Source of the DNA: Malacoraja senta | Lineage: Eukaryota | Direction of reading: 5' to 3' | Assembly: GCA_038087875.1 (NCBI GenBank) | Contig: CM075989.1 | Location: forward strand, 19,036,001-19,100,000 | DNA: 64,000 bases | Shown: positions 1 to 64,000 of the stretch, one piece after another | How positions within the stretch are numbered: the first letter of the stretch is position 1 | Layout: each line of letters opens with the position of its first letter | Translations under genes and position numbers: made by a program | The notes under the pieces: model-generated | Told to the model about the DNA's origin: nothing | Databases searched by the model: none | The model's input: the letters and a program-made list of their open reading frames with translations, nothing else

Positions 1-20
1 TAACAATGTATCTGACCTAA

Positions 21-495
21 TGGGCCTACCCCACTTAGGCGATTTTTTCGGCGACTGTCATAGTCGTAGCAGGTCGCCGAAAAACCGGCGACTGGACTCC
101 CCAGTCGATGTCAAGCTACGGCAAGCTACCAACAACCGGCGACCCATTAGGTCGTCCACCTATGACCACATCTACGACAACCCACGTCCACCCTGTTGGC
201 AACAACTGAAAACAATTCAGTTGCCTGTACCTGTCGCCGGTTGACGTAGGTAGTCGCCAATAGAATTCACCGAAGTCAGCACCAGCAACAACCTACATCA
301 CAAGACGACAACCTACGACAGCACCTACGTCAGGAGAAATCAAGCTACACTCATTGGCGTCAAGTCAACTGTCGCCGAAAAGATTTGAACATTTTAAAAT
401 CCAGCGGCGACCAGAAAAAACGCTACGATTCTTTGGGCGACTGAGGAGACTACTCACGACCATACTGGTGACACCCCAGCGACCATGTGGCGCAC
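21..495. mobile_element. Truncated Harbinger-like MITE of a related family
   Basis: TAA followed by TGGGCCTACCCCACTT, resembling the other TIRs, and CpG-rich CTACGAC/GGCGAC internal motifs. No right TIR found. Confidence 0.55.
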
Positions 496-1056
496 TGTAC
501 GTGAAATATAATCCAGAGAAATATGGAAACATAGGAGTCACAGCAGCAAGGAAGCAGACCCTTCGGCCCACATGATACATGCTGACCATTAAGTGCCAAT
601 TTATACCAATCCTACACTAATCACATTTTATTATTTCCAATTTTCAATCAACTCTCCCTACCAACCCTGATTCTACCTCTCACCTACACACAGTGGAATT
701 TGCCATGGTCAACTAACCTTCCAAATACAAGATTATTAGGGGGTAGAACATGGAATGTTACGCAACACAATTCTAGAAAGGCTACAGGAATGCCAATATG
801 GGGGTTATGTACACAAATCATTGAATGCAGCAGGGCAAGTTAAGAAAGTGATTAAAAGAGAATTATTTACTTCACGACACAATAGCGGCGGTCAGGATGC
901 ACTTTTAAGAGCCACAACTGGAGTACTGTGTCCAGTCCTGAACACCACACTAGGATGTGAAGAATTTACCACAGGTGGAAGAAATTTACAGGAGTAATTC
1001 CAGGGACAAAGAACGTTGATTCTATGAGGATCTAAGAAACTGGAATTGTTCTCCTT

Positions 1057-1226
1057 GGCTTCCTCCCACACTCCAAAGACGTACAGGTTTGTAGGTTAAT
1101 TGACTTGGTATAAATGTAAAATTGTCCCTAGTGCGTGTAGGATAGTGTTGATGTGCGGGGATCACTGGCCAGTGCAGACTCGGTGGGCCGAAGGGCCTGT
1201 TTCCGCGCTGTCTCTCTAAACTAAAC
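1057..1226 (+). mobile_element. HE1 SINE 3' half
   Basis: Matches the other copies; ends CTAAACTAAAC. Confidence 0.8.
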
Positions 1227-1403
1227 ATGACGTCATAGAACTAGGCAGAATGAAAGTGGTAAATAAAAAGTGTTTTACCTTCTGTTTTTGGTTTTGAATA
1301 AAGTGAGTGGTTAGGGTCAGAATACATTGAAAGTAAAACAGTGGATTCAATGGTGATGGTCAAAAGGAATGGCAAAGGTACTTGAAAAGAAGGAAAAAAA
1401 CAA

Positions 1404-1513
1404 AGGTAGAAAAAAATGCTGGAGAAACTCAGCGGGTGCAGCAGCATCTATGGAGCGAAGGAAATAGGCAACTTTTCGGGCCGAAACCCTTCTTCAGTCT
1501 GAAGAAGGGTTTC
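1404..1513 (-). mobile_element. PLE-tail derivative (young subfamily), antisense arm plus start of the sense core
   Basis: Reverse complement of the 58890-58985 tail, then TCTGAAGAAGGGTTTC. Confidence 0.8.
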
Positions 1514-3602
1514 ATCATGTAAGAGGTACAGAAGTTTGAAAACTCACACCTCCAGATTCAGGGACAGTTTCTTCCCAGCTGTTATCAGGCAACTGAACCG
1601 TCCTCTCACCAACTAGAGTGCTGACCTGACCTCCCATCGACCCCTTTGAAGACCTTTGAACTATTTTCAATCGTACTTCATCTTATAGTAAATGATGTCC
1701 CCTTGATCCTTTATCTATACACTCCGGATAGCTTGATAGTAATCATGTAATGTATTTTCTTTGACCGGACAGCACACAAAAAACTTTTCACTGTACACAT
1801 AACAATGAACTAAACACTTGGATCAACAGGATTGCTCACGGATACACCCAGCAAAAAGTTGATGGGCAGAATGGGTTCCTGCCATTCAGTAACTTTTCAT
1901 CAATTGTGCAATAGCAGATAAATCGGATTCCAGCACTGGGATGGCTTAGCTGAACAGATGTTACAGCTACAGAAAGCACAGAAATGAAACAGTGATTGCA
2001 TGCATCAGTTCCCAAGTGGGAATCTGTTCTCAACTCAAAACATTTTCTGAAGTCCCACCCAACAGTAACGTTTTCAGAAAAGAATGTTTGGCTTAAAGAA
2101 TGGTCTTTCACTTAACATAAGTGTTATTTTCAAACAACACTTCTCGTTTAAATAATCAACTGATGAAATCACTGGCTTTCCAACATTTGTTTTCAAGTGA
2201 CCAAATTGTCTGACATTCCAGTCCAATTACAAAGGAATTCTGAGGAGTGAATACATACCAGGAGCCGTGTTGAGAAAAGGGTCTTTATTTACTGACATGT
2301 CACTGCTTTTACTGCTCAGATTTGAAGTCATAACTGCACACATTCAAGAAATATATTTAATGTACAATATGTAATCATTATGGCGATGTTTCTCATAACC
2401 TAAACCCACACATTTAAGGCAACTATTCAAGTTTAGATTTAGGTTTATTATTGCCATGTGTACCGAGGTACAGTGGAAGTTTTATTCCACATGTTCTCCA
2501 ATCAAATTGGATCAGACTAAACATACATACAATCGACCCAAACTCAAGTACAATAGGCAGAGCAAAGGAAAAGAGAGTGCAGAATAAAGTTCTCAGCATT
2601 GTAGTGCAATTGTTTTTTTGTTTCTCCAAAGGGCGGAAGAGTTTGGAACTCTGATCCTCGTGCAGACAGGCTACAATCATAGTATTGAGCGGGTCAGGCA
2701 GCATCTCCAGAGAAAAGGAATTGGTGTTGTTTCGGGTTGAGACCCTTCATTATACTGAGAGTCAGGGGGAAGGGAAACGTGAGATTTAAGACAAATGAAT
2801 GGAAGATATGCAAAAAGCAACGATAATGAAGGAAAATTGGAGCCCACAATGGTCCATTGTTTGCTGCGGGATAGATGATAATGAGATATACAGTGAGTTT
2901 CATCGTCTGTATATCTCATTATCATCTTTCTTTGATTATCATTGCTTTTCCTGGATTATCGTTACTCCAGCAGTTTGTATCTGTCGGTGTAAACCAGTAT
3001 CTGCAGCTCCTCCCGACACAATCATACTATTGATGAACTTGAAGAACTGTGACTGGAAAGGTGCAGGCCAAGAGCTGTTAAGTGGGATTTGCCTCAATTC
3101 GTTTTGCTTGACAAGCTTAAAATGCGTGAAATGGCATCCTGTGCTATAAAATTTCAATGAACTGATATTTTTACTATCTAGTGTAAAGTGCTTGGGATCA
3201 TAATTCCACCATGATCTGAAGTTTTCTACATAGTCCAAACTAAATTCAGATTCAGATTCAGATTCAGATTCAACTTTATTGTCATTGTGCAGTGTACAGT
3301 ACATAGACAACGAAATGCAGTTAGCATCTCCCTAGAAGAGCGACATAAATATGAGCAGTAAATAAATAAATCTAATCTAATATTCAGCAGAGTTTGGAGG
3401 TTTTAAAGACCACTATACCACTCAAAGCAAGAATGATTATCCAACATGATTGAAAGAGAGACATGGGCAATTCAGCAAGCATAAATGAGTAAGCCTCTAA
3501 ACTGTTAAACGCATGTGGGAAATATATGGTAACTTTTTAAACGGACTCAATTCTTCAGCAAAATTTCCACTTCACATTTTTAATAATTTAATGCAATTTC
3601 AT

Positions 3603-3914
3603 TAGTGTAGTTTAGTTCAGAGATACAGCGCGGAAACAGGCCCTCCGGCTCACCGAGTTCGCGCGGACCAGTGACCCCCGTACATGAACACTATCCTACA
3701 CAGACTAGGAACAATTCACATTTACACCAAGCCAATTCACCTACAAACCTGTGTGTCTTTGGAGTGTGGGAGGAAACCGAAGATCTCGGAGAAAACCCAC
3801 ATGGTCATGAGGAGAACGTACCAACTCCGTACAGACAAGCACCCAAAATCAGGATGGAACCCGGGTCTCTGGCGCTGTAAGGCAGCAACTCTACCGCTGC
3901 GTCACCGTGCCGTC
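3603..3914 (-). mobile_element. Full-length HE1/V-type tRNA-derived SINE
   Basis: tRNA-like head, V-domain-like GGTTTTCTCCGAG...GGTTTCCTCCCAC, and CR1-like tail GGGCCTGTTTCCGCGCTGTATCTCT(AAACT)n. Confidence 0.88.
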
Positions 3915-4084
3915 AATAACATCTATAGTGTGACACATCTTGAATAGCACACAATTGTTGCTGAACTAAAGAACAAGCGTCTTAGTACAGGCAGAGTCAC
4001 AGATCATGCCACTTTTAAATTGCAATTTTTAATATGATCCTTGTTTATTAGTCAATTTCTGGCCAGTAGAATCAGAGATGTATA

Positions 4085-4630
4085 CACCATGGAGACAAGG
4101 CTAGATCCATTTAGCTGCGTTTGGTATAAATCCCTCCAAACCTTTCCAATATTTTGCATGCTATTGTACCTGCCTCAACCATTTTCTCTGGCAGCTCTTT
4201 CTATATACCTGCCGCCCTTTGTGAAAATGTTGCCCCTCGGATTACTTTTGAATCTTTCCCTTCTCGCCTTTACCCTGTCCCCTATCAGTTTTAATTCCCC
4301 TACCCTGGGGAAAAAAGGTGCATTCACCCTATCAATTCCCCTCATGATCTTATACACATCTAAAAGAACACCCTCCCATACTCATTAAGCTAGCCTATCC
4401 AGGGATAAAGCTTCAGTCTGTCCAACCTCTTCCTACTCAAGCCCTCCAGCCCCTATAACATCCTTGTGAAGCTTTATCTGCACCCATTGCAGCTTAATGA
4501 CATCCTTCCTGTCACTGGGCGATCCGAACTGTGCATTATACGCCACGTTTGGTCATAGAATAACTAGAACAGTTGCAACATGACATCCCAACTCTTGTAC
4601 TCAACGCCCTGACCAATGAAGGCAAATGTG
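4085..4630 (-). mobile_element. Degraded CR1 3' fragment
   Basis: YKIMRGIDRV...RGNIFT remnants (ORF 4175..4357). Confidence 0.75.
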
Positions 4631-5138
4631 TTATTAATAGCTAAATTCTGAAGAAGGGTCCCGACTCAAAATCTGCCCCATCCATGTTCTCCAGAAATGC
4701 CTCCTGAACCACTGAGTTACTCCACCATTTTGTCTTTTTTGGTAAACCAGCATCTGCAGTTCCTTGCTTCTAAATTCTTGACACTTTCTTGCTAAATAAA
4801 CCGGATAAACCAGTTTAATGTGTAATATGTGGCACAACTTCACTATACCCAATTTAGAATGCACACAAAAGTGGTGAGGTAGTTTGCTGATCAGTACCTC
4901 TCTGTGTTCCAGCGATGACTCGTGTTGTGGCCTTTAATGGAAAAACCTTTTGTGCATATTCCACCAGTTGGTAAAGCATGCATCTCAAGTAGATCAAGCC
5001 ACACAGCTCTCATCTTTCAGTGGAAGAATAGGCTAGCTTAATTAATGCAAATTATAGTACTTTCCAAAATGCCTGCAGGCATTATTACTACTTTACTGGA
5101 CGGGTGGGATGGAGGGATGATACTGCACAAACTTCAAA

Positions 5139-5449
5139 TTTAGTTTATTTTACTTTAGAGATACAGCACGGAAACAGGCCCTTCGGCCCAGAGTCCACAT
5201 TGACCAGCGATCCCTGCACATCGACACTACCTACACACCTTAGGGACAATATACATTTATACCAAGGCAATTAACTTACAAACCTGTACATCTTTGGAGC
5301 GTGGGAGGAAACCGAAGATCTTGGAGAAAACCCATGCAGGTCATGGGGAGAACGTACAAACTCACAGAGTACCCATAGTCAGGATCGAACCTGGGACCCG
5401 GGTCTTTGGTAAGTGTAAGGCAGCAACTCTACCGCTGCGCCACTGTGCA
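5139..5449 (-). mobile_element. HE1 SINE
   Basis: Aligns by eye to 3603-3914 over its full length. Confidence 0.85.
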
Positions 5450-8400
5450 TTAAAATTACTGGAATCACATCTGGAAAACAATTTCTATTTGAAAGGGAAT
5501 TGGATAAACTTTTGTTTTGTAGCCAGCAGAATTTGTTTGCTGACTCAACATACTAACTATATTCTATTGCCGCAATTTCACTTTAGTTAGTCACTAGACA
5601 AAGAGTTTGACTTCAATGAGCCTGACTGGGGAGTCAGAGTCTGAAGAAGGGTCTTGACCCGAAACATCACCCATTCCTTCTCTCCAGAGATGCTGCCTGA
5701 CCCGCGGAGTTACTCCAGCTTTTTGTGTCTACCACAGTCCCAACAACATGTGTTTGACCATGTAGACACAAGGAACTGCAGATGCTGATTTGCAACAAAA
5801 AAAGACTGTGCTGGAGTAATAGCGGGTCAGGCAGCATCTCTGAACCTGGACAAACATTGCCTATCCATATTCTCCAAAGATAATGCCTGACCTATTGAGT
5901 TATTCTAGCACTTTGTAGCTTTAAAAGTTTGATCATGACTCCTGGCAGTTCCTCTGTGTAAATTGAAAGCTCCCTTTCCAGTTGCTCATTTCCCCTCTCA
6001 TCACAATGATGTGCTGAAGGGTAGGTTAATTGGCCGTTGTAAATTATGTGTAGATAATGAGAATCAGAGTAATAGTAGAAAAAATGGTTACATTGGAAAG
6101 TGGCGTATGAAATTTATGGTACTGTTCTGAGAGTTGGCACAGACTTAATAAAGCAAAAGGCTTATATTAAAGAAAATACAATTATGAAATCTGACCACTT
6201 TTCAGAAATATACAGTAATGCTCCAAATGATTCAATACAAAAGATATGATGTGTGTAAGTATTAAGCAGTGTTAAATTATGATCTTACCCTTGATTTGAG
6301 ACAAGAGCCATTGAGAACAAATGGCAGTCAGACTGCCATTAGTTTCTGACCAACTTGGAATGGAACACTACATCCCCAACTGAATTTTGGTTAAATATAA
6401 TTAAAATACTGACAACACCAGCAGATCCAGTCAGAGCAGAAGCTTAAAAATGATCATTTGCAGTAATATGCACCCAAATAGCAGTGCTCTCTTTGGATCA
6501 GTGCAAAGTTGAATCCCCCAATCTTCTAAACTATGGTATAATGGGGGCTCTCTCCCCTCTCACCAGCTGCCGCTTCTTTCTGTCGGCGTGGCTTTGTCCA
6601 TTCCCTGCTCCAGAACGCAACTGCAGGGGATGAGAAGGCAACGGAATGGACAAAAAGAGATGAAGAAGGCAGCCGTGGAGCGAGAGGCGGACAAAGCTAA
6701 GAAGTGGTCACTGGTGAGAGGGGAGAGAGCCCCGTGGTGACCAAACACGGCCTGACGTAAGCTGCAACAACAGCCGCATCAACTGGTGAAGGGCTCGCTG
6801 GTGCAGACCAGTGGCATCAGCACCTCGTATTAAGGTGAAACAACACAAAGTGCTGGAGTAACTCAGCAGACTGAGTCAGTCTGAAGAAGGGTCCCGATTT
6901 CCATGTTCTCCAGAGATGCTGCCTGACCCACTGAGTTACTCCAGCACCTTGTGTTCTTTTGTGTATTAGATCAGCATCTGCAGTTCTTTGTGTCATGGAC
7001 AATCGGCAATGATGGACGCCATTTTCTCCCTCCTCACCACCACCCCCCCCCCCCCATGGTCCATTATAAGGAGGGTTTACTGCATTGCAAACTTAGTCCT
7101 ATAGAATCACACATCTCAGCCCCGTGCATTAATTCCACTAAAAATTAAAATAAGCAAATATACACATTGCTGATTTTAGGAATAGAGATTCAAAGTCTCC
7201 AAAAACAAGCATTTTAAATTAATAAGTTGCATTGATTTCAGTTTTTCTTTTAATGGGTTCAGCACACACAGCTGCAGCCCACCACTAAATGTTGTGCATG
7301 GTTGAATGCCAAATTTTAAAGATAAATCACGTTGATGATTACCATGTGATTTTTTAAATCCTAATGGTTCAGATTAAATTGCAAATTCCCTTGAAGGCTA
7401 AAACTGCTGCGAATTGTTAGGAATGGTATACCTCTTCCAAATTATTCATAGTTATTTAAGCAGATTCAGTAATGGAAGTTGCAAGTCCACGATATGTCAG
7501 ACACAGGCAGATACAGAAGAGAGAGCTGATACTTAGTTACTGCAGATCAACACTTACAACCACATTCTTGTGCTGATACTTTGTTCATATCTATCAAGGC
7601 ACTCATCATAAAGTGTTTGGAGAATCTTATCAGCAATTCATTATTATTGACTATCAGAAACATAGTTTGGAACATCAGAAACACAGAGGATTTTAAACAA
7701 AAAAAGCAGGGAGAAAAACGGAATATGGCCTTTTAAACACAGCAATTGAAACAACCCTAATTTCCAAATGGACACACAAAAGACTGCAGATGCTGGAATC
7801 TTGTGTAAGAAACAAAGTACTGGAGGAAATCGGTGATGCAGCATCTGTGGAGGGATTGGACAGACGAGGTTTCTTCACAAGTCTGAAGAAAGGGGCCCGA
7901 CCCGAAGTGTCATCAGTCCATTTCCCTCCACAGATGTTGCCTGACTGGCTGAGTTCCTCCTGTACCTTGTTTTTTTTTGCTCAACTTCCTAATTCTTTGC
8001 AATTACAGCCTGGCTACTTGACCCATGACTGACAGGGCCCAACTATGTATGTATGTTTTATAAAGTCTGGGTTTAGGTTTGGATGAAAGGGCCCGACTGG
8101 TCTGAGTCACCTAACCCAGGTCAGCGTGATTTGTTGAAATATCACTACGTGTCCGCAGTTACTAATTATTAGCAAAGCACATGCAGAAAATGAAGTCACT
8201 TCTGCCCTAGATCATGAAGGATATGATTAAAAACATTAATTACTCAGACTCTGGTTTAGGTTTATTGTTACATGTACTAAACTATAGTGAAAAGCTTTGT
8301 TTTGCACGCTAACCAATCAAATCAGATAATACTACACATAAATATAATCAAGGCAAACTCAAGTACAATAAATAGAGCTAAGAAAAAGATACAAAGTGCT

Positions 8401-9010
8401 TCGGTTGTGACCAAGTCAGGTTTTAATTTCATATCCAAACTGACCTCTATTTGTTATTTATTTTCTGTCGTGTTCAATATTATTGCCAAGGCACAACCCT
8501 CTATTTGATCAGAACAGTCATAAAAAATAACTATTTATGCAAATCATACCATACTAGTTATACTTCAGCCCACTTTTTCAAAACAAAAGGCTCCCGGACT
8601 TTAAAGCATATTATGGGAATCAAAGCATAATGATGTGTTGTGGAAAAGTGACACAGAAGAATCAGTTTAAATTCTAATGCAAACAGATATTTTGATGTGC
8701 AAGTCTGGAAAGTGAATGACAATAAACTATTTCACTGGAGGGGGAAAGAAACAATGAAGTCGTCAAATATGCATTCTTTCTAAAGAAGCACTGTTAACCA
8801 CACAAACAAGAAATGGGAGATTTTTTTCATCAAAGCCATTTCAACAAATTGATCAAATATTTGACTTTAGCCCAATGCAATGAGTCCATTGTGGCAGCCA
8901 CAGCCCACAACTTGCTCATGTGACTGTCAAGGGGAGAGTTCAAACCCCACTCAAGAGCTATGAACGCCTATCGACTGATACTGAAATGCAGCACTGTAAA
9001 TGGAGGTACT

Positions 9011-9243
9011 ATTTCAGTTTAGATATACAGCGCCAAAACAGGCCCTTCGGCCCACCAATTCCACGTTGACCAGCGGTCCCCGCACACTAACACCATCCTA
9101 CACACACTGGGGACAATTTACAATTTTACCAATACAATTAGCCCTCAAACCTGTACGTCTTTGGAGTGTGGGAGGAAACCGGAGCTCCTGGAGAAAATCC
9201 ACACAGGTCACGGGAAGAATGTACAGACTCTGTACAGCGTACA
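9011..9243 (-). mobile_element. HE1 SINE, 5'-truncated
   Basis: Tail and V-domain present. Confidence 0.8.
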
Positions 9244-11558
9244 CACTTCTTACTGTTGTCAGAGGAGATATTAAAACTTAGGCCTCATCTATTCACTCAG
9301 GTGCAAGTTTTAAAAACTTAAACTCTTGGAATTATCTTAGAGACCAAAGTTCACACTCTACCTTGGTGGATACCTTAAATAATTGGAAAACATTCTTGTA
9401 ATACATTTGCTACATGAGATATTGCAGCACACAAACATTACCACAGCAACTACCCTTTAAAAGGTGTAGGAAGGAACTGCAGATGTTGGTTTAAACTGAA
9501 GATACTCAAAATGCTGGAGTAACTCAGTGGGACAGGCAACATCTCTGGAGAGAAGGAAAGGGTGACATTTTGGGTCGAGACCCTACTTCAAATTTTTTAA
9601 AGGGACTCCATATGTCATGCAATTTTTTAGGCCTTTGCAAAATATGCCACATAAATGTATTTTTCCTTTAGAATTGCAGCCTCCCAGAACTGCTGCAACT
9701 GGCCATGTTTGCTAATTAAGAATGATTTCCAAAAGCACACAATTAGGTGTCACTTAAAAGAGCTAACAATATGGAAATACACAAGCTTTAAAGTGCTATT
9801 ATGAAATGTAATCATTGCAAAGAAGCTTACACACAAACACTGACACACTCATCCAGTCTACAATGCTGCCAACTGGCCACAGATGCTGCTACAGAAACAT
9901 ACTAAAAGTTGCCAGAAATGTGTAAGTGGGAGGTGGCCAACTTTAAAACAGATGTGAAGTTGTATCAGAATCAAGTTACAGTTGCCTTAACACAAAACAA
10001 AGTGAACAACTGATTTAGCCATCAGCAAAGCACAAATTACTGTAGGAACTCAGCGAGTCTGGCAGTATTTGAGGGGGAATGGACAAGCAACGTTGCAGGT
10101 GGACTGAAGGGTCCCAACCCCAAAGTCGCCAGTCCGTTCCCTCCACACTTGCTACCTGACTCGGTAAGTTCCTTCAGCAATGTGTTTTGCTCAAGATTCC
10201 AACATCTGATGTTCTTTGTATCTCTACAGTTCTTTTTATCCACCCTCAAACTGATGTGTTACCAGCACAAAATGTACATCGAAAATATTGGTCCATATTC
10301 CTGAAAGAAAATTCAATCTCAAGAATCAACACAATTTTTGCCACCATACATTCTGCTGAAAATTCCCCAGTTTAATTGTGATAAGAAACAAAACAATTTC
10401 CCTTCCAGAAAGGTTACTCCCAAAACAACGATTGGACAGTTTGTCAACACAAATGACTTCAAATGAAAGTCTTATTCTCTGCATTCAGAAAACTGCAAAA
10501 ACTGTCTTCATAAATTAAAAAAGATTGAGGAACACAGTGCCACTATTCTTTAGCTTTTACATTTGAAAACACAGGTGAAAACCAATGACCAAACTATAAG
10601 CCTTAATGTGCAGAGCAATGGTTAAGCTAATAACCATATAATATACCCCCGTGTTAAGGACATTTCCCCTTATGGAATTCATGAATCACAACAACAAAAA
10701 TTGAGATATGAAATGAAATTTGCTCTTTGGGAAGTTGTGCGAGAAAAAATAATTAAGATACTTTTCAAACGAAACAACAAATGTTGTCAATGTTCATCAA
10801 GAGTGTGTTATGGAAGAATCACAATGGGGATGGTTTCAATGAATGCATTTCCTCTAATGCATGGGTGAACTGTATTTAAAACTCAAACTCAAGCATTTTT
10901 AACAATCTGTGGAAATGTTCTGATTATTTTGCTTTAAAATTAATACCCCATGATTAACAATTTGTATTTTAGTGACTATTAAAATAAAAAGATATACAAA
11001 CTGCATTTACCAACGGGATTACATATGCACTGTCTTAAGCAATAAATAACATTCCCAGTTTTTTAGCCAAGCTTACAGATGATTCATCCACACAACTAAT
11101 TCACATACTAGATCCTCGAGATGAAGTGGCTTCCAAGACGATGTGCTATGAAATGGCTTTTTCAACCTAATGCCATCCCACGCACACCTACAATCGGATG
11201 GGTAATGCTGAATGCCATTTGTCAGACCTTGCCCCACCCTCACCTCACATTTCCAGCTTTCTTCCTTCCCCCTCCCTCTCCCCACTCCAACAGTCAGAAG
11301 CAGAGTTCTGATCCAAAATGTCACCTATCCATTCCTCCTCAGATGCTGCCTGGCCCACTGAGTTCCTCCATAGATGAAGTGCAGTGTGAGGGGTTCAAGG
11401 GCATTCATATCAACGTCTCAGGTGGGGAGATTCTTTGAAATACTCTATTCAGGGAATGCCAAGTGCCTTTCTGCACCCAAAAGGCTTTCTTTTCTTGGCT
11501 CTCAGAGGGGGATGTCCTCAGTATTTAGGCCGTATGTGGTCTTGGCGTAATTATAAGC

Positions 11559-11850
11559 TAGTTTAGTTTAGTGATACAGCGCAGAAACAGGCCCTTTGGC
11601 CCACCAAATCCACGCCAACCAGCAATCCTCGCACAATAACATTATTTTACGCACACTAGGGACAATTTTACCAAGCCAATTAGCCTACAAACCTGTACAT
11701 CTTTGGAGTGTGGGAGGAATCCAGAGCACCCAGGGAAAACCCACAAGGTCACAAGGAGAACAAACAAAGACTGCACCTGCAGTCAGAAACAAATCTGGGT
11801 ATCTGGCGCTGTAAGGCAGCAACTCGACCGCTGTGTCACACTGCCACCCC
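11559..11850 (-). mobile_element. HE1 SINE
   Basis: Full-length diverged copy. Confidence 0.82.
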
Positions 11851-12400
11851 TAGTTCCTGGATCTCCTGCTCTCTTTCCATTGACATAAAGTCATAAGTTT
11901 GTAATCTTGGACCCATGCCTTCAGGTTCCTGCAAATCTATTTTTCTCCCCTCGAGACCCCGAGTTTTCAAGGATACCTTGTGTATGAGGTTTATTAGTTC
12001 CCAGATCTCCTGGTCATTCTTATCAAACCAATATGTGTTTTCTGGCAAAGACAAGATATTTTCCCAGGTGCTAATCATTGTGGATTTTAGTCCAAGCACT
12101 TGGGAGTTGTCAGATTGTCTGCCAGGTGTGAACTGAGAGAGCTTTCTTTGCAGGATCCTTGAAATATTCATTATTGATTTCCTTCAATTTCTTCCAGCAA
12201 TGCTTTTGGCTGGTGTCCTGGGCTGATGTAAATAACAGATTAAGCAGTAGTCAATGCAGTATTCATCAGCACCAACATGGCACTAGTAGATGCACACATC
12301 CTTGGGATCTCTCGCTTGGATAACAACTACAAGTGCTGCACCCACATTGACAGTCTTACCAAAGTATCTTGTACTTGTGATGCTGACAAAACTGGGTGAA
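11850..12400 (-). mobile_element. Ancient RTE-like LINE remnant
   Basis: WFDKNDQEIWELI resembles the RTE ORF motif WFDENDxEI; heavily degraded. Confidence 0.45.
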
Positions 12401-12521
12401 GGACACAAGGACTTTATCAGAAGAAAAACTCCAGTCCGAAGAAGGGTCCCAACCTGAAACATCACCCATCCTTTTTCTCTGTGCATGCGGCCTGACCTGC
12501 TGAGTAATTCCAGCACCTTAT

Positions 12522-13010
12522 AGGGGCTGTCCCACTGCGGCGACCTAATTGGCGAGTTTAGAAGAGTTTGCCCTCGACTCATACTCGCAGCATGGTCGAC
12601 ACGAGGTCCTAGGAGGTCTTTGTAACTCTCCTTCATGCTCGAGTAGTTCCCGCGTACTCGAGGCCTCGGCTAGGTCGCGGCGTATTTTTTAACATGCTGG
12701 AAAATGCCATGGAAAAAAAATCATTTTTTTAAACTCTTAGGTTTAGTCGAAGTAGGTCATATTAGGTCGGCATGTTATTCGTAGGTAATCGAGGGTAGTC
12801 GAAGGTAATCGTAGATAGTCTTTAACATAGTCGAAGGGAGGTCGTCTTCACTCTCCACTATTCGGTGTCCAATTTTCCCGAAGCTAGTCGAAGCTAGTCT
12901 TCAACATGGTCGAAGGAGGTTTTCTACATAGTCGAAGGCGGTCTTCAACATGACACTTTTTCAAACTCTTCTAAACTCGCCAATTAGGTCGCCGCAGTGG
13001 GACAGCCCCT
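12522..13010. mobile_element. Non-autonomous DNA transposon (PIF/Harbinger-like MITE)
   Basis: Perfect 49-bp TIR AGGGGCTGTCCCACTGCGGCGACCTAATTGGCGAGTTTAGAAGAGTTTG; 3-bp TSD TAT. Confidence 0.9.
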
Positions 13011-13374
13011 TATGTTTAACTTCACCATATAGAATTGTCCTGCTTTCTGTGATCAGGGCATTCCCGTGCAATTGTCCATATTGTTGGATAGATCTGTCTT
13101 GCAATCATGTTGGAACAGCTTGTCCAGAGATGCAATTGATTTTTGGAGCGCAGGATTTCATTTTTAAATCGCACTTAAATCTATAGGTCGATGCCCCTGT
13201 CAGACCTATAGATGAGAGATGCCAGGCTTGGGAAATGTGAATCCCTTATCTCTTTACAACATAGAAGGAAGCCATTCCATTTATGTCAGCTCACAAACAA
13301 TCCCATTCCTGTCTATTTTTTCCACTGTAAACTATGTTCATAAGTTTTAGAATTAGGCCATTCAGCTCATCAAT

Positions 13375-14180
13375 TCCGGAAGTGGCGGTGCTGTTGAACA
13401 GCTGCGGCTCGCCTGCAGTACGTCCGTTTTTACTTTTGTTGTTGTTTTCTTTTGTCCTGTTTTAGTTAAATTTTAGTTTATTGGGTTGTGTATGTGTGGG
13501 TGAGGGGGGTGAAACATGATTTTTGTCTCTTCCTTCGGGGGAATGCGACTTTTTCTTGTCGTATCCCCCTTCTCTGCCTCCGTCTGCGCTGAGGCCTAAT
13601 GGCGGCCTCCAACTGCGACCGACCTCGAGGCTCCGGAGGCAGAGCCAGGACTTACCAACGCGAGGCTGGCTGACTTCGGGGCTGCGGTGGCGACCAAAGA
13701 TACTGGTGGAGACCTGAATCCGGGGCTCGGCCGCGGCTGGCTCAGTGGATGACATCGTCGGGAGCTCGCAGGTCACAGGTGGGTGACCTGTTTTTCTGGA
13801 GCTCCCGCAGCTACAGCTGCGTCCGGTGGACTGGAGGGCGGCAGCTTCGGCCACCCTGGGCCGCGGAGTTTGAACCAGCCCGTCGCGGAGCACGGACGCA
13901 GCCGCGGGACTGACTTACCATCACCCGGCAGGGTCACAACATCAGAAGCCTTGATCGGCGCAGCGCAGAGGGAGAACAAAGAGGGAAGAGACAGAGACCT
14001 TAAGACTTTTACCTCCATCACAGTGAGGAGGTGCCTGGTGAACTCGCTGTGGTGGATGTTAATTTGTGTGTATTGTGTGTTTTGTTATTTATTATTATAT
14101 GTATGACTGCAGGCAACGAAATTTTGTTCAGACCGAAAGGTCTGAATGACAAATAAAGGAATCTAATCTCATCTAATCTT
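13375..14180 (+). mobile_element. CpG-rich bipartite non-autonomous retroelement (GC-rich head plus LINE-type tail) nested in a CR1 tail
   Basis: Starts CCGGAAGTGGCGG; ends with hairpin TTCAGACC-GAAA-GGTCTGAA, AATAAA and (ATCTA)n. CR1 tail sequence is interrupted at ATCAA on both sides. Confidence 0.7.
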
Positions 14181-15133
14181 ATCAAGTCTATTCTGCCATT
14201 CAATCATGGCAGATTTATCTTTCCCCCTCAACCCCATTTTCCTGCCTTCTCCCCATAATACCCGACACCCGTACATCCCATCAACTCTTCCTCTCCAATT
14301 CTAATACTGGTCTAAAGTCCAACAACTTAGTGGCAATTTGTGTGCCAACCCTCACACCCTTGGGACAAGCAAACACAGAAGAAACCCAGTCACAGGGAGA
14401 ACAGGCAAACTCCGCACACTCAGTGCATCAAATTGAATCCAGACTACCAACACCACAAGGTAGCTGCACCATTAGCTGTGGCATCCTGTGGGGAAGGCCT
14501 TAGCAAGGTACTAGTGTATCTGGCAGATAGTATCTACCCAAAACCACAGAGCACCAGTGACACAGCTGTCCAGCTGAATGAGACACTTCTGTTCTAGCTC
14601 GATGAAACTGCTCCCTTTGCCTAAACATTACAAGCCAGGCCCCACTATCAGAGCACTCGGAGACCACAGTCCACCATCCGACAGCATCAAGTTGACTGAA
14701 GTCTCTGCTTTGGCTTTCCCAGGCTGGGACTGAACCCACCCGTGCTCACTATTGAATACTCGTGTGCTTATAGATGCATCATGAAGCAGATGCTTAGAAT
14801 GACACAGCAGCAATAGATCTCTGTGCAGCAAGTATGCAACAGTCTGAAAAACACCATTAACCACTGATAAGACAGCATATCCTTCCTGTCATTACCAAAC
14901 TGATGATTTTTTTGTAATGAACCAATGGAAAAAAATTAAATACAAGGGCTTAAACTCATTTCAATGTAAAGCCCAGTCTGGCTCAAGGACATGCACATTT
15001 TCTGATGCATGCAATCTTTTAAATTGCACAATAACTGGTCAGATGAAAATTGAAAGAATTCATAAAGATTCTATGGACAAATGATGTGGAGAATATTTTT
15101 TGATTCATGCTTGCTAGAGAGTCCAAGAATAAA

Positions 15134-15381
15134 GGGCGGCACGGTGGTAGAGTTGCAGCCTTACAGTGCCAGTCACCTGGGTTTGATCCTGACTCTGGGG
15201 CTGTCTGTGCGGAGTTTGTACGTTCTCGCTATGACCGCGTGGGTTTTCTCTGGGTGCTCCGGTTTCCTCCCACATTCCAAAGACGTGCAGGTGAAGATTA
15301 ATTGTCTTCTGTAAATTGCCCCTAACGTGTAGGATAAAACTATATGGTTGACTGCTGGTCGACGTTGATCCAGTGGATTCA
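15134..15381 (+). mobile_element. HE1 SINE
   Basis: GGGCGGCACGGTGG head and V-domain. Confidence 0.82.
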
Positions 15382-16294
15382 AAAACAGTCCAACTGAACT
15401 CTGAGCATCAGAAAATTATTTTAAATACTTACGTACGTTTACATACAGGCATGTTGAAGTAGAGATTAATTTAATGGAAGGGGATGAAACACAAGTACGT
15501 GGAGGTGATGAAGCACATCTTTTTTTACATCATAGCATTTCAAATCATTTTAGACAAAGTTAACAATTTCAAAATTCAAAAGTTGAATGGAAAACTGGTT
15601 TTACCATAAACCACAGTAAAATGCACGTCCAGAGGTAAAACATTCTATCAATCAGCATCTACCTTCACAGGCCTGGCAAATTGCACCATGAAACATAAAC
15701 TCATCATTATGGAGCTACTTTTTCCAGCTTAAAACATTTCAACAGAAAAATATTTGATCACTGTAACACTACTCAAAATTGAAATAAAATGGAAGTGGAG
15801 GAACTTAAAAAGACGTCTTAATCTGTAGCTGCTATTAGAAGAGGACCCATGTCAATGTACATGTTGTTGATATTATGGTACAACAGCATGTTTAATGATT
15901 TATCTTCATGTATCTTACATCATCTCAATTGTACCTCTAGGTTCCATACTCAATGCCTTCCTCAAAGTACGAATCACCACGACCCAAGTTTCTGCAGATC
16001 ATGATGCTTCATTGAAAAGGTTAAACCTTCCTAACTCTATTGGCTACTAGGCTGCAGCTGTAGAAGCACTTTCCAGCTGCCCAGACCTTGACAAGTCTTA
16101 AAAAAGCCACAAATTCATCTGTCTTAATACCGGTGAACCAACATCATCCCATTCTGCTTTTGCCCAATTGCTCCAGCCGTTAATTTTTCCAAACCCTCAG
16201 GTACAGAAGTATCCTAATGAATCCCAAATTTGTTTTTTTCAGCCACTGTTTGCCCCTTTCCCAAAGCACAACTTTTCACTTCAAAATTCAGGGT

Positions 16295-16694
16295 TATTAG
16301 CTGCAAGATGTTAGACCAACTTGCCCTGTTTTCTCTAGAATGCCGTAGATTGAGGGGAGGCTTAACAGAAGTATACAAAATTGTTAGAACCATGGATAAG
16401 GTACAAAGTCAGAACCAAGACTGGATGGAAATGACAAAAATTAGGCAGCATAGCTTTAAGATGAAAGAGGCAAGGTATTTTTCCTCCAGTGGTGGTTGCC
16501 TGGAAGGGGTGATGGTGGTGGTGAAGACAGATCCGAAAGTGATGTTTAAGGGGCTGTTAGATAGGCATATGCATATGGAGGGAATGGGTGGGATATGGAT
16601 CAGATGCAAGCATTAGAGATTAGTTTAACTTGGCATCAGGTTCAGCAGACATTATGGGCCAAATGGCCTGCTCCTATGCTGTGCTCTTCTATGT
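16295..16694 (+). mobile_element. Degraded CR1 3' fragment
   Basis: LFSLECRRLRGGLTEVYKI remnant plus CR1-type tail. Confidence 0.75.
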
Positions 16695-17394
16695 TGAATG
16701 TCCTCCAAATGTATGTTTTTCCTCCACAAGCACTGTAATCAATTGTTGCTTTTCCCAACGTTCCTCTAGCTTTTGCCTCAGATCGGGGTCAATGCGGCCC
16801 CAGTCAGCGTTGGCAGTATTTATATTTGGACAGTCAGCTGAAGCACAACACACAGTAAGGGTCAAATACAAGTGTTTAAATGCCAAGCTCACTCTGCCAG
16901 ACTGAATGCGCAATTAAGTTGCAGTTGGCAGCAATAGTGATACAGTGCAGAAGCAGGCCTTTTGGCCCAACTCGTCTTTGCCAACCAAGATACCCCATCT
17001 AAGCTAGTCCCTTTTGCCCACACCTGGCACATATTCCTAGATCCATGCACCTGTTGTTACTGTACATGCCTCAACTACCTACACCGACAGCTCATTTGAC
17101 ATATCCATCACTCTGTGCGAAAAAGTTGCCCCTCTGGTTCCACTTATATTTTTCCCCTTTCATTTTAAACCTATGCCCTCTGGTCTGCAGTTCCCTTATA
17201 TTGGGGAAAGACTCTGAGCATTCACCTTATCTATTCCCCTCATAATGTTATACACCTCCATAAGATCACCCCTCAGCCTCCTACACTCCAAGGAATAAAG
17301 TCCTGGCAACATCATCGTGAATCTTCTCTGCACTCTTTCCAGCTTTTGGCACCCTTCCTATTGCAGAGTGATTAAAACCAATAAGGTTTTATTG

Positions 17395-17630
17395 TGTAGG
17401 AAGGAACTGCAGATGTTGGTTTACACCGAAGATAGACACAAAATGCCAGAATAACTCAACTGTCCAGGCATCATCTCTGGATAGCAGGAATATGTGACGT
17501 TTCGGGTCGAGACCGAGACCTTCTTAAGACTGAGAGTCAGGGGAGAGGGAGACTAGAGATGTGGAAGGGTACAAAGAGCATGTCAGGTGTGAAAACGACA
17601 GATCAAAGCAGACGATGCTCAAGGAAATGT
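17395..17630 (-). mobile_element. PLE 3'-end fragment flanked by a ~75-bp direct repeat
   Basis: TGTAGGAAGGAACTGCAGATG...GACGTTTCGGGTCGAGACC; flanking repeat at 17320-17394 and 17640-17716. Confidence 0.75.
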
Positions 17631-17789
17631 TGGCTCCTAAATCTTGCCTGCACTCTTTCCAGCTTAATGGCACCCTTCCTAGAGCAGGGTGACCAAAAAC
17701 CAGTAAGGTTTTACTGATGGGCGTTAACAGGACATGTTTATGGGTGGGGGGAAGAGAAGGCCACGCCAGTGACTGCAGTCCAGGAGAAA

Positions 17790-18430
17790 GAGTGCATTGG
17801 GTAGAGAGGAGGACGGTGGCGGTGAGGGTGAGGACGCACCCGGACCCTCATCTCTACCCTCACCTCACCGCCCGCCGCCATCACCCAGCGGCGGCCGAGC
17901 TGAGGGGCGGCACAACCGGGCATCCCCTCCCTCCCTCCCTCCCTCGGCTGGGCCCACCCCAGAGCTGGATCCCCGGGCGCGGCCTGACTGACTGACTGAC
18001 TCACCGGCGCGGCTCGAGCACCTCAGCGTCGCCGCCCTCCCTCGCTCCGTCCGTCCGTCCGCCTCGCTCACTCACTCGCCCCCGCGGCACTGACTGCCAC
18101 TGCCGCAGCCTCGCTCTCCCGCCCCGCCCTGCCCGGCCCCATGGGGGGAGTGGCTAAAGATGGGGCGCGGCCTCCACAACACGTCACCTGAGCGACATCC
18201 ACTTCCGCCAATCGCCACCGTGCCCGCCCACCTCCCCCCGACCGCCAATCGGAGCGCGGTCTGACAGGGCGAGGGCCGGCCGGGGCTGGAGAGCGCGCAT
18301 GCGCTGTGCGACCGCTCGTTGCGCAAAGAGGGGGGGGGAAGCGGCTCGGCTCTGGAGCGACCTCTATGGGTGACGGCAGCTCCTGCAACAGGAGAGGCGG
18401 CGGGGAAGGGGCGAGGTCTCCGGGTCCGTC
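17790..18430 (-). promoter_or_regulatory. CpG-island promoter of a - strand gene, probably MAPK6/ERK3 by synteny
   Basis: Non-repetitive CpG island with GC boxes (~18119-18130), CRE-like ACGTCA (18181), ETS-like ACTTCCG (18201-18207), two CCAAT boxes (18208, 18245) and NRF1 GCGCATGCGC (18295-18304). The gene name is inferred from the vertebrate LEO1-MAPK6 head-to-head arrangement; no coding sequence is in the window. Confidence 0.7.
18005..18110 (-). other. Putative non-coding first exon (5' end approximate) of the - strand gene
   Basis: Strong donor CCG|GTGAGT on the - strand at 18005/18004, downstream of the promoter motif cluster. No coding exon recognised between 1 and 18004, consistent with a long first intron. 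Confidence 0.5.
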
Positions 18431-19043
18431 AACATTGCTGGAACGAGTTATTGTGTAGCAATAGCAAGCAACTGCAGATGCTGCTTTGCACCGAAGATAG
18501 ACACAAAATCCTTCTCTCCACAGATGCTTTTCCCGTGACTTTCAGTCTGAAGAAGGGTCTCGACCCGAAACCTCACCCATTCCTTCTCTCCAGAGATGCT
18601 GCCTGTCCCGCTGAGTTACTCCAGCACTTTGCGCTTTTTGTAGATTAGAAAAAAATCTAGTTTTTGCTTTGATCGTCAAATTTATTTTTCACAATTCAAA
18701 GAAATGGTCTTTAACCTAAAACATTAACTCAGTTTCTCTTCCTACTGATGCAGTCTGACGTACTAAGTATTTCAAAATTTGTTGTCATTACTTCTTATTA
18801 TTTTTCATAAACTCTTTACTTTCCCTATTTCCCTTTTGTTTGCACGTACATCTTCCAGGCTCCCTGCTACATTAAGTCCTTGGTGTTTGACATATGTCCC
18901 TTCCTGCCTTCTTCCCTCTGTGAACCATGTTACATGGCTCTAGGTACAGTATTTATTTGTAGAAATGTTTACCCTGAAGTCCTGAATCTCCTTCTGTGCT
19001 TTCCACTGCAATTTACTTTCAAGTAGTTCACCTTCCCACTTTT

Positions 19044-21283
19044 AGACAATAGACAATAGGTGCAGGAGTAGGCCATTCGGCCCTTCATGGCTGATCATCC
19101 ACAATCAGTACCCCATTCCTGCCTTCACCCCATATCCCCTGACTCCGCCATCTTTTTTTTTATTTTTTTTATTTTTATTTTTTATTTTTATTTATTAGAA
19201 GTACATTACATTACAACCACATACATTAATACTCGTCATTTGTATCTTCTTACAATTAATGTACTCCCTTTATTTATTTATTTTTACACTAAAAAAGGAA
19301 AAGATTGAAAGAGAGAAGAAAGTGAAGGAAAAAGTGAAAGTGTAGAAAAGTGTAGAAAATGTAACAACAAAAAAGGACGAAGACCCTATGAGAGCGAAAT
19401 TAAAAACAAAAGAAAAAGAGTTAAGAAATAGGCCCTAGGAAAATAAAAAGAGAAAAAGAGAGAGGAAAAAAAAAGAAAAACAAATATTTTTTTGAGCATT
19501 ACGTAAATAGGACATACCAACTCTTCAACTATCATCCCCCCCTTACCCGACCTCAATTTTTAATTTTTTTTAAAGTACTTTTGCACCCTATGTTTGTAAT
19601 AATTCTATAAATGCAGACCACGTCTGGTGGAAGTGATCTGGTTTACCTGCTAGGAGGAGTCTTATCTCTTCTAGGTGTAGTGTTTCAAACATATTTGAAA
19701 TCCACATATTTATAGTTGGTATTGGAGCCTTCTTCCAAAATTTTAGAATTAGCTTTTTTCCAGTTATTAACCCATAGTCCATTAATTTCTTTTGAAACAC
19801 ATTTAGTTCTGGATCATCTTCCGTTATTCCGAAGATAATCCATTCTGCTTTGGGTATCAGTCTTGTTTTAAATAACTTTGTAAAGATTTCAAAAATTTCA
19901 TTCCAAAATTTTTGAATTTTTGTACAGAAGACGAATGAGTGCGCTATAGTAGCTTCTTGGGATTGACATTTATCACAAATAGATGATACGTTTGGGAAAA
20001 TTTTATGAATTTTAGTTTTCAAATAATATAATCTATGTAAAATTTTAAAATTGTATTAAAGTGTGTCTTACATTAATCGAGCATTTATGCACATTTAATA
20101 AGTATTCATTCCAACTTTCCTTTGAAATTTTAATAGCTAACTCTTGTTCCCAGTCTTTTCTGATACCCTCCGTAGGTGGTATTTGTACATTAAAATAATA
20201 TTATACAAATATGATATTAAGTTTGCTGATTCCGCTTTTATCTGCATTGCCTCGTCCAATACATCTACTGGGTTATTATAATGATCTTTTGTATATTTTT
20301 TCAAATAGTCGCATATTTGAAAATATTTAAAATATTGATTATTTCCGAGTTTATATTTTATTTGTAATTGTTGAAATGAAAGTAATTTTCCAGTTTCATA
20401 CAAGTCACCAAGCGTTTTAATTCCTAGTCTATCCCATTGTGTATAAGCTTTATCTATAATAGAAGGACTAAACGAAGGGTTATTGACTATAGGTAATAAA
20501 AGTGATAAATTTCTTAATTTTAAATTTTGTTTTATTTGTTTCCAAATACGGATTGTACTATGAATAATTGGGTTCTTATTATAATTTATGTTATTCAGTT
20601 TCATTGGAGAGAGGAGGATCGCTCCAATGTTTCTAGAGGAGCAATCCTCTTTCTCCATTACAATCCAGTCTACTTGCTGGGCGGAGTTATCCATCAGTTG
20701 AATCATGTTTTTAATATTTACTGACTCCGCCATCTTTAAGAACCCTATCTAGCTCTCTCTTGAAAGTATCCAGAGAACCGGCCTCCACTGGCTTCTAAGG
20801 CAGAGAATTCCACACTCACAACTCTCTGTGAGAAAAAGTGTTTCCTCGTCCCTGTTCTAAATGGCTTACCCCTAATTCTTAAACTGTGGCCCCTGGTTCT
20901 GGACTCCCCCAACATCGGGAACATGTTTCCTGCCTCTAGCGCGTCCAAACCCTTAACAATCTTATATGTTTCAATAAGATCCTCTCTCATCCTTCTAAAC
21001 TCCAGTGTACAAGCCCAGCTGCTCCATTCTCTCAGCATATAACAGTCCCGCCATCCTGGGAATTAACCTTGTAAACCTACGCTGCACTCCCTCAATAGCA
21101 AGAATGTCCTCCCTCAAATTAGGGGACCAAAACTGCACACAATACTCCAGGTGTGGTCTCACTAGGGCCCTGTACAACTGCAGATGGACCTTTTTGCTCC
21201 TTTACTCGACTCCTCTTGTTATAAAGGCCAACATGCCATTCGCTTTCTTCGCTGCCTGCTGTACCCGCATGCTTACTTTTAGT
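19044..21283 (-). mobile_element. CR1-clade LINE 3' fragment interrupted by the L1 insertion
   Basis: YRALVRPHLEYCVQFWSP...LEFRRMREDLIETYKI...SRTRGHSLRI...FFSQRVV, the CR1 ORF2 C-terminus. Tail AGACAATAGACAATAG at 19045. Confidence 0.92.
19156..20720 (-). mobile_element. 5'-truncated L1-clade LINE (ORF2 C-terminus, frameshifted) with poly(A) tail
   Basis: ORFs 20137..20733 and 19588..20022, the latter with the CDKC...HSFVFC zinc knuckle typical of L1 ORF2. T-run on + is the poly(A) tail. Perfect 17-bp TSD CTGACTCCGCCATCTTT at 19139-19155 and 20721-20737. Confidence 0.9.
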
Positions 21284-21738
21284 TTGTAAAGTTGGCCTTG
21301 CCGTGGCTCCTATGTCTTGTGTTCTTTTCCATTACTGTGCTAAGTCTAACTGAATAATGATCATAAATGCAGCCATGCACCCCCACTGGTACCTCTTCCA
21401 CCTGCCTAGTTTCATTACCTAAACCAAATCCAGAATTGACCCCAAACCCACCTTATTGGACATACTGTATGCTACTGAAAAATATTCGCCACAATGCAGT
21501 TTAAAATTCTGCGCCCTCTACACCCTCTATGCTGACTGCATTTTAAAATAATTGAAATATCCCACTATTACTGCCATAATGATTTTGCAGCTGTCAGAAA
21601 TTTGCTTCCAAATTTGTTCTTCCATCTACTTTGGACTACGTGGAGTATTGTACAAAACTCCTAACTGTACGATCCATCACCCTCTTTTTGTTCTTTAGTT
21701 CAATCCTTATAGGAGTATTGAAAGTCCAGTGCTACTGC

Positions 21739-21980
21739 TTTAGTTTTAGAGATACAGTATGGAAACAGGCCCTTCAGCCCACCCAGTCCATACTGACCAT
21801 TGATCACCCTTTCACACTAGTTCCTATGTCATCCACTTTCTCATTCACTCCCTACACACTAGGGACAAATTTGTGGAGGGTCAATTAACCTACAAACCCA
21901 CACATCTTTGACATATGGAAGGAAACAGGAGCAGGTCTCTGTCGCTGTAAGACAGGAGCTCTACCAGTTGTGCCACTATA
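21739..21980 (-). mobile_element. HE1 SINE with internal deletion
   Basis: Tail and head present; central part missing. Confidence 0.75.
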
Positions 21981-22639
21981 CTGCAGCTCTTTAGGCTATG
22001 TGGCAGGGAGATGGGAATCCGAGCAAAGCTGCAGCAGAGACAAATGCAGAACCAGAAATGGAGGAAAGTAAATCGATGAGAGATTTTGAGACACACAGCT
22101 GTGTTATCATTTCAATACTTTAATTCAGTGAACAAAGTACTTACATGTAACAACGTAAAAGTAATTGATTAACAGGAAGGCTAGTATGGCTATTTTCTAC
22201 AGAATAAAACCACTTCAATTTGTCAGGGGCAATGGGGAGAAGGCAGGAGAATGGGGTCAGGAGGGATAGATCAACCATGATTGAATGACAGAGTAGACTT
22301 GATGGGCCAAATGGGCTAATTCTGCTCCTATCACTTATGACCTTATGGGAGGTTTTCTTCTTCCTTTTGAGTCATTGAAATGAATCATTCTGTCCTCCTT
22401 GACAATGTATGAACATACGGTACTTACCTAGGACTGTCATACACATCTCACAAACCTCCCAAAGTCTTTCAGATCTTTTTTTGTGTGAGCGTTCACCATC
22501 CTTATGGAAACAAATGTTGAAGCACAATGGCAACATGAATGAACAGTTCACTGGTTTCTTGATGGTGTTGATTGAGAAAAGGATGTTGGTCATGGAATGG
22601 AGAAATTTAGTTTAGTTTAGAGATAATCAGCATGTCTTC

Positions 22640-23240
22640 AATGACTCTTACCATTTTCTACAGGTATACCTCAGAGAGGGTCATATCAGGTTGGTTGCAT
22701 CACAGCTTGGTTTTGGAACAGCTCCATCCAAGACCACAAGAAATTGCATAGTTGTGGATGTAGCCCAGCCCCATCACACAGACCCCACCACTGATTCCAA
22801 CTACACTTCACGGTGCCTCGGGAAAGCAGCCAACATAATCAAGGACCACTCGCATCCCGGTCAGTCCCTCTTCTCCTTGCTCCCCTTGGGCAGAAGATAC
22901 GGAAGCTTGAAAGCGCACAGCACCAGATTTAGGAGCAGCCTCTTCCCTGCTGTTATCAGACTATTAAATGAATCTTTTGTAAGCTCAGGATATATTCCCC
23001 ATCTGCCAATCTACCTTGTTGTACCCTTGCACTTTTTTTTATCTGCACTTTCTCTGTTGCTGCAACACTATATTCTCCACTCTCTTTTCTCTTTTGGCAA
23101 TACCTGTTGTACGGTTTGGTTGTACTCATGTACTCCCTTGGTATGATTTGCCTGGATTTGCCTGGATAGCGTGCAAAACAATGTTTTTCACAGTATCTCA
23201 GTGCATGTAGCAATAATAAGCCAACGCCAATATCAAATAA
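22640..23240 (+). mobile_element. Rex1/Babar-like LINE 3' fragment
   Basis: IIKDHSHPGQSLFSLLPLGRRY...TRFRSSLFPAVIRLLN C-terminal motif. Confidence 0.8.
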
Positions 23241-23534
23241 CCATTTCATTGAAGAGCAATAAAGCTAGATGTTGGAAAACCAAAATTTAAATAAATGCAA
23301 AGGATGCTCAGCAGTCAGGCATGAAGAGACAACTATAAAGAGACAGAGTAAACCTTTTGGGTGAATGACCTTTTGTAGAACTGGAAAAGTGAGAGTACGA
23401 CACATTTTAGTTGCAAAGAAGGGGAAGAATGGAAACAGGGCAGAGACCAAAGCTTCCAAGGTCACACAGCTGTTTCCTCTGCAGACAAGGAGCCCTTCTT
23501 TCTAGAGCACATATATAGAGGTCAATGCTAAAAG

Positions 23535-23715
23535 GAAGGAGGGAGGGGGAGAGAGGAGAGAGAGAGAGAAAAAGAGAGTGAGAGAGGGAAAGAGGGATAG
23601 AGAGAGGGAGCGAGAGGGATGGAGAGAGGGAGGGAGTGGGAGAGAGAGAGACAAAGAGAGAGGGGGGGTCAGAGAGAGATGGAGAGAGATCAATGGATAG
23701 AGAGAGAGAGAGAGC
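23535..23715. repeat. Imperfect (GA)n purine-rich tract
   Basis: About 180 nt of almost only G and A. Confidence 0.95.
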
Positions 23716-23805
23716 GAAACAAAAAGACACGCTGATGCAGAACACAGCAGTTGCTAGAAATCGGAAATAAAAGAGGATGCTGGAAATATTTACTAGATCA
23801 ACTAT

Positions 23806-24170
23806 GGGGTTGGACAGGCTAGATGCAGGAAGATTGTTCCCGATGTTGGGGAAGTCCAGGACAAGGGGTCACAGCTTAAGGATAAGGGGGAAATCCTTTA
23901 AGACCGAGATGAGGAAAAACTTTTTCACACAGAGAGTGGTGAATCTCTGGAACTCTCTGCCACAGAGGGTAGTTGAGGCCAGTTCATTGGCTATATTTAA
24001 GAGGGAGTTAGATGTGGCCCTTGTGGCTAAGGGGATCAGGGTGTATGGAGAGAAGGCAGGTACGGGATACTGAGTTGGATGATCAGCCATGATCATATTG
24101 AATGGCGGTGCAGGCTCGAAGGGCCGAATGGCCTACTCCTGCACCTATTTTCTATGTATCTATGTATCTA
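23806..24170 (+). mobile_element. Young CR1 3' fragment
   Basis: GLDRLDAGRLFP...SRTRGHSLRI...FFTQRVVNLWNSLP, with CTATGT tandem tail. Confidence 0.9.
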
Positions 24171-24829
24171 TAAATAGTATCCTGAATCCGAATTCAGTTC
24201 CAGTCCTCTCCACTGTCAAAGGGATCTATAGGAAGTGCTATCCCAAAAATGGAGCTGGTAACATCAAAGATTCACACCACCTTGGCCACACTCTCATCTC
24301 ACGACTACCACGGTACATGAGCCTGAAAGCCGTGACCGACAGGTTCAAGCACAGCTTCTTCCCCGCAACCATCAGGCTCTTGAACATTGAAACTATGATC
24401 TTAGACAGACTTTATTTTGGTTGGACCACAAACTTCAGTTTTGCATTGTTACGGTTCAGTTACCCCGAGCCTGTTAAGCTGCAGCATGTAAGAATTTTAT
24501 TATTCTGTTGCCAGTACGTATGACAACGGAAACCATTTTGACTTGGATTTATATTCTGTTTTTTCAGATCTTATTTTACACTATTGATTGAAGTACAGTT
24601 TATCTCAGCAGACTGATATGTAGTTAAATGCAGGAAGTCCTCTTTACCAGGAGTATGTTTCATACTAAATGTTCTCAAGTCTCTCTATAACACCCTCTAA
24701 GTGTCAGTGTTTGTCAAATCTTTCAATGCCTTTACTTACATGTTATTATGTATTTACGTAAGCTATATCTGACTGTATCAGATGGATTCTAATTTTTTTC
24801 CATTTTGTCTGAGCTATCAGTCATTTTTT

Positions 24830-25152
24830 ATTTAGTTTAATTTAGAGATACAGCATGGAACCAGATCCTTTGGCTTACCTAATCCATGCTGATTATCGAT
24901 CACCCATTTACACTAGTTCTCTGTTATCCCACTTTCTCATCCACTCCCTACACACGGGGGACAATTTTACAAAGGCATATTAATCTACAAACCTGCCTTT
25001 GAGATGTGGGAGGAATCCAGAGCACTCAGAGGAAACCCACTCGGTCTCGGGGAGAACATGCAAACTCCACACCTACAGTACCCGAGGTCAGAGCAAACGT
25101 GGGTCCCCGGCGCTGTGAGGCAGCAGCTCTACCAGCTGTGCCACCATGCTGC
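24830..25152 (-). mobile_element. HE1 SINE
   Basis: Full-length diverged copy. Confidence 0.82.
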
Positions 25153-25754
25153 TCTTAAGACATCGAGCTATGTAGGAGAAAAACCTCCAATCTTCTTTAC
25201 ATTTCCGCCTGACTCTCTGTCTAACTCTCCTCCTGCTTGCCTCGTTAAGTATTGCTCATTTTTTCCCATCTACTGTCTGCATATTTTACCCTTCATGAGG
25301 AAAGGTTTCCATGAAAGCAGCAGTATCTACCTCTGGAGGAACAGACTTTGATTAATATTTATTCCTGATTTAATAATTCAGTACTTGTCTTGCTTTTGTC
25401 GATTTCTCCCCTCACCCACAGTCCCTGGTGTGTGCCTTATTTATATTCGCCGTTTTATCTGCATTTTAAACTCTCTTGTGTAAAGTTCTGTGGTCTATTG
25501 GCTCATATTACATTTCCTGAGCGTCACTCCAATGTCTTTGTTTTAAAATCCTAAACTTGGCAGTACTTCATGTTGAGAGTTCATGCTGTAAATGCCACTC
25601 CTGTTTTCAGGATGTTGATCCTTCATTGTAACTCGTCAACAGCCAAGAAAGCTGTTGTCTAGCAACTGCCCTGCATTTAATCAAAAATGAACAACAACAA
25701 AACTACTGCCAGTCCATTTATGATTTCAAAAACAAACCGGTGAATAGTATGGAA

Positions 25755-26046
25755 CAGTGGCACCACTGATAAGGCTGTTGCCTTCACAGCACCAGAGACC
25801 CGCGTTTCGATCCTGATCCCAGGTGCTGTCTGTGTGGAGTTTGCGCGTTCTCCCTATGACCACGTGGGGCTACTCTGGGTGTGCCAGTTTCTTCCCCAAG
25901 TCCCAAAGACGTGCGGGTTTGTAGGCTAACTGGCCTCTAAGTGGATGAGAAAGTGGGATAACATAGAACTAGTGTGAACGGGGTGATCGATGGTCGGTGT
26001 GGACTCGAAGGACCTATTTCCATGCTGTATCTTTAAACTCAACTAA
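25755..26046 (+). mobile_element. HE1 SINE
   Basis: Head, V-domain and tail. Confidence 0.82.
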
Positions 26047-27238
26047 GCTGGGATCAATGTTTAAACCCAATGCTTGGGCAGTACCAAGAGAGAAACGTGT
26101 GCGAAACATGAGCATATATTTGTGACAGCCATGCGTACATTTTGTCAAATTCAGCAATTTAACTTCAATGCAATTGAAGTTTGATAGCGTCAGACAACAT
26201 CCTTCAGGAAGTGGTACTGACTACACATGAATTTCTGGGCATCAGATTTGCTAATATAAAAACTAAATTGTGCCTTGCCTGTTTAACGGGCATTACAGGA
26301 GCATCAATTATAGATGACGTCTGTCCCCATTCCATGCCAGGAATACGTTGCCAACCATATCAGCTATAGTTCCTTTATAGTCAAATGCTAGAGGGCATAG
26401 ACTTTAGGTGAGATGGGCAAAGTGTAAAGGAGATGTGCAGGGCAAATTATTTTACACTGAGAGTTGTGAGTGCCTGGAACATGCTGGTGGTGGTGGAGGC
26501 TGATACGACAGTGACATTTGAGAGGCTTTTGGATAGGCACATGGATATGCCGGGAATGGAGGGAAATGGATTACATGCAGGCTGATAGGAGTTGGTCTTG
26601 GCATCATGTTCGGCACAGACATTGTGGGCTGAAGGCCCTGTTCCTGCGTTGTGATGTTCTATATTCTATCTGTAAGCCCCTAGGCTACACACCTGAAAAC
26701 CGTGTCTTTGTGTCTGCTTGACGACAGCATGAGGCGTTCAAGCTGCAATCAGCTTCTTTGGCACAGCAGCCTTGTGAGGAATTTTGCTGGGGGAATTTGA
26801 CTGGTCAGATAGCATCTGTAGAGGGAATTAACAGATGACGTTTTGGGTCAGGATCCTTCTTCAGCCCAAAGGACAGAGAGAGAGTTTAATTGTTATATGA
26901 ACTGACAATGAAACACTTGTCTTACTTGCAGCAGCATGACATGGCTCTAAACACAATATAGTGTATATTGTGATACATGGATAATATGCACAGATGGTCT
27001 GAAGAAGGATTCCCACCCAAAACATTGTCTATTCATTCCCTTCACAGATGCTGTCTGACCAGCTGCGTCCCTCCAGCACTTTGAGATTTGCACTAGATTC
27101 TGGCATCTGCAGTTCCTTTTGTCACCATGCCAGGAGTTCTTATTGCTAACTCTGAACTATTTTATTTACCTGAGCAGAAGTTTGCTCAGAAGAACAGTGT
27201 TGTCCTTCTCCTCTGCACATTCTCCAAAATGCTTCTAG

Positions 27239-27550
27239 TTTAGTTTACGATGTTAGCTTTGAGGTACAACATGAAACAAGCCCTTGGGCCCACCGAGTTT
27301 ACACCGACCTGTTCGCACCAGTTCTATGTTATCCCACTTTCTCACCCACTCCCTGTACACTAGGGGCCATTTACAAAGGGCCAATTAACGTACAAACCTG
27401 CGTGTCTGTGGCTAGTGGGAGCACCCGTAGAAAACCCATGCAGTCACAGGGAGAACATGGAAACTCTGCATATACAGCACCTGAGGTTAGGATCGGACTT
27501 GGGTCTCTGCCGCTTTGAGGCAACATCTCTACCAGCTGCCCTTCTGTGCT
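27239..27550 (-). mobile_element. HE1 SINE
   Basis: Diverged copy. Confidence 0.78.
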
Positions 27551-28043
27551 GCCTGTAACTACCTCGGATTGTGTAGTTACCGAAGTCGGCTTCTGAACCA
27601 AGCTTGCCAATTTAGGAATCAGTCAGCTGTGACTGGGTTGTGCTGGGCTCCTGCATTTCCTCAGCAGGGTGCCATCCAATCCAAATTAAAGGTGATTTTC
27701 AAATACGTGGCAGAGAAAGCCACAAAACAAACATGTCCCCATAAACTGTGTTAATCGAAGCATGTGTAAGAAGGAACTGCAGATGCTGGTTTAAACCAAA
27801 GGTTTAAATGCTGGAGTAACTCATCGGGACAGGCAGAATGTCTGGAGAGAAGGAATAGCATTTTGGGTCGAGACCCTTCTTCAGACTTAATCTAAGCATA
27901 GTTACTGAAGAGGAAAACCCCCCAACATAACTGATAAAAAATTTGCAGTGTTCTTTGCAAACGTAACTTTTGACACACTATTAATAGTGTGTACCACACT
28001 ATACCAAACTAATGATTTAAAGTTATTGGTAAAGAAAGATTAT

Positions 28044-28243
28044 NNNNNNNNNNNNNNNNNNNNNNNNNNNNNNNNNNNNNNNNNNNNNNNNNNNNNNNNN
28101 NNNNNNNNNNNNNNNNNNNNNNNNNNNNNNNNNNNNNNNNNNNNNNNNNNNNNNNNNNNNNNNNNNNNNNNNNNNNNNNNNNNNNNNNNNNNNNNNNNNN
28201 NNNNNNNNNNNNNNNNNNNNNNNNNNNNNNNNNNNNNNNNNNN
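28044..28243. other. Assembly gap (200 N)
   Basis: Run of exactly 200 N, a placeholder size. Confidence 1.
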
Positions 28244-28930
28244 TATCGTCAAACTCAAGCAATTGGGACTCTGCTTATCTTTATGCAACTGGATCCTCGA
28301 GTTCCCCATCAACAGATCTCAATCAGTATAGATTTCCTCCTTGATAACCATCAGTATAGGGACATCACAGGGTTGTGTGCTTAGCCTCCCCCCTCTTCTC
28401 ACTCTACACCCATGACTGTATATGCAACCACAGCTCTACCACCATTTTTAAACTTGCAGATGATACCACTGTCGATGGACAAAAAATGGGTAACTTGAGC
28501 CAGAGTACAGGAACGAGATCAATAATCTAGTTTAGTTTAGTTTAGAGATACGGCGTGGAAACAGGACTTCAGCCCACCGAGTCCACGCTGACCAGCGATC
28601 CCCGCACACTAACACCATCCTATACACACTAGGGACAATGTACAATTATACCGTCAATTTACCTACAAACCTGCACGTCTTTGGAGTGGTTGAATGGGAT
28701 TCATATAACAATCGTGCTCTTAACATTAGGAAGACCAAGGAGCTGATTGTTGTCTACAGGAAGGGAAAGCTGAGGGACCATGGACCTGTCTTCATCAGTG
28801 GGACCGCGGTGGTGAGTTAACAGGTTTAAGTTGCAGTTTCAAGGGTATACACATCTCTGAAGATCTGTCCAGGGCCCATCACATTCATGGAATCTCAAAG
28901 GCATCTACAAGAGATGCGCCAATATCATCA
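28244..28930 (+). mobile_element. Rex1/Babar-like LINE RT fragment with a nested HE1 SINE 3' part (28528-28689)
   Basis: LCNWILEF, QGCVLS, ADDTTV and LNIRKTKELIV remnants. Confidence 0.75.
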
Positions 28931-29189
28931 ACCCCCCCCCCCCCCCCACCACCACCACCACCCCCCCCCCATTGTTTCACTACAATAAATCTTATGAAAT
29001 ATTGTAAGAAAATTAAATTTGAAAAAGCTCTTTCCAACAATGTCACCATTGAGCAATGACAACATGCAGAAAAAAAGAAAGCTAGTTATATTTCTGTGAT
29101 CGAAACTGATAACAGAATATAAAGAATGCTGTTGGCAACAATTATTATAACTTGTAGAAACAAACAACGCAGCTGGTGTTTTATACGAA

Positions 29190-29322
29190 AGATAGACACA
29201 AAATGTTGGAGTAACTCAGCGGGTCAGGCAGCAGCTCTGGAGAAAAAAGATGGGTAACGTTTCGGGTCGGGACCCTTCTTTAGAGTGAAGAAGGGTCTTG
29301 ACCCGAAACGTCGCCCATTCCT
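29190..29322. mobile_element. PLE-tail derivative with two back-to-back degenerate hammerhead cores
   Basis: AACGTTTCGGGTCGGGACCCTTCTTTAGAGTGAAGAAGGGTCTTGACCCGAAACGTC. Confidence 0.75.
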
Positions 29323-30008
29323 TGAAATTAGTTTAAGAAACTAATTAGAGTGTTAATTCTTGTTTTGGTTTTATGTGCGTGAAGCTGTTGAACATATTGA
29401 TGACGTAACATTCCTATGATTCTTCTCAAGAAAGAAAACCTATTTATCTCTTCTGAGTGTCAACATGCTATCAAAAATGTAGGTGAATCAAGTTAGGTCA
29501 GCCTGATATGTTTCTATATTTAGCTCTACGGTGTAGAACCCGAGAATCACCCATCCCTGCCAAGAGTAAACCTACCCATTCCATCTCTTACCATCACCGG
29601 TGCCATCACTGTTCTTGATGTGCTCTCCAGCTTCTGCAACAGCTTCTTTCCAACAAACATCACTTTTGAACACAGCACAACACTAAACTCAGCAAAGATA
29701 GACACAAAATGCTGGAGTAACTCAGCGGGACAGGCAGCATCTCTGGAGAGAAGGAATTACTTCAGCATTTTTTGTCTATCTTCGATTTAAGCCAGCATCT
29801 GCAGTTCTTTCCTACACACTATACTCCACACTAACCTCAGCAACTTCGATCTTCTATGGACTTTGCTTTGGTTGCACTACGGATTTGGTTTTGCACTATC
29901 ATGGTCTGGTTACCTTGTATTACTGATTATTAATTATTTGTATTATTGATTGTTGTATATTTATTTAGTATTATTCTGTTAATGGGCCTGTAAAGCTGCA
30001 GTAAGTAA

Positions 30009-30235
30009 AGGGCCTGTCCCACTTTCACGACCTAATTCATGACCTTTTATACTCGTGGACATTTTTCATCATGTTGAAAAAACGCCCCAACCTACTTGAT
30101 GTCATGAGTACCTACGACTAACATCACGACCTACCTACGGCCTCCTATGACCTCGTGACGACCATGCTGCGAGTACGAGTCAAGGGCAAACTCGGCAGAG
30201 GTCGTGAATTAGGTCGTGAAAGTGGGACAGGCCCT
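30009..30235. mobile_element. PIF/Harbinger-like MITE
   Basis: TIR AGGGCCTGTCCCACTTTCACGACCTAATTCA; TAA TSD at 30006-30008 and 30236-30238; interrupts a LINE tail. Confidence 0.9.
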
Positions 30236-32650
30236 TAAGAATCTCATTGTTCTATTGCCAGTACATGACAATTCAACACTCTTAACTCTTGAATTAATCT
30301 GTTGCTGGAACTATCATCTTTGCAACCTTAACTTGAATGAGTGCACTCTTGAGTAGAACCTACACCCTCTCCGCTGTACACCCAAAATCATCCAAAACTC
30401 TATTGTCCAAGTCTTTATTACCACCAAATCTTAATATCTCATCAGTCTCAATATCTGTGTACCTGACCTCTACTAATTCATGGTTAAGCAACACCTCCAT
30501 TTTAAAATGCGTACTCTTATTTTTCATTTCATCCATGGCCTTGCCCTAACTTTCTCTGTAATTTCCTCCAGCCCTACATACTTTAGAAATCTCTAATTTG
30601 ACCCTCTGCTTGCAATTCAAAGACGTGCGGGTCTCTAGGTTGGAAGAAGGGTTCCGACTCGAAACATCACCTCTCCTTTTTCGCCAGCAATGCTGCATGA
30701 TCCACTGAGTTACTCCAGCACTTTGTGTGTCTATCTTCGGTATAAACCACCATCTGCAGTTCCTTCCTACACTTCCAGGTTAATTGGCCTCTGCAAATTG
30801 CCCCTAGTGTGTAAGGAGTGAATGAGAAAGTGGGATAACATAGAACTAGTGTGATCGATGGTTAGTGTGGACTTGGTGGGCCAAAAGGGCAGTTTCCAAG
30901 TTGTATCTTTCAATCAATCAACCTTATTTATGCTCGATGGTAGACACAAAATGCTGGAGTAACTCAGGCAGCAACTCTGGAGAATTTTGCTTGATTGTTG
31001 GGGTTGGGCTCTCAGCTATCAAGTGCCTAACACTGGAATACCCTCCATGAACTTCTCTGCCAAACCTCATTGTCTTCCTCTACTCTTCTGCTTGATATTT
31101 ACCTCTTTACCTAATCTTTTGGCCCCCTGCCCAAATAATTCCATAAATGGCTTGGTGTCAAATTATATTTGATAACATTACAGCAAGGCATTTTGGGATG
31201 TTTTGCTAGGCTAACAATTGTCAGTTGTTATATATTTTTGTCTCAACCCATTTTGTGAGAACATGTGATGTATTGTGTTTGCATATACAATAGGTCATTG
31301 TGAATGGAAATCATTTTTACATGAGATCACCTGTACCTTATCCTTAAGATGATCTCAGTAAGTATGATACTAGTTATACACTGGTGATTCTGTCAGCACC
31401 ATTCCATACAGCTCCAAGCTCAAAAGCAGTGCAATGCGTCAACAACCAGTAATGGAACAAGAACATTATTATGTGCTGCAGCTTAACAGGCTCCTTTAAG
31501 CAATAACGCACAAGTCAATATACGTATAATAATCACTCATGCAATAAATTAATCATCGCAATACTAGGGAACCATAATGATGCAAAGACTGAAGTCTGTA
31601 GTGCAACCAAAGACACAGTCCATAGTGGATTACAGTTGCTGAGGTTAGTGTTGTATACTGTTCAAGAGCCTGATGGTTGCTGGGTAGAAGCTATTCTTAA
31701 ACCAGGAGGTCATGGTTTTCGGGCTTCTGTATGTTCTGGATGAGAGCGTGGCCAAGGTGGTGTGGGTGATATTGGCTGCTCTTTTAAAGAGTATTGGTTT
31801 CCTGGCTGAAAGAAAGGTATATCTACTTTAGAAATGGTAAGTTGAAGATTCACAAACTGACTCATAGGATGAGCTATGAGGACAGATTGAAACCGAACAA
31901 CGATCTCATTAAAACCTATAAACGTCTCAGAGTTTTGACTGGGGAAATATGAGAGTTTAGAAACATAGAAAATAGGTGGAGTAGGCCATTCGGCCCTTCG
32001 AGCCAGCAGCGCCATTCAATATGATCATGGCTGGTCATCCAAAATCAGCACTTCGATCCGGCTTTTTCCCCATATCCCTTGATTCCTTTAGCCATAAAAG
32101 CTAAATCTAACTCTCTCTTGAAAACATCCAGTGAATTGGGCTCCACTGCCTTCTGTGGCAGAGAATTCCACAGATTCACAACTCTCTGGGTGAAAAAGTT
32201 TTTCCTCATATTATTTCAAATATCTATCAAATATTTCAAATTGCTACTAATGCAAACATGACTTTTCTGATATCTGTTCTGCAGATATTTCACATATCTG
32301 CATACTTCCATAATTCACATACTTCCAATGCAAAGATCTGAAATGGACCTCACCTAAGCAAAGATTCTGTTAAATTTCCTCACAGCTCAACTGGGCAAGA
32401 TACCCCCTTGGTAGTTCAGGGGATTGATTCATTGCTGTCAATTCAGAACATCATTGATTTTCCAATTATTGTCGTGTATTGAATAGGCAGACAATTGCAC
32501 ATTCTCCCTGTGACCGCGTGGGTTTCCTCCGGGTGCTCGTTTCCTCCCACATCCCAAACACGTGTTGGTTTGGACGTTAATTGGCCTCTATAAATTGCTC
32601 CTAAAGTGTCGGGAGTGGATAAGAAAGTGGGATAACATAGAACTAGTGTG

Positions 32651-32847
32651 TGGTAGACAAAAGTGCTGGAGAAACGCAGCGGGTGCAGCAGCATCTATGG
32701 AGCAAAGAAATTAGGCTATTAGGATATAGGCTATTTAGAAATAGGAAATAGCCTATTTCCTTCGCTCCATAGATGCTGCTGCACCCGCTGAGTTTCTCCA
32801 GCACTTTTGTCTACCTTCGATTTTCCAGCATCTGCAGTTCCTTCTTA
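32651..32847 (+). mobile_element. Fold-back PLE-tail derivative nested in an HE1 SINE
   Basis: Inverted arms; perfect 17-bp TSD AACATAGAACTAGTGTG at 32634-32650 and 32848-32864 duplicating SINE sequence. Confidence 0.9.
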
Positions 32848-33672
32848 AACATAGAACTAGTGTGAATGGGTGATCAATGTTCAGCATGAATTTGGTGAAC
32901 TGAAGGCCTGTTTCCATGCTCTATCTCTAAACTGAACATCCCACCTGATTCTCCCATCTCTACTGTTACACCCCACAGGGTTTACTAATGAAGGACAATG
33001 GGCCAAGTAATATCCTTTCTTTGATTCCATCTTATAGATACGTCCAGAGTGTCATCATTGTTGTCTATGAAATCAGTCCCATTTTCCTTTTCTTTACCCT
33101 TTCTCATATGTTTGAACGATCGGTGGCATCGTGGCCAGATACCTGTGTTCAAACCTGACCTTGGGTGCATTCTGTGTGGAGTTTGCATGTTCTCCCTGTG
33201 ACTACATGTATTTCATCCGGGTGTTCTGGCTTCCTCCCACCGGGGAAAGGGAAAAGAGAGATATAGAACAAATGAATGAAAGATATGCAAAAAAGTAACG
33301 ATGATCAAGGAAACGGTCCATTGTTGGCTGTGGGCTACGTGAAAACGAGTTGTACAAAGAATGAAACTCGCTGAGTTACTGAAGCTTTTTGTGTCTATCT
33401 TCGGTGTAAACCAGCATCTGCGGTTCCTTCCTACACCTTTTGTCCACCTATCACTTGCCAGACTTTACCCCACCACCATCCCCACCTCTCTTTTCCAGTT
33501 TTCTCCCCTACTCCATCAGTGTGAAGCAGGATCCCAGACCAAGGCGTTGTCTGTCCATTCCCTCCACTGATGCTGCCTGACCTGCTGAGTTCCTCCAGCA
33601 CTTTGTGTTTTGTTCAAGATTCCAGCACTTGCAGTTCCTTGCGTCTCCGCGCCACCAGCCCAATGGCCGCTG

Positions 33673-33960
33673 CAGCGCCCCCTGGCGTCGCGGAGTACTT
33701 CACCGGCGTTCCCCTCCAGTCCCGGAGTACTTCACCAGCGCCCCCTGGCGTCGCGGAGTACTTCACCGGCGTTCCCCTCCAGTCCCGGAGTACTTCACCA
33801 GCGCCCCCTGGCGTCGCGGAGTACTTCACCGGCGTTCCCCTCCAGTCCCGGAGTACTTCACCAGCGCCCCCTGGCGTCGAGGAGTACTTCACCGGCGTTC
33901 CCCTCCAGTCCCGGAGTACTTCACCAGCGCCCCCCCTCCGCGTCGAGGAGTACTTCACCC
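33673..33960. repeat. 63-bp CpG-rich minisatellite, 4 full units plus a partial fifth
   Basis: Unit CAGCGCCCCCTGGCGTCGCGGAGTACTTCACCGGCGTTCCCCTCCAGTCCCGGAGTACTTCAC starts at 33673, 33736, 33799, 33862 and 33925. Confidence 0.97.
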
Positions 33961-34057
33961 ACACCTCCGACATCGCGCCGCATCTGTTGTTGCCCAGCGA
34001 CGCTTTGCCGTAAACGATCTTCCTCCGCCCAGCGGCTCGTCTTTGCGACCCGGCAAC

Positions 34058-34115
34058 ATGGCGGACATGACAGACTTGTTCGGCAGCGACGCGGACAGCG
34101 AGCCAGAGCAGAAAG
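34058..34115 (+). CDS. LEO1: LEO1 coding exon 1 (MADMTDLFGSDADSEPEQK)
   Basis: ATG in AACATGG context inside a CpG island. The peptide matches the vertebrate LEO1 N-terminus (human MADMEDLFGSDADSE). Donor G|GTAGC, phase 1. Confidence 0.95.
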
Positions 34116-34462
34116 GTAGCGCCGCCCTGCGAAGGGCTGACCACTGGTGGGTGGGTGGGTGGCTGGGTGCCCGCGGGGGTGGGCGAGCGGGCGGGAGCCC
34201 GGCCCAGGGACCGAGCCTAGTCACCCGGGTCAATCGACGACCCGGCTCAATCCCGGGGCCAGGGCCAGGGCCGCTGGTTTGTGACTTCACTGTAGAGAAA
34301 CAAGAGCATCTTCAAAATGTATGTCTGCAGAGCAGTGCAGCGAGCAAGACAGATGCATGATTATATGGGATATTGTTAGGGCCTAGAATATACTGAGGAG
34401 AACGTCTTGGTAGTACAAAATTAATTGATCACAGCTGGAATATATATATTTATTGTCACCAA

Positions 34463-34649
34463 GGTAGACAAAAGTGCTGGAGAAACTCAGCGGGTGCAGC
34501 AGCATCTATGGAGCGAAGGAAATAGGTAACGTTTCGGCCCGAAACGTTGCCTATTTCCTTCGCTCCATAGATGCTGCTGCACCCGCTGAGTTTTTCCAGC
34601 ACTTTTGTCCACCTTCGATTTTCCAGCATCTGCAGTTCCTTCTTAAACA
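34463..34649 (+). mobile_element. Fold-back PLE-tail derivative in LEO1 intron 1
   Basis: About 77-bp inverted arms centred on 34538. The sense arm matches the tail at 58907-59020. TSD ATTT(A/C)TTGTCACCAA at 34448-34462 and 34650-34664. Confidence 0.9.
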
Positions 34650-34823
34650 ATTTCTTGTCACCAAACTATGACAAGATCCTCCCTTACATAGAACAAACAG
34701 TACAGCGCAGGAACTGCCCCTTTGCTCGACAAAGTCCACGCAAAACAGGTTCATATTAAAGTTAAACTAACCTCCCTATAAGGTGAGAGGGAACAGATTT
34801 AATAGGAACTCGAGGGGCAACTT

Positions 34824-35790
34824 TAGTTTATTGTCACATGTACTGAGGTACAGTAAACAGGTTTTTGTTGCGTGCTATCCAGTCAGCCGAAAGGCTATAC
34901 ATGATTACGGTCGAGCCATCCACAGTGTACAGATACAAGATAAAGGGAATAATGTTTAGTGCAAGATAAAGTTCAGTAAAGTCTGTTTATAAATAGTCCG
35001 AGGGTCGCCAATGAAGTAGATGGTAGTACAGGACTAATTGTTGATGGGATCGTTCAGTTGTGTGATGATAGTTGGGAAGAAACTGTCCTTGAATCTGGAG
35101 GCATGCGTCTTCATACTTCTATACATCTTGCCTGATGGGAAAGGGAAAATGAGGGAGTGACTGGAGTGAGACTCGTCCTTGATTTTGCTGACGACGTTGC
35201 TGAGGCAGCGTGAAGTGTAGATGGAGTCAATGCAAGGGAGGTTGATTTGTGTGATCATCTGGGCTGCATCCGCAATTCTCTCCAATTTTGTGGGGTCTTG
35301 GATGGAGCTGTTCCCAAACCATTCTGTGATGCATCCTGATAAAACGTGTACCGCTTCACTTCCTGAAGTCGATCGCTATCTCTTTGTCTTGCTGACATTG
35401 AGAGTAAGATTATTGTTTTGACAATTGGGTACGAGGTTCTCAATCTGTCATTATTTGATATCTGGCTCACTGTGGAGGTGTTGTCTGCATTTTGTAAATT
35501 GAGTTGGATTTATACTTGGCTGCAGTCGTGGGTGTGTAAGGAGTAAGGTGGGGGGAGGCTGAGAACGTATCCTTGTGGAGCACCAGTGTTGAGGATTGTC
35601 GAAGAGGATGATTTGTCCCCTATCCTCACTGATTGTGGGCTGTTGGTCAGGAAGTCGAGGATCCAGATGCAAACATGAGTGCTGAGTTCCAAGTTCTACA
35701 AATTTGGTGATGAGCTTGGATGGGATAATGGTATTAAAAGCAGAGGTGTAGTGTATGAATAGAGGTCTGACATAGGTGTCTCTCTTATCC
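34824..35790 (-). mobile_element. Rex1/Babar-like LINE 3' fragment nested in a CR1 fragment
   Basis: [40 protein letters not shown] and SRFKDSFFP motifs. CR1 sequence is broken at ~34823 and resumes at ~35794. Confidence 0.8.
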
Positions 35791-35989
35791 AGGTTTTTCC
35801 ACACAGAGGGTAGTGGGTATATGGAATGAGCTGCCAGAGGAAATAGTTTAGGCAGCTATAATAATAGCAGTTAAAATACACTTTTGACAGGTGCGTGGAT
35901 AGGAACAGTTTAGTGGTATATGGGCCAAAGTTGGGAAAATGGGGCTAACCTAGATGGAGCATTTGGTCGACATGGATCAGTTATGCCGA

Positions 35990-36087
35990 GTCTGAAGAAG
36001 GGTCTCGACACAAAACGTCGCCCATTCCTTCTCTCTATAGATGCTGCTTCACCCGCTGAGTTTCTCCAGCATTTTTTAAATCTATTT
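35990..36087 (+). mobile_element. PLE-tail derivative inserted in a CR1 tail
   Basis: Starts GTCTGAAGAAGGGTCTCGAC; 13-bp TSD TCAGTTATGCCGA at 35977-35989 and 36088-36100. Confidence 0.85.
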
Positions 36088-38670
36088 TCAGTTATGCCGA
36101 AGGGCCTGTTTCCATACTGTATGACTCCTCTGACTGCACGTCATCCATATTGCTCCATTCCCTGCATATCCATTTGCCTCTTAAATGCCACTATCGTAGC
36201 AACCTTCACCAACTCTGGTAGTACGTCCCAGGCTATAAGAAAACTTATCTCTCTTAGCTATATGGTGAGAGCATAGAAATTGGCATCTTTCCTTATCTGA
36301 CACGCTTTGGTCTCCTTTTCACCTCTAGCTTTTATCTCTATTTCTACCCATCTGCCAATCAACCACCCCTCATCCATATCCAGCTATTACTTGCCAGGCT
36401 TTGGCCCATCCCTAACTCTCATTTCCAGCTTTCAACCCCCCACCCTCGCCTCCGCTACAGTCTGAAGAAGGGTCCGCACCCAATATGTCTTCTGTTCATT
36501 TCATCGACAGGTGGACACACAGTGCTGGAGTAACTCAGTTGGTCATGCAACAGCACCTTTTTTAGATTGGTCCTCATCACCTCTTTGCTCTATATAGAAG
36601 AAGGTTGCTGAATTTAATCATGCATTCGAGCAGGAAAAGCATTCCTGCTCTCCATCATTTGTGATAAATTCAGCTACAGAAGAAATAACAAATGTTCTAA
36701 TTTTCCTTGTTCACTTGTGATATTCGGCACAGAGGCAACTTTTAGGTCTAGTGTGTGGGTCAAGCATGTGGAGCTAAATAAATTAATAATAAATATATCT
36801 CCTTTAAATTGGAAAGAAGGCAATTGTGAGGTAGTCAAACACATTTTTGGTTAATTGTTAGACTGCATAACTATTAGAGCAAGTATTATCTTTTCTACAT
36901 TAGCACTGGAATAAATAAAATCCACCAATCTGAAAATTCTGACCTTAAATCATGAAACTTAGAGGAAACTATTGCTCGATCCTACGTATGAAAATTTAAA
37001 ATAAAATATGTTATTCAACATTTCAGAAAAATTAAACTATTAGTTGTTGATTAGAGTGCATAGAAGTTGGGAATGAGACTAGTAGTAAGATAGTAATATC
37101 AAATGTCCAAACATCCTAACTCCAGAAATTGCAATTCAGAGGCTGCTGATTTAATCGAATTTTAAGTCCTCACCTGGCATAGTTTTCATTTGTCTTTTTT
37201 AATAAGGTAGCTGGAAAGGTGTTCATTGTGTACATTACAGGGTACAAGAATATCACAGTCTCACTAGGTGGGAAAATGATTGCCAGGTTCCAACAGGAGA
37301 TTCTCTCCAGCTGTTAAGTGCACGGCACATGTTTATGCAATTTCTGATTACTCCTGACATTAATTTAAATTTCAGAACACTTATTGGAATGAATTTCTGC
37401 CTTTTTGGATTATTTCTTGATCTGTGGCCCGTTGCTCAAGAATACTCATTTCAGTGCCAATTCATTTCAAATCTGATTCAAACTTGGTATGATTGAATTC
37501 ATTTGAAAGTTGTGTTTGAAAATGATATTGATTTATTTTTCTTCTATAAGAAAAATATCTGTAACCCCACCGTCTACTCCAACGCAGCTTCACAATAATT
37601 GTTGATGGGCTTAGTATCAGAAAAAAGTATTATTGTCTGAATTATTGAATAAAAAGAGTTACTTAATCAGTTCTTTGGCCATTGTTGCCATTGATGTCCA
37701 GTGAGTGAGTTAAATTGAAAACATTTGGAAATTGAACTCATTTCCTATCATGAATTAGTTTCTACAGACCACAAGTAATACTTCAGAACACTAAACACCT
37801 GAGCACATTGAGATGCTGATTTTGCAGAGTAAATGCACTGTTTTAAAACTAAATTACAGCAGTTCTTCTGTAACTACAGTTGCTGTGCTACATGCTCTTG
37901 ATTTCTTTGCTTGAAACTGCCATATATTTTGGCCAATAAATAACCTCTATGTTAGTGAAATGATTAAAGTGCAATGCAAAGGTAGACAAGTGCAATGCAA
38001 GAATACTTTACAAAATTATAATGCAGTTTTTTGTAAAACACAAAGCCCGTGAGCAATTTGGTGGGTCAGGCAGCATCTGTAGAAGGAAATAGACAGACCA
38101 CATTTCGGGTCTGGACCCTTCTTCAGATAAAATGCAGTGTTCCAAATGTAGTTTTGTGCTTATTTGTTCAGCGTATTTATTTCCTCAAATCAGGAACGGG
38201 GGAAAGTGCTGAAAATAGTACTTGTTCAAAAAAAAAGCTCGCAATATCTCTTGTGATAATTTAGCTCAAGAAATATTTTTAAATTATAAGGTGGCATGTT
38301 TTCCACACATCAATTGTCCAATATCTCAATTCAATGAACAACAACAAAAAGTCACTGTTCTGAAATATTAGTTTTTATCTTTCTCTTTGTGACTTACCGA
38401 GTACTTCTAACATTATTGGTTTTTAGCTTTTAGATTTCTACCTTCCACACATTTTTTTGGGATAAAACATATTGAGGCTGAGTTGTTTGTAATGAAGTGT
38501 CCAGGGTTTGCAAATGTATGAAATTGGTAGAAATAAAGGACTAGCTATTTCGTACATCATTGTATTAGAATAAGAAGGTCTTTATATTAATGTCAAATCT
38601 CCTTTTTACATGAATGGATTGATGCTAGCAGAATTAGATTAATTTGGTTACTTGTCTTTTATGTTTGCAG

Positions 38671-39372
38671 ATTTTGATTCCAGATCTGGATCGGGCTCGG
38701 ATTCTGAGCAGGAGCAAGCGGCCTCGGAAAGCAATCCTTCCAGGAGCGAGAGTGAAAGGGAAGACAGAAATGAGGATGAAGATGAGAGAGAAGCTACTAA
38801 ACCTAGCAATAAAGAGCTGTTTGGGGAGGACAGCGAGGACGAAGGCTCGAGACACAATGGAAGTGAAGACATGTCCGAAAACCAGTCCATCGCTTTGGGG
38901 CAGTCTGACCAGGAGGACGTTCAGCATTCGGAAACAGAGCAACACAGTGGCTCAGAAGAGCATCAGTTTGAAAATGAAGATGACGACAATGTTTCTGATG
39001 CAGAGAGCATGCATTCGGACGCTGGCAGCGTTCGCTCCGACGCCGGTAGCGTGCACTCGGAGGCCGCAAGCGTTCACTCAGAAGCTGGAAGCGTGCACTC
39101 GGATGTCGCAAGTATCCGATCCCACTCCGAAGTTGGTAACGTCCATTCAGACGCTGGCAGTGTCCACTCCCGATCCGATGCCATGAGCAACCACTCACAC
39201 TCTGATGCTGCCAGTAACCAGTCGGACGCTGAGGAATCTGGAAAGGAGGTGCACTCTGAGAATGAGAAGTGGGAGCGGGCTTCCAGGAGTGATCAATCAG
39301 ACGAAGAGGAAAAAACTCACCATTCAGAAGAGGAGCAGCAACTGTCAGATGAAGAGCAAGAACGTAAATCAG
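38671..39372 (+). CDS. LEO1: LEO1 coding exon 2 (acidic Ser/Asp/Glu-rich region with KPSNKELFGEDSEDEG and heptapeptide repeats)
   Basis: Acceptor tttgcag; in frame with ORF 38652..39416; PSNKELFG-DSEDEG motif as in LEO1. Donor TCAG|GTATTC, phase 1. Confidence 0.93.
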
Positions 39373-39954
39373 GTATTCAAAAGCAAAAAATAAAAAACTT
39401 CAGATGCTGGAAATAGAAAATAAAAACAAAAAAGTGTGTACTCACAATGTCACACAGCATCCGTGTAATGAAGAAAGAGTTAACGTTTCAGGTCACTTGA
39501 AGGGTCATTCACCTGAAATGCCAGCTTTGTTGCTCTCTTCACAGATGCTGCCTGCACTGTTTTATATCTGGAGCCTTTGCTGGTTTTCTGACACAAATTA
39601 GGTGATTTATAAATAAAACAAATCTATGAGGCAAGACCTTTGCTTCCAATGGCAAAATAATATAAATTATTTCCCCAACTATAGAATTCACTTCTTTCAC
39701 TTGCATGAAGGAATATAATTTGCTTTAATCAGCTATCAAAATTTTAAGTGGATAAAACTTGACTGCATTTTGTCATTTATAAACTCGTATTGAATTGGTC
39801 TCTCAAAATGTGATTGCAAGCAGCCTTGCATTTGTGATCGCTTTTGGTATTAAACTTTATTCCTGTGATTTTCCGTGAATTAAGCGAGCATTGATAGCGA
39901 GAGGTTCCTAAGTCTGATGCTAATCTTTTAAATCATTCTCAATTTCAGTTGCAG

Positions 39955-40056
39955 GATCTGCAAGAGGTAGTGATAGTGAAGAGGAAATAGTTCGACACAA
40001 GTCAAAAAAATTAATTGCTTCGGATTCTGACTCTGACACCAATATAAAGGATAAAG
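39955..40056 (+). CDS. LEO1: LEO1 coding exon 3 (SARGSDSEEE...ASDSDSDT)
   Basis: Acceptor ttgcag (an in-frame alternative AG lies 6 nt upstream). SARGSDSE motif. Donor G|GTAA, phase 1. Confidence 0.9.
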
Positions 40057-40193
40057 GTAACACTTTTCACGACGTTTTCACGCTGCTACATACATTTTGT
40101 ACTTTATTGAAAGGATGACAATTTTATAGCATTACCAGCTACGGATGGTGCAATATTTTTTCTGAGGATGTTGGTGCTATGTCTGTGTTGCAG

Positions 40194-40285
40194 ATAAAAT
40201 AGATGGAGATGATCTTTTTGGAGGTGCAGATGATATTTCATCTGACAGTGAAGGTGAGAAACCTCCCACTCCAGGCCAACCTGCA
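40194..40285 (+). CDS. LEO1: LEO1 coding exon 4 ([24 protein letters not shown])
   Basis: Acceptor gttgcag; [11 protein letters not shown] and [11 protein letters not shown]1 motifs; donor GTAAGT, phase 0. Confidence 0.95.
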
Positions 40286-40591
40286 GTAAGTATTTATTTG
40301 AAGCTGTATCATACATTCTTTTGATTGAATTTCCTAGAAATCTTATATAGCAATTGATTTTAAGATGTGCTTTACTAAGAAATCTGGACAGATGATGGAC
40401 AAGTAGGTAAAAAAAAAAGAAAGAAATTAAACTGCAAGGAATGGATTCATCTACAATTGCATTATTGCAGCCAGAATAGGCTACTAAAAAGAAGTCATGT
40501 AATGGCCTTAATAAGATTACTCTCGTAGTTGGCATGGCATCAGTGGGTCGAATGGTGTTCTGTGTCTTGGGGGGAACATGAGAAATTAGAT

Positions 40592-40887
40592 TTTAGTTTA
40601 GTTTAGAGAAACAGGGCAGAAACAGGCCCTTCGGCCCACCGAGCGCGTGCCAACCAAGGATCCCCACACATTAACGCTATGCACACGTGGGACAATTTAC
40701 AATTATACCAAGCCAATTAACCTACAAAACTGTACGTCATAGAAGTGTGGGAGGAAACCGGAGACCCCGGAGAAAACCCGCGCAGGTTACGGGGCGACCG
40801 TACAGACAAGCACCCGTAGTCAGGTTCAAAACCCAGGTCTCTGGTGCTGTAAGGCCGCAACTCCACCGCTGCGTTGCCATGCCGCCC
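40592..40887 (-). mobile_element. HE1 SINE in LEO1 intron 4
   Basis: Full-length copy. Confidence 0.85.
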
Positions 40888-41337
40888 GTAACCAGATGTA
40901 CCAAATACCTCATTGTAGGATGATTCTCTAAAACTGTATCCTGAGATTGTTATGAAGTAAAAAAAAAATTAATATCTAGTGAATATTTTTTGTAAAAATA
41001 TTTCTAGTGAAATCGTTTTTGAGGCTATGAAAGTTTAAAAGGAAAATTTGTTTAATCGGTTGGTTAGAGTTAATGTATAGGGCATGGAATTGGGATCATC
41101 GCTACAAAAATCAAAATAAGTTCTTAGCCTGCCATTGCATAAGGTTACCGTGTTATTTTTCTTTTGTTAAACAATTGATTTGTTCATTTATCATTTTCAT
41201 TGAAAGTTTGGTAATAGCATTTTAATTGGTTTAGTGATAATGACAATGATACCACTAAATGATGGCATTTACCATTTTGTGTTGTACACTTTTACATCCA
41301 TCCCTTCCGCCTTTTACTAATTGTGTATTTGCTTTAG

Positions 41338-41483
41338 GATGATTATGACATGGATCATGATCATGCAGAAGAAGAACCAATTTCAGAGACACGGATAGAA
41401 GTCGAGATTCCCAAAGTGAACACTGATTTAGGAAATGATCTATACTTTGTTAAACTGCCTAACTTCCTCAGCGTGGAACCCAG
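41338..41483 (+). CDS. LEO1: LEO1 coding exon 5 (start of Leo1 domain: [32 protein letters not shown])
   Basis: Branch-like TACTAAT upstream, acceptor ctttag. Translation essentially identical to vertebrate LEO1. Donor AG|GTAC, phase 2. Confidence 0.97.
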
Positions 41484-41985
41484 GTACTTCAACTTGTGTT
41501 GTATCTAAAATATTGAAGTGAATACAAAGGTCAAGATCACACGGGGTTTAGATTGGATTACATTCCATCGTCTCCAAAAATGTTTCCCTCAGGATTTTAT
41601 CTACCAAATCTTAAATAATATCAAGGATTTTGACTAATGTCTAAGAGACTCCCCTACCATCTACCAAAATCGGTTCAGTGTAGGGAATTACTGGAGATGA
41701 TTCTTCTTAGTTCATTCTTTTCAAAGCTAAATGTCTTCACTTTTTTCATGTCTTTCAATGTTAGCGATTGGTCTGACTTTTCAAATTGCACCTCGATTTT
41801 CAGACTCCTTGCATATTGATGGCCAAAACTGAACATCGTACTTGTGTTGTGCTATATTTCGAGGGTGTGAACTCGGGTTTACACGGAATACATTAAGATT
41901 ATGATACTTATTTTCTTTAAAGGCATATTTTAAAATCCATTGTGCCCATTTTTCAAACTTTAAGCTTTCTGTTTGTTTTCTTAAG

Positions 41986-42070
41986 ACCATTCGATTCTCA
42001 GTACTATGAAGATGAATTTGAAGATGAAGAAATGCTGGATGAAGAGGGTAGAACAAGACTTAAATTAAAG
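41986..42070 (+). CDS. LEO1: LEO1 coding exon 6 ([28 protein letters not shown])
   Basis: Polypyrimidine tract plus AAG acceptor; conserved peptide; donor AAG|GTAAT, phase 0. Confidence 0.97.
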
Positions 42071-42285
42071 GTAATGCCCACAAACCCTCCCATTCCCACT
42101 CCAAGGTAATTGGTAAATGTGTCTGATGGCTATGATTTTGCTGCATATATTTTTATATGCCGCCCTATTGGTAGCCACTGGGTAGAGAGAGAGAGAGAGA
42201 GAGAGATAGACTGGAGAACCATGGAGGTTAAATTCAACACTGATGGGAATCTTAAACCTTACAATTATTTGTCTTCTGATCGCAG

Positions 42286-42380
42286 GTGGAAAACACAATT
42301 CGCTGGCGAATACGCAAGGATGAAGAAGGAACTGACATTCGTGAAAGTAATGCGCGAATAGTAAAATGGTCAGATGGAAG
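42286..42380 (+). CDS. LEO1: LEO1 coding exon 7 ([15 protein letters not shown]...[12 protein letters not shown])
   Basis: Acceptor cgcag; conserved Leo1-domain peptide; donor AG|GTTGGT, phase 2. Confidence 0.97.
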
Positions 42381-43399
42381 GTTGGTAATATTTATTTACC
42401 AACTAAAGTGTCTCTAACAGATGATAAAAGCTGTAAGATTTACTTTTTCATAATGTAGCTTTAAAGTATTCTGATTTCTTGTGAGGATCTCGATTTAAGT
42501 TTGCTTATTAATTTATGTATCGTCTCACACCTTTGGAAAAATTACAGTGTGCTTAACTGGATATAGTTGTAACACCAGCAATGTGGAAGGGAAGCTTCCT
42601 TGCTTAGAAAATAAACATGTGCATGCTATATATTAAAAGGGAGAGTGGAAAAGAGAAGAAAACTTTAATTGATAGATTATTTGAATTCATTTTAACAGGC
42701 AAAATTGGGAGATAGGTTAAAATGTTTGGATTTGAGAAACATGAGATCTGCCTCTATTAGACAACTTTTGGATTTTACCGCAGAATATTGAATAGACCAC
42801 CGATGCATTCTCAAAAGCTAGATGAGTTGGTTTTTTTTGGAGTGGGAGGTTCCTCAGGCTTAACTGATTACCTGGTGGATCTCTTGTTTTTTTTTGTAAA
42901 TCCAGCAAGTAAAGGGAGGCAAGAGCAGCTTGGAAATACAATGGTTAGACGAGATCAATCACGTTCTCGAAGGTATAGATCTGTTAATCTGCAATGTGGG
43001 TGTTTGGAGATGCTGATGGTACGGTCCCTGTTTCCCATCCTCACGTTGAAGTGCTTTGGGCCCCCATTTGTTGTGCTTCCATTTCCTGCACTCCCTTTAA
43101 AGCCCACCAAGGTGCTATTTCCTGCACTCCGTTCAAACTTTCCAGGTTTAAAATGTATCCATTTCTTTGTAACATTTAAAAATAAAAGAATTGAGAGTGT
43201 ATGGGATGTTAATGTGAATAGTCCAGAAAATCTGCCCGGCTAATATTACCAAATTCCCAAGTGTGATAGTTTATTGGAGTGTGTTTGAACTATTCTTGGG
43301 CTATTTTGTACTTACAGTAAAATTCAGTGGCTTGTGAATTTCTGTGATATTTAAAGAAACAAATCTCAAGAAACCGAACACTGCATATAGCATTTATGA

Positions 43400-43609
<210 letters not shown>

Positions 43610-44715
43610 TGATTATCTCAAACTGCTGTAAAAATGTTGCATAACTTATGAAATTGTTAAAGAGTGTTTATCTTTATCAGAAGTATTTGTTGGGAATGAA
43701 CTCACTTTTTAAAAACTCTATGCCTGTTCTTGCAGTGGAAAATATGTTATTAAAATTGATCTTAAAAAAGATAATTCAAATTCTCTCTTTGTAATCAGAA
43801 CAAAGTTATGTTGTAACTTTGAGTTTAGCTGTGAGAATTGACACAGATTTCAGTTGCCTTACTTCAACCCAGTTAATAAATGAAATCAACATCTTTACTC
43901 ACTATTGCTTTCCTAATGATAACCAAAAGGAGACCCACCCCTTCTCCTCCCTCTCTCCCCTGCCCACCTCACCCCAATATGTACCAATCGCTTGTACCAC
44001 CCCAGTTGCCCTCCTCTTTTCTCCCCTATACGCTCATTTCCCATCTCCTTGTTGCCTTTCACTCACCTTTTACCCCTCCCCATGTTCCCTTCCACCCGTA
44101 GCCTTCCCTCGGGCTTTATATTACACTCCTTGTCTCTTTATCTGATACCCTTTTATGTCCTTTTCACCTCTAGCCTTTGTCATTTACTCCACTCATCTGT
44201 CAATCACCCCCTCTTACCTCTATCTACCTATCACTTGCCAAGCTTTACCCCACTTCCACCTCCCTTTTCCAGCTTTTTGCCCCCTACTCCATCAGTCGAA
44301 AGAAAGGTCCAGAACACAAAATGTTATCTGTCCATTCCTCCATAGATGATACCTGACCCACTGAGTTCCTCCAGCACTTTGTGCTTTGCTGAAGATTCCA
44401 GCATCACAAGTTTCTCCTCTTTGTTTCACCACAGTCATTTGGGGTTTCTTTCTGGAATATAATTTTTTTTAAATGGTCATAGAAGCTCATAAACCATACT
44501 TGATGTTCAAATTGTTTGAAAATGTCATCTTAGTCCTACTTTATTTTAACCTTTCCACTTCATAAATAGCCAGCCGTCATTTTGGAATATTTTATAGCCA
44601 CTGATGCCCTCTAGTGCTTGCCTAATGTCCACTCTTCATGTATGAACTGAAATAGCTTGTGTGGACAAGATAGGCACAAGAACCATAACCAAGTCTATTC
44701 TCAACTCTGCTTCTC

Positions 44716-45082
44716 AGTTCAGTTTAGTTTATTGTCACGTGTACCGAGGTAAGTGAAAAACATTTTTTGTGTGTGAACCAGCCAGCGGAAAGACAATACA
44801 TGATTACAATCAAGCCTTTCACAGTGTACAGATACGCAATAAGGGAATAATGTTTAGTGCCAGATATAGCAAGCAAAGTCCGATCAAAGATAGTCCGAAG
44901 GTCCCCGATGAGGTAGATAGTAGTTCAGGACTGCTCTCTGGTTGCGGTAGGATGATTCAGTTGCCTGATAACAGCTGGGAAGAAACTGTCCCTGAATCTG
45001 GAGGTATGCGTTTTCACACTTCCATATCTTTTGCCCTATCGGAGATGGGAGAAGAGGGAGTGGCCAGGGTGTGACTCGTCCT
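44716..45082 (-). mobile_element. Rex1/Babar-like LINE 3' tail
   Basis: Reverse complement of the tail also seen at 1517-1815 and 61205-61523 (SRFRDSFFPAVIRQLN-type end, 3' UTR, AATAAACTAAAC). Confidence 0.75.
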
Positions 45083-45264
45083 TTCTCAGTGGATGACAAT
45101 CTAGTGGAGTTCAGTATTTACCTCCATAAAGCCAGTTTATTATCACCCAATCTGAACATCAGTATCCTCCTGAGTATCATTCTATACATTGGAATTATCC
45201 CTGTGGCTCTCAAGTGAATGTACTGTTCTAAATGGTAAATATATATGTTTTATAAAAAGATTAG

Positions 45265-45519
<255 letters not shown>

Positions 45520-45530
45520 TGAAAAGATTA

Positions 45531-45828
45531 AAGCAGACCCTTCAGCCCACTGAGTTCATGCCGACCATCGATCACCCATTCATTCTAGTTCTATGTTATC
45601 ACATTTTCCCATCCACTCCATGCACACCTGGGGCAATTTACAGAGGCCAATCAACCTACAAACCCACACGTCTTCAGGATGTGGGAGAAAACTGGAGCAC
45701 CCCGAAGAAACCCATGTGGTCAGAGGGAGGACGTGCAAACTCCACATAGACAGCACCTGAGGTCAGGATTGAACCCGGGTCTCTGGCGCTGTGAAGCAGC
45801 AGCTCTACCAGCTGCCTCACTGTGCCGC
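45531..45828 (-). mobile_element. HE1 SINE in LEO1 intron 9
   Basis: Near full-length copy filling most of the intron. Confidence 0.85.
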
Positions 45829-45891
45829 CAGTGTTGTACAATTACAATTGTTTGTAACTGCACCTAACTGCAAATTGTCTTCGATTGGCAG

Positions 45892-46075
45892 AAAGAGGAG
45901 GAGCGTCTCAAAGCTTCTATTAGAAGAGAATCTCAGCAACGTAGAATGAGAGAGAAGCAGAGCCAGCGAGGTCTGAGCTCCTCCTACCTGGAACCTGATC
46001 GTTACGATGAGGAGGAGGATGGCGATGATACCATCAGCCTTGCAGCCATCAAAAACAAGTTCAAAGGGATCAGAG
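45892..46075 (+). CDS. LEO1: LEO1 coding exon 10 ([23 protein letters not shown]...[10 protein letters not shown]...[11 protein letters not shown])
   Basis: Branch-like CCTAAC, acceptor ggcag; conserved peptide; donor G|GTATGT, phase 1. Confidence 0.97.
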
Positions 46076-46080
46076 GTATG

Positions 46081-46686
46081 TAGTCATAGTCATAGAGTGA
46101 TACAGTGTTAAAACAGGCCCTTTGGCCCAACTCACCCACACCGGCCAACAATCCCTAGTCGCACTTGCCTGCGCTTGGTCCATAATCTTCTAAACCTGTC
46201 CTATCCATGTAGCTGTTCAACCGTTTCCTAAACAATGGGATAGTCCCAGCCCCAACTACCTCCTCTGGCAGCTTGTTCCATACACCCACCATCCTCTGTG
46301 TGAAAAAGTGACCTCTCGGATTCCTATTAAATCTTTTCCCCTTCACCTTGAACCTATGTACTCTGGTCCTTGATTCCCCTACTTTGGGCGAAAGACTCTG
46401 CATCTACCCGATCTATTCCTCTCATGATTGTGTATACATCTTCCCTCATCCTCCTACGCTGCATGGAATAGAGACTCAGCCTGCTCAACCTCTCCCTATA
46501 GTTCACACCCCCTAGCCCTGGCAACATCCTCGTAAATCTTTTCTGAACCCTTTCAAGCTTGACAATATATTCTCTATAACATGGTGCCCAGAACTGAACA
46601 CAATATTCTAAATGCGGTCTCACCAACGTCTTATACAACTGCAACACGACCTCCCAACTTCGATACTCAATACACTGACTGATGAA
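46081..46686 (-). mobile_element. CR1 3' fragment in LEO1 intron 10
   Basis: LYKTLVRPHLEYCVQFWAP...ERVQKRFTRMLPG in ORF 46354..46803, and FFTQRMVGVWNKLP in ORF 46155..46403. Confidence 0.9.
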
Positions 46687-47771
46687 GTCAGACTGTGGAC
46701 TGTGACTCTGCACGCTGCCTCTACACTTCACGCTGCCTCGGGAAAGCAGCCGACATAATAATATACCTTTCCCAACCCGCTGTTTCTTAATGCATTGCAT
46801 CATTTTCCATGTACTTTGTACCTCGATGTGTTTGTGTCAGATTACTGCTGTAAATCGCTTCCCAATTTCTGAATCTGTATCTCATTGTTTTCGATGTTTA
46901 ATTTTGGTGAATTCTTTTTACATAGAGAATTTGGTAATACTTTCAGCTTCAAAGGAATCAGATAACAAGTATAACTTTTTTTTAAACTCTCAAAATTAGG
47001 GGCCTGTGGAAATTGCAGGAATATGTGCCTAATTTAACTTTGTTGGTAGGTTATTAATGGTGAGATATATTTGATAATTTTTGTTACGGTAGGAATCCTA
47101 CCTCTACTTTCATGAGGAGCTTAATGTTAATAATAATAATACATTAATAGGAGACTAGTGATTATTTAGGGAACTAAGCATTTTTATTGCTGAGAAACAC
47201 GTTAAGATGATACAACAGTTTTTAAAAGTTGAAATGACAATTTAAAAACCCAATTGAGGCTAAAGGTGGCAAGTATTGGAGAAAATGCACATAATCCTGA
47301 TTTTTCAACGCAGTTTTTAGGTAGTCGTGTGGTAATGGCAGCCGAGAGTTTACAATCCTGTCCTTGCCATTTTTCTCATTGACATCCAGCCCATGATAAT
47401 TTTAGAACAAAGTAGCTAGAAACCCACATTAAATATTGAACCAGATGGCTGTGCTCTATAATTGGGTATAATATGTAATATTATGATGTAATATTTTTCC
47501 AATAGGTGGCATGCACAGCACTGTAGGAAACCGAGTCAACAAACTGGTAACCTTTAGAGGTGAAAGATGCAGGCAGACAGAAAATAAGCTTTGCTGGGCC
47601 AGGAAGATCATTGCTGACAACACTTTCTAAACCTCTGTGTGCCACTTCTCCTCTCCACCCGAAAATTCCACTAATGCACAATTTTTGTCGTGGTTCCACA
47701 GATTTCTTGCTCCCATGACCATTCTATGAGTGGTTTCTCAACAGTAGCTTACAGATGTTAGTACAATGAGA

Positions 47772-48013
47772 ATAGACACAAAATGCTGGAGTAACTCAAC
47801 GGGTCAGGTAGCATCTCTGGAGAAAACAAATAGGTTTTTATTTCAGGTCGAGACCCTTCTTCGGTCTACTAGACTACTAAGGTCTGGAGAAGGGCCTGAC
47901 CCAAAATGTCACCTATTCCTTTTCTCCAGAGATGCTGCCTGACCCACTGAGTTATTCCAATATTTTGTGCCTATCTTCAGTGTAAACCAGCGTCTGCAAT
48001 TCCTTCCTACACA
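47772..48013 (+). mobile_element. Fold-back PLE-tail derivative (second subfamily) in LEO1 intron 10
   Basis: Antisense arm plus sense arm; TSD TTA(G/T)TACAATGAGA at 47758-47771 and 48014-48027. Confidence 0.85.
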
Positions 48014-48485
48014 TTATTACAATGAGACACACTCAGCATACTTCACTCATGCCAGTGTGCTCCATGCCTGATTCTGTATGCAAGTTCTTCCACAGCCTCG
48101 GCAGCATGTTTGTTCACACAAAGGTAGAAGCAATATTAGTGAGGACATTATGAGATTACAGGCGTTTAGCAATACTCCAAAATGTATCCTCAATTGAAAT
48201 TCTGCTGTGTGACAGTTTGCGAGTCTTTAACAAACTCGTGAAATGTATCTCTCCCTTATATTAACCATAATCTGGTAATGCCCCACAGCGGAGTATGTAT
48301 TCCATTCATACAGATACATTCTATTATAGACTTCTCTCTCCACTGCTAAAACCAAGCCAGTGAATTGTAAATCACACTATTTAGTATTGAAAGCTACAAT
48401 ATCTCTTTAAAAGTTGTCATGTTTTTGAACAAAGGTGAGTGCTATAAATATCTACTTTAATATCTGTGTTTAATATCTATTCCAG

Positions 48486-48583
48486 AGGAGCGCGCCCGTA
48501 TTTATTCCTCAGATAGTGATGAAGGGTCTGATGATGACAAAGCACAGAGGCTCCTGAAAGCCAAGAAGCTTGACAGTGATGAG
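48486..48583 (+). CDS. LEO1: LEO1 coding exon 11 ([32 protein letters not shown])
   Basis: Acceptor ttccag; conserved peptide; donor GAG|GTTAGT, phase 0. Confidence 0.97.
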
Positions 48584-49423
48584 GTTAGTATGGAAAACCA
48601 ACATGCAGATGTCTTCATTTTAAAATACAAATTTGGAATTGTGTTCACAGGTTTCTCTTGGAAGGTTGAAACGAATATTATCATTGATAGTGGAAAGATT
48701 TTAAACTTTATATATTAACAAAGTCATATATATGTCATCTTTAACTAAGATTTTACATTGAGAGCCAGAGTCATGGAGCACAGAAACTGGCCTTTCAACC
48801 CAACTAAATACCCCATCTAAGCTGGTCCCATTTTCCTCCGTTTGGCCCATATCCCTCTAAACCATTCCTGTCCATATATCTCTTCAAATGTCTTTTAATT
48901 GTTGTAATAGTACATGCCTTAGTTCTATCCTATCCAACCTCTCCCTGTTGCTCAGGCCCTCAAATCTTGGTAACATCCTCGTTAGTCATCTCTGCACTCT
49001 TTTCAGTTTAATGGCATCTTTACTTTGGTTGGGTGACCTAAACTGAGCACAATACCCCAAGTGCGGCCTTGCCAAATTTGGTCTGTTCAGACTTGCAGAA
49101 AATAATCCAGTTGATTAAAACTAAATTAAAATTTATAAATGACTAGGAAAGTTTCAGAGGAGTATGGACCAAATGCAGGAAGTCGGGCCCGGCATAGATG
49201 TGGCATCTTGATCGGTATGGACAAGTTGGGCCAAAGAGTCTGTTCCCCTGCAGTATGATTTTATGACTCTAAGTGCCTTCACTTGATGTGTAACATCTAT
49301 TTGGTTGAAGATTTGTGAGAAAGCATTTAATAAATGCCGCAACATGTACAGCAAAATCGTGCTTTATTGGAACATCAAAAGCTGTATTTTAAGTTGTAGG
49401 AATGAGAAGTTTGTCCCTTGGGG

Positions 49424-49826
49424 TCATAAGTGATGTGAGCAGAATTAGGCCAGTTGGCCCATCAAGTCCACTCTGCCATTCAATCATGGCTGATCTATCT
49501 CTCCCTCCTAACCCAATTCTCCTGCCTTCTCCCCATAACCTCTGACTTCCATACTAATCAAGAATCTATCTATCTCTGCCTTCAAAATATCCATTGGCAT
49601 CCTCCACAGCCTTCCGTGGCAAAGAATTTCACAGGTTCACCATCCTCATCTCCTTAAAGGAATGTCCTTTAGTTCTGAGGCTATGACCTCTAGTCCTAGA
49701 TTCTCCCACTAGTGGAAACATCCTCCCCACATTCGCTCTATCCAAGCCTTTCACTATTCGGTAAGCTTCAATGAGGCCCCCCCTTATTCTTCTAAACTTC
49801 AGCGAGTACAGGCCCACTGCCGTCAA
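49424..49826 (-). mobile_element. CR1 3' fragment in LEO1 intron 11
   Basis: LYSLKFRRIRGGLIEAYRIVKGLDR...SRTRGHSL. Confidence 0.8.
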
Positions 49827-50893
49827 AGGGGATCAAAGTAAACTTTGATTTGTGAATGTTTAGTACTTGTCACGGTAAGGTGGATTTAAGTTGTAAGCAT
49901 TTTTTTCCATTGTCAGTGTTATGATGACTGTGATTAGTGTATGAAATCATGATTGCTCTATTTTGGTAGGTGAGGGGAGGGGTGAGAAATAATTTAGTTG
50001 AAGCTTTGTGTTTCTCTGGGGAGGTGTTTCTCCTGCCTGAACAGACAATGAGCGAGTGGTTTGAGTGAGTGGGTGACCCACACCACTCTGCTGTGTGGTT
50101 AAGGATGTGGTGAGACGACTGCATAAGGAAACAAAATGGAAATAAATTGTGAAATGTAATGTTTTATCAACATTTAGAATTTAAAGAAAGGATCCATGGT
50201 TTGTGAAATGCTAAGTTTGATATTTAACCCAGAAGTTAGATTTTTAGTCAATTTCATTTGCATCCTAGTAAATAGTTTATTATTTAACGTGTTTAAACAT
50301 TTTTATTAAAATGGATCAAGGATGGATTTTTTTTTTCTCAATAAAAGGTAGCTATACTTATTTGTATTGCTGGAGCACTGGAAGATGGTCCAAGTTGATA
50401 CCTCCTGAGAATCTTCCAAGTACCTCTCAAATCTATTTCTGGAATCCCCGAGACAAATGATGGCAGACGTTGGTGTTACAGTGCCTAATGACTGCTCAGC
50501 AGAAGCTGCAGGGATGAAATAAGCAGCTAGACTAATTTTGCCCTGTATTTTATACATACGGACTTAAATTTCCTCTATCTTTTAACATGTAATGCCAAAA
50601 TGAAATGTTTGACCATTGAAAGATGATGACCAGATGCAGTAAAGCTCTGAAGATTCTGATGGTGCAGCATATGCCTTATTCACAAGTCCAGGCAGAGAGC
50701 TGAGAGTCCCGAGTGCAGGCAGGGGTGCAGCCAGAGTCAGCGTATGCTGATGGGGCTGGAGTGAGGGTCCAGAACGCCAGGTAGAAGGAACGTGTGTCTG
50801 GGTCTGGGGTCTTTGAACTCTACACGTTAAAAAAACAAAACAAAAGTGTGCTTGTTTTTAATAGGAATAACACCCAATAGTGTTGAAGCTTTG

Positions 50894-51085
50894 ATGGTAG
50901 ACAAAAGTGCTGGAGAAACTCAGCGGGTGCGGCAGCATCAATGGAGCGAAGGAAATAGGCAACGTTTCGGCCCGAAACCTTGCCTATTTTCTTCGCTCCA
51001 TAGATGCTGCCGCACCCGCTGAGTTTCTCCAGCACTTTTGTCTACCTTCGATTTTCCAACATCTGCAGTTCCTTCTTAAAAACAA
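50894..51085 (+). mobile_element. Fold-back PLE-tail derivative in LEO1 intron 11
   Basis: Same architecture as the 34463 copy; perfect 15-bp TSD AGTGTTGAAGCTTTG at 50879-50893 and 51086-51100. Confidence 0.9.
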
Positions 51086-51336
51086 AGTGTTGAAGCTTTG
51101 TCTGTCCGGCACATCCAAAGTCCAAAAGGTGATGCTTCTAGTGGGACTGGCTTGGTTAGACACTGGTCGGCATGGACGAGCTAGGCCAAAGGGCCTGTTT
51201 CCATGTTGTATAACTCTGAGTCTATAAAAATAAACCTTATCACACCTGTCAATACAATAATCATATTGGCAACTTATACTCTTTCTTTACTTTCTTTCCT
51301 TTCTCTTTTCTCCAAAACCACCTTCCCCCACATTAG

Positions 51337-51438
51337 GACGGTGAACATTCTGGAAAGAGAAAAGCGGAAAATGATGACAAAGGTTCCAGCAAAAGAGCAA
51401 AGAAGTATGTGATTAGTGATGAAGAGGACGATGAGTGA
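51337..51438 (+). CDS. LEO1: LEO1 last coding exon 12 (DGEHSGKRKAE...KKYVISDEEDDE*)
   Basis: Long pyrimidine tract plus TAG acceptor; SGKRKAE and KKYVISDEE motifs; TGA at 51436-51438. The 12 exons sum to 1935 nt = 644 aa + stop. Confidence 0.96.
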   Translation, partial: DGEHSGKRKAENDDKGSSKRAKKYVISDEEDDE

Positions 51439-51601
51439 GATCGCCAGAGTCGGCTGGCTTGTGTCAACAAACATTAACTTGTACAGTTATTTTGTAAGTA
51501 GCTATGTTGTCTGAATTTTTTTGGGGAGATGACTTTGGTAATCATTTGAAATTTGGTGATTCATGTATGTACCAAGATTTAAAAATTAAATCTTTTATAT
51601 A

Positions 51602-51607
51602 AATAAA
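51602..51607 (+). terminator. Probable LEO1 polyadenylation signal AATAAA (ATTAAA also at 51585-51590)
   Basis: About 165 nt after the stop; TGTA elements upstream and GT/T-rich sequence downstream. Confidence 0.6.
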
Positions 51608-52637
51608 TTGCAGGGTTTTAATGATTTGTCCTTGGATGTTGAAGTAAAAGTTGTGACTAAACACAATTTTTAGAAGTCAGGGCTGCCAATGTAAAAGTAG
51701 TCATGGATCAACGTTGCTTTCCATTACTTAGTAGATCACAGTTCACATTTAGTTAAACATATACTGAATAAATAGAAGCCGGGGAAGAGCATATTGGCCT
51801 AGGGTGTGGTCTGCCATTTAGTGAAATCAGCTTGATCTGATCTTGGTCTCGATTCCACTTTCTGCCTAGTCCTTAAGTGGTTGTGATTGTTGTTCATCCA
51901 TCTGTTATAGATACGTAAATGTGGCAAGGAACTGCAGGTGCTGCTTTACAGAAAATGCCTGAGTAATTCAGCGGGTCCGGTAGCATCTCTGGAAAACATG
52001 GATGGGTACCATGGGACGTCTTGGATTGGGACCCTTCCTCAGACTGATGGTGGTTGGGGGGGGGGGAGGAAGCTGGGCGAGATGAGGGACGGGACAAAGC
52101 CTGATGAGGTGAAGGAGGGTGGGGTGGTGGTATGGAAAGCAGTAGGTTGGACAAAGACTAGAAAGGGAAAGACAAAAACAGTGAGATAAGGACATAAGAA
52201 GTGCAAATTGTAAAGCCAGAGGAATTAATATAGGTGGAAGGGGAGAAATGGGTGCAAGTCCAGGTGGGACACAGGGAAGAGGGGAGGGAGGGGGTTATTT
52301 GTAGGTTAGTTACATAAAGTTGTAGAATTCAATGTACATGGAGAAACAAATGGGACAATTCTTCCTGTTTTCAAATTACTGGCTTATTTTACAGGGGAAA
52401 GATTTCTCTTTCCCCCATAGTTTTCTATGGCTTCCTCCCATTTAGCTTGACTCAACTGTTTTTCAACGTCTTCTTATTCCCTTCAGTGCTTCCAATTCTT
52501 GTCATTCATTCTTATACTGTCTCCTCAGTTTGATAAAAAACTAAGTATAAAATAGTACATGTTGGTAGAAAATTAATAATTATTTTGAGGTGTAGGTATA
52601 AAAAAATGAAGTGTAGCCTAAAGAGATCACAAGTTTG

Positions 52638-52898
52638 AGGTGCATCAGTGGAACAGCGGTAATGTTGCTGCCTTACAGCGACAGGTTAGATCCTGACTAT
52701 GGGTGCTGTCTGTACGTTCTCCCAGTGATCATGTGGGTTTCCTCCCACACTCAAGACGTCCAGGTTTGTAGGTTAATTGGCCTTTGTAAGTTATTAAATT
52801 GTCCCTGGTGTTTAGGATAGCGTTAGTGCAAGGGGTGATTCCTGGTCGGCGCTGACTTGGTGGGCCATAGGGCTTGTCACCAAGCTGTATCTCTAAGG
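52638..52898 (+). mobile_element. HE1 SINE
   Basis: Diverged copy directly followed by a CR1 fragment. Confidence 0.78.
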
Positions 52899-52904
52899 TA
52901 CAAA

Positions 52905-53278
52905 ACTTACATAATTCTTAAGGGGTTGGACAGGCTAGATGCAGGAAGATTGTTCCCGATGTTGGGGAAGTCCAGAACAAGGAGTCACAGTTTAAGGATA
53001 AAGGGGAAATCCTTTAGGACCGAGATGAGAAAAACATTTTTCACACAGAGAGTGGTGAATCTCTGGAACTCTCTGCCACAGAAGGTAGTTGAGGCCAGTT
53101 CATTGGCTATATTTAAGAGGGAGTTAGATGTGGCCCTTGTGGCTAAAGGGATCAGGGGGTATGGAGAGAAGGCAGGTACAGGATATTGAGTTGGATGATC
53201 AGCCATGATCATATTGAATGGCGGTGCAGGCTCGAAGGGCCGAATGGCCTACTCCTGCACCTATTTTCTATGTTTCTA
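52905..53278 (+). mobile_element. Young CR1 3' fragment, near-identical to the 23806 copy
   Basis: Same peptide and 3' UTR with only scattered substitutions. Confidence 0.9.
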
Positions 53279-55219
53279 AAAGTTATTGGATTTGAAACTT
53301 AAAATGTCCAGCCATCGGCAGGAAAAATAGAAAGTGAATGGAATCCAATTTGACATGTGTGAAAATGATGCAGTGCCTCACCTTGCTTGCAACTCAAGTA
53401 CAATGTTCATAATGCAGAGAGGAATCTGCAGAAATGCCTTTCATTTGTGAAAATAGATAATTAAATAAGAACTCTTATTCAGGTGACGTGATTGAAATAT
53501 CTTACTATAGCACAAAATATTAACCAACGTTCATAAGATACTAATTTTTCTGTTCAATTTAAATCTCTCACTTGGTGACTAAGTGTCATTGATACATTGT
53601 CTATTTATATCTGCAGTTCATGAATTAAACAAAAGCTAGTGATTTTGTTCAACTACAGTTTTCAAATTACAATGTTAACTGAAAGTTCTGTTTATTCAGG
53701 GCTAGACTGGTATCGCTTCATGCAATGAGTTGAGTGTTTTTAGTGCAACATGGCATCCCTTTATCTGCATATTTATTGGGGTTGTTTTCCACCTTCCGAT
53801 GTTGGCGATGTAGATTTAAAGCAGTTTTGAGAAAAATGGCCAGCCTTAAATGTCTAAATGAAAATGTGAATTCCTATGTAATGGAGAATGGAATGCAGGT
53901 CAGTGTGACCTAGAGTGTCAGTGTCACGTTGATATCAGTCTGACGAAGGATCTTGACTTAAAACGCCGTCTGTCACTGCCTGACCTGCTGATTTATAGAT
54001 TCATACCATCATACAGCACGGAAACAGGCCCTTCAGCCCAACTTGCCGATGCTGACCAAGATGCCCCATTATTTGGAGTATTGTGGGCAATTCTGGTCGC
54101 CTCATTTACAGGAAGGTGTGTTTTAAATTAATTAATCTTCTACTTCACCCAACATTCCCACTGATCTCCCAATGTGAACACTTTTCAGTACAATTCTCAA
54201 ACACTATTAGGGCGGATGATTACATTGTCTCTATCTTTTCGGAATTATATTAAAGACCTTGAAAGATGACTAGTTAAAAACTACTATTGTAGTACAATAC
54301 ATAGAAAGTATCAAACATCAGATGAAACCATCTTTATTGCATTTTAGTAGAAAGACACTAACAGTAACAAATAATTGTCACATGAACGTAATACCGTTGA
54401 ACTAATTTTATGACGCATTTATTTCTTTCTTTACAAATCCCTGATCAATCATTTGTGGAATGTGACAATTATATATGCCTGAGATTCAGTGATTGAGGTG
54501 ACAATTGATCCTTTCCTGAGCTCATGCTATTTGTATGTGCCTTGATTTCGTAGTGAATGTCAGTACTGGTAAGAGACCCCATTCTCTTGCTTATTGCTCT
54601 ACAACAAGGACAAAAGGATTAAAAAAAAATTATGCTTATACCCATGTTTTAAATTGACTATTTTTCTGAGGTGGATAAAAAGCACAGCACAACAGATTGT
54701 ACCGTGCCAGTAGACCCAACTACTGATGGCACAGTTGTGGACTTTAAACATGTGTGAGAATGTATTAGCAGGGAAGCACAGGATCTGCATTCCACTGGCA
54801 TATGAAGTGGGGCATGGTAACACACTAACAAACTGCGGCATCATGCCCATTAATGTACAAAGATACGCTGTTCTGCAGGTCACATTCACCACCCTCATGA
54901 CTGCATTCCTCAGCTATCTCCGACCTTGAAATCTTTTGAGTTCATTAGCTCCTCTTTAAAAATAGATTGGGATAAATATGGGCAAGCTTCATGTGATCTG
55001 TGGAACGCATGCGGGTATTTGTGCAGTGGCTGTGGAGAACCTTCCCTATGAGAGTTTACTTGATGTGGAGCAGGATGAGATTACTTTTATTGGCAAGTCT
55101 CTTGACCCAGGAAATAATTAGCTTTCAAGGAAGTGATGGGCCAAATGGCTCGCTTCTGTGTCAAAAATTTCCACGAGTCCCTATAGTAAATTGGAGTCTA
55201 GTCACGAGAATTAGGCTGT

Positions 55220-55247
55220 CTGATGAAGGGTCTCGACCCGAAACGTC
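55220..55247 (+). ncRNA. Minimal hammerhead core at the 5' end of a PLE-tail derivative (55218-55320)
   Basis: CUGAUGA-A-GGGU(CUCG)ACCC-GAAA-CGUC, with a GUC triplet. Confidence 0.6.
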
Positions 55248-55809
55248 ACCTATTCCTTTTCTCCGGAGATGCTGCCTGATCCGCTGAGTTACTCCAGCAT
55301 TTTGTGTCTTATCTTCCGTATTAAGTTGTCATATGTACTGACGATGGAATAATGAAATTCGTACTTGCTGCAGCTTAGCAGGCAATAACACACACAGATA
55401 TAATAATTCATAATATTTTTAAAAATTCTAACTGTAATACCAGGTAACCATAATATTGCAAAAATTGAAGTCCATATTGCACACAAAGACATAGTCCGTA
55501 GAAGATGATAGTTGCTGAGGTAGTGAATGTTGTGCTCTGTTCAAGAGAATGATGGTTGCTGGGGGAATCTGTTCTTGAACTTGGAGGTCAGGGTTTTCAA
55601 GATCCCGTACCTTCTTGCTGATGATAGGAGTGAGATAAGAGCCTGGCCAGGGTGGTGTTGGTCTTTGATGATAATACTGGCTTCCCTTTTTGAGGCGGTG
55701 CCTCATTCCATTATTAATCTTACGCAATGTTACAAAAAACATTTTGGTAATTTTCCCATTGTTTGTGGGATTGGGTACAATATTTATTACATTACAATAA
55801 TTATTACAC

Positions 55810-56110
55810 TTTAGTTTAGTTTAGAGCTACAGCGTGGAAACAGGCCCTTCGGCCCACCGAGTCCGCACCAACCAGTGATCCCCGCACATTAACACTATCC
55901 TACACTCGCTAGGGATAATTTATATTTACACCAAGCCAATTAACCTACAAACCTGTACGTCTTTGGAGTGTGAGAGGAAACCGAAGATCTCGGCGAAAAC
56001 CCACGTGGCCACCGGGACAATGTAAAACTCCGTACAAACAAGCACCCATAATCGGGATCGAACCCAGGTCTCCGGCGCTGTAAGGCAGGCGCTCTACCTC
56101 TGTGCCACCT
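55810..56110 (-). mobile_element. HE1 SINE
   Basis: Full-length, little-diverged copy. Confidence 0.88.
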
Positions 56111-56847
56111 GTCTTCTCAGTCCCCCAATCATTCCTGGACTTTTAAAGTTTTGTTTAAATCAAGCAACCAAATATGTTTTTTGCCAGTGTATTCCCATAT
56201 AACATTAGAGATTAGAGCCCAGGCACACCATGCTCCTGTGAGACGTGAAGACAGCCACCTTCTGGCTTTGGATGCATAGGTGGAACAGCTAGTTCAACGG
56301 TGCGTTTATTGTCACATGTGCAAAGTGCAAATGCACAGTGAGGTTATTTTCTTACAAACAGTCCAGTAGAGTATTGCCGTACCTAAACTCATCCCCGATT
56401 AGCAAGTGTACAGAAGTAGTCTATTGATTATGCAAGGGTCACCATTGTTTTGGTGCTATTTTCAGAGTCCAGTTCACACTCTATGTATCATGTGCAGTGC
56501 GCTTTCCAGGTAAGCCCCAGTCTGCAGCGAGGCCCCCAGCCATCACCTTCCCTCGGACGTGCGGGTCGCCCAGCTCCTCGCCCATCCACCTTTGTGCCTT
56601 GGGGCAGCCTCCAGCAGCCCACCTCAGGATCTGGAATTATGTGCTTTTAAATTATCGAGCATAATAAACTATGTTCCTCTCCATCTCAACCCTTCCGTGT
56701 TGTTTAGTTTAGAGATACAGCATGGATAGAGGCCTTTTCCCCTACCAAGTCCATGCTGACCATTGATCCCCCATTCACACTAGTTCTGTGTTATCCCACT
56801 TTCTCATCCATATCCCACACACTTGGGTCAATTTTACAGCAGCCAAC

Positions 56848-57146
56848 TAGGTACAGGAGCCTGAAGACTGCAACGACCAGGTTCAGGAATAGCTACTTCC
56901 CCACAGCCATCAGGCTATTAAACTTGGCTCGGACAAAACTCTGAACATTAATAGCCCATTATCCATTTATTTGCACTTTATCAGTTTATTTATTCATGTG
57001 TGTATATATTTATATAATGGTATATGGACACACTGATCTGTTTTGTAGTCAATGCCTTCTCTGTTCTGTTGTGCTGAAGCAAAGCAAGAATTTCATTGTC
57101 CTATCAGGGACACATGACAATAAACTCTTGAACTTGAACTTGAACT
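56848..57146 (+). mobile_element. Rex1/Babar-like LINE tail splitting an HE1 SINE (56701-57277)
   Basis: YRSLKTATTRFRNSYFPTAIRLLN, AATAAA and (CTTGAA)n tail; SINE halves on both sides. Confidence 0.75.
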
Positions 57147-57705
57147 AGAGGAAACTAGAGGCCCACGTGGTCACAGGGAGAAAGTGAAAACTGCACAGAG
57201 ACAGCACCTGAAGTCAGGATCGAACCTGGGTATCTGGCGCTGGAGGCAGCAGCTCTACCAGCTGTGCTACTGTGCTATCCTTATTACAAAAGATGAACAA
57301 CAGTTCCTGACCATAAAGCTGAGTGGAGCCAATGCTGCAGCCTCTCCAACTGGCAGCACAGTATTGACACTTGCTGTTTTATAATAACTGACGTCCCATG
57401 ATGTTGCAGGGCTTTTTATCAGCTTTCTGGAATTGTGTTCCTCATAACTTAGCGCACATGGTTACGAGTCAACTGCAGATTATATTACGTGGGACTGCAG
57501 AATTTAAATTGTTGTGGAATTGCTCTGTGCCATTTCCTCAATCACCCAGTGAAATCTGCCCTTCAGTGGCCTTGAGAATCAGACGTGTATGGACTGCAGC
57601 AGTAGTTTGCTGTGGTGCCTCCAGGTGGCACTCTTGCATGCATTTCTCTCGACACTGCATCTTCCTGTATAATGCAATGCTGCTCAGATGCAATCAAGAG
57701 TATCA

Positions 57706-59020
57706 CGCTACATCGATGACTGTTTTGGTGCCACCTCCTGCACCCACACACAACTGACTGACTTCATCCGCTTCACCACCAACTTCCATCCGGCAGTCAA
57801 ATACACCTGGACCATTTCCGACACTTCCCTATCATTCCTTGACCTCACTATCTTCATCGCAGGTGATAGACTCCTTACCGACATCCACTACAAACCTACC
57901 GACTCCCATGGCTATCTGGACTGCACTTCTTCCCACCCTGCTTCCTGTAAGGACTCCATCCCCCACTCCCAATTCCTCCATCTACGCCGCATCTGCTCCC
58001 AGGATGAGGCGTTCCACACCAGGGCATCCGAAATGTCCTCATTCTTCAGGGAACGGGGGTTCCCCTCCTCCACCATAGATGAGGCTCGCACCAGGGTCTC
58101 TGCCATACCCCGCAACACTGCTCTCTCTCCCCATCCCCCCACTCACAACAAGGGCAGAGTCCCCCTAGTCCTCACCTTTCACCCCACCAGCCGTCACATA
58201 CAAGAAGTGATCCTCCGTCAGTTTCGCCACCTCCAACGTGACCCCACCACTCGCCACATCTTCCCATTTCCCCCCATGTCTGCCTTCCGCAAAGACCGCT
58301 CCCTCCGTAACTCCCTTGTCAATTCTTCCCTTCCCTCCCGTACCACCCCCTCCGCGGGTACTTTCCCTTGCAACCGCAAGAGATGCAACACTTGTCCCTT
58401 CACCTCCCCCCTCGACTCCATTCAAGGACCTAAGCAGTCGTTCCAGGTGCGACAGAGGTTCACCTGCATCTCCTCCAACCTCATCTATTGCATCCGCTGC
58501 TCTAGATGCCAGCTGATCTACATCGGTGAGACCAAGCGGAGGCTTGGCGATTGTTTCTCCGAACACCTCCGGTCGGTCCGCAATAACCAACCTGACCTCC
58601 CGGTGGCTCAGCACTTCAACTCCCCCTCCCATTCCGTATCTGACCTCTCTGTCCTGGGTCTCCTCCATGGCCACAGCGAGCAACACCGGAAATTGGAGGA
58701 AATGCACCTCATATTCCGCTTGGGCAGTCTACATCCTGGTGGCCTGAACGTTGAATTCTCCCAATTCTGCTAGCCCTGGCTGTCCCCTCCCCTTCATCAG
58801 CCATCTGGTTGTCTCCTCCCCTCCCCCAGCCCTCGGGCTCCTCCTCCTCCTTTTCCTTTTTTCCTTTCTTCTCCCCACCCCCTATCAGTCTGAAGAAGGG
58901 TTTCGGCCCGAAACGTTACCTATTTCCTTCGCTCCATAGATGCTGCTGCACCCGCTGAGTTTCTCCAGCATTTTTGTGTACCTTCGATTTTCCAGCATCT
59001 GCAGTTCCTTCTTTAACACA
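57706..59020 (+). mobile_element. 5'-truncated Penelope-like retroelement (Neptune-like): RT C-terminal half, Cys linker, GIY-YIG endonuclease and 3' UTR
   Basis: ORF 57688..58773 has the RT motif RYIDD, SFLDL and YKPTDSHGYL motifs, a CNRKRCNTC linker, and LIYCIRCSRCQLIYIGETKR...EH...HFN...GLN (GIY-YIG). A pyrimidine-rich spacer follows, then the tail shared with many short elements. Confidence 0.93.
58890..58917 (+). ncRNA. Minimal hammerhead ribozyme core in the PLE 3' UTR
   Basis: CUGAAGA-A-GGGU(UUCG)GCCC-GAAA-CGUU: both catalytic boxes, a 4-bp stem II, and a palindromic AACGUU stem-III remnant as described for PLE-associated minimal HHRs. Stem I is weak. Confidence 0.65.
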
Positions 59021-59202
59021 TACTTATTGGTTACTTAATTCTCTTTAAAAAAATGTAAGGTGAAGGGGAAAAGATTTAATAGGAATCTGAGGGGTAACAT
59101 TTTCACACAAAGGATGGTGGATGTAAGGAACAAGCTGCCAGATGAGGTAGTTGAGGCTGGGACTATCCCAACTTTTAAGAAACAGTTAGACAGGTACATG
59201 GA

Positions 59203-59427
59203 CAGACACAAAATGCTGGAATAACTCAGCGGGACAGGCAGCATCTCTGGAGAGAAGGAATGGGAGACGTTTCGGGTCGAGACCCTTCTTCAGACTGATC
59301 GAGAGGAGGAGAACGTCTTCAAAGTATACATATCTCTTGAGGAGATTTCGCAGTGGAGCAGACGAAATGTGTAAGAAAGAACTGCAGATGTTGGTTTAAA
59401 CCAGCATCTGCAGTTCTTTCCGACACA
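59203..59427 (-). mobile_element. PLE-tail derivative (intact core on the - strand at 59266-59293) nested in a CR1 3' fragment
   Basis: GACGTTTCGGGTCGAGACCCTTCTTCAG, plus a terminal palindrome centred on TTTAAA (~59368-59427). CR1 sequence resumes after it. Confidence 0.8.
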
Positions 59428-61204
59428 TCCAGTCCATGGATAGGACAGGCTTGGAGGGACATGGACCAAATGCAGGCAGGTGGGAGCTAGTGTAGCTGGG
59501 ACATGTTGGCCGGTGTTGGTAAGTTGGGCTGAAGGGCCTGTATCACTCTACGTCTCTGACTCAAAATAATATATCCCATTGTGAAGGAAATGATTGCAAC
59601 AGAAAGGCCCCGACACAATGAAGTCAAGAAATTCCACACGATGATTACATTGGCAAGTTTCCCAAATACGCCTGTTATTGCTCCACCCGTCCATGAATAC
59701 TCAATGAATAAGGGTTTAGATTCGTGCGTTAACCTCTGTTGTGTTTAGATTGTCATCGGGTGTGTGCTTTCAGAATGCAAATACATCAGCCGCGACCTGC
59801 TCTAGCCTTCATCCCTAGATGTACACCGCATGTTTGTTGTATGAGCTCTACTAACCGATGGTGGTATCAAGGCGTTGTTTTATGAAACCAGCTTCCTTAT
59901 GAATTAAATCCAGGTTGAGCAAGCATTGAACCCGAGGCATCAGTCTAATAGATCTTTCCACTGTATTACGGGTGGCAGACTACAAAGCCATTTTCATGCA
60001 CATTATCATTTTATGCTGAGAAATAATTTTGCAAATCAAATCTGCACCAGTCGCAAATTTGATTAATTATTTCACACTTTATCCCCGGGAGTCTGATCAT
60101 GCCTAGAGAGGCAAATAGTGGGGCATCAATGAATAATGTTTACTTGAGTAATCAATGAGGCAAATAGTGCCTTGAGGAGTATAGCATGTTGATGGAAGGA
60201 AAACAAGTTGTGCATTTATATGGCGCCTTCCATGATCTCGGGGCATTCCTAATGCTGTACAACCAATGTAGCAGACGTTAGGCTGTGAGCACCGCTGTAA
60301 TGCGGAACTATGGCAGAAATGTACATACAACAGCTAATACTGGACCAACACTGACCCAGGCGTAAACATTTATTTCTATAATTCTGGGTTCCTGTGTTGA
60401 GTGGAAGAACTGAGACCACCTTGGCATCCCACGAAGCAATAAACAGTGAGAAGGAGATACAAGAAACTGCAGATGCTGGAATCCTGCGCAAAACACCGGA
60501 GGCCACAGTCCTGGAGGAACTCAGTGGGTCGGGCAACATGTGAGACAGACGACATTTTGGCTGGAGACCCTTTCGTCAGACTGTGAAGTCTTGAGTCTGA
60601 AAATGGATCCTGACCTGAAACGTCATTCACTTCCACTGATGCTGCCTGACACTGCGAGCAGGAAACTAGATCACATGAAGTTCAAGGTTACTTTTGTTTT
60701 ACCCAGAAACGACCTTTATGCATCCATTGTGAAAGACATAAAGAATGCATTTTCATTTCATAGGATCACACAACACACGGACTGTTTGCCCATCGTACCT
60801 ATGCCACCTCTTTAAGTCATCAGCTCTTTACCTGCAGCCCTATGTTATTTCTTTAAATGAAAATGGTCTTTAAATGAAACGGCGTTTTAGAAATAGAGCA
60901 TGTTTTCTTACATAAAAGTTAGAAATTGGTGGCCTTTAAAATGCCAAATGTGAACCACAGATTAATGATGCACTCTGGCAACTGACTGCATCCATATTGG
61001 ATTCTGCTGTGCTTAATAACTAAAAAGATGATCACGCCTTGAAGCATAATTGGACACTCGGCGAGCAAAGCAGATCTTTCAGCTTCACATGCTGAATTTG
61101 AACCACAGTATTTGAGCCACATTGGGAATAAGAGATTGAAGGATGTTTTATGGTGTCATGCTCTCGCAAGATGCTGCTATCTGCTGTTCTTTGTGAAAAA
61201 TTGG

Positions 61205-61523
61205 AGGCTGTATAAAAGTATGAAAATGCACATCTATAGATTCAGGGTCCGTTTCTTCCCAGCTGTTATCAGGCAACTGAATCGTCCAACCACAACCCGA
61301 GAGCAGTGCTGAACGTCCATCTATCTCTTTGGTGACCTTCGGACTATCCTTGATTGGACTTTGCTGTCTTTATCTTGCACTAAACGTTATTCCCTTATCC
61401 TGTATCTATACACTGTAAATGGCTCGATTGTAATAATGTATTGTCTTTCTGCTGAGTAGATAGCACGCAACAAAAGCTTGTCACTGTACCTCGGTACACG
61501 TGACAATAAACTGAACTGAACTA
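61205..61523 (+). mobile_element. Rex1/Babar-like LINE 3' tail
   Basis: RFRVRFFPAVIRQLN followed by GTGACAATAAACTGAACTGAAC. Confidence 0.75.
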
Positions 61524-61620
61524 ATTCCTCACCGAGACCATCATTGTCTATTTTTCACAACATTATGAACAGCTGATATCTAGCACTGTTGGCAGAGGTG
61601 AGTCGAGTTAGTCCGCCCAT

Positions 61621-61738
61621 CTGAAGAAGGGTCTCGACCCGAAACGTCACCCATTCCTTCTATCCAGAGGAGCTGCCTGTCCCGCATTTTGTGACTATCT
61701 TCAGTTTAAACCAGCATCTGCAGTTCCTTCTTACACAC
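61621..61738 (+). mobile_element. PLE-tail-derived short element with an intact hammerhead core (61621-61648)
   Basis: CTGAAGAAGGGTCTCGACCCGAAACGTC...GCAGTTCCTTCTTACAC; flanked by AGTCCG(C/T)CCATC at 61610-61621 and 61739-61750. Confidence 0.85.
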
Positions 61739-62556
61739 AGTCCGTCCATCGATGCTTTGATCATTTGTAGATTAAAGGAGAGCAACTCAGAGGCAAAAGA
61801 GAGACACAAGACCCTGCAGATACTGGAATCTTAACCAAAACACAAAGTACTGGAGGAAATCAGCTGGTCAGGCAGTATCTGTGGAGCAACTTCTTCAGAC
61901 TGATGGGTTGTTGATTGCTTCATCAATCTGAAGAAGGATCCCAAGCCAACCATTTCCCACAACATATGCTGCCTGGCCCTGTATTCCTCCAACCTTTGCT
62001 TTTGGCTCAGGAGCAAAATAAGTCATTTCTGAGAAACACAACAACAAATTGCAGGAAATGAACAGTGGGATCATCAAATTTTGATAAAGTAAAAATGTAC
62101 TCAAATGTTTAAATATATGCCTCTGTATACCACGTGAATATTGAATTACACCATCACAATCTGGAATGTGACATAATCGACTAATTTAATTTCTAATCGT
62201 TGAAGACCTACTTTCCTTTCTGAGGGGCCAATTATTCTTTGTATCTTCCCTTGAGTTATTAAGCTCAACAAAATGCAACAAGGATGCAGTCAGTTGCACT
62301 ATCAATCTGCATTATTTGTCCATGGATTAAATATGTTACAAGCTGCATCTGAAAGAGTTTAGGTTAAAGCACAAAATAAAAAGACTAAGGTTCAAATGCT
62401 GGAGGTGGAAAAGAAACTACAAAACTAATATTCAGTAAGTTCTGATGATAGGTCTTTACGTTGGTTCAACATCACGTTGCCTTTCTATTTTCCATTTAGT
62501 GAATAATTACTGCTCTCTGTAAGTCTCTTTCTTTGTCTGAAGCAATCCCTTACGAC

Positions 62557-63030
62557 CAGTGGAACAGCTGGTAGATCTGCTGCCTCAGACTGCTGGAGAC
62601 CCAGGTTCCATCCTGTCCTCGGGTGCTGACTGTAGCGTTTGCACATTCTTTCTGTGACCGCGTGGGTTTCCTCTGGGTGCTCCGGTTTCCTCAAAATAAT
62701 TTTCAGAGACCAGAGCAAATCTTTGACCGTCGAGAATTAATTCTTTTTTTTCAAGCTTATCAATCAGTCCTGGTTTATATGTTGTTGTTGAACTAACTGC
62801 ACACTAACTGTATCTGTGCGGAGTTTTGTACATTCTCCTTGTGACTGTGTGGGTTTTCTCCAGGTGCTCCGGTTTCCTCCCACATTCCAAAGACGTGCAG
62901 GTTTGTAGGGTCATTGATTTCTGTAAATTGCCCCTAGTGTGTAGGATAGAACTAGTGTATGGGTGATTGGTTAGCATGGACTCTGGGCCGGAGGACATGT
63001 TTCTACGCTGTATCTCTAAACTGAACTAAA
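62557..63030 (+). mobile_element. Two partial HE1 SINE copies (62557-62692 and 62805-63030)
   Basis: Head plus V-domain, then V-domain plus tail. Confidence 0.78.
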
Positions 63031-63459
63031 TGTAGTGCTCATTGTTTTAAAACAAGTCCTCTTCCAATTGTGTCACTAGATGGCATGTTTGCACATCAGA
63101 AAAATTAGAAGTTACAAAGAGTCCCATTATGGAAACGCAAGAAACTGCAGTTGCTGGAACCTTGAGCTGAACACAAAGTGCTGGAGAAACTCAGCGGGCC
63201 TGGCACCATCGGTGGAGGGAATGGACAGGCGACGTTTTAGGTTGGGACTCTTCTATAGACTTGAATGGGGAGGAAGTGCTCTAATTAATGTTGGCATCCT
63301 TCAATGGTGGGAAAGATGCGGCCTTTCATAATGTATCAGGTTTAACATTAGCTTTATCATTACATTTAATGACCACCGAGTTGTGCAACGTGAAGATCTT
63401 CAGTTGGCCACTTTCTATGCTGGTCCGACGGCAATCAGATCTCCAGGGGAACAGCATTA

Positions 63460-64000
63460 GCGGCGGCGCGGATTACTGCAGCGGCCCCTACAGCCTGTCT
63501 GTCTTTTTTTTTTTTTTTGTCTAGTTAAATGTAGTTGTTTGTGTTTTTTTATACTGTTTTTAACTGTGTATATGTGGGGGGCGGGGGGGGGGAGGGGGAA
63601 ACTTAAAAAATCTCTTCCCTGCACGGGAGACCCGACCTTTTCCCTGTCGGGTCTCCGTTGTCGTTGGGGCCTAGCTCCGTGGAACGGCCTCCGACCGGGA
63701 CGACCTGGGGGCTCCAGTCGCGGAGCCTGCGGAGCTGCGGACTTACCATCGTGGGGCTGGCCGGCCTCGTAGCGTGAGGAGCGGTGGTGGCTCGCTGCTG
63801 CGGCCCGACTCCGGAGCTCCAGCTGCAGACCCGTGGACAGTGATATCGGGAGCTCGCGGGTCCGGGTGGGAGACCGCTTTCCGGAGCTCCCGCAACGCAA
63901 CTTCTCCAGCCCATGTCGCGGGGTTGGAACGACCCGGAGCGGGGACGTAAATCGCCCGGCGCGGCTTTAATGGCCGCAGGACATTCCAGCGCCCGTTGGG
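63460..64000 (+). mobile_element. 5' part of a related CpG-rich element, running off the window
   Basis: Same order of motifs as 13375-14000: GGCGGC start, T-rich tract, TTAGTTAAAT-like motif, G-run, CGGGAGCTCGC and GACTTACCATC. Confidence 0.6.

Follow-up and report, generated by a model that had tools for sequence, protein, structure and literature searches.

Fold-back insertions of Penelope-like element 3' ends in and upstream of LEO1 of Malacoraja senta, with clues to priming from both target strands

Introduction

Several short, hairpin-forming insertions lie in and upstream of the gene LEO1 of Malacoraja senta, and the locus raises the question of what these insertions are and how each came to carry two inverted arms. 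We analysed a stretch of 64,000 nt (contig CM075989.1, assembly GCA_038087875.1), called the window below, whose numbering is used throughout. The portion of Craig et al. 2021 (PMC8557442) that treats the inverted copies and tails of Penelope-like elements (PLEs) describes their formation as unresolved, and with the 16 fold-back pairs present per 64 kb here the rival models can be compared by counting in the sequence alone. The discovery itself is modest, since the layout is a published PLE signature, and its value is as material.

Results

Named insertions and their target-site duplications

Direct repeats of 13–17 bp, taken as target-site duplications (TSDs), flank 6 of the 6 named copies, namely five fold-backs and one unfolded copy, and all six were recovered at the places claimed in the first-pass annotation. 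When the same search was applied to random pseudo-elements, 0 of 400 reached 13 bp and the longest repeat was 11. All named copies are on the + strand. The young fold-back 32651–32847 (32634..32864 with its TSDs 32634–32650 and 32848–32864, 17 bp, no mismatch) is composed of an antisense arm (32652–32716), a slipped-repeat centre (32717–32750), a sense arm from 32751 and a 32-nt tail (32816–32847), and its inverted match, 32652–32720 with 32747–32815, is 94% identical. A second young fold-back, 34463–34649 (34448..34664; TSDs 34448–34462 and 34650–34664, 15 bp, one mismatch), has arms at 34461–34537 and 34539–34615 (96%), a centre at 34531–34545 and a 36-nt tail at 34614–34649. The third, 50894–51085 (50879..51100; TSDs 50879–50893 and 51086–51100, 15 bp without mismatch, or 17 bp with one), has arms at 50881–50970 and 50972–51061 (90%, including a chance extension into the TSD), a centre at 50964–50978 and a 39-nt tail at 51047–51085. 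Two fold-backs are older. In 29696–29827 (29680..29843; TSDs 29680–29695 and 29828–29843, 16 bp, one mismatch) the arms match at 29695–29723 and 29754–29782, and the antisense arm, which has no tail, extends beyond the tailed arm by about 34 nt on the 5' side. The other, 47772–48013 (47758..48027; TSDs 47758–47771 and 48014–48027, 14 bp, one mismatch), retains a degenerate hammerhead core in both of its arms (47762–47835 and 47911–47984, 84%). The unfolded tail-less copy 35990–36087 (35977..36100; 13-bp TSD, no mismatch) starts 2 nt 5' of CUGAAGA and ends at the boundary between pseudo-LTR (pLTR) and tail.

The host gene and the intronic hairpins

The LEO1 coding span is 34058..51438 (+), with the ATG at 34058, the stop codon at 51436–51438 and 12 exons, which were numbered by our own count from open frames and splice signals. 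PF04004 matched four of the six exon frames given, three of them at E ≤ 2e-6, while a Pfam search of exon 2 returned 0 families. Copies 34463 and 35990 are located in intron 1, 47772 in intron 10 and 50894 in intron 11, so the earlier placement of insertions within LEO1 introns applies to these four; 32651 and 29696 are upstream of the ATG by 1.4 kb and 4.4 kb. An enrichment of fold-backs in LEO1 was considered and rejected, since 4 of 16 fall in 27% of the window and there is nothing special about LEO1. RNA folding of the 34463 and 50894 stems gave −146.9 and −154.7 kcal/mol (z = −20.6 and −21.6; matched by 0 of 200 shuffles). Both are intronic and would form a long duplex in the transcribed region, making them candidate ADAR or Dicer substrates. 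Sub-threshold microRNA matches in Rfam at 34484, 50899 and 32673 are ascribed to the hairpin shape, and such PLE hairpins can pass for MITEs or microRNA precursors in annotation.

A Penelope-like parent in the same window

A 5'-truncated Penelope-like open reading frame, recognised by its sequence motifs, occupies 57697..58773 (+) within the ORF 57673–58773. It contains YIDD of the reverse transcriptase (RT), a CX4CXXC linker at residue 233 and CXXC between GIY and YIG, and its endonuclease part reads CXXC between LIY and YIG with two His downstream. These motifs indicate an EN+ PLE, that is, a PLE RT followed by a C-terminal GIY-YIG endonuclease with CCHH. Its homologues number 62, of which most carry PF00078/PF26215 and some PF01541, with identity up to 52% over 99%; a direct Pfam scan of the PLE fragment returned 0 families. 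The linker fits the CX2-5CXXC motif of Neptune, common to Nematis and described between RT and EN for both in the pertinent part of PMC8557442, and the putative placement as Neptune-type rests on this RT-EN motif. Downstream lies the 3' pLTR end of the parent (58884..59020, +), comprising TCAGT (58885–58889), the hammerhead core (58890–58917), a quasi-palindrome (58900–58914) and a tail at about 58983–59019. Neither a TSD nor an inverted arm was found when looked for at this long PLE. EN+ PLEs are expected to have a pLTR on either side of the ORF in tandem, with the ORF start inside the pLTR; here the parent is 5'-truncated, and pLTR translations showed no match with the N-termini of the 62 homologues.

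Identity to the parent pLTR is 92–97% for the young arms and 70–88% for the older copies. By sequence, the named insertions are thus very probably short insertions of a Neptune-type PLE, consisting of its 3' end, the pLTR plus a 32–39 nt tail, with a minimal hammerhead. MITEs moved by a DNA transposase are likewise short, hairpin-forming repeats with direct repeats on their flanks. Their TSDs, however, have a fixed length, whereas those found here measure 13, 14, 15, 15, 16 and 17 bp; the ends are not mutual inverted repeats, because the inverted match stops 32–39 nt before the right end, leaving a one-sided tail; and the copies correspond to the 3' end of an RT/GIY-YIG element that the window contains. 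A MITE origin has hence almost no probability left, and the first-pass view of these copies as retrotransposed PLE ends is borne out.

The hammerhead core and the shared centre

A putative minimal hammerhead was recognised by inspection at 58890–58917, with core, stem II, NUH and a palindromic helix III stub; stem I of the parent copy has no more than about 2 bp, and an Rfam hammerhead search of the window and of 58840–59040 gave no match. As annotated earlier, 34463 and 50894 have the same 15-nt centre and lack CUGAAGA, which is absent from 32651 too. This centre is native to the unfolded parent as the quasi-palindrome 58900–58914, and in each run 218–609 contigs cross the motif and continue into the native upstream sequence. 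It overlaps the GAAAC core as well as loop II and the 3' strand of stem II. Because the pairing is in a different register, a switch at stem II was rejected. Of the template switch at stem II proposed at first, the stereotyped junction therefore stands, although it uses the native 15-nt quasi-palindrome, not stem II itself, and is one of many: contigs of four runs contain many different junctions (joints counted on contigs with 20–41 nt sides; the listing covered 15 of 3743 joints).

The self-annealing energy of the young 15-mer is −18.6 kcal/mol, versus −4.7 for the older subfamily, and its hairpin has −3.5 kcal/mol. Palindromic centres are found at 34531, 50964 and 59393. The unpaired centre base is the letter of the tailed arm in both 34463 and 50894. 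In 32651, both arms share a 4-nt non-native extension. Both also end at the predicted hammerhead cleavage site, a hint of self-cleavage of the putative ribozyme.

Family tally and empty sites

The window contains 58 family matches, which form 16 head-to-head pairs and 3 tail-to-tail neighbours; the insertions listed earlier are a subset of its fold-backs. By probe, exactly one tail was detected in 14 of the 16 pairs (p = 0.002 at 0.5), the other 2 departing from this pattern, and among single matches 13 of 26 have a tail. The outer end lies within about 3 nt of one boundary in the tail-less arms of 29696, 32651, 34463, 47772 and 50894 and in the unfolded 35990. In 5–6 of 16 pairs (7877, 18540, 29693, 39490, 59202 and perhaps 5852) it is the tail-less arm that extends further 5', and in 2 it is the tailed one; the ends of old copies, which are 70–80% diverged, are less sure. 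In a composite fold-back (59194..59443), a long tail-less antisense arm (59202–59397), which includes a tandem tail, is joined to a 31-nt tail-only sense arm; the joint is a 10-bp palindrome (59393–59402), and a degenerate TSD of 12–13 bp is possible. An automated TSD search over all loci gave few clear TSDs beyond the named copies (27763, 13 bp, and 38033, 11 bp, one mismatch each), and it missed 47772 because of the long envelope.

Paralogous empty sites were identified for three copies, 32651 (five sites), 35990 (six) and 29696, whose host repeat is uninterrupted at two other places in the window. As for orthologous empty sites, which the first-pass annotation had suggested seeking in relatives, none was seen among the rows listed for one further Malacoraja senta sample and three relatives. 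Contigs run 20–30 nt from the unique flanks into 47772 and 50894 (the bridging bar was 31 letters); 47772 is apparently present in three relatives and 50894 in relatives. Exact family patterns had no match in metagenome contigs or viral contigs.

Discussion

Origin of the inverted arms

The fold-backs hint that copying is primed from both DNA strands at insertion, and formation of the arms at integration through such two-strand priming is, on the whole, the best explanation and a somewhat probable one. The GIY-YIG endonuclease would cut the two target strands 13–17 nt apart, judging from the TSDs, and both 3' ends would prime reverse transcription inside the element RNA, as occurs in vitro for an anole PLE. 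Two start sites would bound the tail on this RNA, one strand starting at the tail end and the other at the pLTR/tail boundary, so that exactly one of the arms acquires the tail, while the other has a fixed end beside the TSD. Both cDNAs would be antisense and short, since the RNA 5' end or an RT stop would lie only 105–140 nt upstream, just before CUGAAGA. Their free 3' ends would then be joined head-to-head via inverted microhomology in the element; the native 15-nt quasi-palindrome of the young subfamily should anneal well, giving the same centre repeatedly, and otherwise microhomologies of 3–5 nt or templated fillers would serve. The resulting copies would be dead on arrival, and the hairpins in LEO1 pre-mRNA a by-product. 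In vitro, both strands were cleaved and extended at two start sites bounding the tail and a dimer was predicted, but no difference in start site was seen between the strands (PMC11167929), so the coupling that yields one tail per insertion is not explained by that work.

The same arms could have arisen by snap-back, in which a tail-end-primed cDNA folds on the quasi-palindrome or another microhomology, copies itself and joins the other target strand, with a protein bound at the pLTR/tail boundary, or an endonuclease cut there, ending synthesis. Among the R2-protein insertions covered in part of PMC11371274, 5' junctions of the snap-back kind are common, self-priming is proposed for PLE inverted junctions in a section of PMC3846280, and the 15-mer can form a hairpin. 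Two observations speak against two-strand priming here: the centre base in 34463 and 50894 agrees with the tailed arm, as snap-back predicts (chance 0.25 under our own model), and the extension shared by the 32651 arms implies some self-copying, so the 32651 centre fits as well. Snap-back, however, cannot yield a tail-less arm longer than the tailed one, and has to explain the fixed stop separately, whereas the unfolded tail-less 35990 with its TSD shows the boundary to be a start site. The single tail in 14 of 16 pairs, the one boundary and the longer tail-less arms in 5–6 pairs thus fit two-strand priming better, and we regard snap-back as rather unlikely. Arm asymmetry may also arise later through deletion at the palindrome centre.

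The hairpin master suggested at first, a non-autonomous family founded on one or a few fold-backs that are transcribed and retrotransposed in full, would account for the identical centre and outer end of 34463 and 50894, and in several runs some junctions are indeed repeated, with depths of roughly 7 to 70 times that of a single copy. Yet that centre is native to unfolded copies, junctions vary among the 16 pairs and across several subfamilies, and the copies have no common upstream flank. Distances between arms of the same side (left-left 3, right-right 4) are not below the cross distances (4 and 4) in the arm comparison, which covers one site in three copies; no site sets left against right arms, and one groups both arms of 50894. 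This idea was accordingly dropped as improbable. Even less credible is that the pairs are two independent insertions, or products of later inversion or gene conversion: the family is dense (58 matches in 64 kb), and at 26785/26992, where the spacer measures 126 nt, no TSD was found, but in each of the five named fold-backs a single TSD encloses both arms, head-to-head pairs outnumber tail-to-tail ones 16 to 3, and the paralogous empty sites show one event.

Returning to two-strand priming, the short copies might, more tentatively and at somewhat below even chances, be read not as random truncations but as traces that the integration cycle of a PLE has left in the genome of a cartilaginous fish. 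On this view, a dimeric RNP would prime one RNA from both target strands at its two start sites, giving one tail per insertion. Both cDNAs would end where the RNA does, at a fixed 5' end immediately before the hammerhead core or, in some cases, at the cleavage site of the ribozyme, and would then be joined head-to-head. If true, this reading would explain the long-standing puzzle of inverted pLTRs, count as evidence that the hammerhead cleaves in vivo and mean that perfect intronic hairpins exist in very large numbers.

Comparison with known systems

L1 twin priming also produces inversion during target-primed reverse transcription with microhomology joining, but it inverts without duplicating, whereas both arms here duplicate the same stretch with a fixed outer end. 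R2 snap-back junctions, in the part of PMC11371274 concerned with them, are similar to the present ones in inversion during target-primed reverse transcription and in microhomology joining. Known minimal hammerheads, in the portions of their descriptions consulted, resemble the putative one here in the core CUGANGA, the extra base before stem II, the G-C opening pair and the palindromic 15.2-16.2, and as widespread single motifs; unlike them, there are no tandem retrozyme arrays here, and the core is gone from three named copies. Poseidon of Anolis carolinensis, studied in vitro (Frangieh et al. 2024, PMC11167929), is alike in the pair of internal RT start sites that bound the tail, the cleavage and extension of both target strands and a hammerhead upstream of the start sites, while the Neptune-type linker belongs to the Malacoraja senta element; its main text does not link the two start sites to inverted copies and reports no reads at the cleavage site. 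The closest counterpart is the complex insertion of EN+ PLEs, consisting of inverted pLTR, direct pLTR and tail (Arkhipova et al. 2013, PMC3846280; Craig et al. 2021, PMC8557442), and an inverted pLTR, pLTR and tail with a palindromic junction is an already published PLE signature; short remnants of this kind are often left by PLEs. As described in parts of these reports, the head-to-head inverted 5' copy, the tail of 30–40 nt at one end, the palindromic inverted junction and the variable TSD are shared, and the inverted and direct pLTRs of rotifer Pen2a have an overlap of 15 bp. The TSDs here are 13–17 bp versus 8–10 bp in the rotifer insertions covered there, and the copies in this window differ in being only 130–240 bp long, in having no ORF and in their very high density.

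Fold-Back Insertions and Their LEO1 Setting

Five fold-back insertions (29696, 32651, 34463, 47772, and 50894, named by start coordinate), each built of a tail-less antisense pLTR arm and a sense pLTR arm with a one-sided tail, were located together with the unfolded copy 35990 where the first-pass annotation had placed them. Their TSDs are 16 bp (29696, 1 mismatch), 17 bp (32651, 0), 15 bp (34463, 1), 13 bp (35990, 0), 14 bp (47772, 1), and 15 bp (50894, 0), while 0 of 400 random pseudo-elements, used as a control, reached a direct repeat of 13 bp. Uninterrupted host repeats with a single TSD provide paralogous empty sites in the window for 32651 (five), 35990 (six), and 29696 (two); the flanks of 34463, 47772, and 50894 are unique, and no paralogue of these insertion sites was found in the window. 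The copies were retrotransposed, as had been annotated.

The LEO1 identity was borne out by a PF04004 match in four of the six exon frames submitted. The proposed intronic placement held for 34463 and 35990 (intron 1), 47772 (intron 10), and 50894 (intron 11), but 32651 and 29696 precede the start codon (ATG at 34058), and LEO1 may have a further non-coding exon upstream. LEO1 holds 4 of the 16 head-to-head pairs and occupies 27% of the window. An old fold-back (39396–39559) has its tail a few bases behind the likely exon 2 donor (~39372), and a GC-rich tandem repeat (33673–33959; 63-bp unit, 4.5 copies, 97% match) lies ~100 bp upstream of the start codon. The fold-back hairpins are predicted to fold very stably. 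Intronic duplexes of such length are plausible ADAR targets, as are the inverted repeats of other vertebrates, but less suited to Dicer. No sign of a function at LEO1 emerged.

Orthologues were compared over 3.9 kb, including 47772 and 50894, using contigs of 4 of the 24 listed runs (a second sample and three relatives). These contigs run 20–30 nt from the unique flanks into both copies, which is below the bridging threshold, and no empty site was seen among the contig rows listed. Both insertions therefore seem to predate the splits from the three relatives.

Parent Element and Family Census

The 5′-truncated parent PLE (~57697–59020) has an ORF carrying YIDD, a linker of the CX4CXXC type, and, within GIY-YIG, a CXXC; the linker type marks Neptune or Nematis (PMC8557442). 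The ORF fragment (57673–58773) is open for 366 codons, and neither a TSD nor an inverted arm was found at its 5′ end. It has 62 longer homologues with RT and PLE-type domains, the best named one being from bamboo shark (63% identity), which makes a cartilaginous fish the probable host. The parent 3′ end shares 92–97% identity with the 32651, 34463, and 50894 arms, and contains a putative minimal hammerhead, judged by the features of PMC4209133, which an Rfam search did not detect.

A family profile built from 14 window copies gave 58 matches in the window. Of these, 26 are singles and the others form 16 head-to-head pairs; 3 cases of tail-to-tail neighbours were counted. Using a 16-nt probe (≤4 mismatches), one tail was called in 14 of the 16 pairs (p = 0.002 against even odds) and in 13 of the 26 singles. 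The degenerate pair at 29167 has no tail by this probe, and pair 59368/59391 has two adjacent tails with a tail-less outer left end. A composite at 59202–59428 joins a long tail-less antisense arm, ~55 nt of unassigned sequence, and a tail-only sense arm at a 10-bp palindrome. Tail-less arms of the five fold-backs, and unfolded 35990, end within ~3 nt of one boundary. In 5–6 of the 16 pairs it is the tail-less arm that extends further 5′, and in 2 it is the tailed arm.

Of the 36 family matches that extend to the hammerhead core, 26 do not have the parent's pyrimidine tract, and their likeness ends 3–5 nt before CUGAAGA (reference 58885–58889). Loose ends of contigs fall off at the same place, so most copies have a common 5′ end, which may be a start site, a splice acceptor, or an RT stop. 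TCAGT (58885–58889) resembles the initiator consensus and is also similar to a splice acceptor. In Penelope, the promoter is internal and helix I marks the end of an intron (PMC2377424; PMC4209133).

Two MITE-like elements (12522–13010 and 30008–30236) have terminal inverted repeats of 49 and 38 bp with related starts, and the first named interrupts a PLE-end copy at 12431. Two long frames at 19588–20748 (− strand) resemble by eye the C-terminus of a further LINE-type ORF. A GC-rich stretch (18068–18648) may be a promoter island belonging to a gene next to it, and 28044–28243 is an assembly gap of 200 N.

Origin of the Shared Centre and of the Arms

The 15-nt centre common to 34463 and 50894 had suggested either a hairpin master, retrotransposed whole, or a template switch at stem II. 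The window holds three occurrences of this motif, one in each of these fold-backs and one in the unfolded parent (58900–58914), and 218–609 contigs per run cross it into native upstream sequence in four sequencing runs. Its self-annealing is strong in the young subfamily (−18.6 kcal/mol as a DNA duplex and −3.5 as a hairpin, vs. −4.7 and −0.6 in the older one), so that two independent events are expected to give the same centre. Over 69 common columns, the arms differ by 3 (left–left), 4 (right–right), and 4 and 4 (crosswise); no site sets left apart from right, one site is common to both 50894 arms alone, and the flanks of the two copies have nothing in common. Contigs of other genomic copies, with short sides, show many different junctions, some repeated across runs at 3–5 nt microhomologies; among those listed (15 of 3743 joints, plus 12 of the 800 rows with fillers), 50935 to 50999 recurs in four of four runs and 50979 to 50948 or 50949 in three of four. 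A single hairpin master is hence unlikely, given the native centre, ungrouped arms, unrelated flanks, and varied junctions, though minor sub-masters may exist. A stereotyped junction does exist, but pairing within the motif is between loop II and the GAAAC core, in a register different from stem II.

For the arms, the simplest reading, which we think somewhat probable, is that both staggered target 3′ ends would prime cDNA, one at each start site, and that inverted microhomology would then join the two cDNA ends. We prefer it because of the one-tail pattern, the fixed boundary, the arm asymmetry, and the anole PLE, for which PMC11167929 describes in vitro cleavage and extension of both target strands and two internal start sites bounding the tail. 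Those start sites show no strand preference in vitro, which speaks against this priming, as do the centre base, which carries the tailed arm's letter in two of two cases, and 4 non-native bases common to both 32651 arms; the asymmetry can also come from later deletion. Snap-back, in which one cDNA folds and copies itself, is observed in R2-protein insertions (PMC11371274), and a different form of it was put forward for PLEs of rotifers (PMC3846280); we consider it improbable as the general route, and it may act in some copies. Both arms of 32651 end exactly at the predicted hammerhead cleavage site, a hint, from one copy only, of a self-cleaved template, and its centre (32705–32750), in which the cDNA end is repeated with slippage about three times, suggests synthesis that was reiterative or templated. 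Extending two-strand priming at two start sites to a PLE integration cycle with a fixed RNA 5′ end and head-to-head joining is more tentative, falling somewhat short of an even chance.

Comparison with Known PLEs

A search of mainly open-access literature listed no paper on such insertions in sharks or skates and none that puts forward paired two-strand priming for inverted pLTRs. An inverted pLTR, a direct pLTR, a one-sided tail, and a palindromic junction, as found here, are described in PMC8557442 for PLEs generally and in PMC3846280 for rotifer PLEs, including an overlap of 15 bp. The skate insertions are real, but their layout is already known for PLEs.

What the first reader, a model, noticed from the sequence alone, without database searches (positions are those of the whole stretch)
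57706..59020. Penelope-like element with a minimal hammerhead ribozyme, and about 20 tail-derived non-autonomous copies in 64 kb
Seen: an uninterrupted ~355-codon RT/GIY-YIG frame followed by CTGAAGAAGGGTTTCGGCCCGAAACGTT. The same ~130-nt tail recurs on both strands, e.g. 1470, 2730, 4648, 5641, 6881, 7883, 9565, 12436, 17497, 18547, 26998, 27860, 29256, 30642, 35992, 36462, 38100, 47840, 53940, 55220, 59266 and 61621. Known: PLEs carry minimal type-I hammerheads (CUGANGA / stem II / GAAA / short palindromic stem III) proposed to act as dimers. Inference: this genome hosts a very high-copy, ribozyme-bearing, SINE- or retrozyme-like family mobilised by a Neptune-type PLE. I cannot tell whether it has been described for this lineage.
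Basis: partly seen in the sequence, partly recalled or inferred. Interest (0 to 1): 0.85.

Follow-up and report, generated by a model that had tools for sequence, protein, structure and literature searches.

The report
Ribozyme retrotransposon shedding leader mini-copies
This is a broken copy of a very abundant jumping gene of a shark-or-ray-type genome that carries a predicted self-cutting RNA motif, and its many short copies are likely dead by-products made when copying starts near the front of the element's own RNA and runs off its capped end, so the genome likely preserves a readable record of how this poorly understood class of element copies itself.

Summary
Observation confirmed. 57706-59019 is a 5'-truncated copy of a very young, very abundant Neptune-type Penelope-like element (PLE) ending in a minimal type-I hammerhead motif. 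The window holds 47 related arms; only 7 keep an intact core. PLE hammerheads are known, so this is a new member of a known kind. The SINE/retrozyme reading is mostly not supported. Short copies share haplotypes with ORF-linked copies, and older types have their own ORF remnants. In 96 young arms, 3' ends sit at +66 or +101 from the predicted cut (92 of 96), and 46 start 22-34 nt before it, at an initiator-like TCAGT. An extra G precedes that start three times more often than at a control position (OR 3.0, repeated in an older subfamily). Best reading: reverse transcription starts inside the 5' leader and runs off the cap, giving 97/132-nt inserts. Two-arm inserts with target duplications use one short and one long end in 32 of 33 cases. 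Two of 8 small tandem arrays begin at the predicted cut, a hint of cleavage and circle copying in vivo. Ribozyme activity and the start site are untested.

The parts
57706..59019 (+). 5'-truncated copy of a young Neptune-type PLE, ending at the long 3' end (with tail); no target duplication seen
   Evidence: 97.5-98.2% identical over 1277-1318 nt to copies in 16 of 16 fetched loci; flanks
57706..58773 (+). ORF remnant: RT from the catalytic YIDD, thumb, CX4CxxC linker (58369-58395), GIY-YIG endonuclease with CCHH residues (58483-58620); the R of DRFAEH reads C in this copy
   Evidence: 114 scored genome matches at 95-100% aa identity
58774..58884 (+). 3' UTR ending in a polypyrimidine tract
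   Evidence: sequence; shared by long copies
58885..58889 (+). Initiator-like TCAGT; inferred transcription start at A 58887 (position -31)
   Evidence: 5' ends pile up at -22..-34; extra-G excess. Initiator consensus is recalled
58888..58919 (+). Minimal type-I hammerhead motif: 2-bp helix I, CUGAAGA, extra A, 4-bp helix II with UUCG loop, GAAA, palindromic AACGUU; predicted cut between 58917 and 58918
   Evidence: sequence; pair counts; features as listed in PMC4209133; no Rfam hammerhead hit
58918..58983 (+). 5' leader of the next transcript up to the short reverse-transcription start (+66)
   Evidence: 63 of 96 arms end at +65..+68; tandem copy L033 continues into the ORF start
58984..59019 (+). 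35-nt PLE 'tail' up to the long start (+101)
   Evidence: 29 of 96 arms end at +96..+106
34462..34649 (.). Young two-arm palindromic mini joined in helix II; short plus long end; target duplication of about 14 bp
50896..51083 (.). Young two-arm palindromic mini; short plus long end; target duplication of about 15 bp
32652..32851 (.). Young two-arm mini whose arms both begin at +2, next to the predicted cut; short plus long end; target duplication
1405..1513 (-). Young mini, -33 to the short end, with a stub of an inverted arm
59202..59426 (.). Older two-arm insert; minus arm has a jump from +166 (ORF start) to about -34
29695..29821 (.). Older two-arm mini without ribozyme, short plus long end, target duplication (by eye)
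47770..48012 (.). Older two-arm mini with target duplication (by eye)
55218..55311 (+). Older single-arm mini starting at -30, intact core, GUC triplet
35989..36076 (+). Older single-arm mini starting G-AGTCTG
5638..5733 (+). Older mini starting G-AGTCTG, intact core
61620..61739 (+). Older mini starting at -29, intact core, internal deletion, long end
18538..18631 (+). Older copy, intact core
17392..17552 (-). Older copy that keeps part of its own subfamily's 3' UTR (ordinary 5' truncation); similar cases at 2684-2773, 11258-11387, 33488-33640, 44262-44419, 51925-52069

Best explanation
The locus is a 5'-truncated copy of an abundant Neptune-type Penelope-like retrotransposon, and the short copies are likely run-off products of the element's own RNA rather than a separate SINE: transcription likely starts 31 nt before the predicted ribozyme cut, reverse transcription likely starts inside the leader, and the cDNA would end at the cap after 97 or 132 nt. 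Steps. (1) Shown: the terminal repeat is also the leader of a downstream copy. (2) Inferred: a capped transcript begins at A(-31), three bases ahead of the hammerhead core. (3) Inferred from ends and from the Anolis enzyme: the protein nicks both DNA strands about 13-16 bp apart and primes cDNA at +66 on one strand and at +101 on the other. (4) Inferred: on the 5' leader the cDNA ends at the cap and often gains one extra base that reads G; only a second leader at the far end of a read-through or circular RNA gives ORF-bearing inserts. (5) Shown as structure, inferred as mechanism: if both cDNAs survive they are joined head to head, often through the ribozyme's own palindromes, giving MITE-looking hairpins. 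(6) Predicted: the hammerhead is off in naked monomeric RNA and cuts only a small share of templates, as a dimer or with protein help; cut RNAs are occasionally circularised or jumped end to end and copied into tandem arrays. The minis are predicted to be mostly dead on arrival.
For: Ends of 96 young arms chosen only by a +30..+65 motif: 3' ends 63 at +65..68, 29 at +96..106, 4 other; 5' ends 46 at -22..-34, 4 at -35..-59, 26 further upstream, 20 downstream of -22. Genome-wide, 6,816 of 19,101 exact cores extend 10 nt further upstream. Base before A(-31): G 829, A/T 1,199 (41%); control before T(-27): G 161, A/T 701 (19%); OR 3.0, p 2e-32; older subfamily 1,135 to 1,713 (40%). 20 fetched G-copies (17 distinct) have unrelated flanks. 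Direct target duplications in 20 of 44 minis against 3 of 300 mismatched pairs. Two-arm inserts: 32 of 33 with a duplication have one short and one long end, none two alike. Minis and ORF-linked copies share both top haplotypes. Older cores follow their own ORF remnants. Hammerhead fold costs 5-10 kcal/mol against the best fold. Arrays with units +1..+138 (11 units, ending at +102) and +1..+165. Literature: two internal RT starts define the tail, both strands are extended, uncut RNA is the main template, RNA 3' of the starts is required (PMC11167929); transcript starts within the upstream pLTR (PMC2377424).
Against: No RNA 5'-end data. The G excess shows a hard template end but could come from untemplated C addition instead of cap copying; by eye the G is also explained by the target in 3 of the 17 distinct fetched copies and by slippage in 1. 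5' ends spread over 13 positions, not one. The polypyrimidine tract plus CAG at -30 also looks like a splice acceptor, the position of an intron end in D. virilis. G at +1 is commoner in minis (21 of 31) than in long copies (10 of 25), and T7C occurs in 4 of 31 against 0 of 25, so some mini-biased sources are not excluded. Cleavage trace is weak: 5 of 96 arms start at +2..+5; genome-wide non-T before +1 is 596 against 271 and 297 at controls, part of it the GUC allele. Only 2 of 8 short arrays start at +1; 5 have unknown junctions. The 138-nt array has no target duplication and could have grown by unequal crossing-over. The 96 arms all come from the first 9 Mb of one contig.
Confidence: 0.7

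Rival explanations
1. The minis are a self-propagating non-autonomous family (SINE- or retrozyme-like): inserted minis are transcribed from an internal promoter and copied again by the PLE protein.
For: Fixed ends, target duplications and about 0.4-0.6 million arms by extrapolation. PLE promoters are partly internal (PMC2377424). Tandem arrays of 316, 384 and 408 bp with a whole ribozyme per unit exist, and a preprint derives retrozymes from pLTRs. Small allele skews between minis and long copies.
Against: Shared top haplotypes; older types have cognate ORFs; minis lose the first initiator bases and everything 3' of the RT start, which the Anolis protein needs; only 351 exact copies of the leader beyond +108 against about 21,000 of the part before +66; no tRNA head.
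Confidence: 0.12
2. The minis are ordinary 5'-truncated copies from the 3' end of long transcripts; reverse transcriptase stalls at the ribozyme or at the protein-bound pyrimidine tract, with no transcription start there.
For: 5' truncation is the rule for PLEs (PMC8557442; PMC4209133 reads single motifs as truncated PLEs). The pyrimidine tract can pair with GAAGAAGGG, and ends spread from -22 to -34.
Against: That stem would stop the enzyme near -18, not -31; a stall does not predict an extra G at one position; duplications and jumps that begin at -31/-30 point to a template end.
Confidence: 0.12
3. The boundary is a 3' splice site (CAG|TCTGAAG); minis come from spliced or back-spliced RNAs.
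For: Textbook pyrimidine tract and AG; in D. virilis an intron ends at helix I; a good-looking donor lies at +133/+134.
Against: 0 genomic copies of that donor-acceptor junction; no common upstream exon among the minis; many minis keep the AG and follow the target duplication directly.
Confidence: 0.05

Closest known systems
Neptune clade of endonuclease-bearing Penelope-like elements (PMC8557442, passages)
   Same: Single ORF RT then GIY-YIG, DKG motif, CX2-5CxxC linker, CCHH, 5' truncation, partial tandems, inverted arms, 35-nt tail at one end
   Different: ORF about 1,240-1,265 aa (pieced together from overlapping copies) because of a proline-rich insert with 78-bp repeats; exceptional copy number; clade not tested by phylogeny
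Minimal PLE hammerheads (Cervera and de la Pena 2014, PMC4209133; results and discussion read)
   Same: CUGANGA, extra base before G10.1-C11.1, GAAA, palindromic 15.2-16.2, mostly single dispersed motifs
   Different: Helix I only 2 bp (as in D. virilis; 4-5 bp in Schistosoma), helix II 4 bp with a YYCG loop; about 150,000 intact cores by my looser descriptor against about 4,000 and 9,000 in coelacanth and Xenopus; no shark or ray in the parts I read
Poseidon element of Anolis (Frangieh et al. 2024, PMC11167929; main text read)
   Same: Two internal RT starts bounding the tail; both strands extended; uncut RNA the main template
   Different: Other clade; there the ORF starts inside the ribozyme, here at +136; in vitro no strand difference in start site was seen, whereas here each two-arm insert pairs one short with one long start; capped run-off minis not described in the text I read
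Non-LTR retrozymes (PMC7229834, passages; bioRxiv 2026.07.22.740005, parts 1-3 of 5)
   Same: Type-I hammerhead, pLTR origin, 170-400 nt tandem units; arrays of 316, 384, 408 bp here fit; one chondrichthyan already listed with 363-bp families
   Different: The window's copies are monomers or inverted pairs, not tandem units; the 138- and 165-bp arrays have no ribozyme core in the unit

Membership tests
EN+ Penelope-like element | Single ORF with RT followed by GIY-YIG endonuclease | tested here: met
   Frames to 1224 aa; RVT_1 and GIY-YIG hits below curated cut-off; 1716 homologs with the same domains
EN+ Penelope-like element | DKG motif and CCHH with two cysteines inside GIY-YIG | tested here: met
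   Motif positions; definition from PMC8557442
EN+ Penelope-like element | Pseudo-LTR tandems, inverted 5'-truncated arms, 30-40 bp tail at one end, target duplication | tested here: met
   L033 tandem, inverted pairs
EN+ Penelope-like element | RT sister to telomerase RT | not tested
   No tree with named references; PDB profile search found only a weak I-TevI-type match, E 0.41; no structure model
Neptune clade | CX2-5CxxC linker between RT and EN (shared with Nematis) | tested here: met
   CNRKRCNTC at 58369-58395
Neptune clade | Placement in RT phylogeny | not testable with these tools
   No labelled Neptune or Nematis sequences were returned
Minimal type-I hammerhead | Conserved core, G10.1-C11.1, NUH triplet, palindromic stem III | tested here: met
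   Sequence; subfamily-level changes avoid the core: loop -16/-15, U-G/U-A at helix II, U/C at position 17, A/G at +1
Minimal type-I hammerhead | Helix I of 4 bp or more | tested here: not met
   Third pair is A-C in 76 rows; 15% paired. 2 bp as in D. virilis
Minimal type-I hammerhead | Core more conserved than flanks; two-sided covariation | tested here: inconclusive
   Leader is as conserved as the core; RNAalifold on 36 decayed copies gave 0 pairs
Minimal type-I hammerhead | Self-cleavage | not testable with these tools
   Only indirect traces at +1
SINE | Pol III RNA-derived head | tested here: not met
   0 tRNA genes; no Rfam family at gathering score; minis begin at the ribozyme
SINE / non-autonomous family | Own lineage distinct from the autonomous partner | tested here: not met
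   31 minis and 25 long copies share top haplotypes; small sample
Non-LTR retrozyme | Tandem units each with a complete hammerhead | tested here: not met
   Not met in the window; met by at least 3 arrays elsewhere
Non-LTR retrozyme | Abundant circular RNA | not testable with these tools
   Only assembled contigs were available

The most novel reading that the evidence does not exclude
This genome holds a fossil record, in hundreds of thousands of inserts, of the whole Penelope cycle in vivo: a capped start three bases ahead of the ribozyme, strong-stop-like leader cDNAs inserted as minis, an obligate division of labour in which one nick is primed at +66 and the other at +101, and ribozyme-cut leader RNAs that were circularised and rolling-circle copied into arrays, that is, retrozymes caught at birth from a still-young element.
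Probability: 0.4. Interest if true: 0.8.

Novelty: new member of a known kind. Interest (0 to 1): 0.57.

Why it matters
How PLEs integrate and what their hammerheads do in vivo are open questions; the one reconstituted enzyme left both unresolved. If the reading holds, most 'solo' PLE ribozymes in animal genomes are not truncated 3' ends or SINEs but leader run-off products, the start site can be mapped from DNA alone, and the one-short-one-long rule constrains the dimer model. A young element with many long open frames in a vertebrate gives a direct test system. Practical: these minis and hairpins will be mis-annotated as SINEs, MITEs or microRNAs.

Tried and rejected
Rfam: no hammerhead hit; microRNA-family hits on the palindromic minis are all below gathering score. 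PDB by sequence: nothing; by profile one weak match. Back-splice or ORF-skipping splice junction: 0 matches. Consensus folding of 36 copies: 0 pairs, uninformative on decayed copies. Single-strand folds do not give the hammerhead. Expression: no RNA holder listed; four contig sets laid cannot show starts or splicing; none of the 15 joints shown, of 92, came from the three guessed-RNA runs. Junction guesses for three arrays failed: start near -31 for the 275 and 299 units (searches matched other, single loci) and +1 for the 350 unit. No structure model was obtained, so the fold is untested. Earlier findings of this scan: none. Lunse et al. 2017 is not held; known only through a review. Dfam and Repbase could not be searched, so an existing entry is not excluded. 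Paper searches that found no description for sharks or rays, or of capped run-off minis. Supplements: those of PMC11167929 held as text had no hits and its supplementary figures on genomic ends were not seen; those of PMC4209133 and of the preprint (species lists) were not seen and may bear on novelty. Rows dropped before counts: L104 and L125 (overlaps) and L024 (duplicate), where L198/L199 remain one duplicate pair (31 of 32 distinct); L104; 2 indel rows in the haplotype count; 35 of 152 rows that do not cover the core.

Full report
Numbering: +1 is window 58918, the base after GUU; -1 is 58917.

1. Observation. The frame, the motif and the repeats are there. The open frame runs 57673-58773 and homology to other copies starts at 57706, at the RT catalytic motif.

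2. The element. The window lies in a 1.94-Gb genome. The protein gives 114,574 first-look candidates; the 114 scored are 95-100% identical, with open frames up to 1224 aa. The closest named proteins are from rays and sharks, 65-73% identical. Long copies carry DKG, YIDD, a CX4CxxC linker and a CCHH-type GIY-YIG, which marks Neptune or Nematis (PMC8557442, passages); Neptune is inferred from the vertebrate host. A natural tandem, L033, shows that the sequence after the ribozyme is the leader of the next copy, with an in-frame ATG at +136. Exact cores number 19,101 (young type) and 18,728 (older type). Sixty evenly placed 10-kb stretches (599,400 bases) give 131-183 arms and 46 intact cores, about 0.4-0.6 million and 150,000 genome-wide by extrapolation.

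3. The ribozyme motif. It has the features listed for minimal PLE hammerheads (PMC4209133, results and discussion read). Across 117 aligned copies the frequent alternative alleles fall in loop II, at a U-G/U-A pair, at position 17 (U/C) and at +1 (A/G, both pair with U); none is in the core. The leader is equally conserved, so excess conservation is not shown. Helix I is only 2 bp. Forcing the hammerhead costs 5-10 kcal/mol, so it is predicted to be off as a naked monomer. Rfam does not detect it. Activity is untested.

4. What the short copies are. I took the first 100 listed places of a +30..+65 motif (21,087 in all), fetched 96 arms and mapped their ends. 3' ends: 63 at +65..68, 29 at +96..106, 4 other. 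These match the two internal RT starts that bound the PLE tail (PMC11167929, main text). Contigs of other organisms' runs end at the same two places. 5' ends: 46 at -22..-34, 4 at -35..-59, 26 beyond -60, 5 at -17..-21, 4 at -1..-16, 5 at +1..+6, 6 later. Random truncation does not give this step. The step sits on TCAGT, which resembles an initiator (recalled consensus) with A at -31. If the RNA is capped there, copying the cap should add a G. G precedes A(-31) in 829 of 2,028 non-C cases against 161 of 862 at a control position, OR 3.0; base composition predicts 27%. The older type repeats it, 1,135 of 2,848. Twenty fetched G-copies (17 distinct) have unrelated flanks, so this is no subfamily allele; by eye the G is untemplated in some, target-templated in 3 and due to slippage in 1. 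Untemplated C addition at any hard end remains possible. 20 of 44 minis have direct target duplications of 12-22 bp against 3 of 300 controls. Minis and ORF-linked copies share their two commonest haplotypes, with small allele skews, and older core types sit behind their own ORF remnants in at least 8 of the 60 random loci. A splice junction to the AG at -30 was not found.

5. Two-arm inserts. Of 39 head-to-head pairs, 33 have a target duplication; 32 of those pair a short with a long end and none has two alike; of the 6 without, 3 do, 1 has two short ends. This holds from 100-bp hairpins to 6-kb inserts, and includes three palindromes in the window. The literature notes a tail at one end; the strictness is what these counts add. 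Arms often join at the ribozyme's palindromes.

6. Traces of cleavage. Weak but present. 5 of 96 arms start at +2..+5. Non-T before +1 occurs 596 times against 271 before -1 and 297 before +12; about a third of the 100 listed +1 cases have C, partly the GUC allele (hand count). An independent search for the rare leader beyond +108 (351 copies, first 100 listed) shows 8 arrays or dimers with periods under 400 bp. Two start at the cut: +1..+138 (11 units, ending at +102, no target duplication) and +1..+165 (4 units, one base ambiguous, ending at +80). One (384 bp) holds the whole ribozyme, as do arrays of 316 and 408 bp. Five have unknown junctions; three guesses failed. Rolling-circle copying fits the 138-bp array; unequal crossing-over is not excluded.

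7. Comparison. PLE hammerheads, their dispersal as single motifs and their presence in fish Neptune elements are published (PMC4209133). Retrozymes derived from pLTRs, including in one chondrichthyan, are in a 2026 preprint (parts 1-3 of 5 read). A start inside the pLTR is known for D. virilis (PMC2377424, passages and introduction). I also saw passages of PMC3846280, PMC7229834, PMC6765202 and PMC6155905. Searches found no account of this family in sharks or rays nor of capped run-off minis; most subscription journals, Dfam and Repbase were outside reach.

8. Verdict. Real, a new member of a known kind, and not the SINE-like family proposed. The interest lies in the mechanism that the copies record. 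Confidence 0.7 in the run-off model; interest 0.57.

Noticed in passing
G000:C1:27817337-27818880 (L207, L210), G000:C1:381271240-381271900 (L208, L211), L209: Tandem arrays and a dimer whose units start at the predicted ribozyme cut (+1..+138, +1..+165, +1..+61)
   Followed up: partly
G000:C1:28902458-28907168, C17:9746130-9747965, C2688:131303-135637: Arrays of 384, 316 and 408 bp, 99% identical to the young element, each unit with a whole ribozyme: retrozyme-like; DNA not fetched
   Followed up: partly
L022:4576-4803: 78-bp (26-aa) repeats inside a long proline-rich insert lengthen the ORF; repeat number varies between copies
   Followed up: no
window 58940 onward; L033:3613-3740: An upstream AUG at +23 opens a short frame that overlaps the main AUG at +136 (read by eye)
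   Followed up: no
window 34462-34649, 50896-51083, 32652-32851: Near-perfect 190-nt hairpins that draw sub-threshold microRNA hits; possible small-RNA sources
   Followed up: partly
window 34058-34100 and 38643-39416 (+): Exons of a host gene that looks like LEO1 (name recalled; no Pfam hit); several minis lie in or near it
   Followed up: no
window about 33650-33950: 60-bp tandem repeat just upstream of that gene's start, open in several frames
   Followed up: no
window 19588-20748 (-): Fragments of another LINE; weak zf-RVT hit, E 4e-4
   Followed up: no
window 52839-53280, 23771-24073, 55820-56110, 62560-62700: Other abundant repeats: LINE 3' ends and tRNA-type SINE-like copies (labels recalled); several minis are inserted into such repeats
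   Followed up: no
window about 28040-28240: Assembly gap of 200 N
   Followed up: no
L189, L196, L203, L108, L176, L182, L206: Short duplications of the first 10-38 bases in front of the -31/-30 start, as if the enzyme re-primed after reaching the template end
   Followed up: partly
L033:3000-4300 against runs X2, X3, X4: Contigs from three other coded organisms carry the family with ends at the same places
   Followed up: partly
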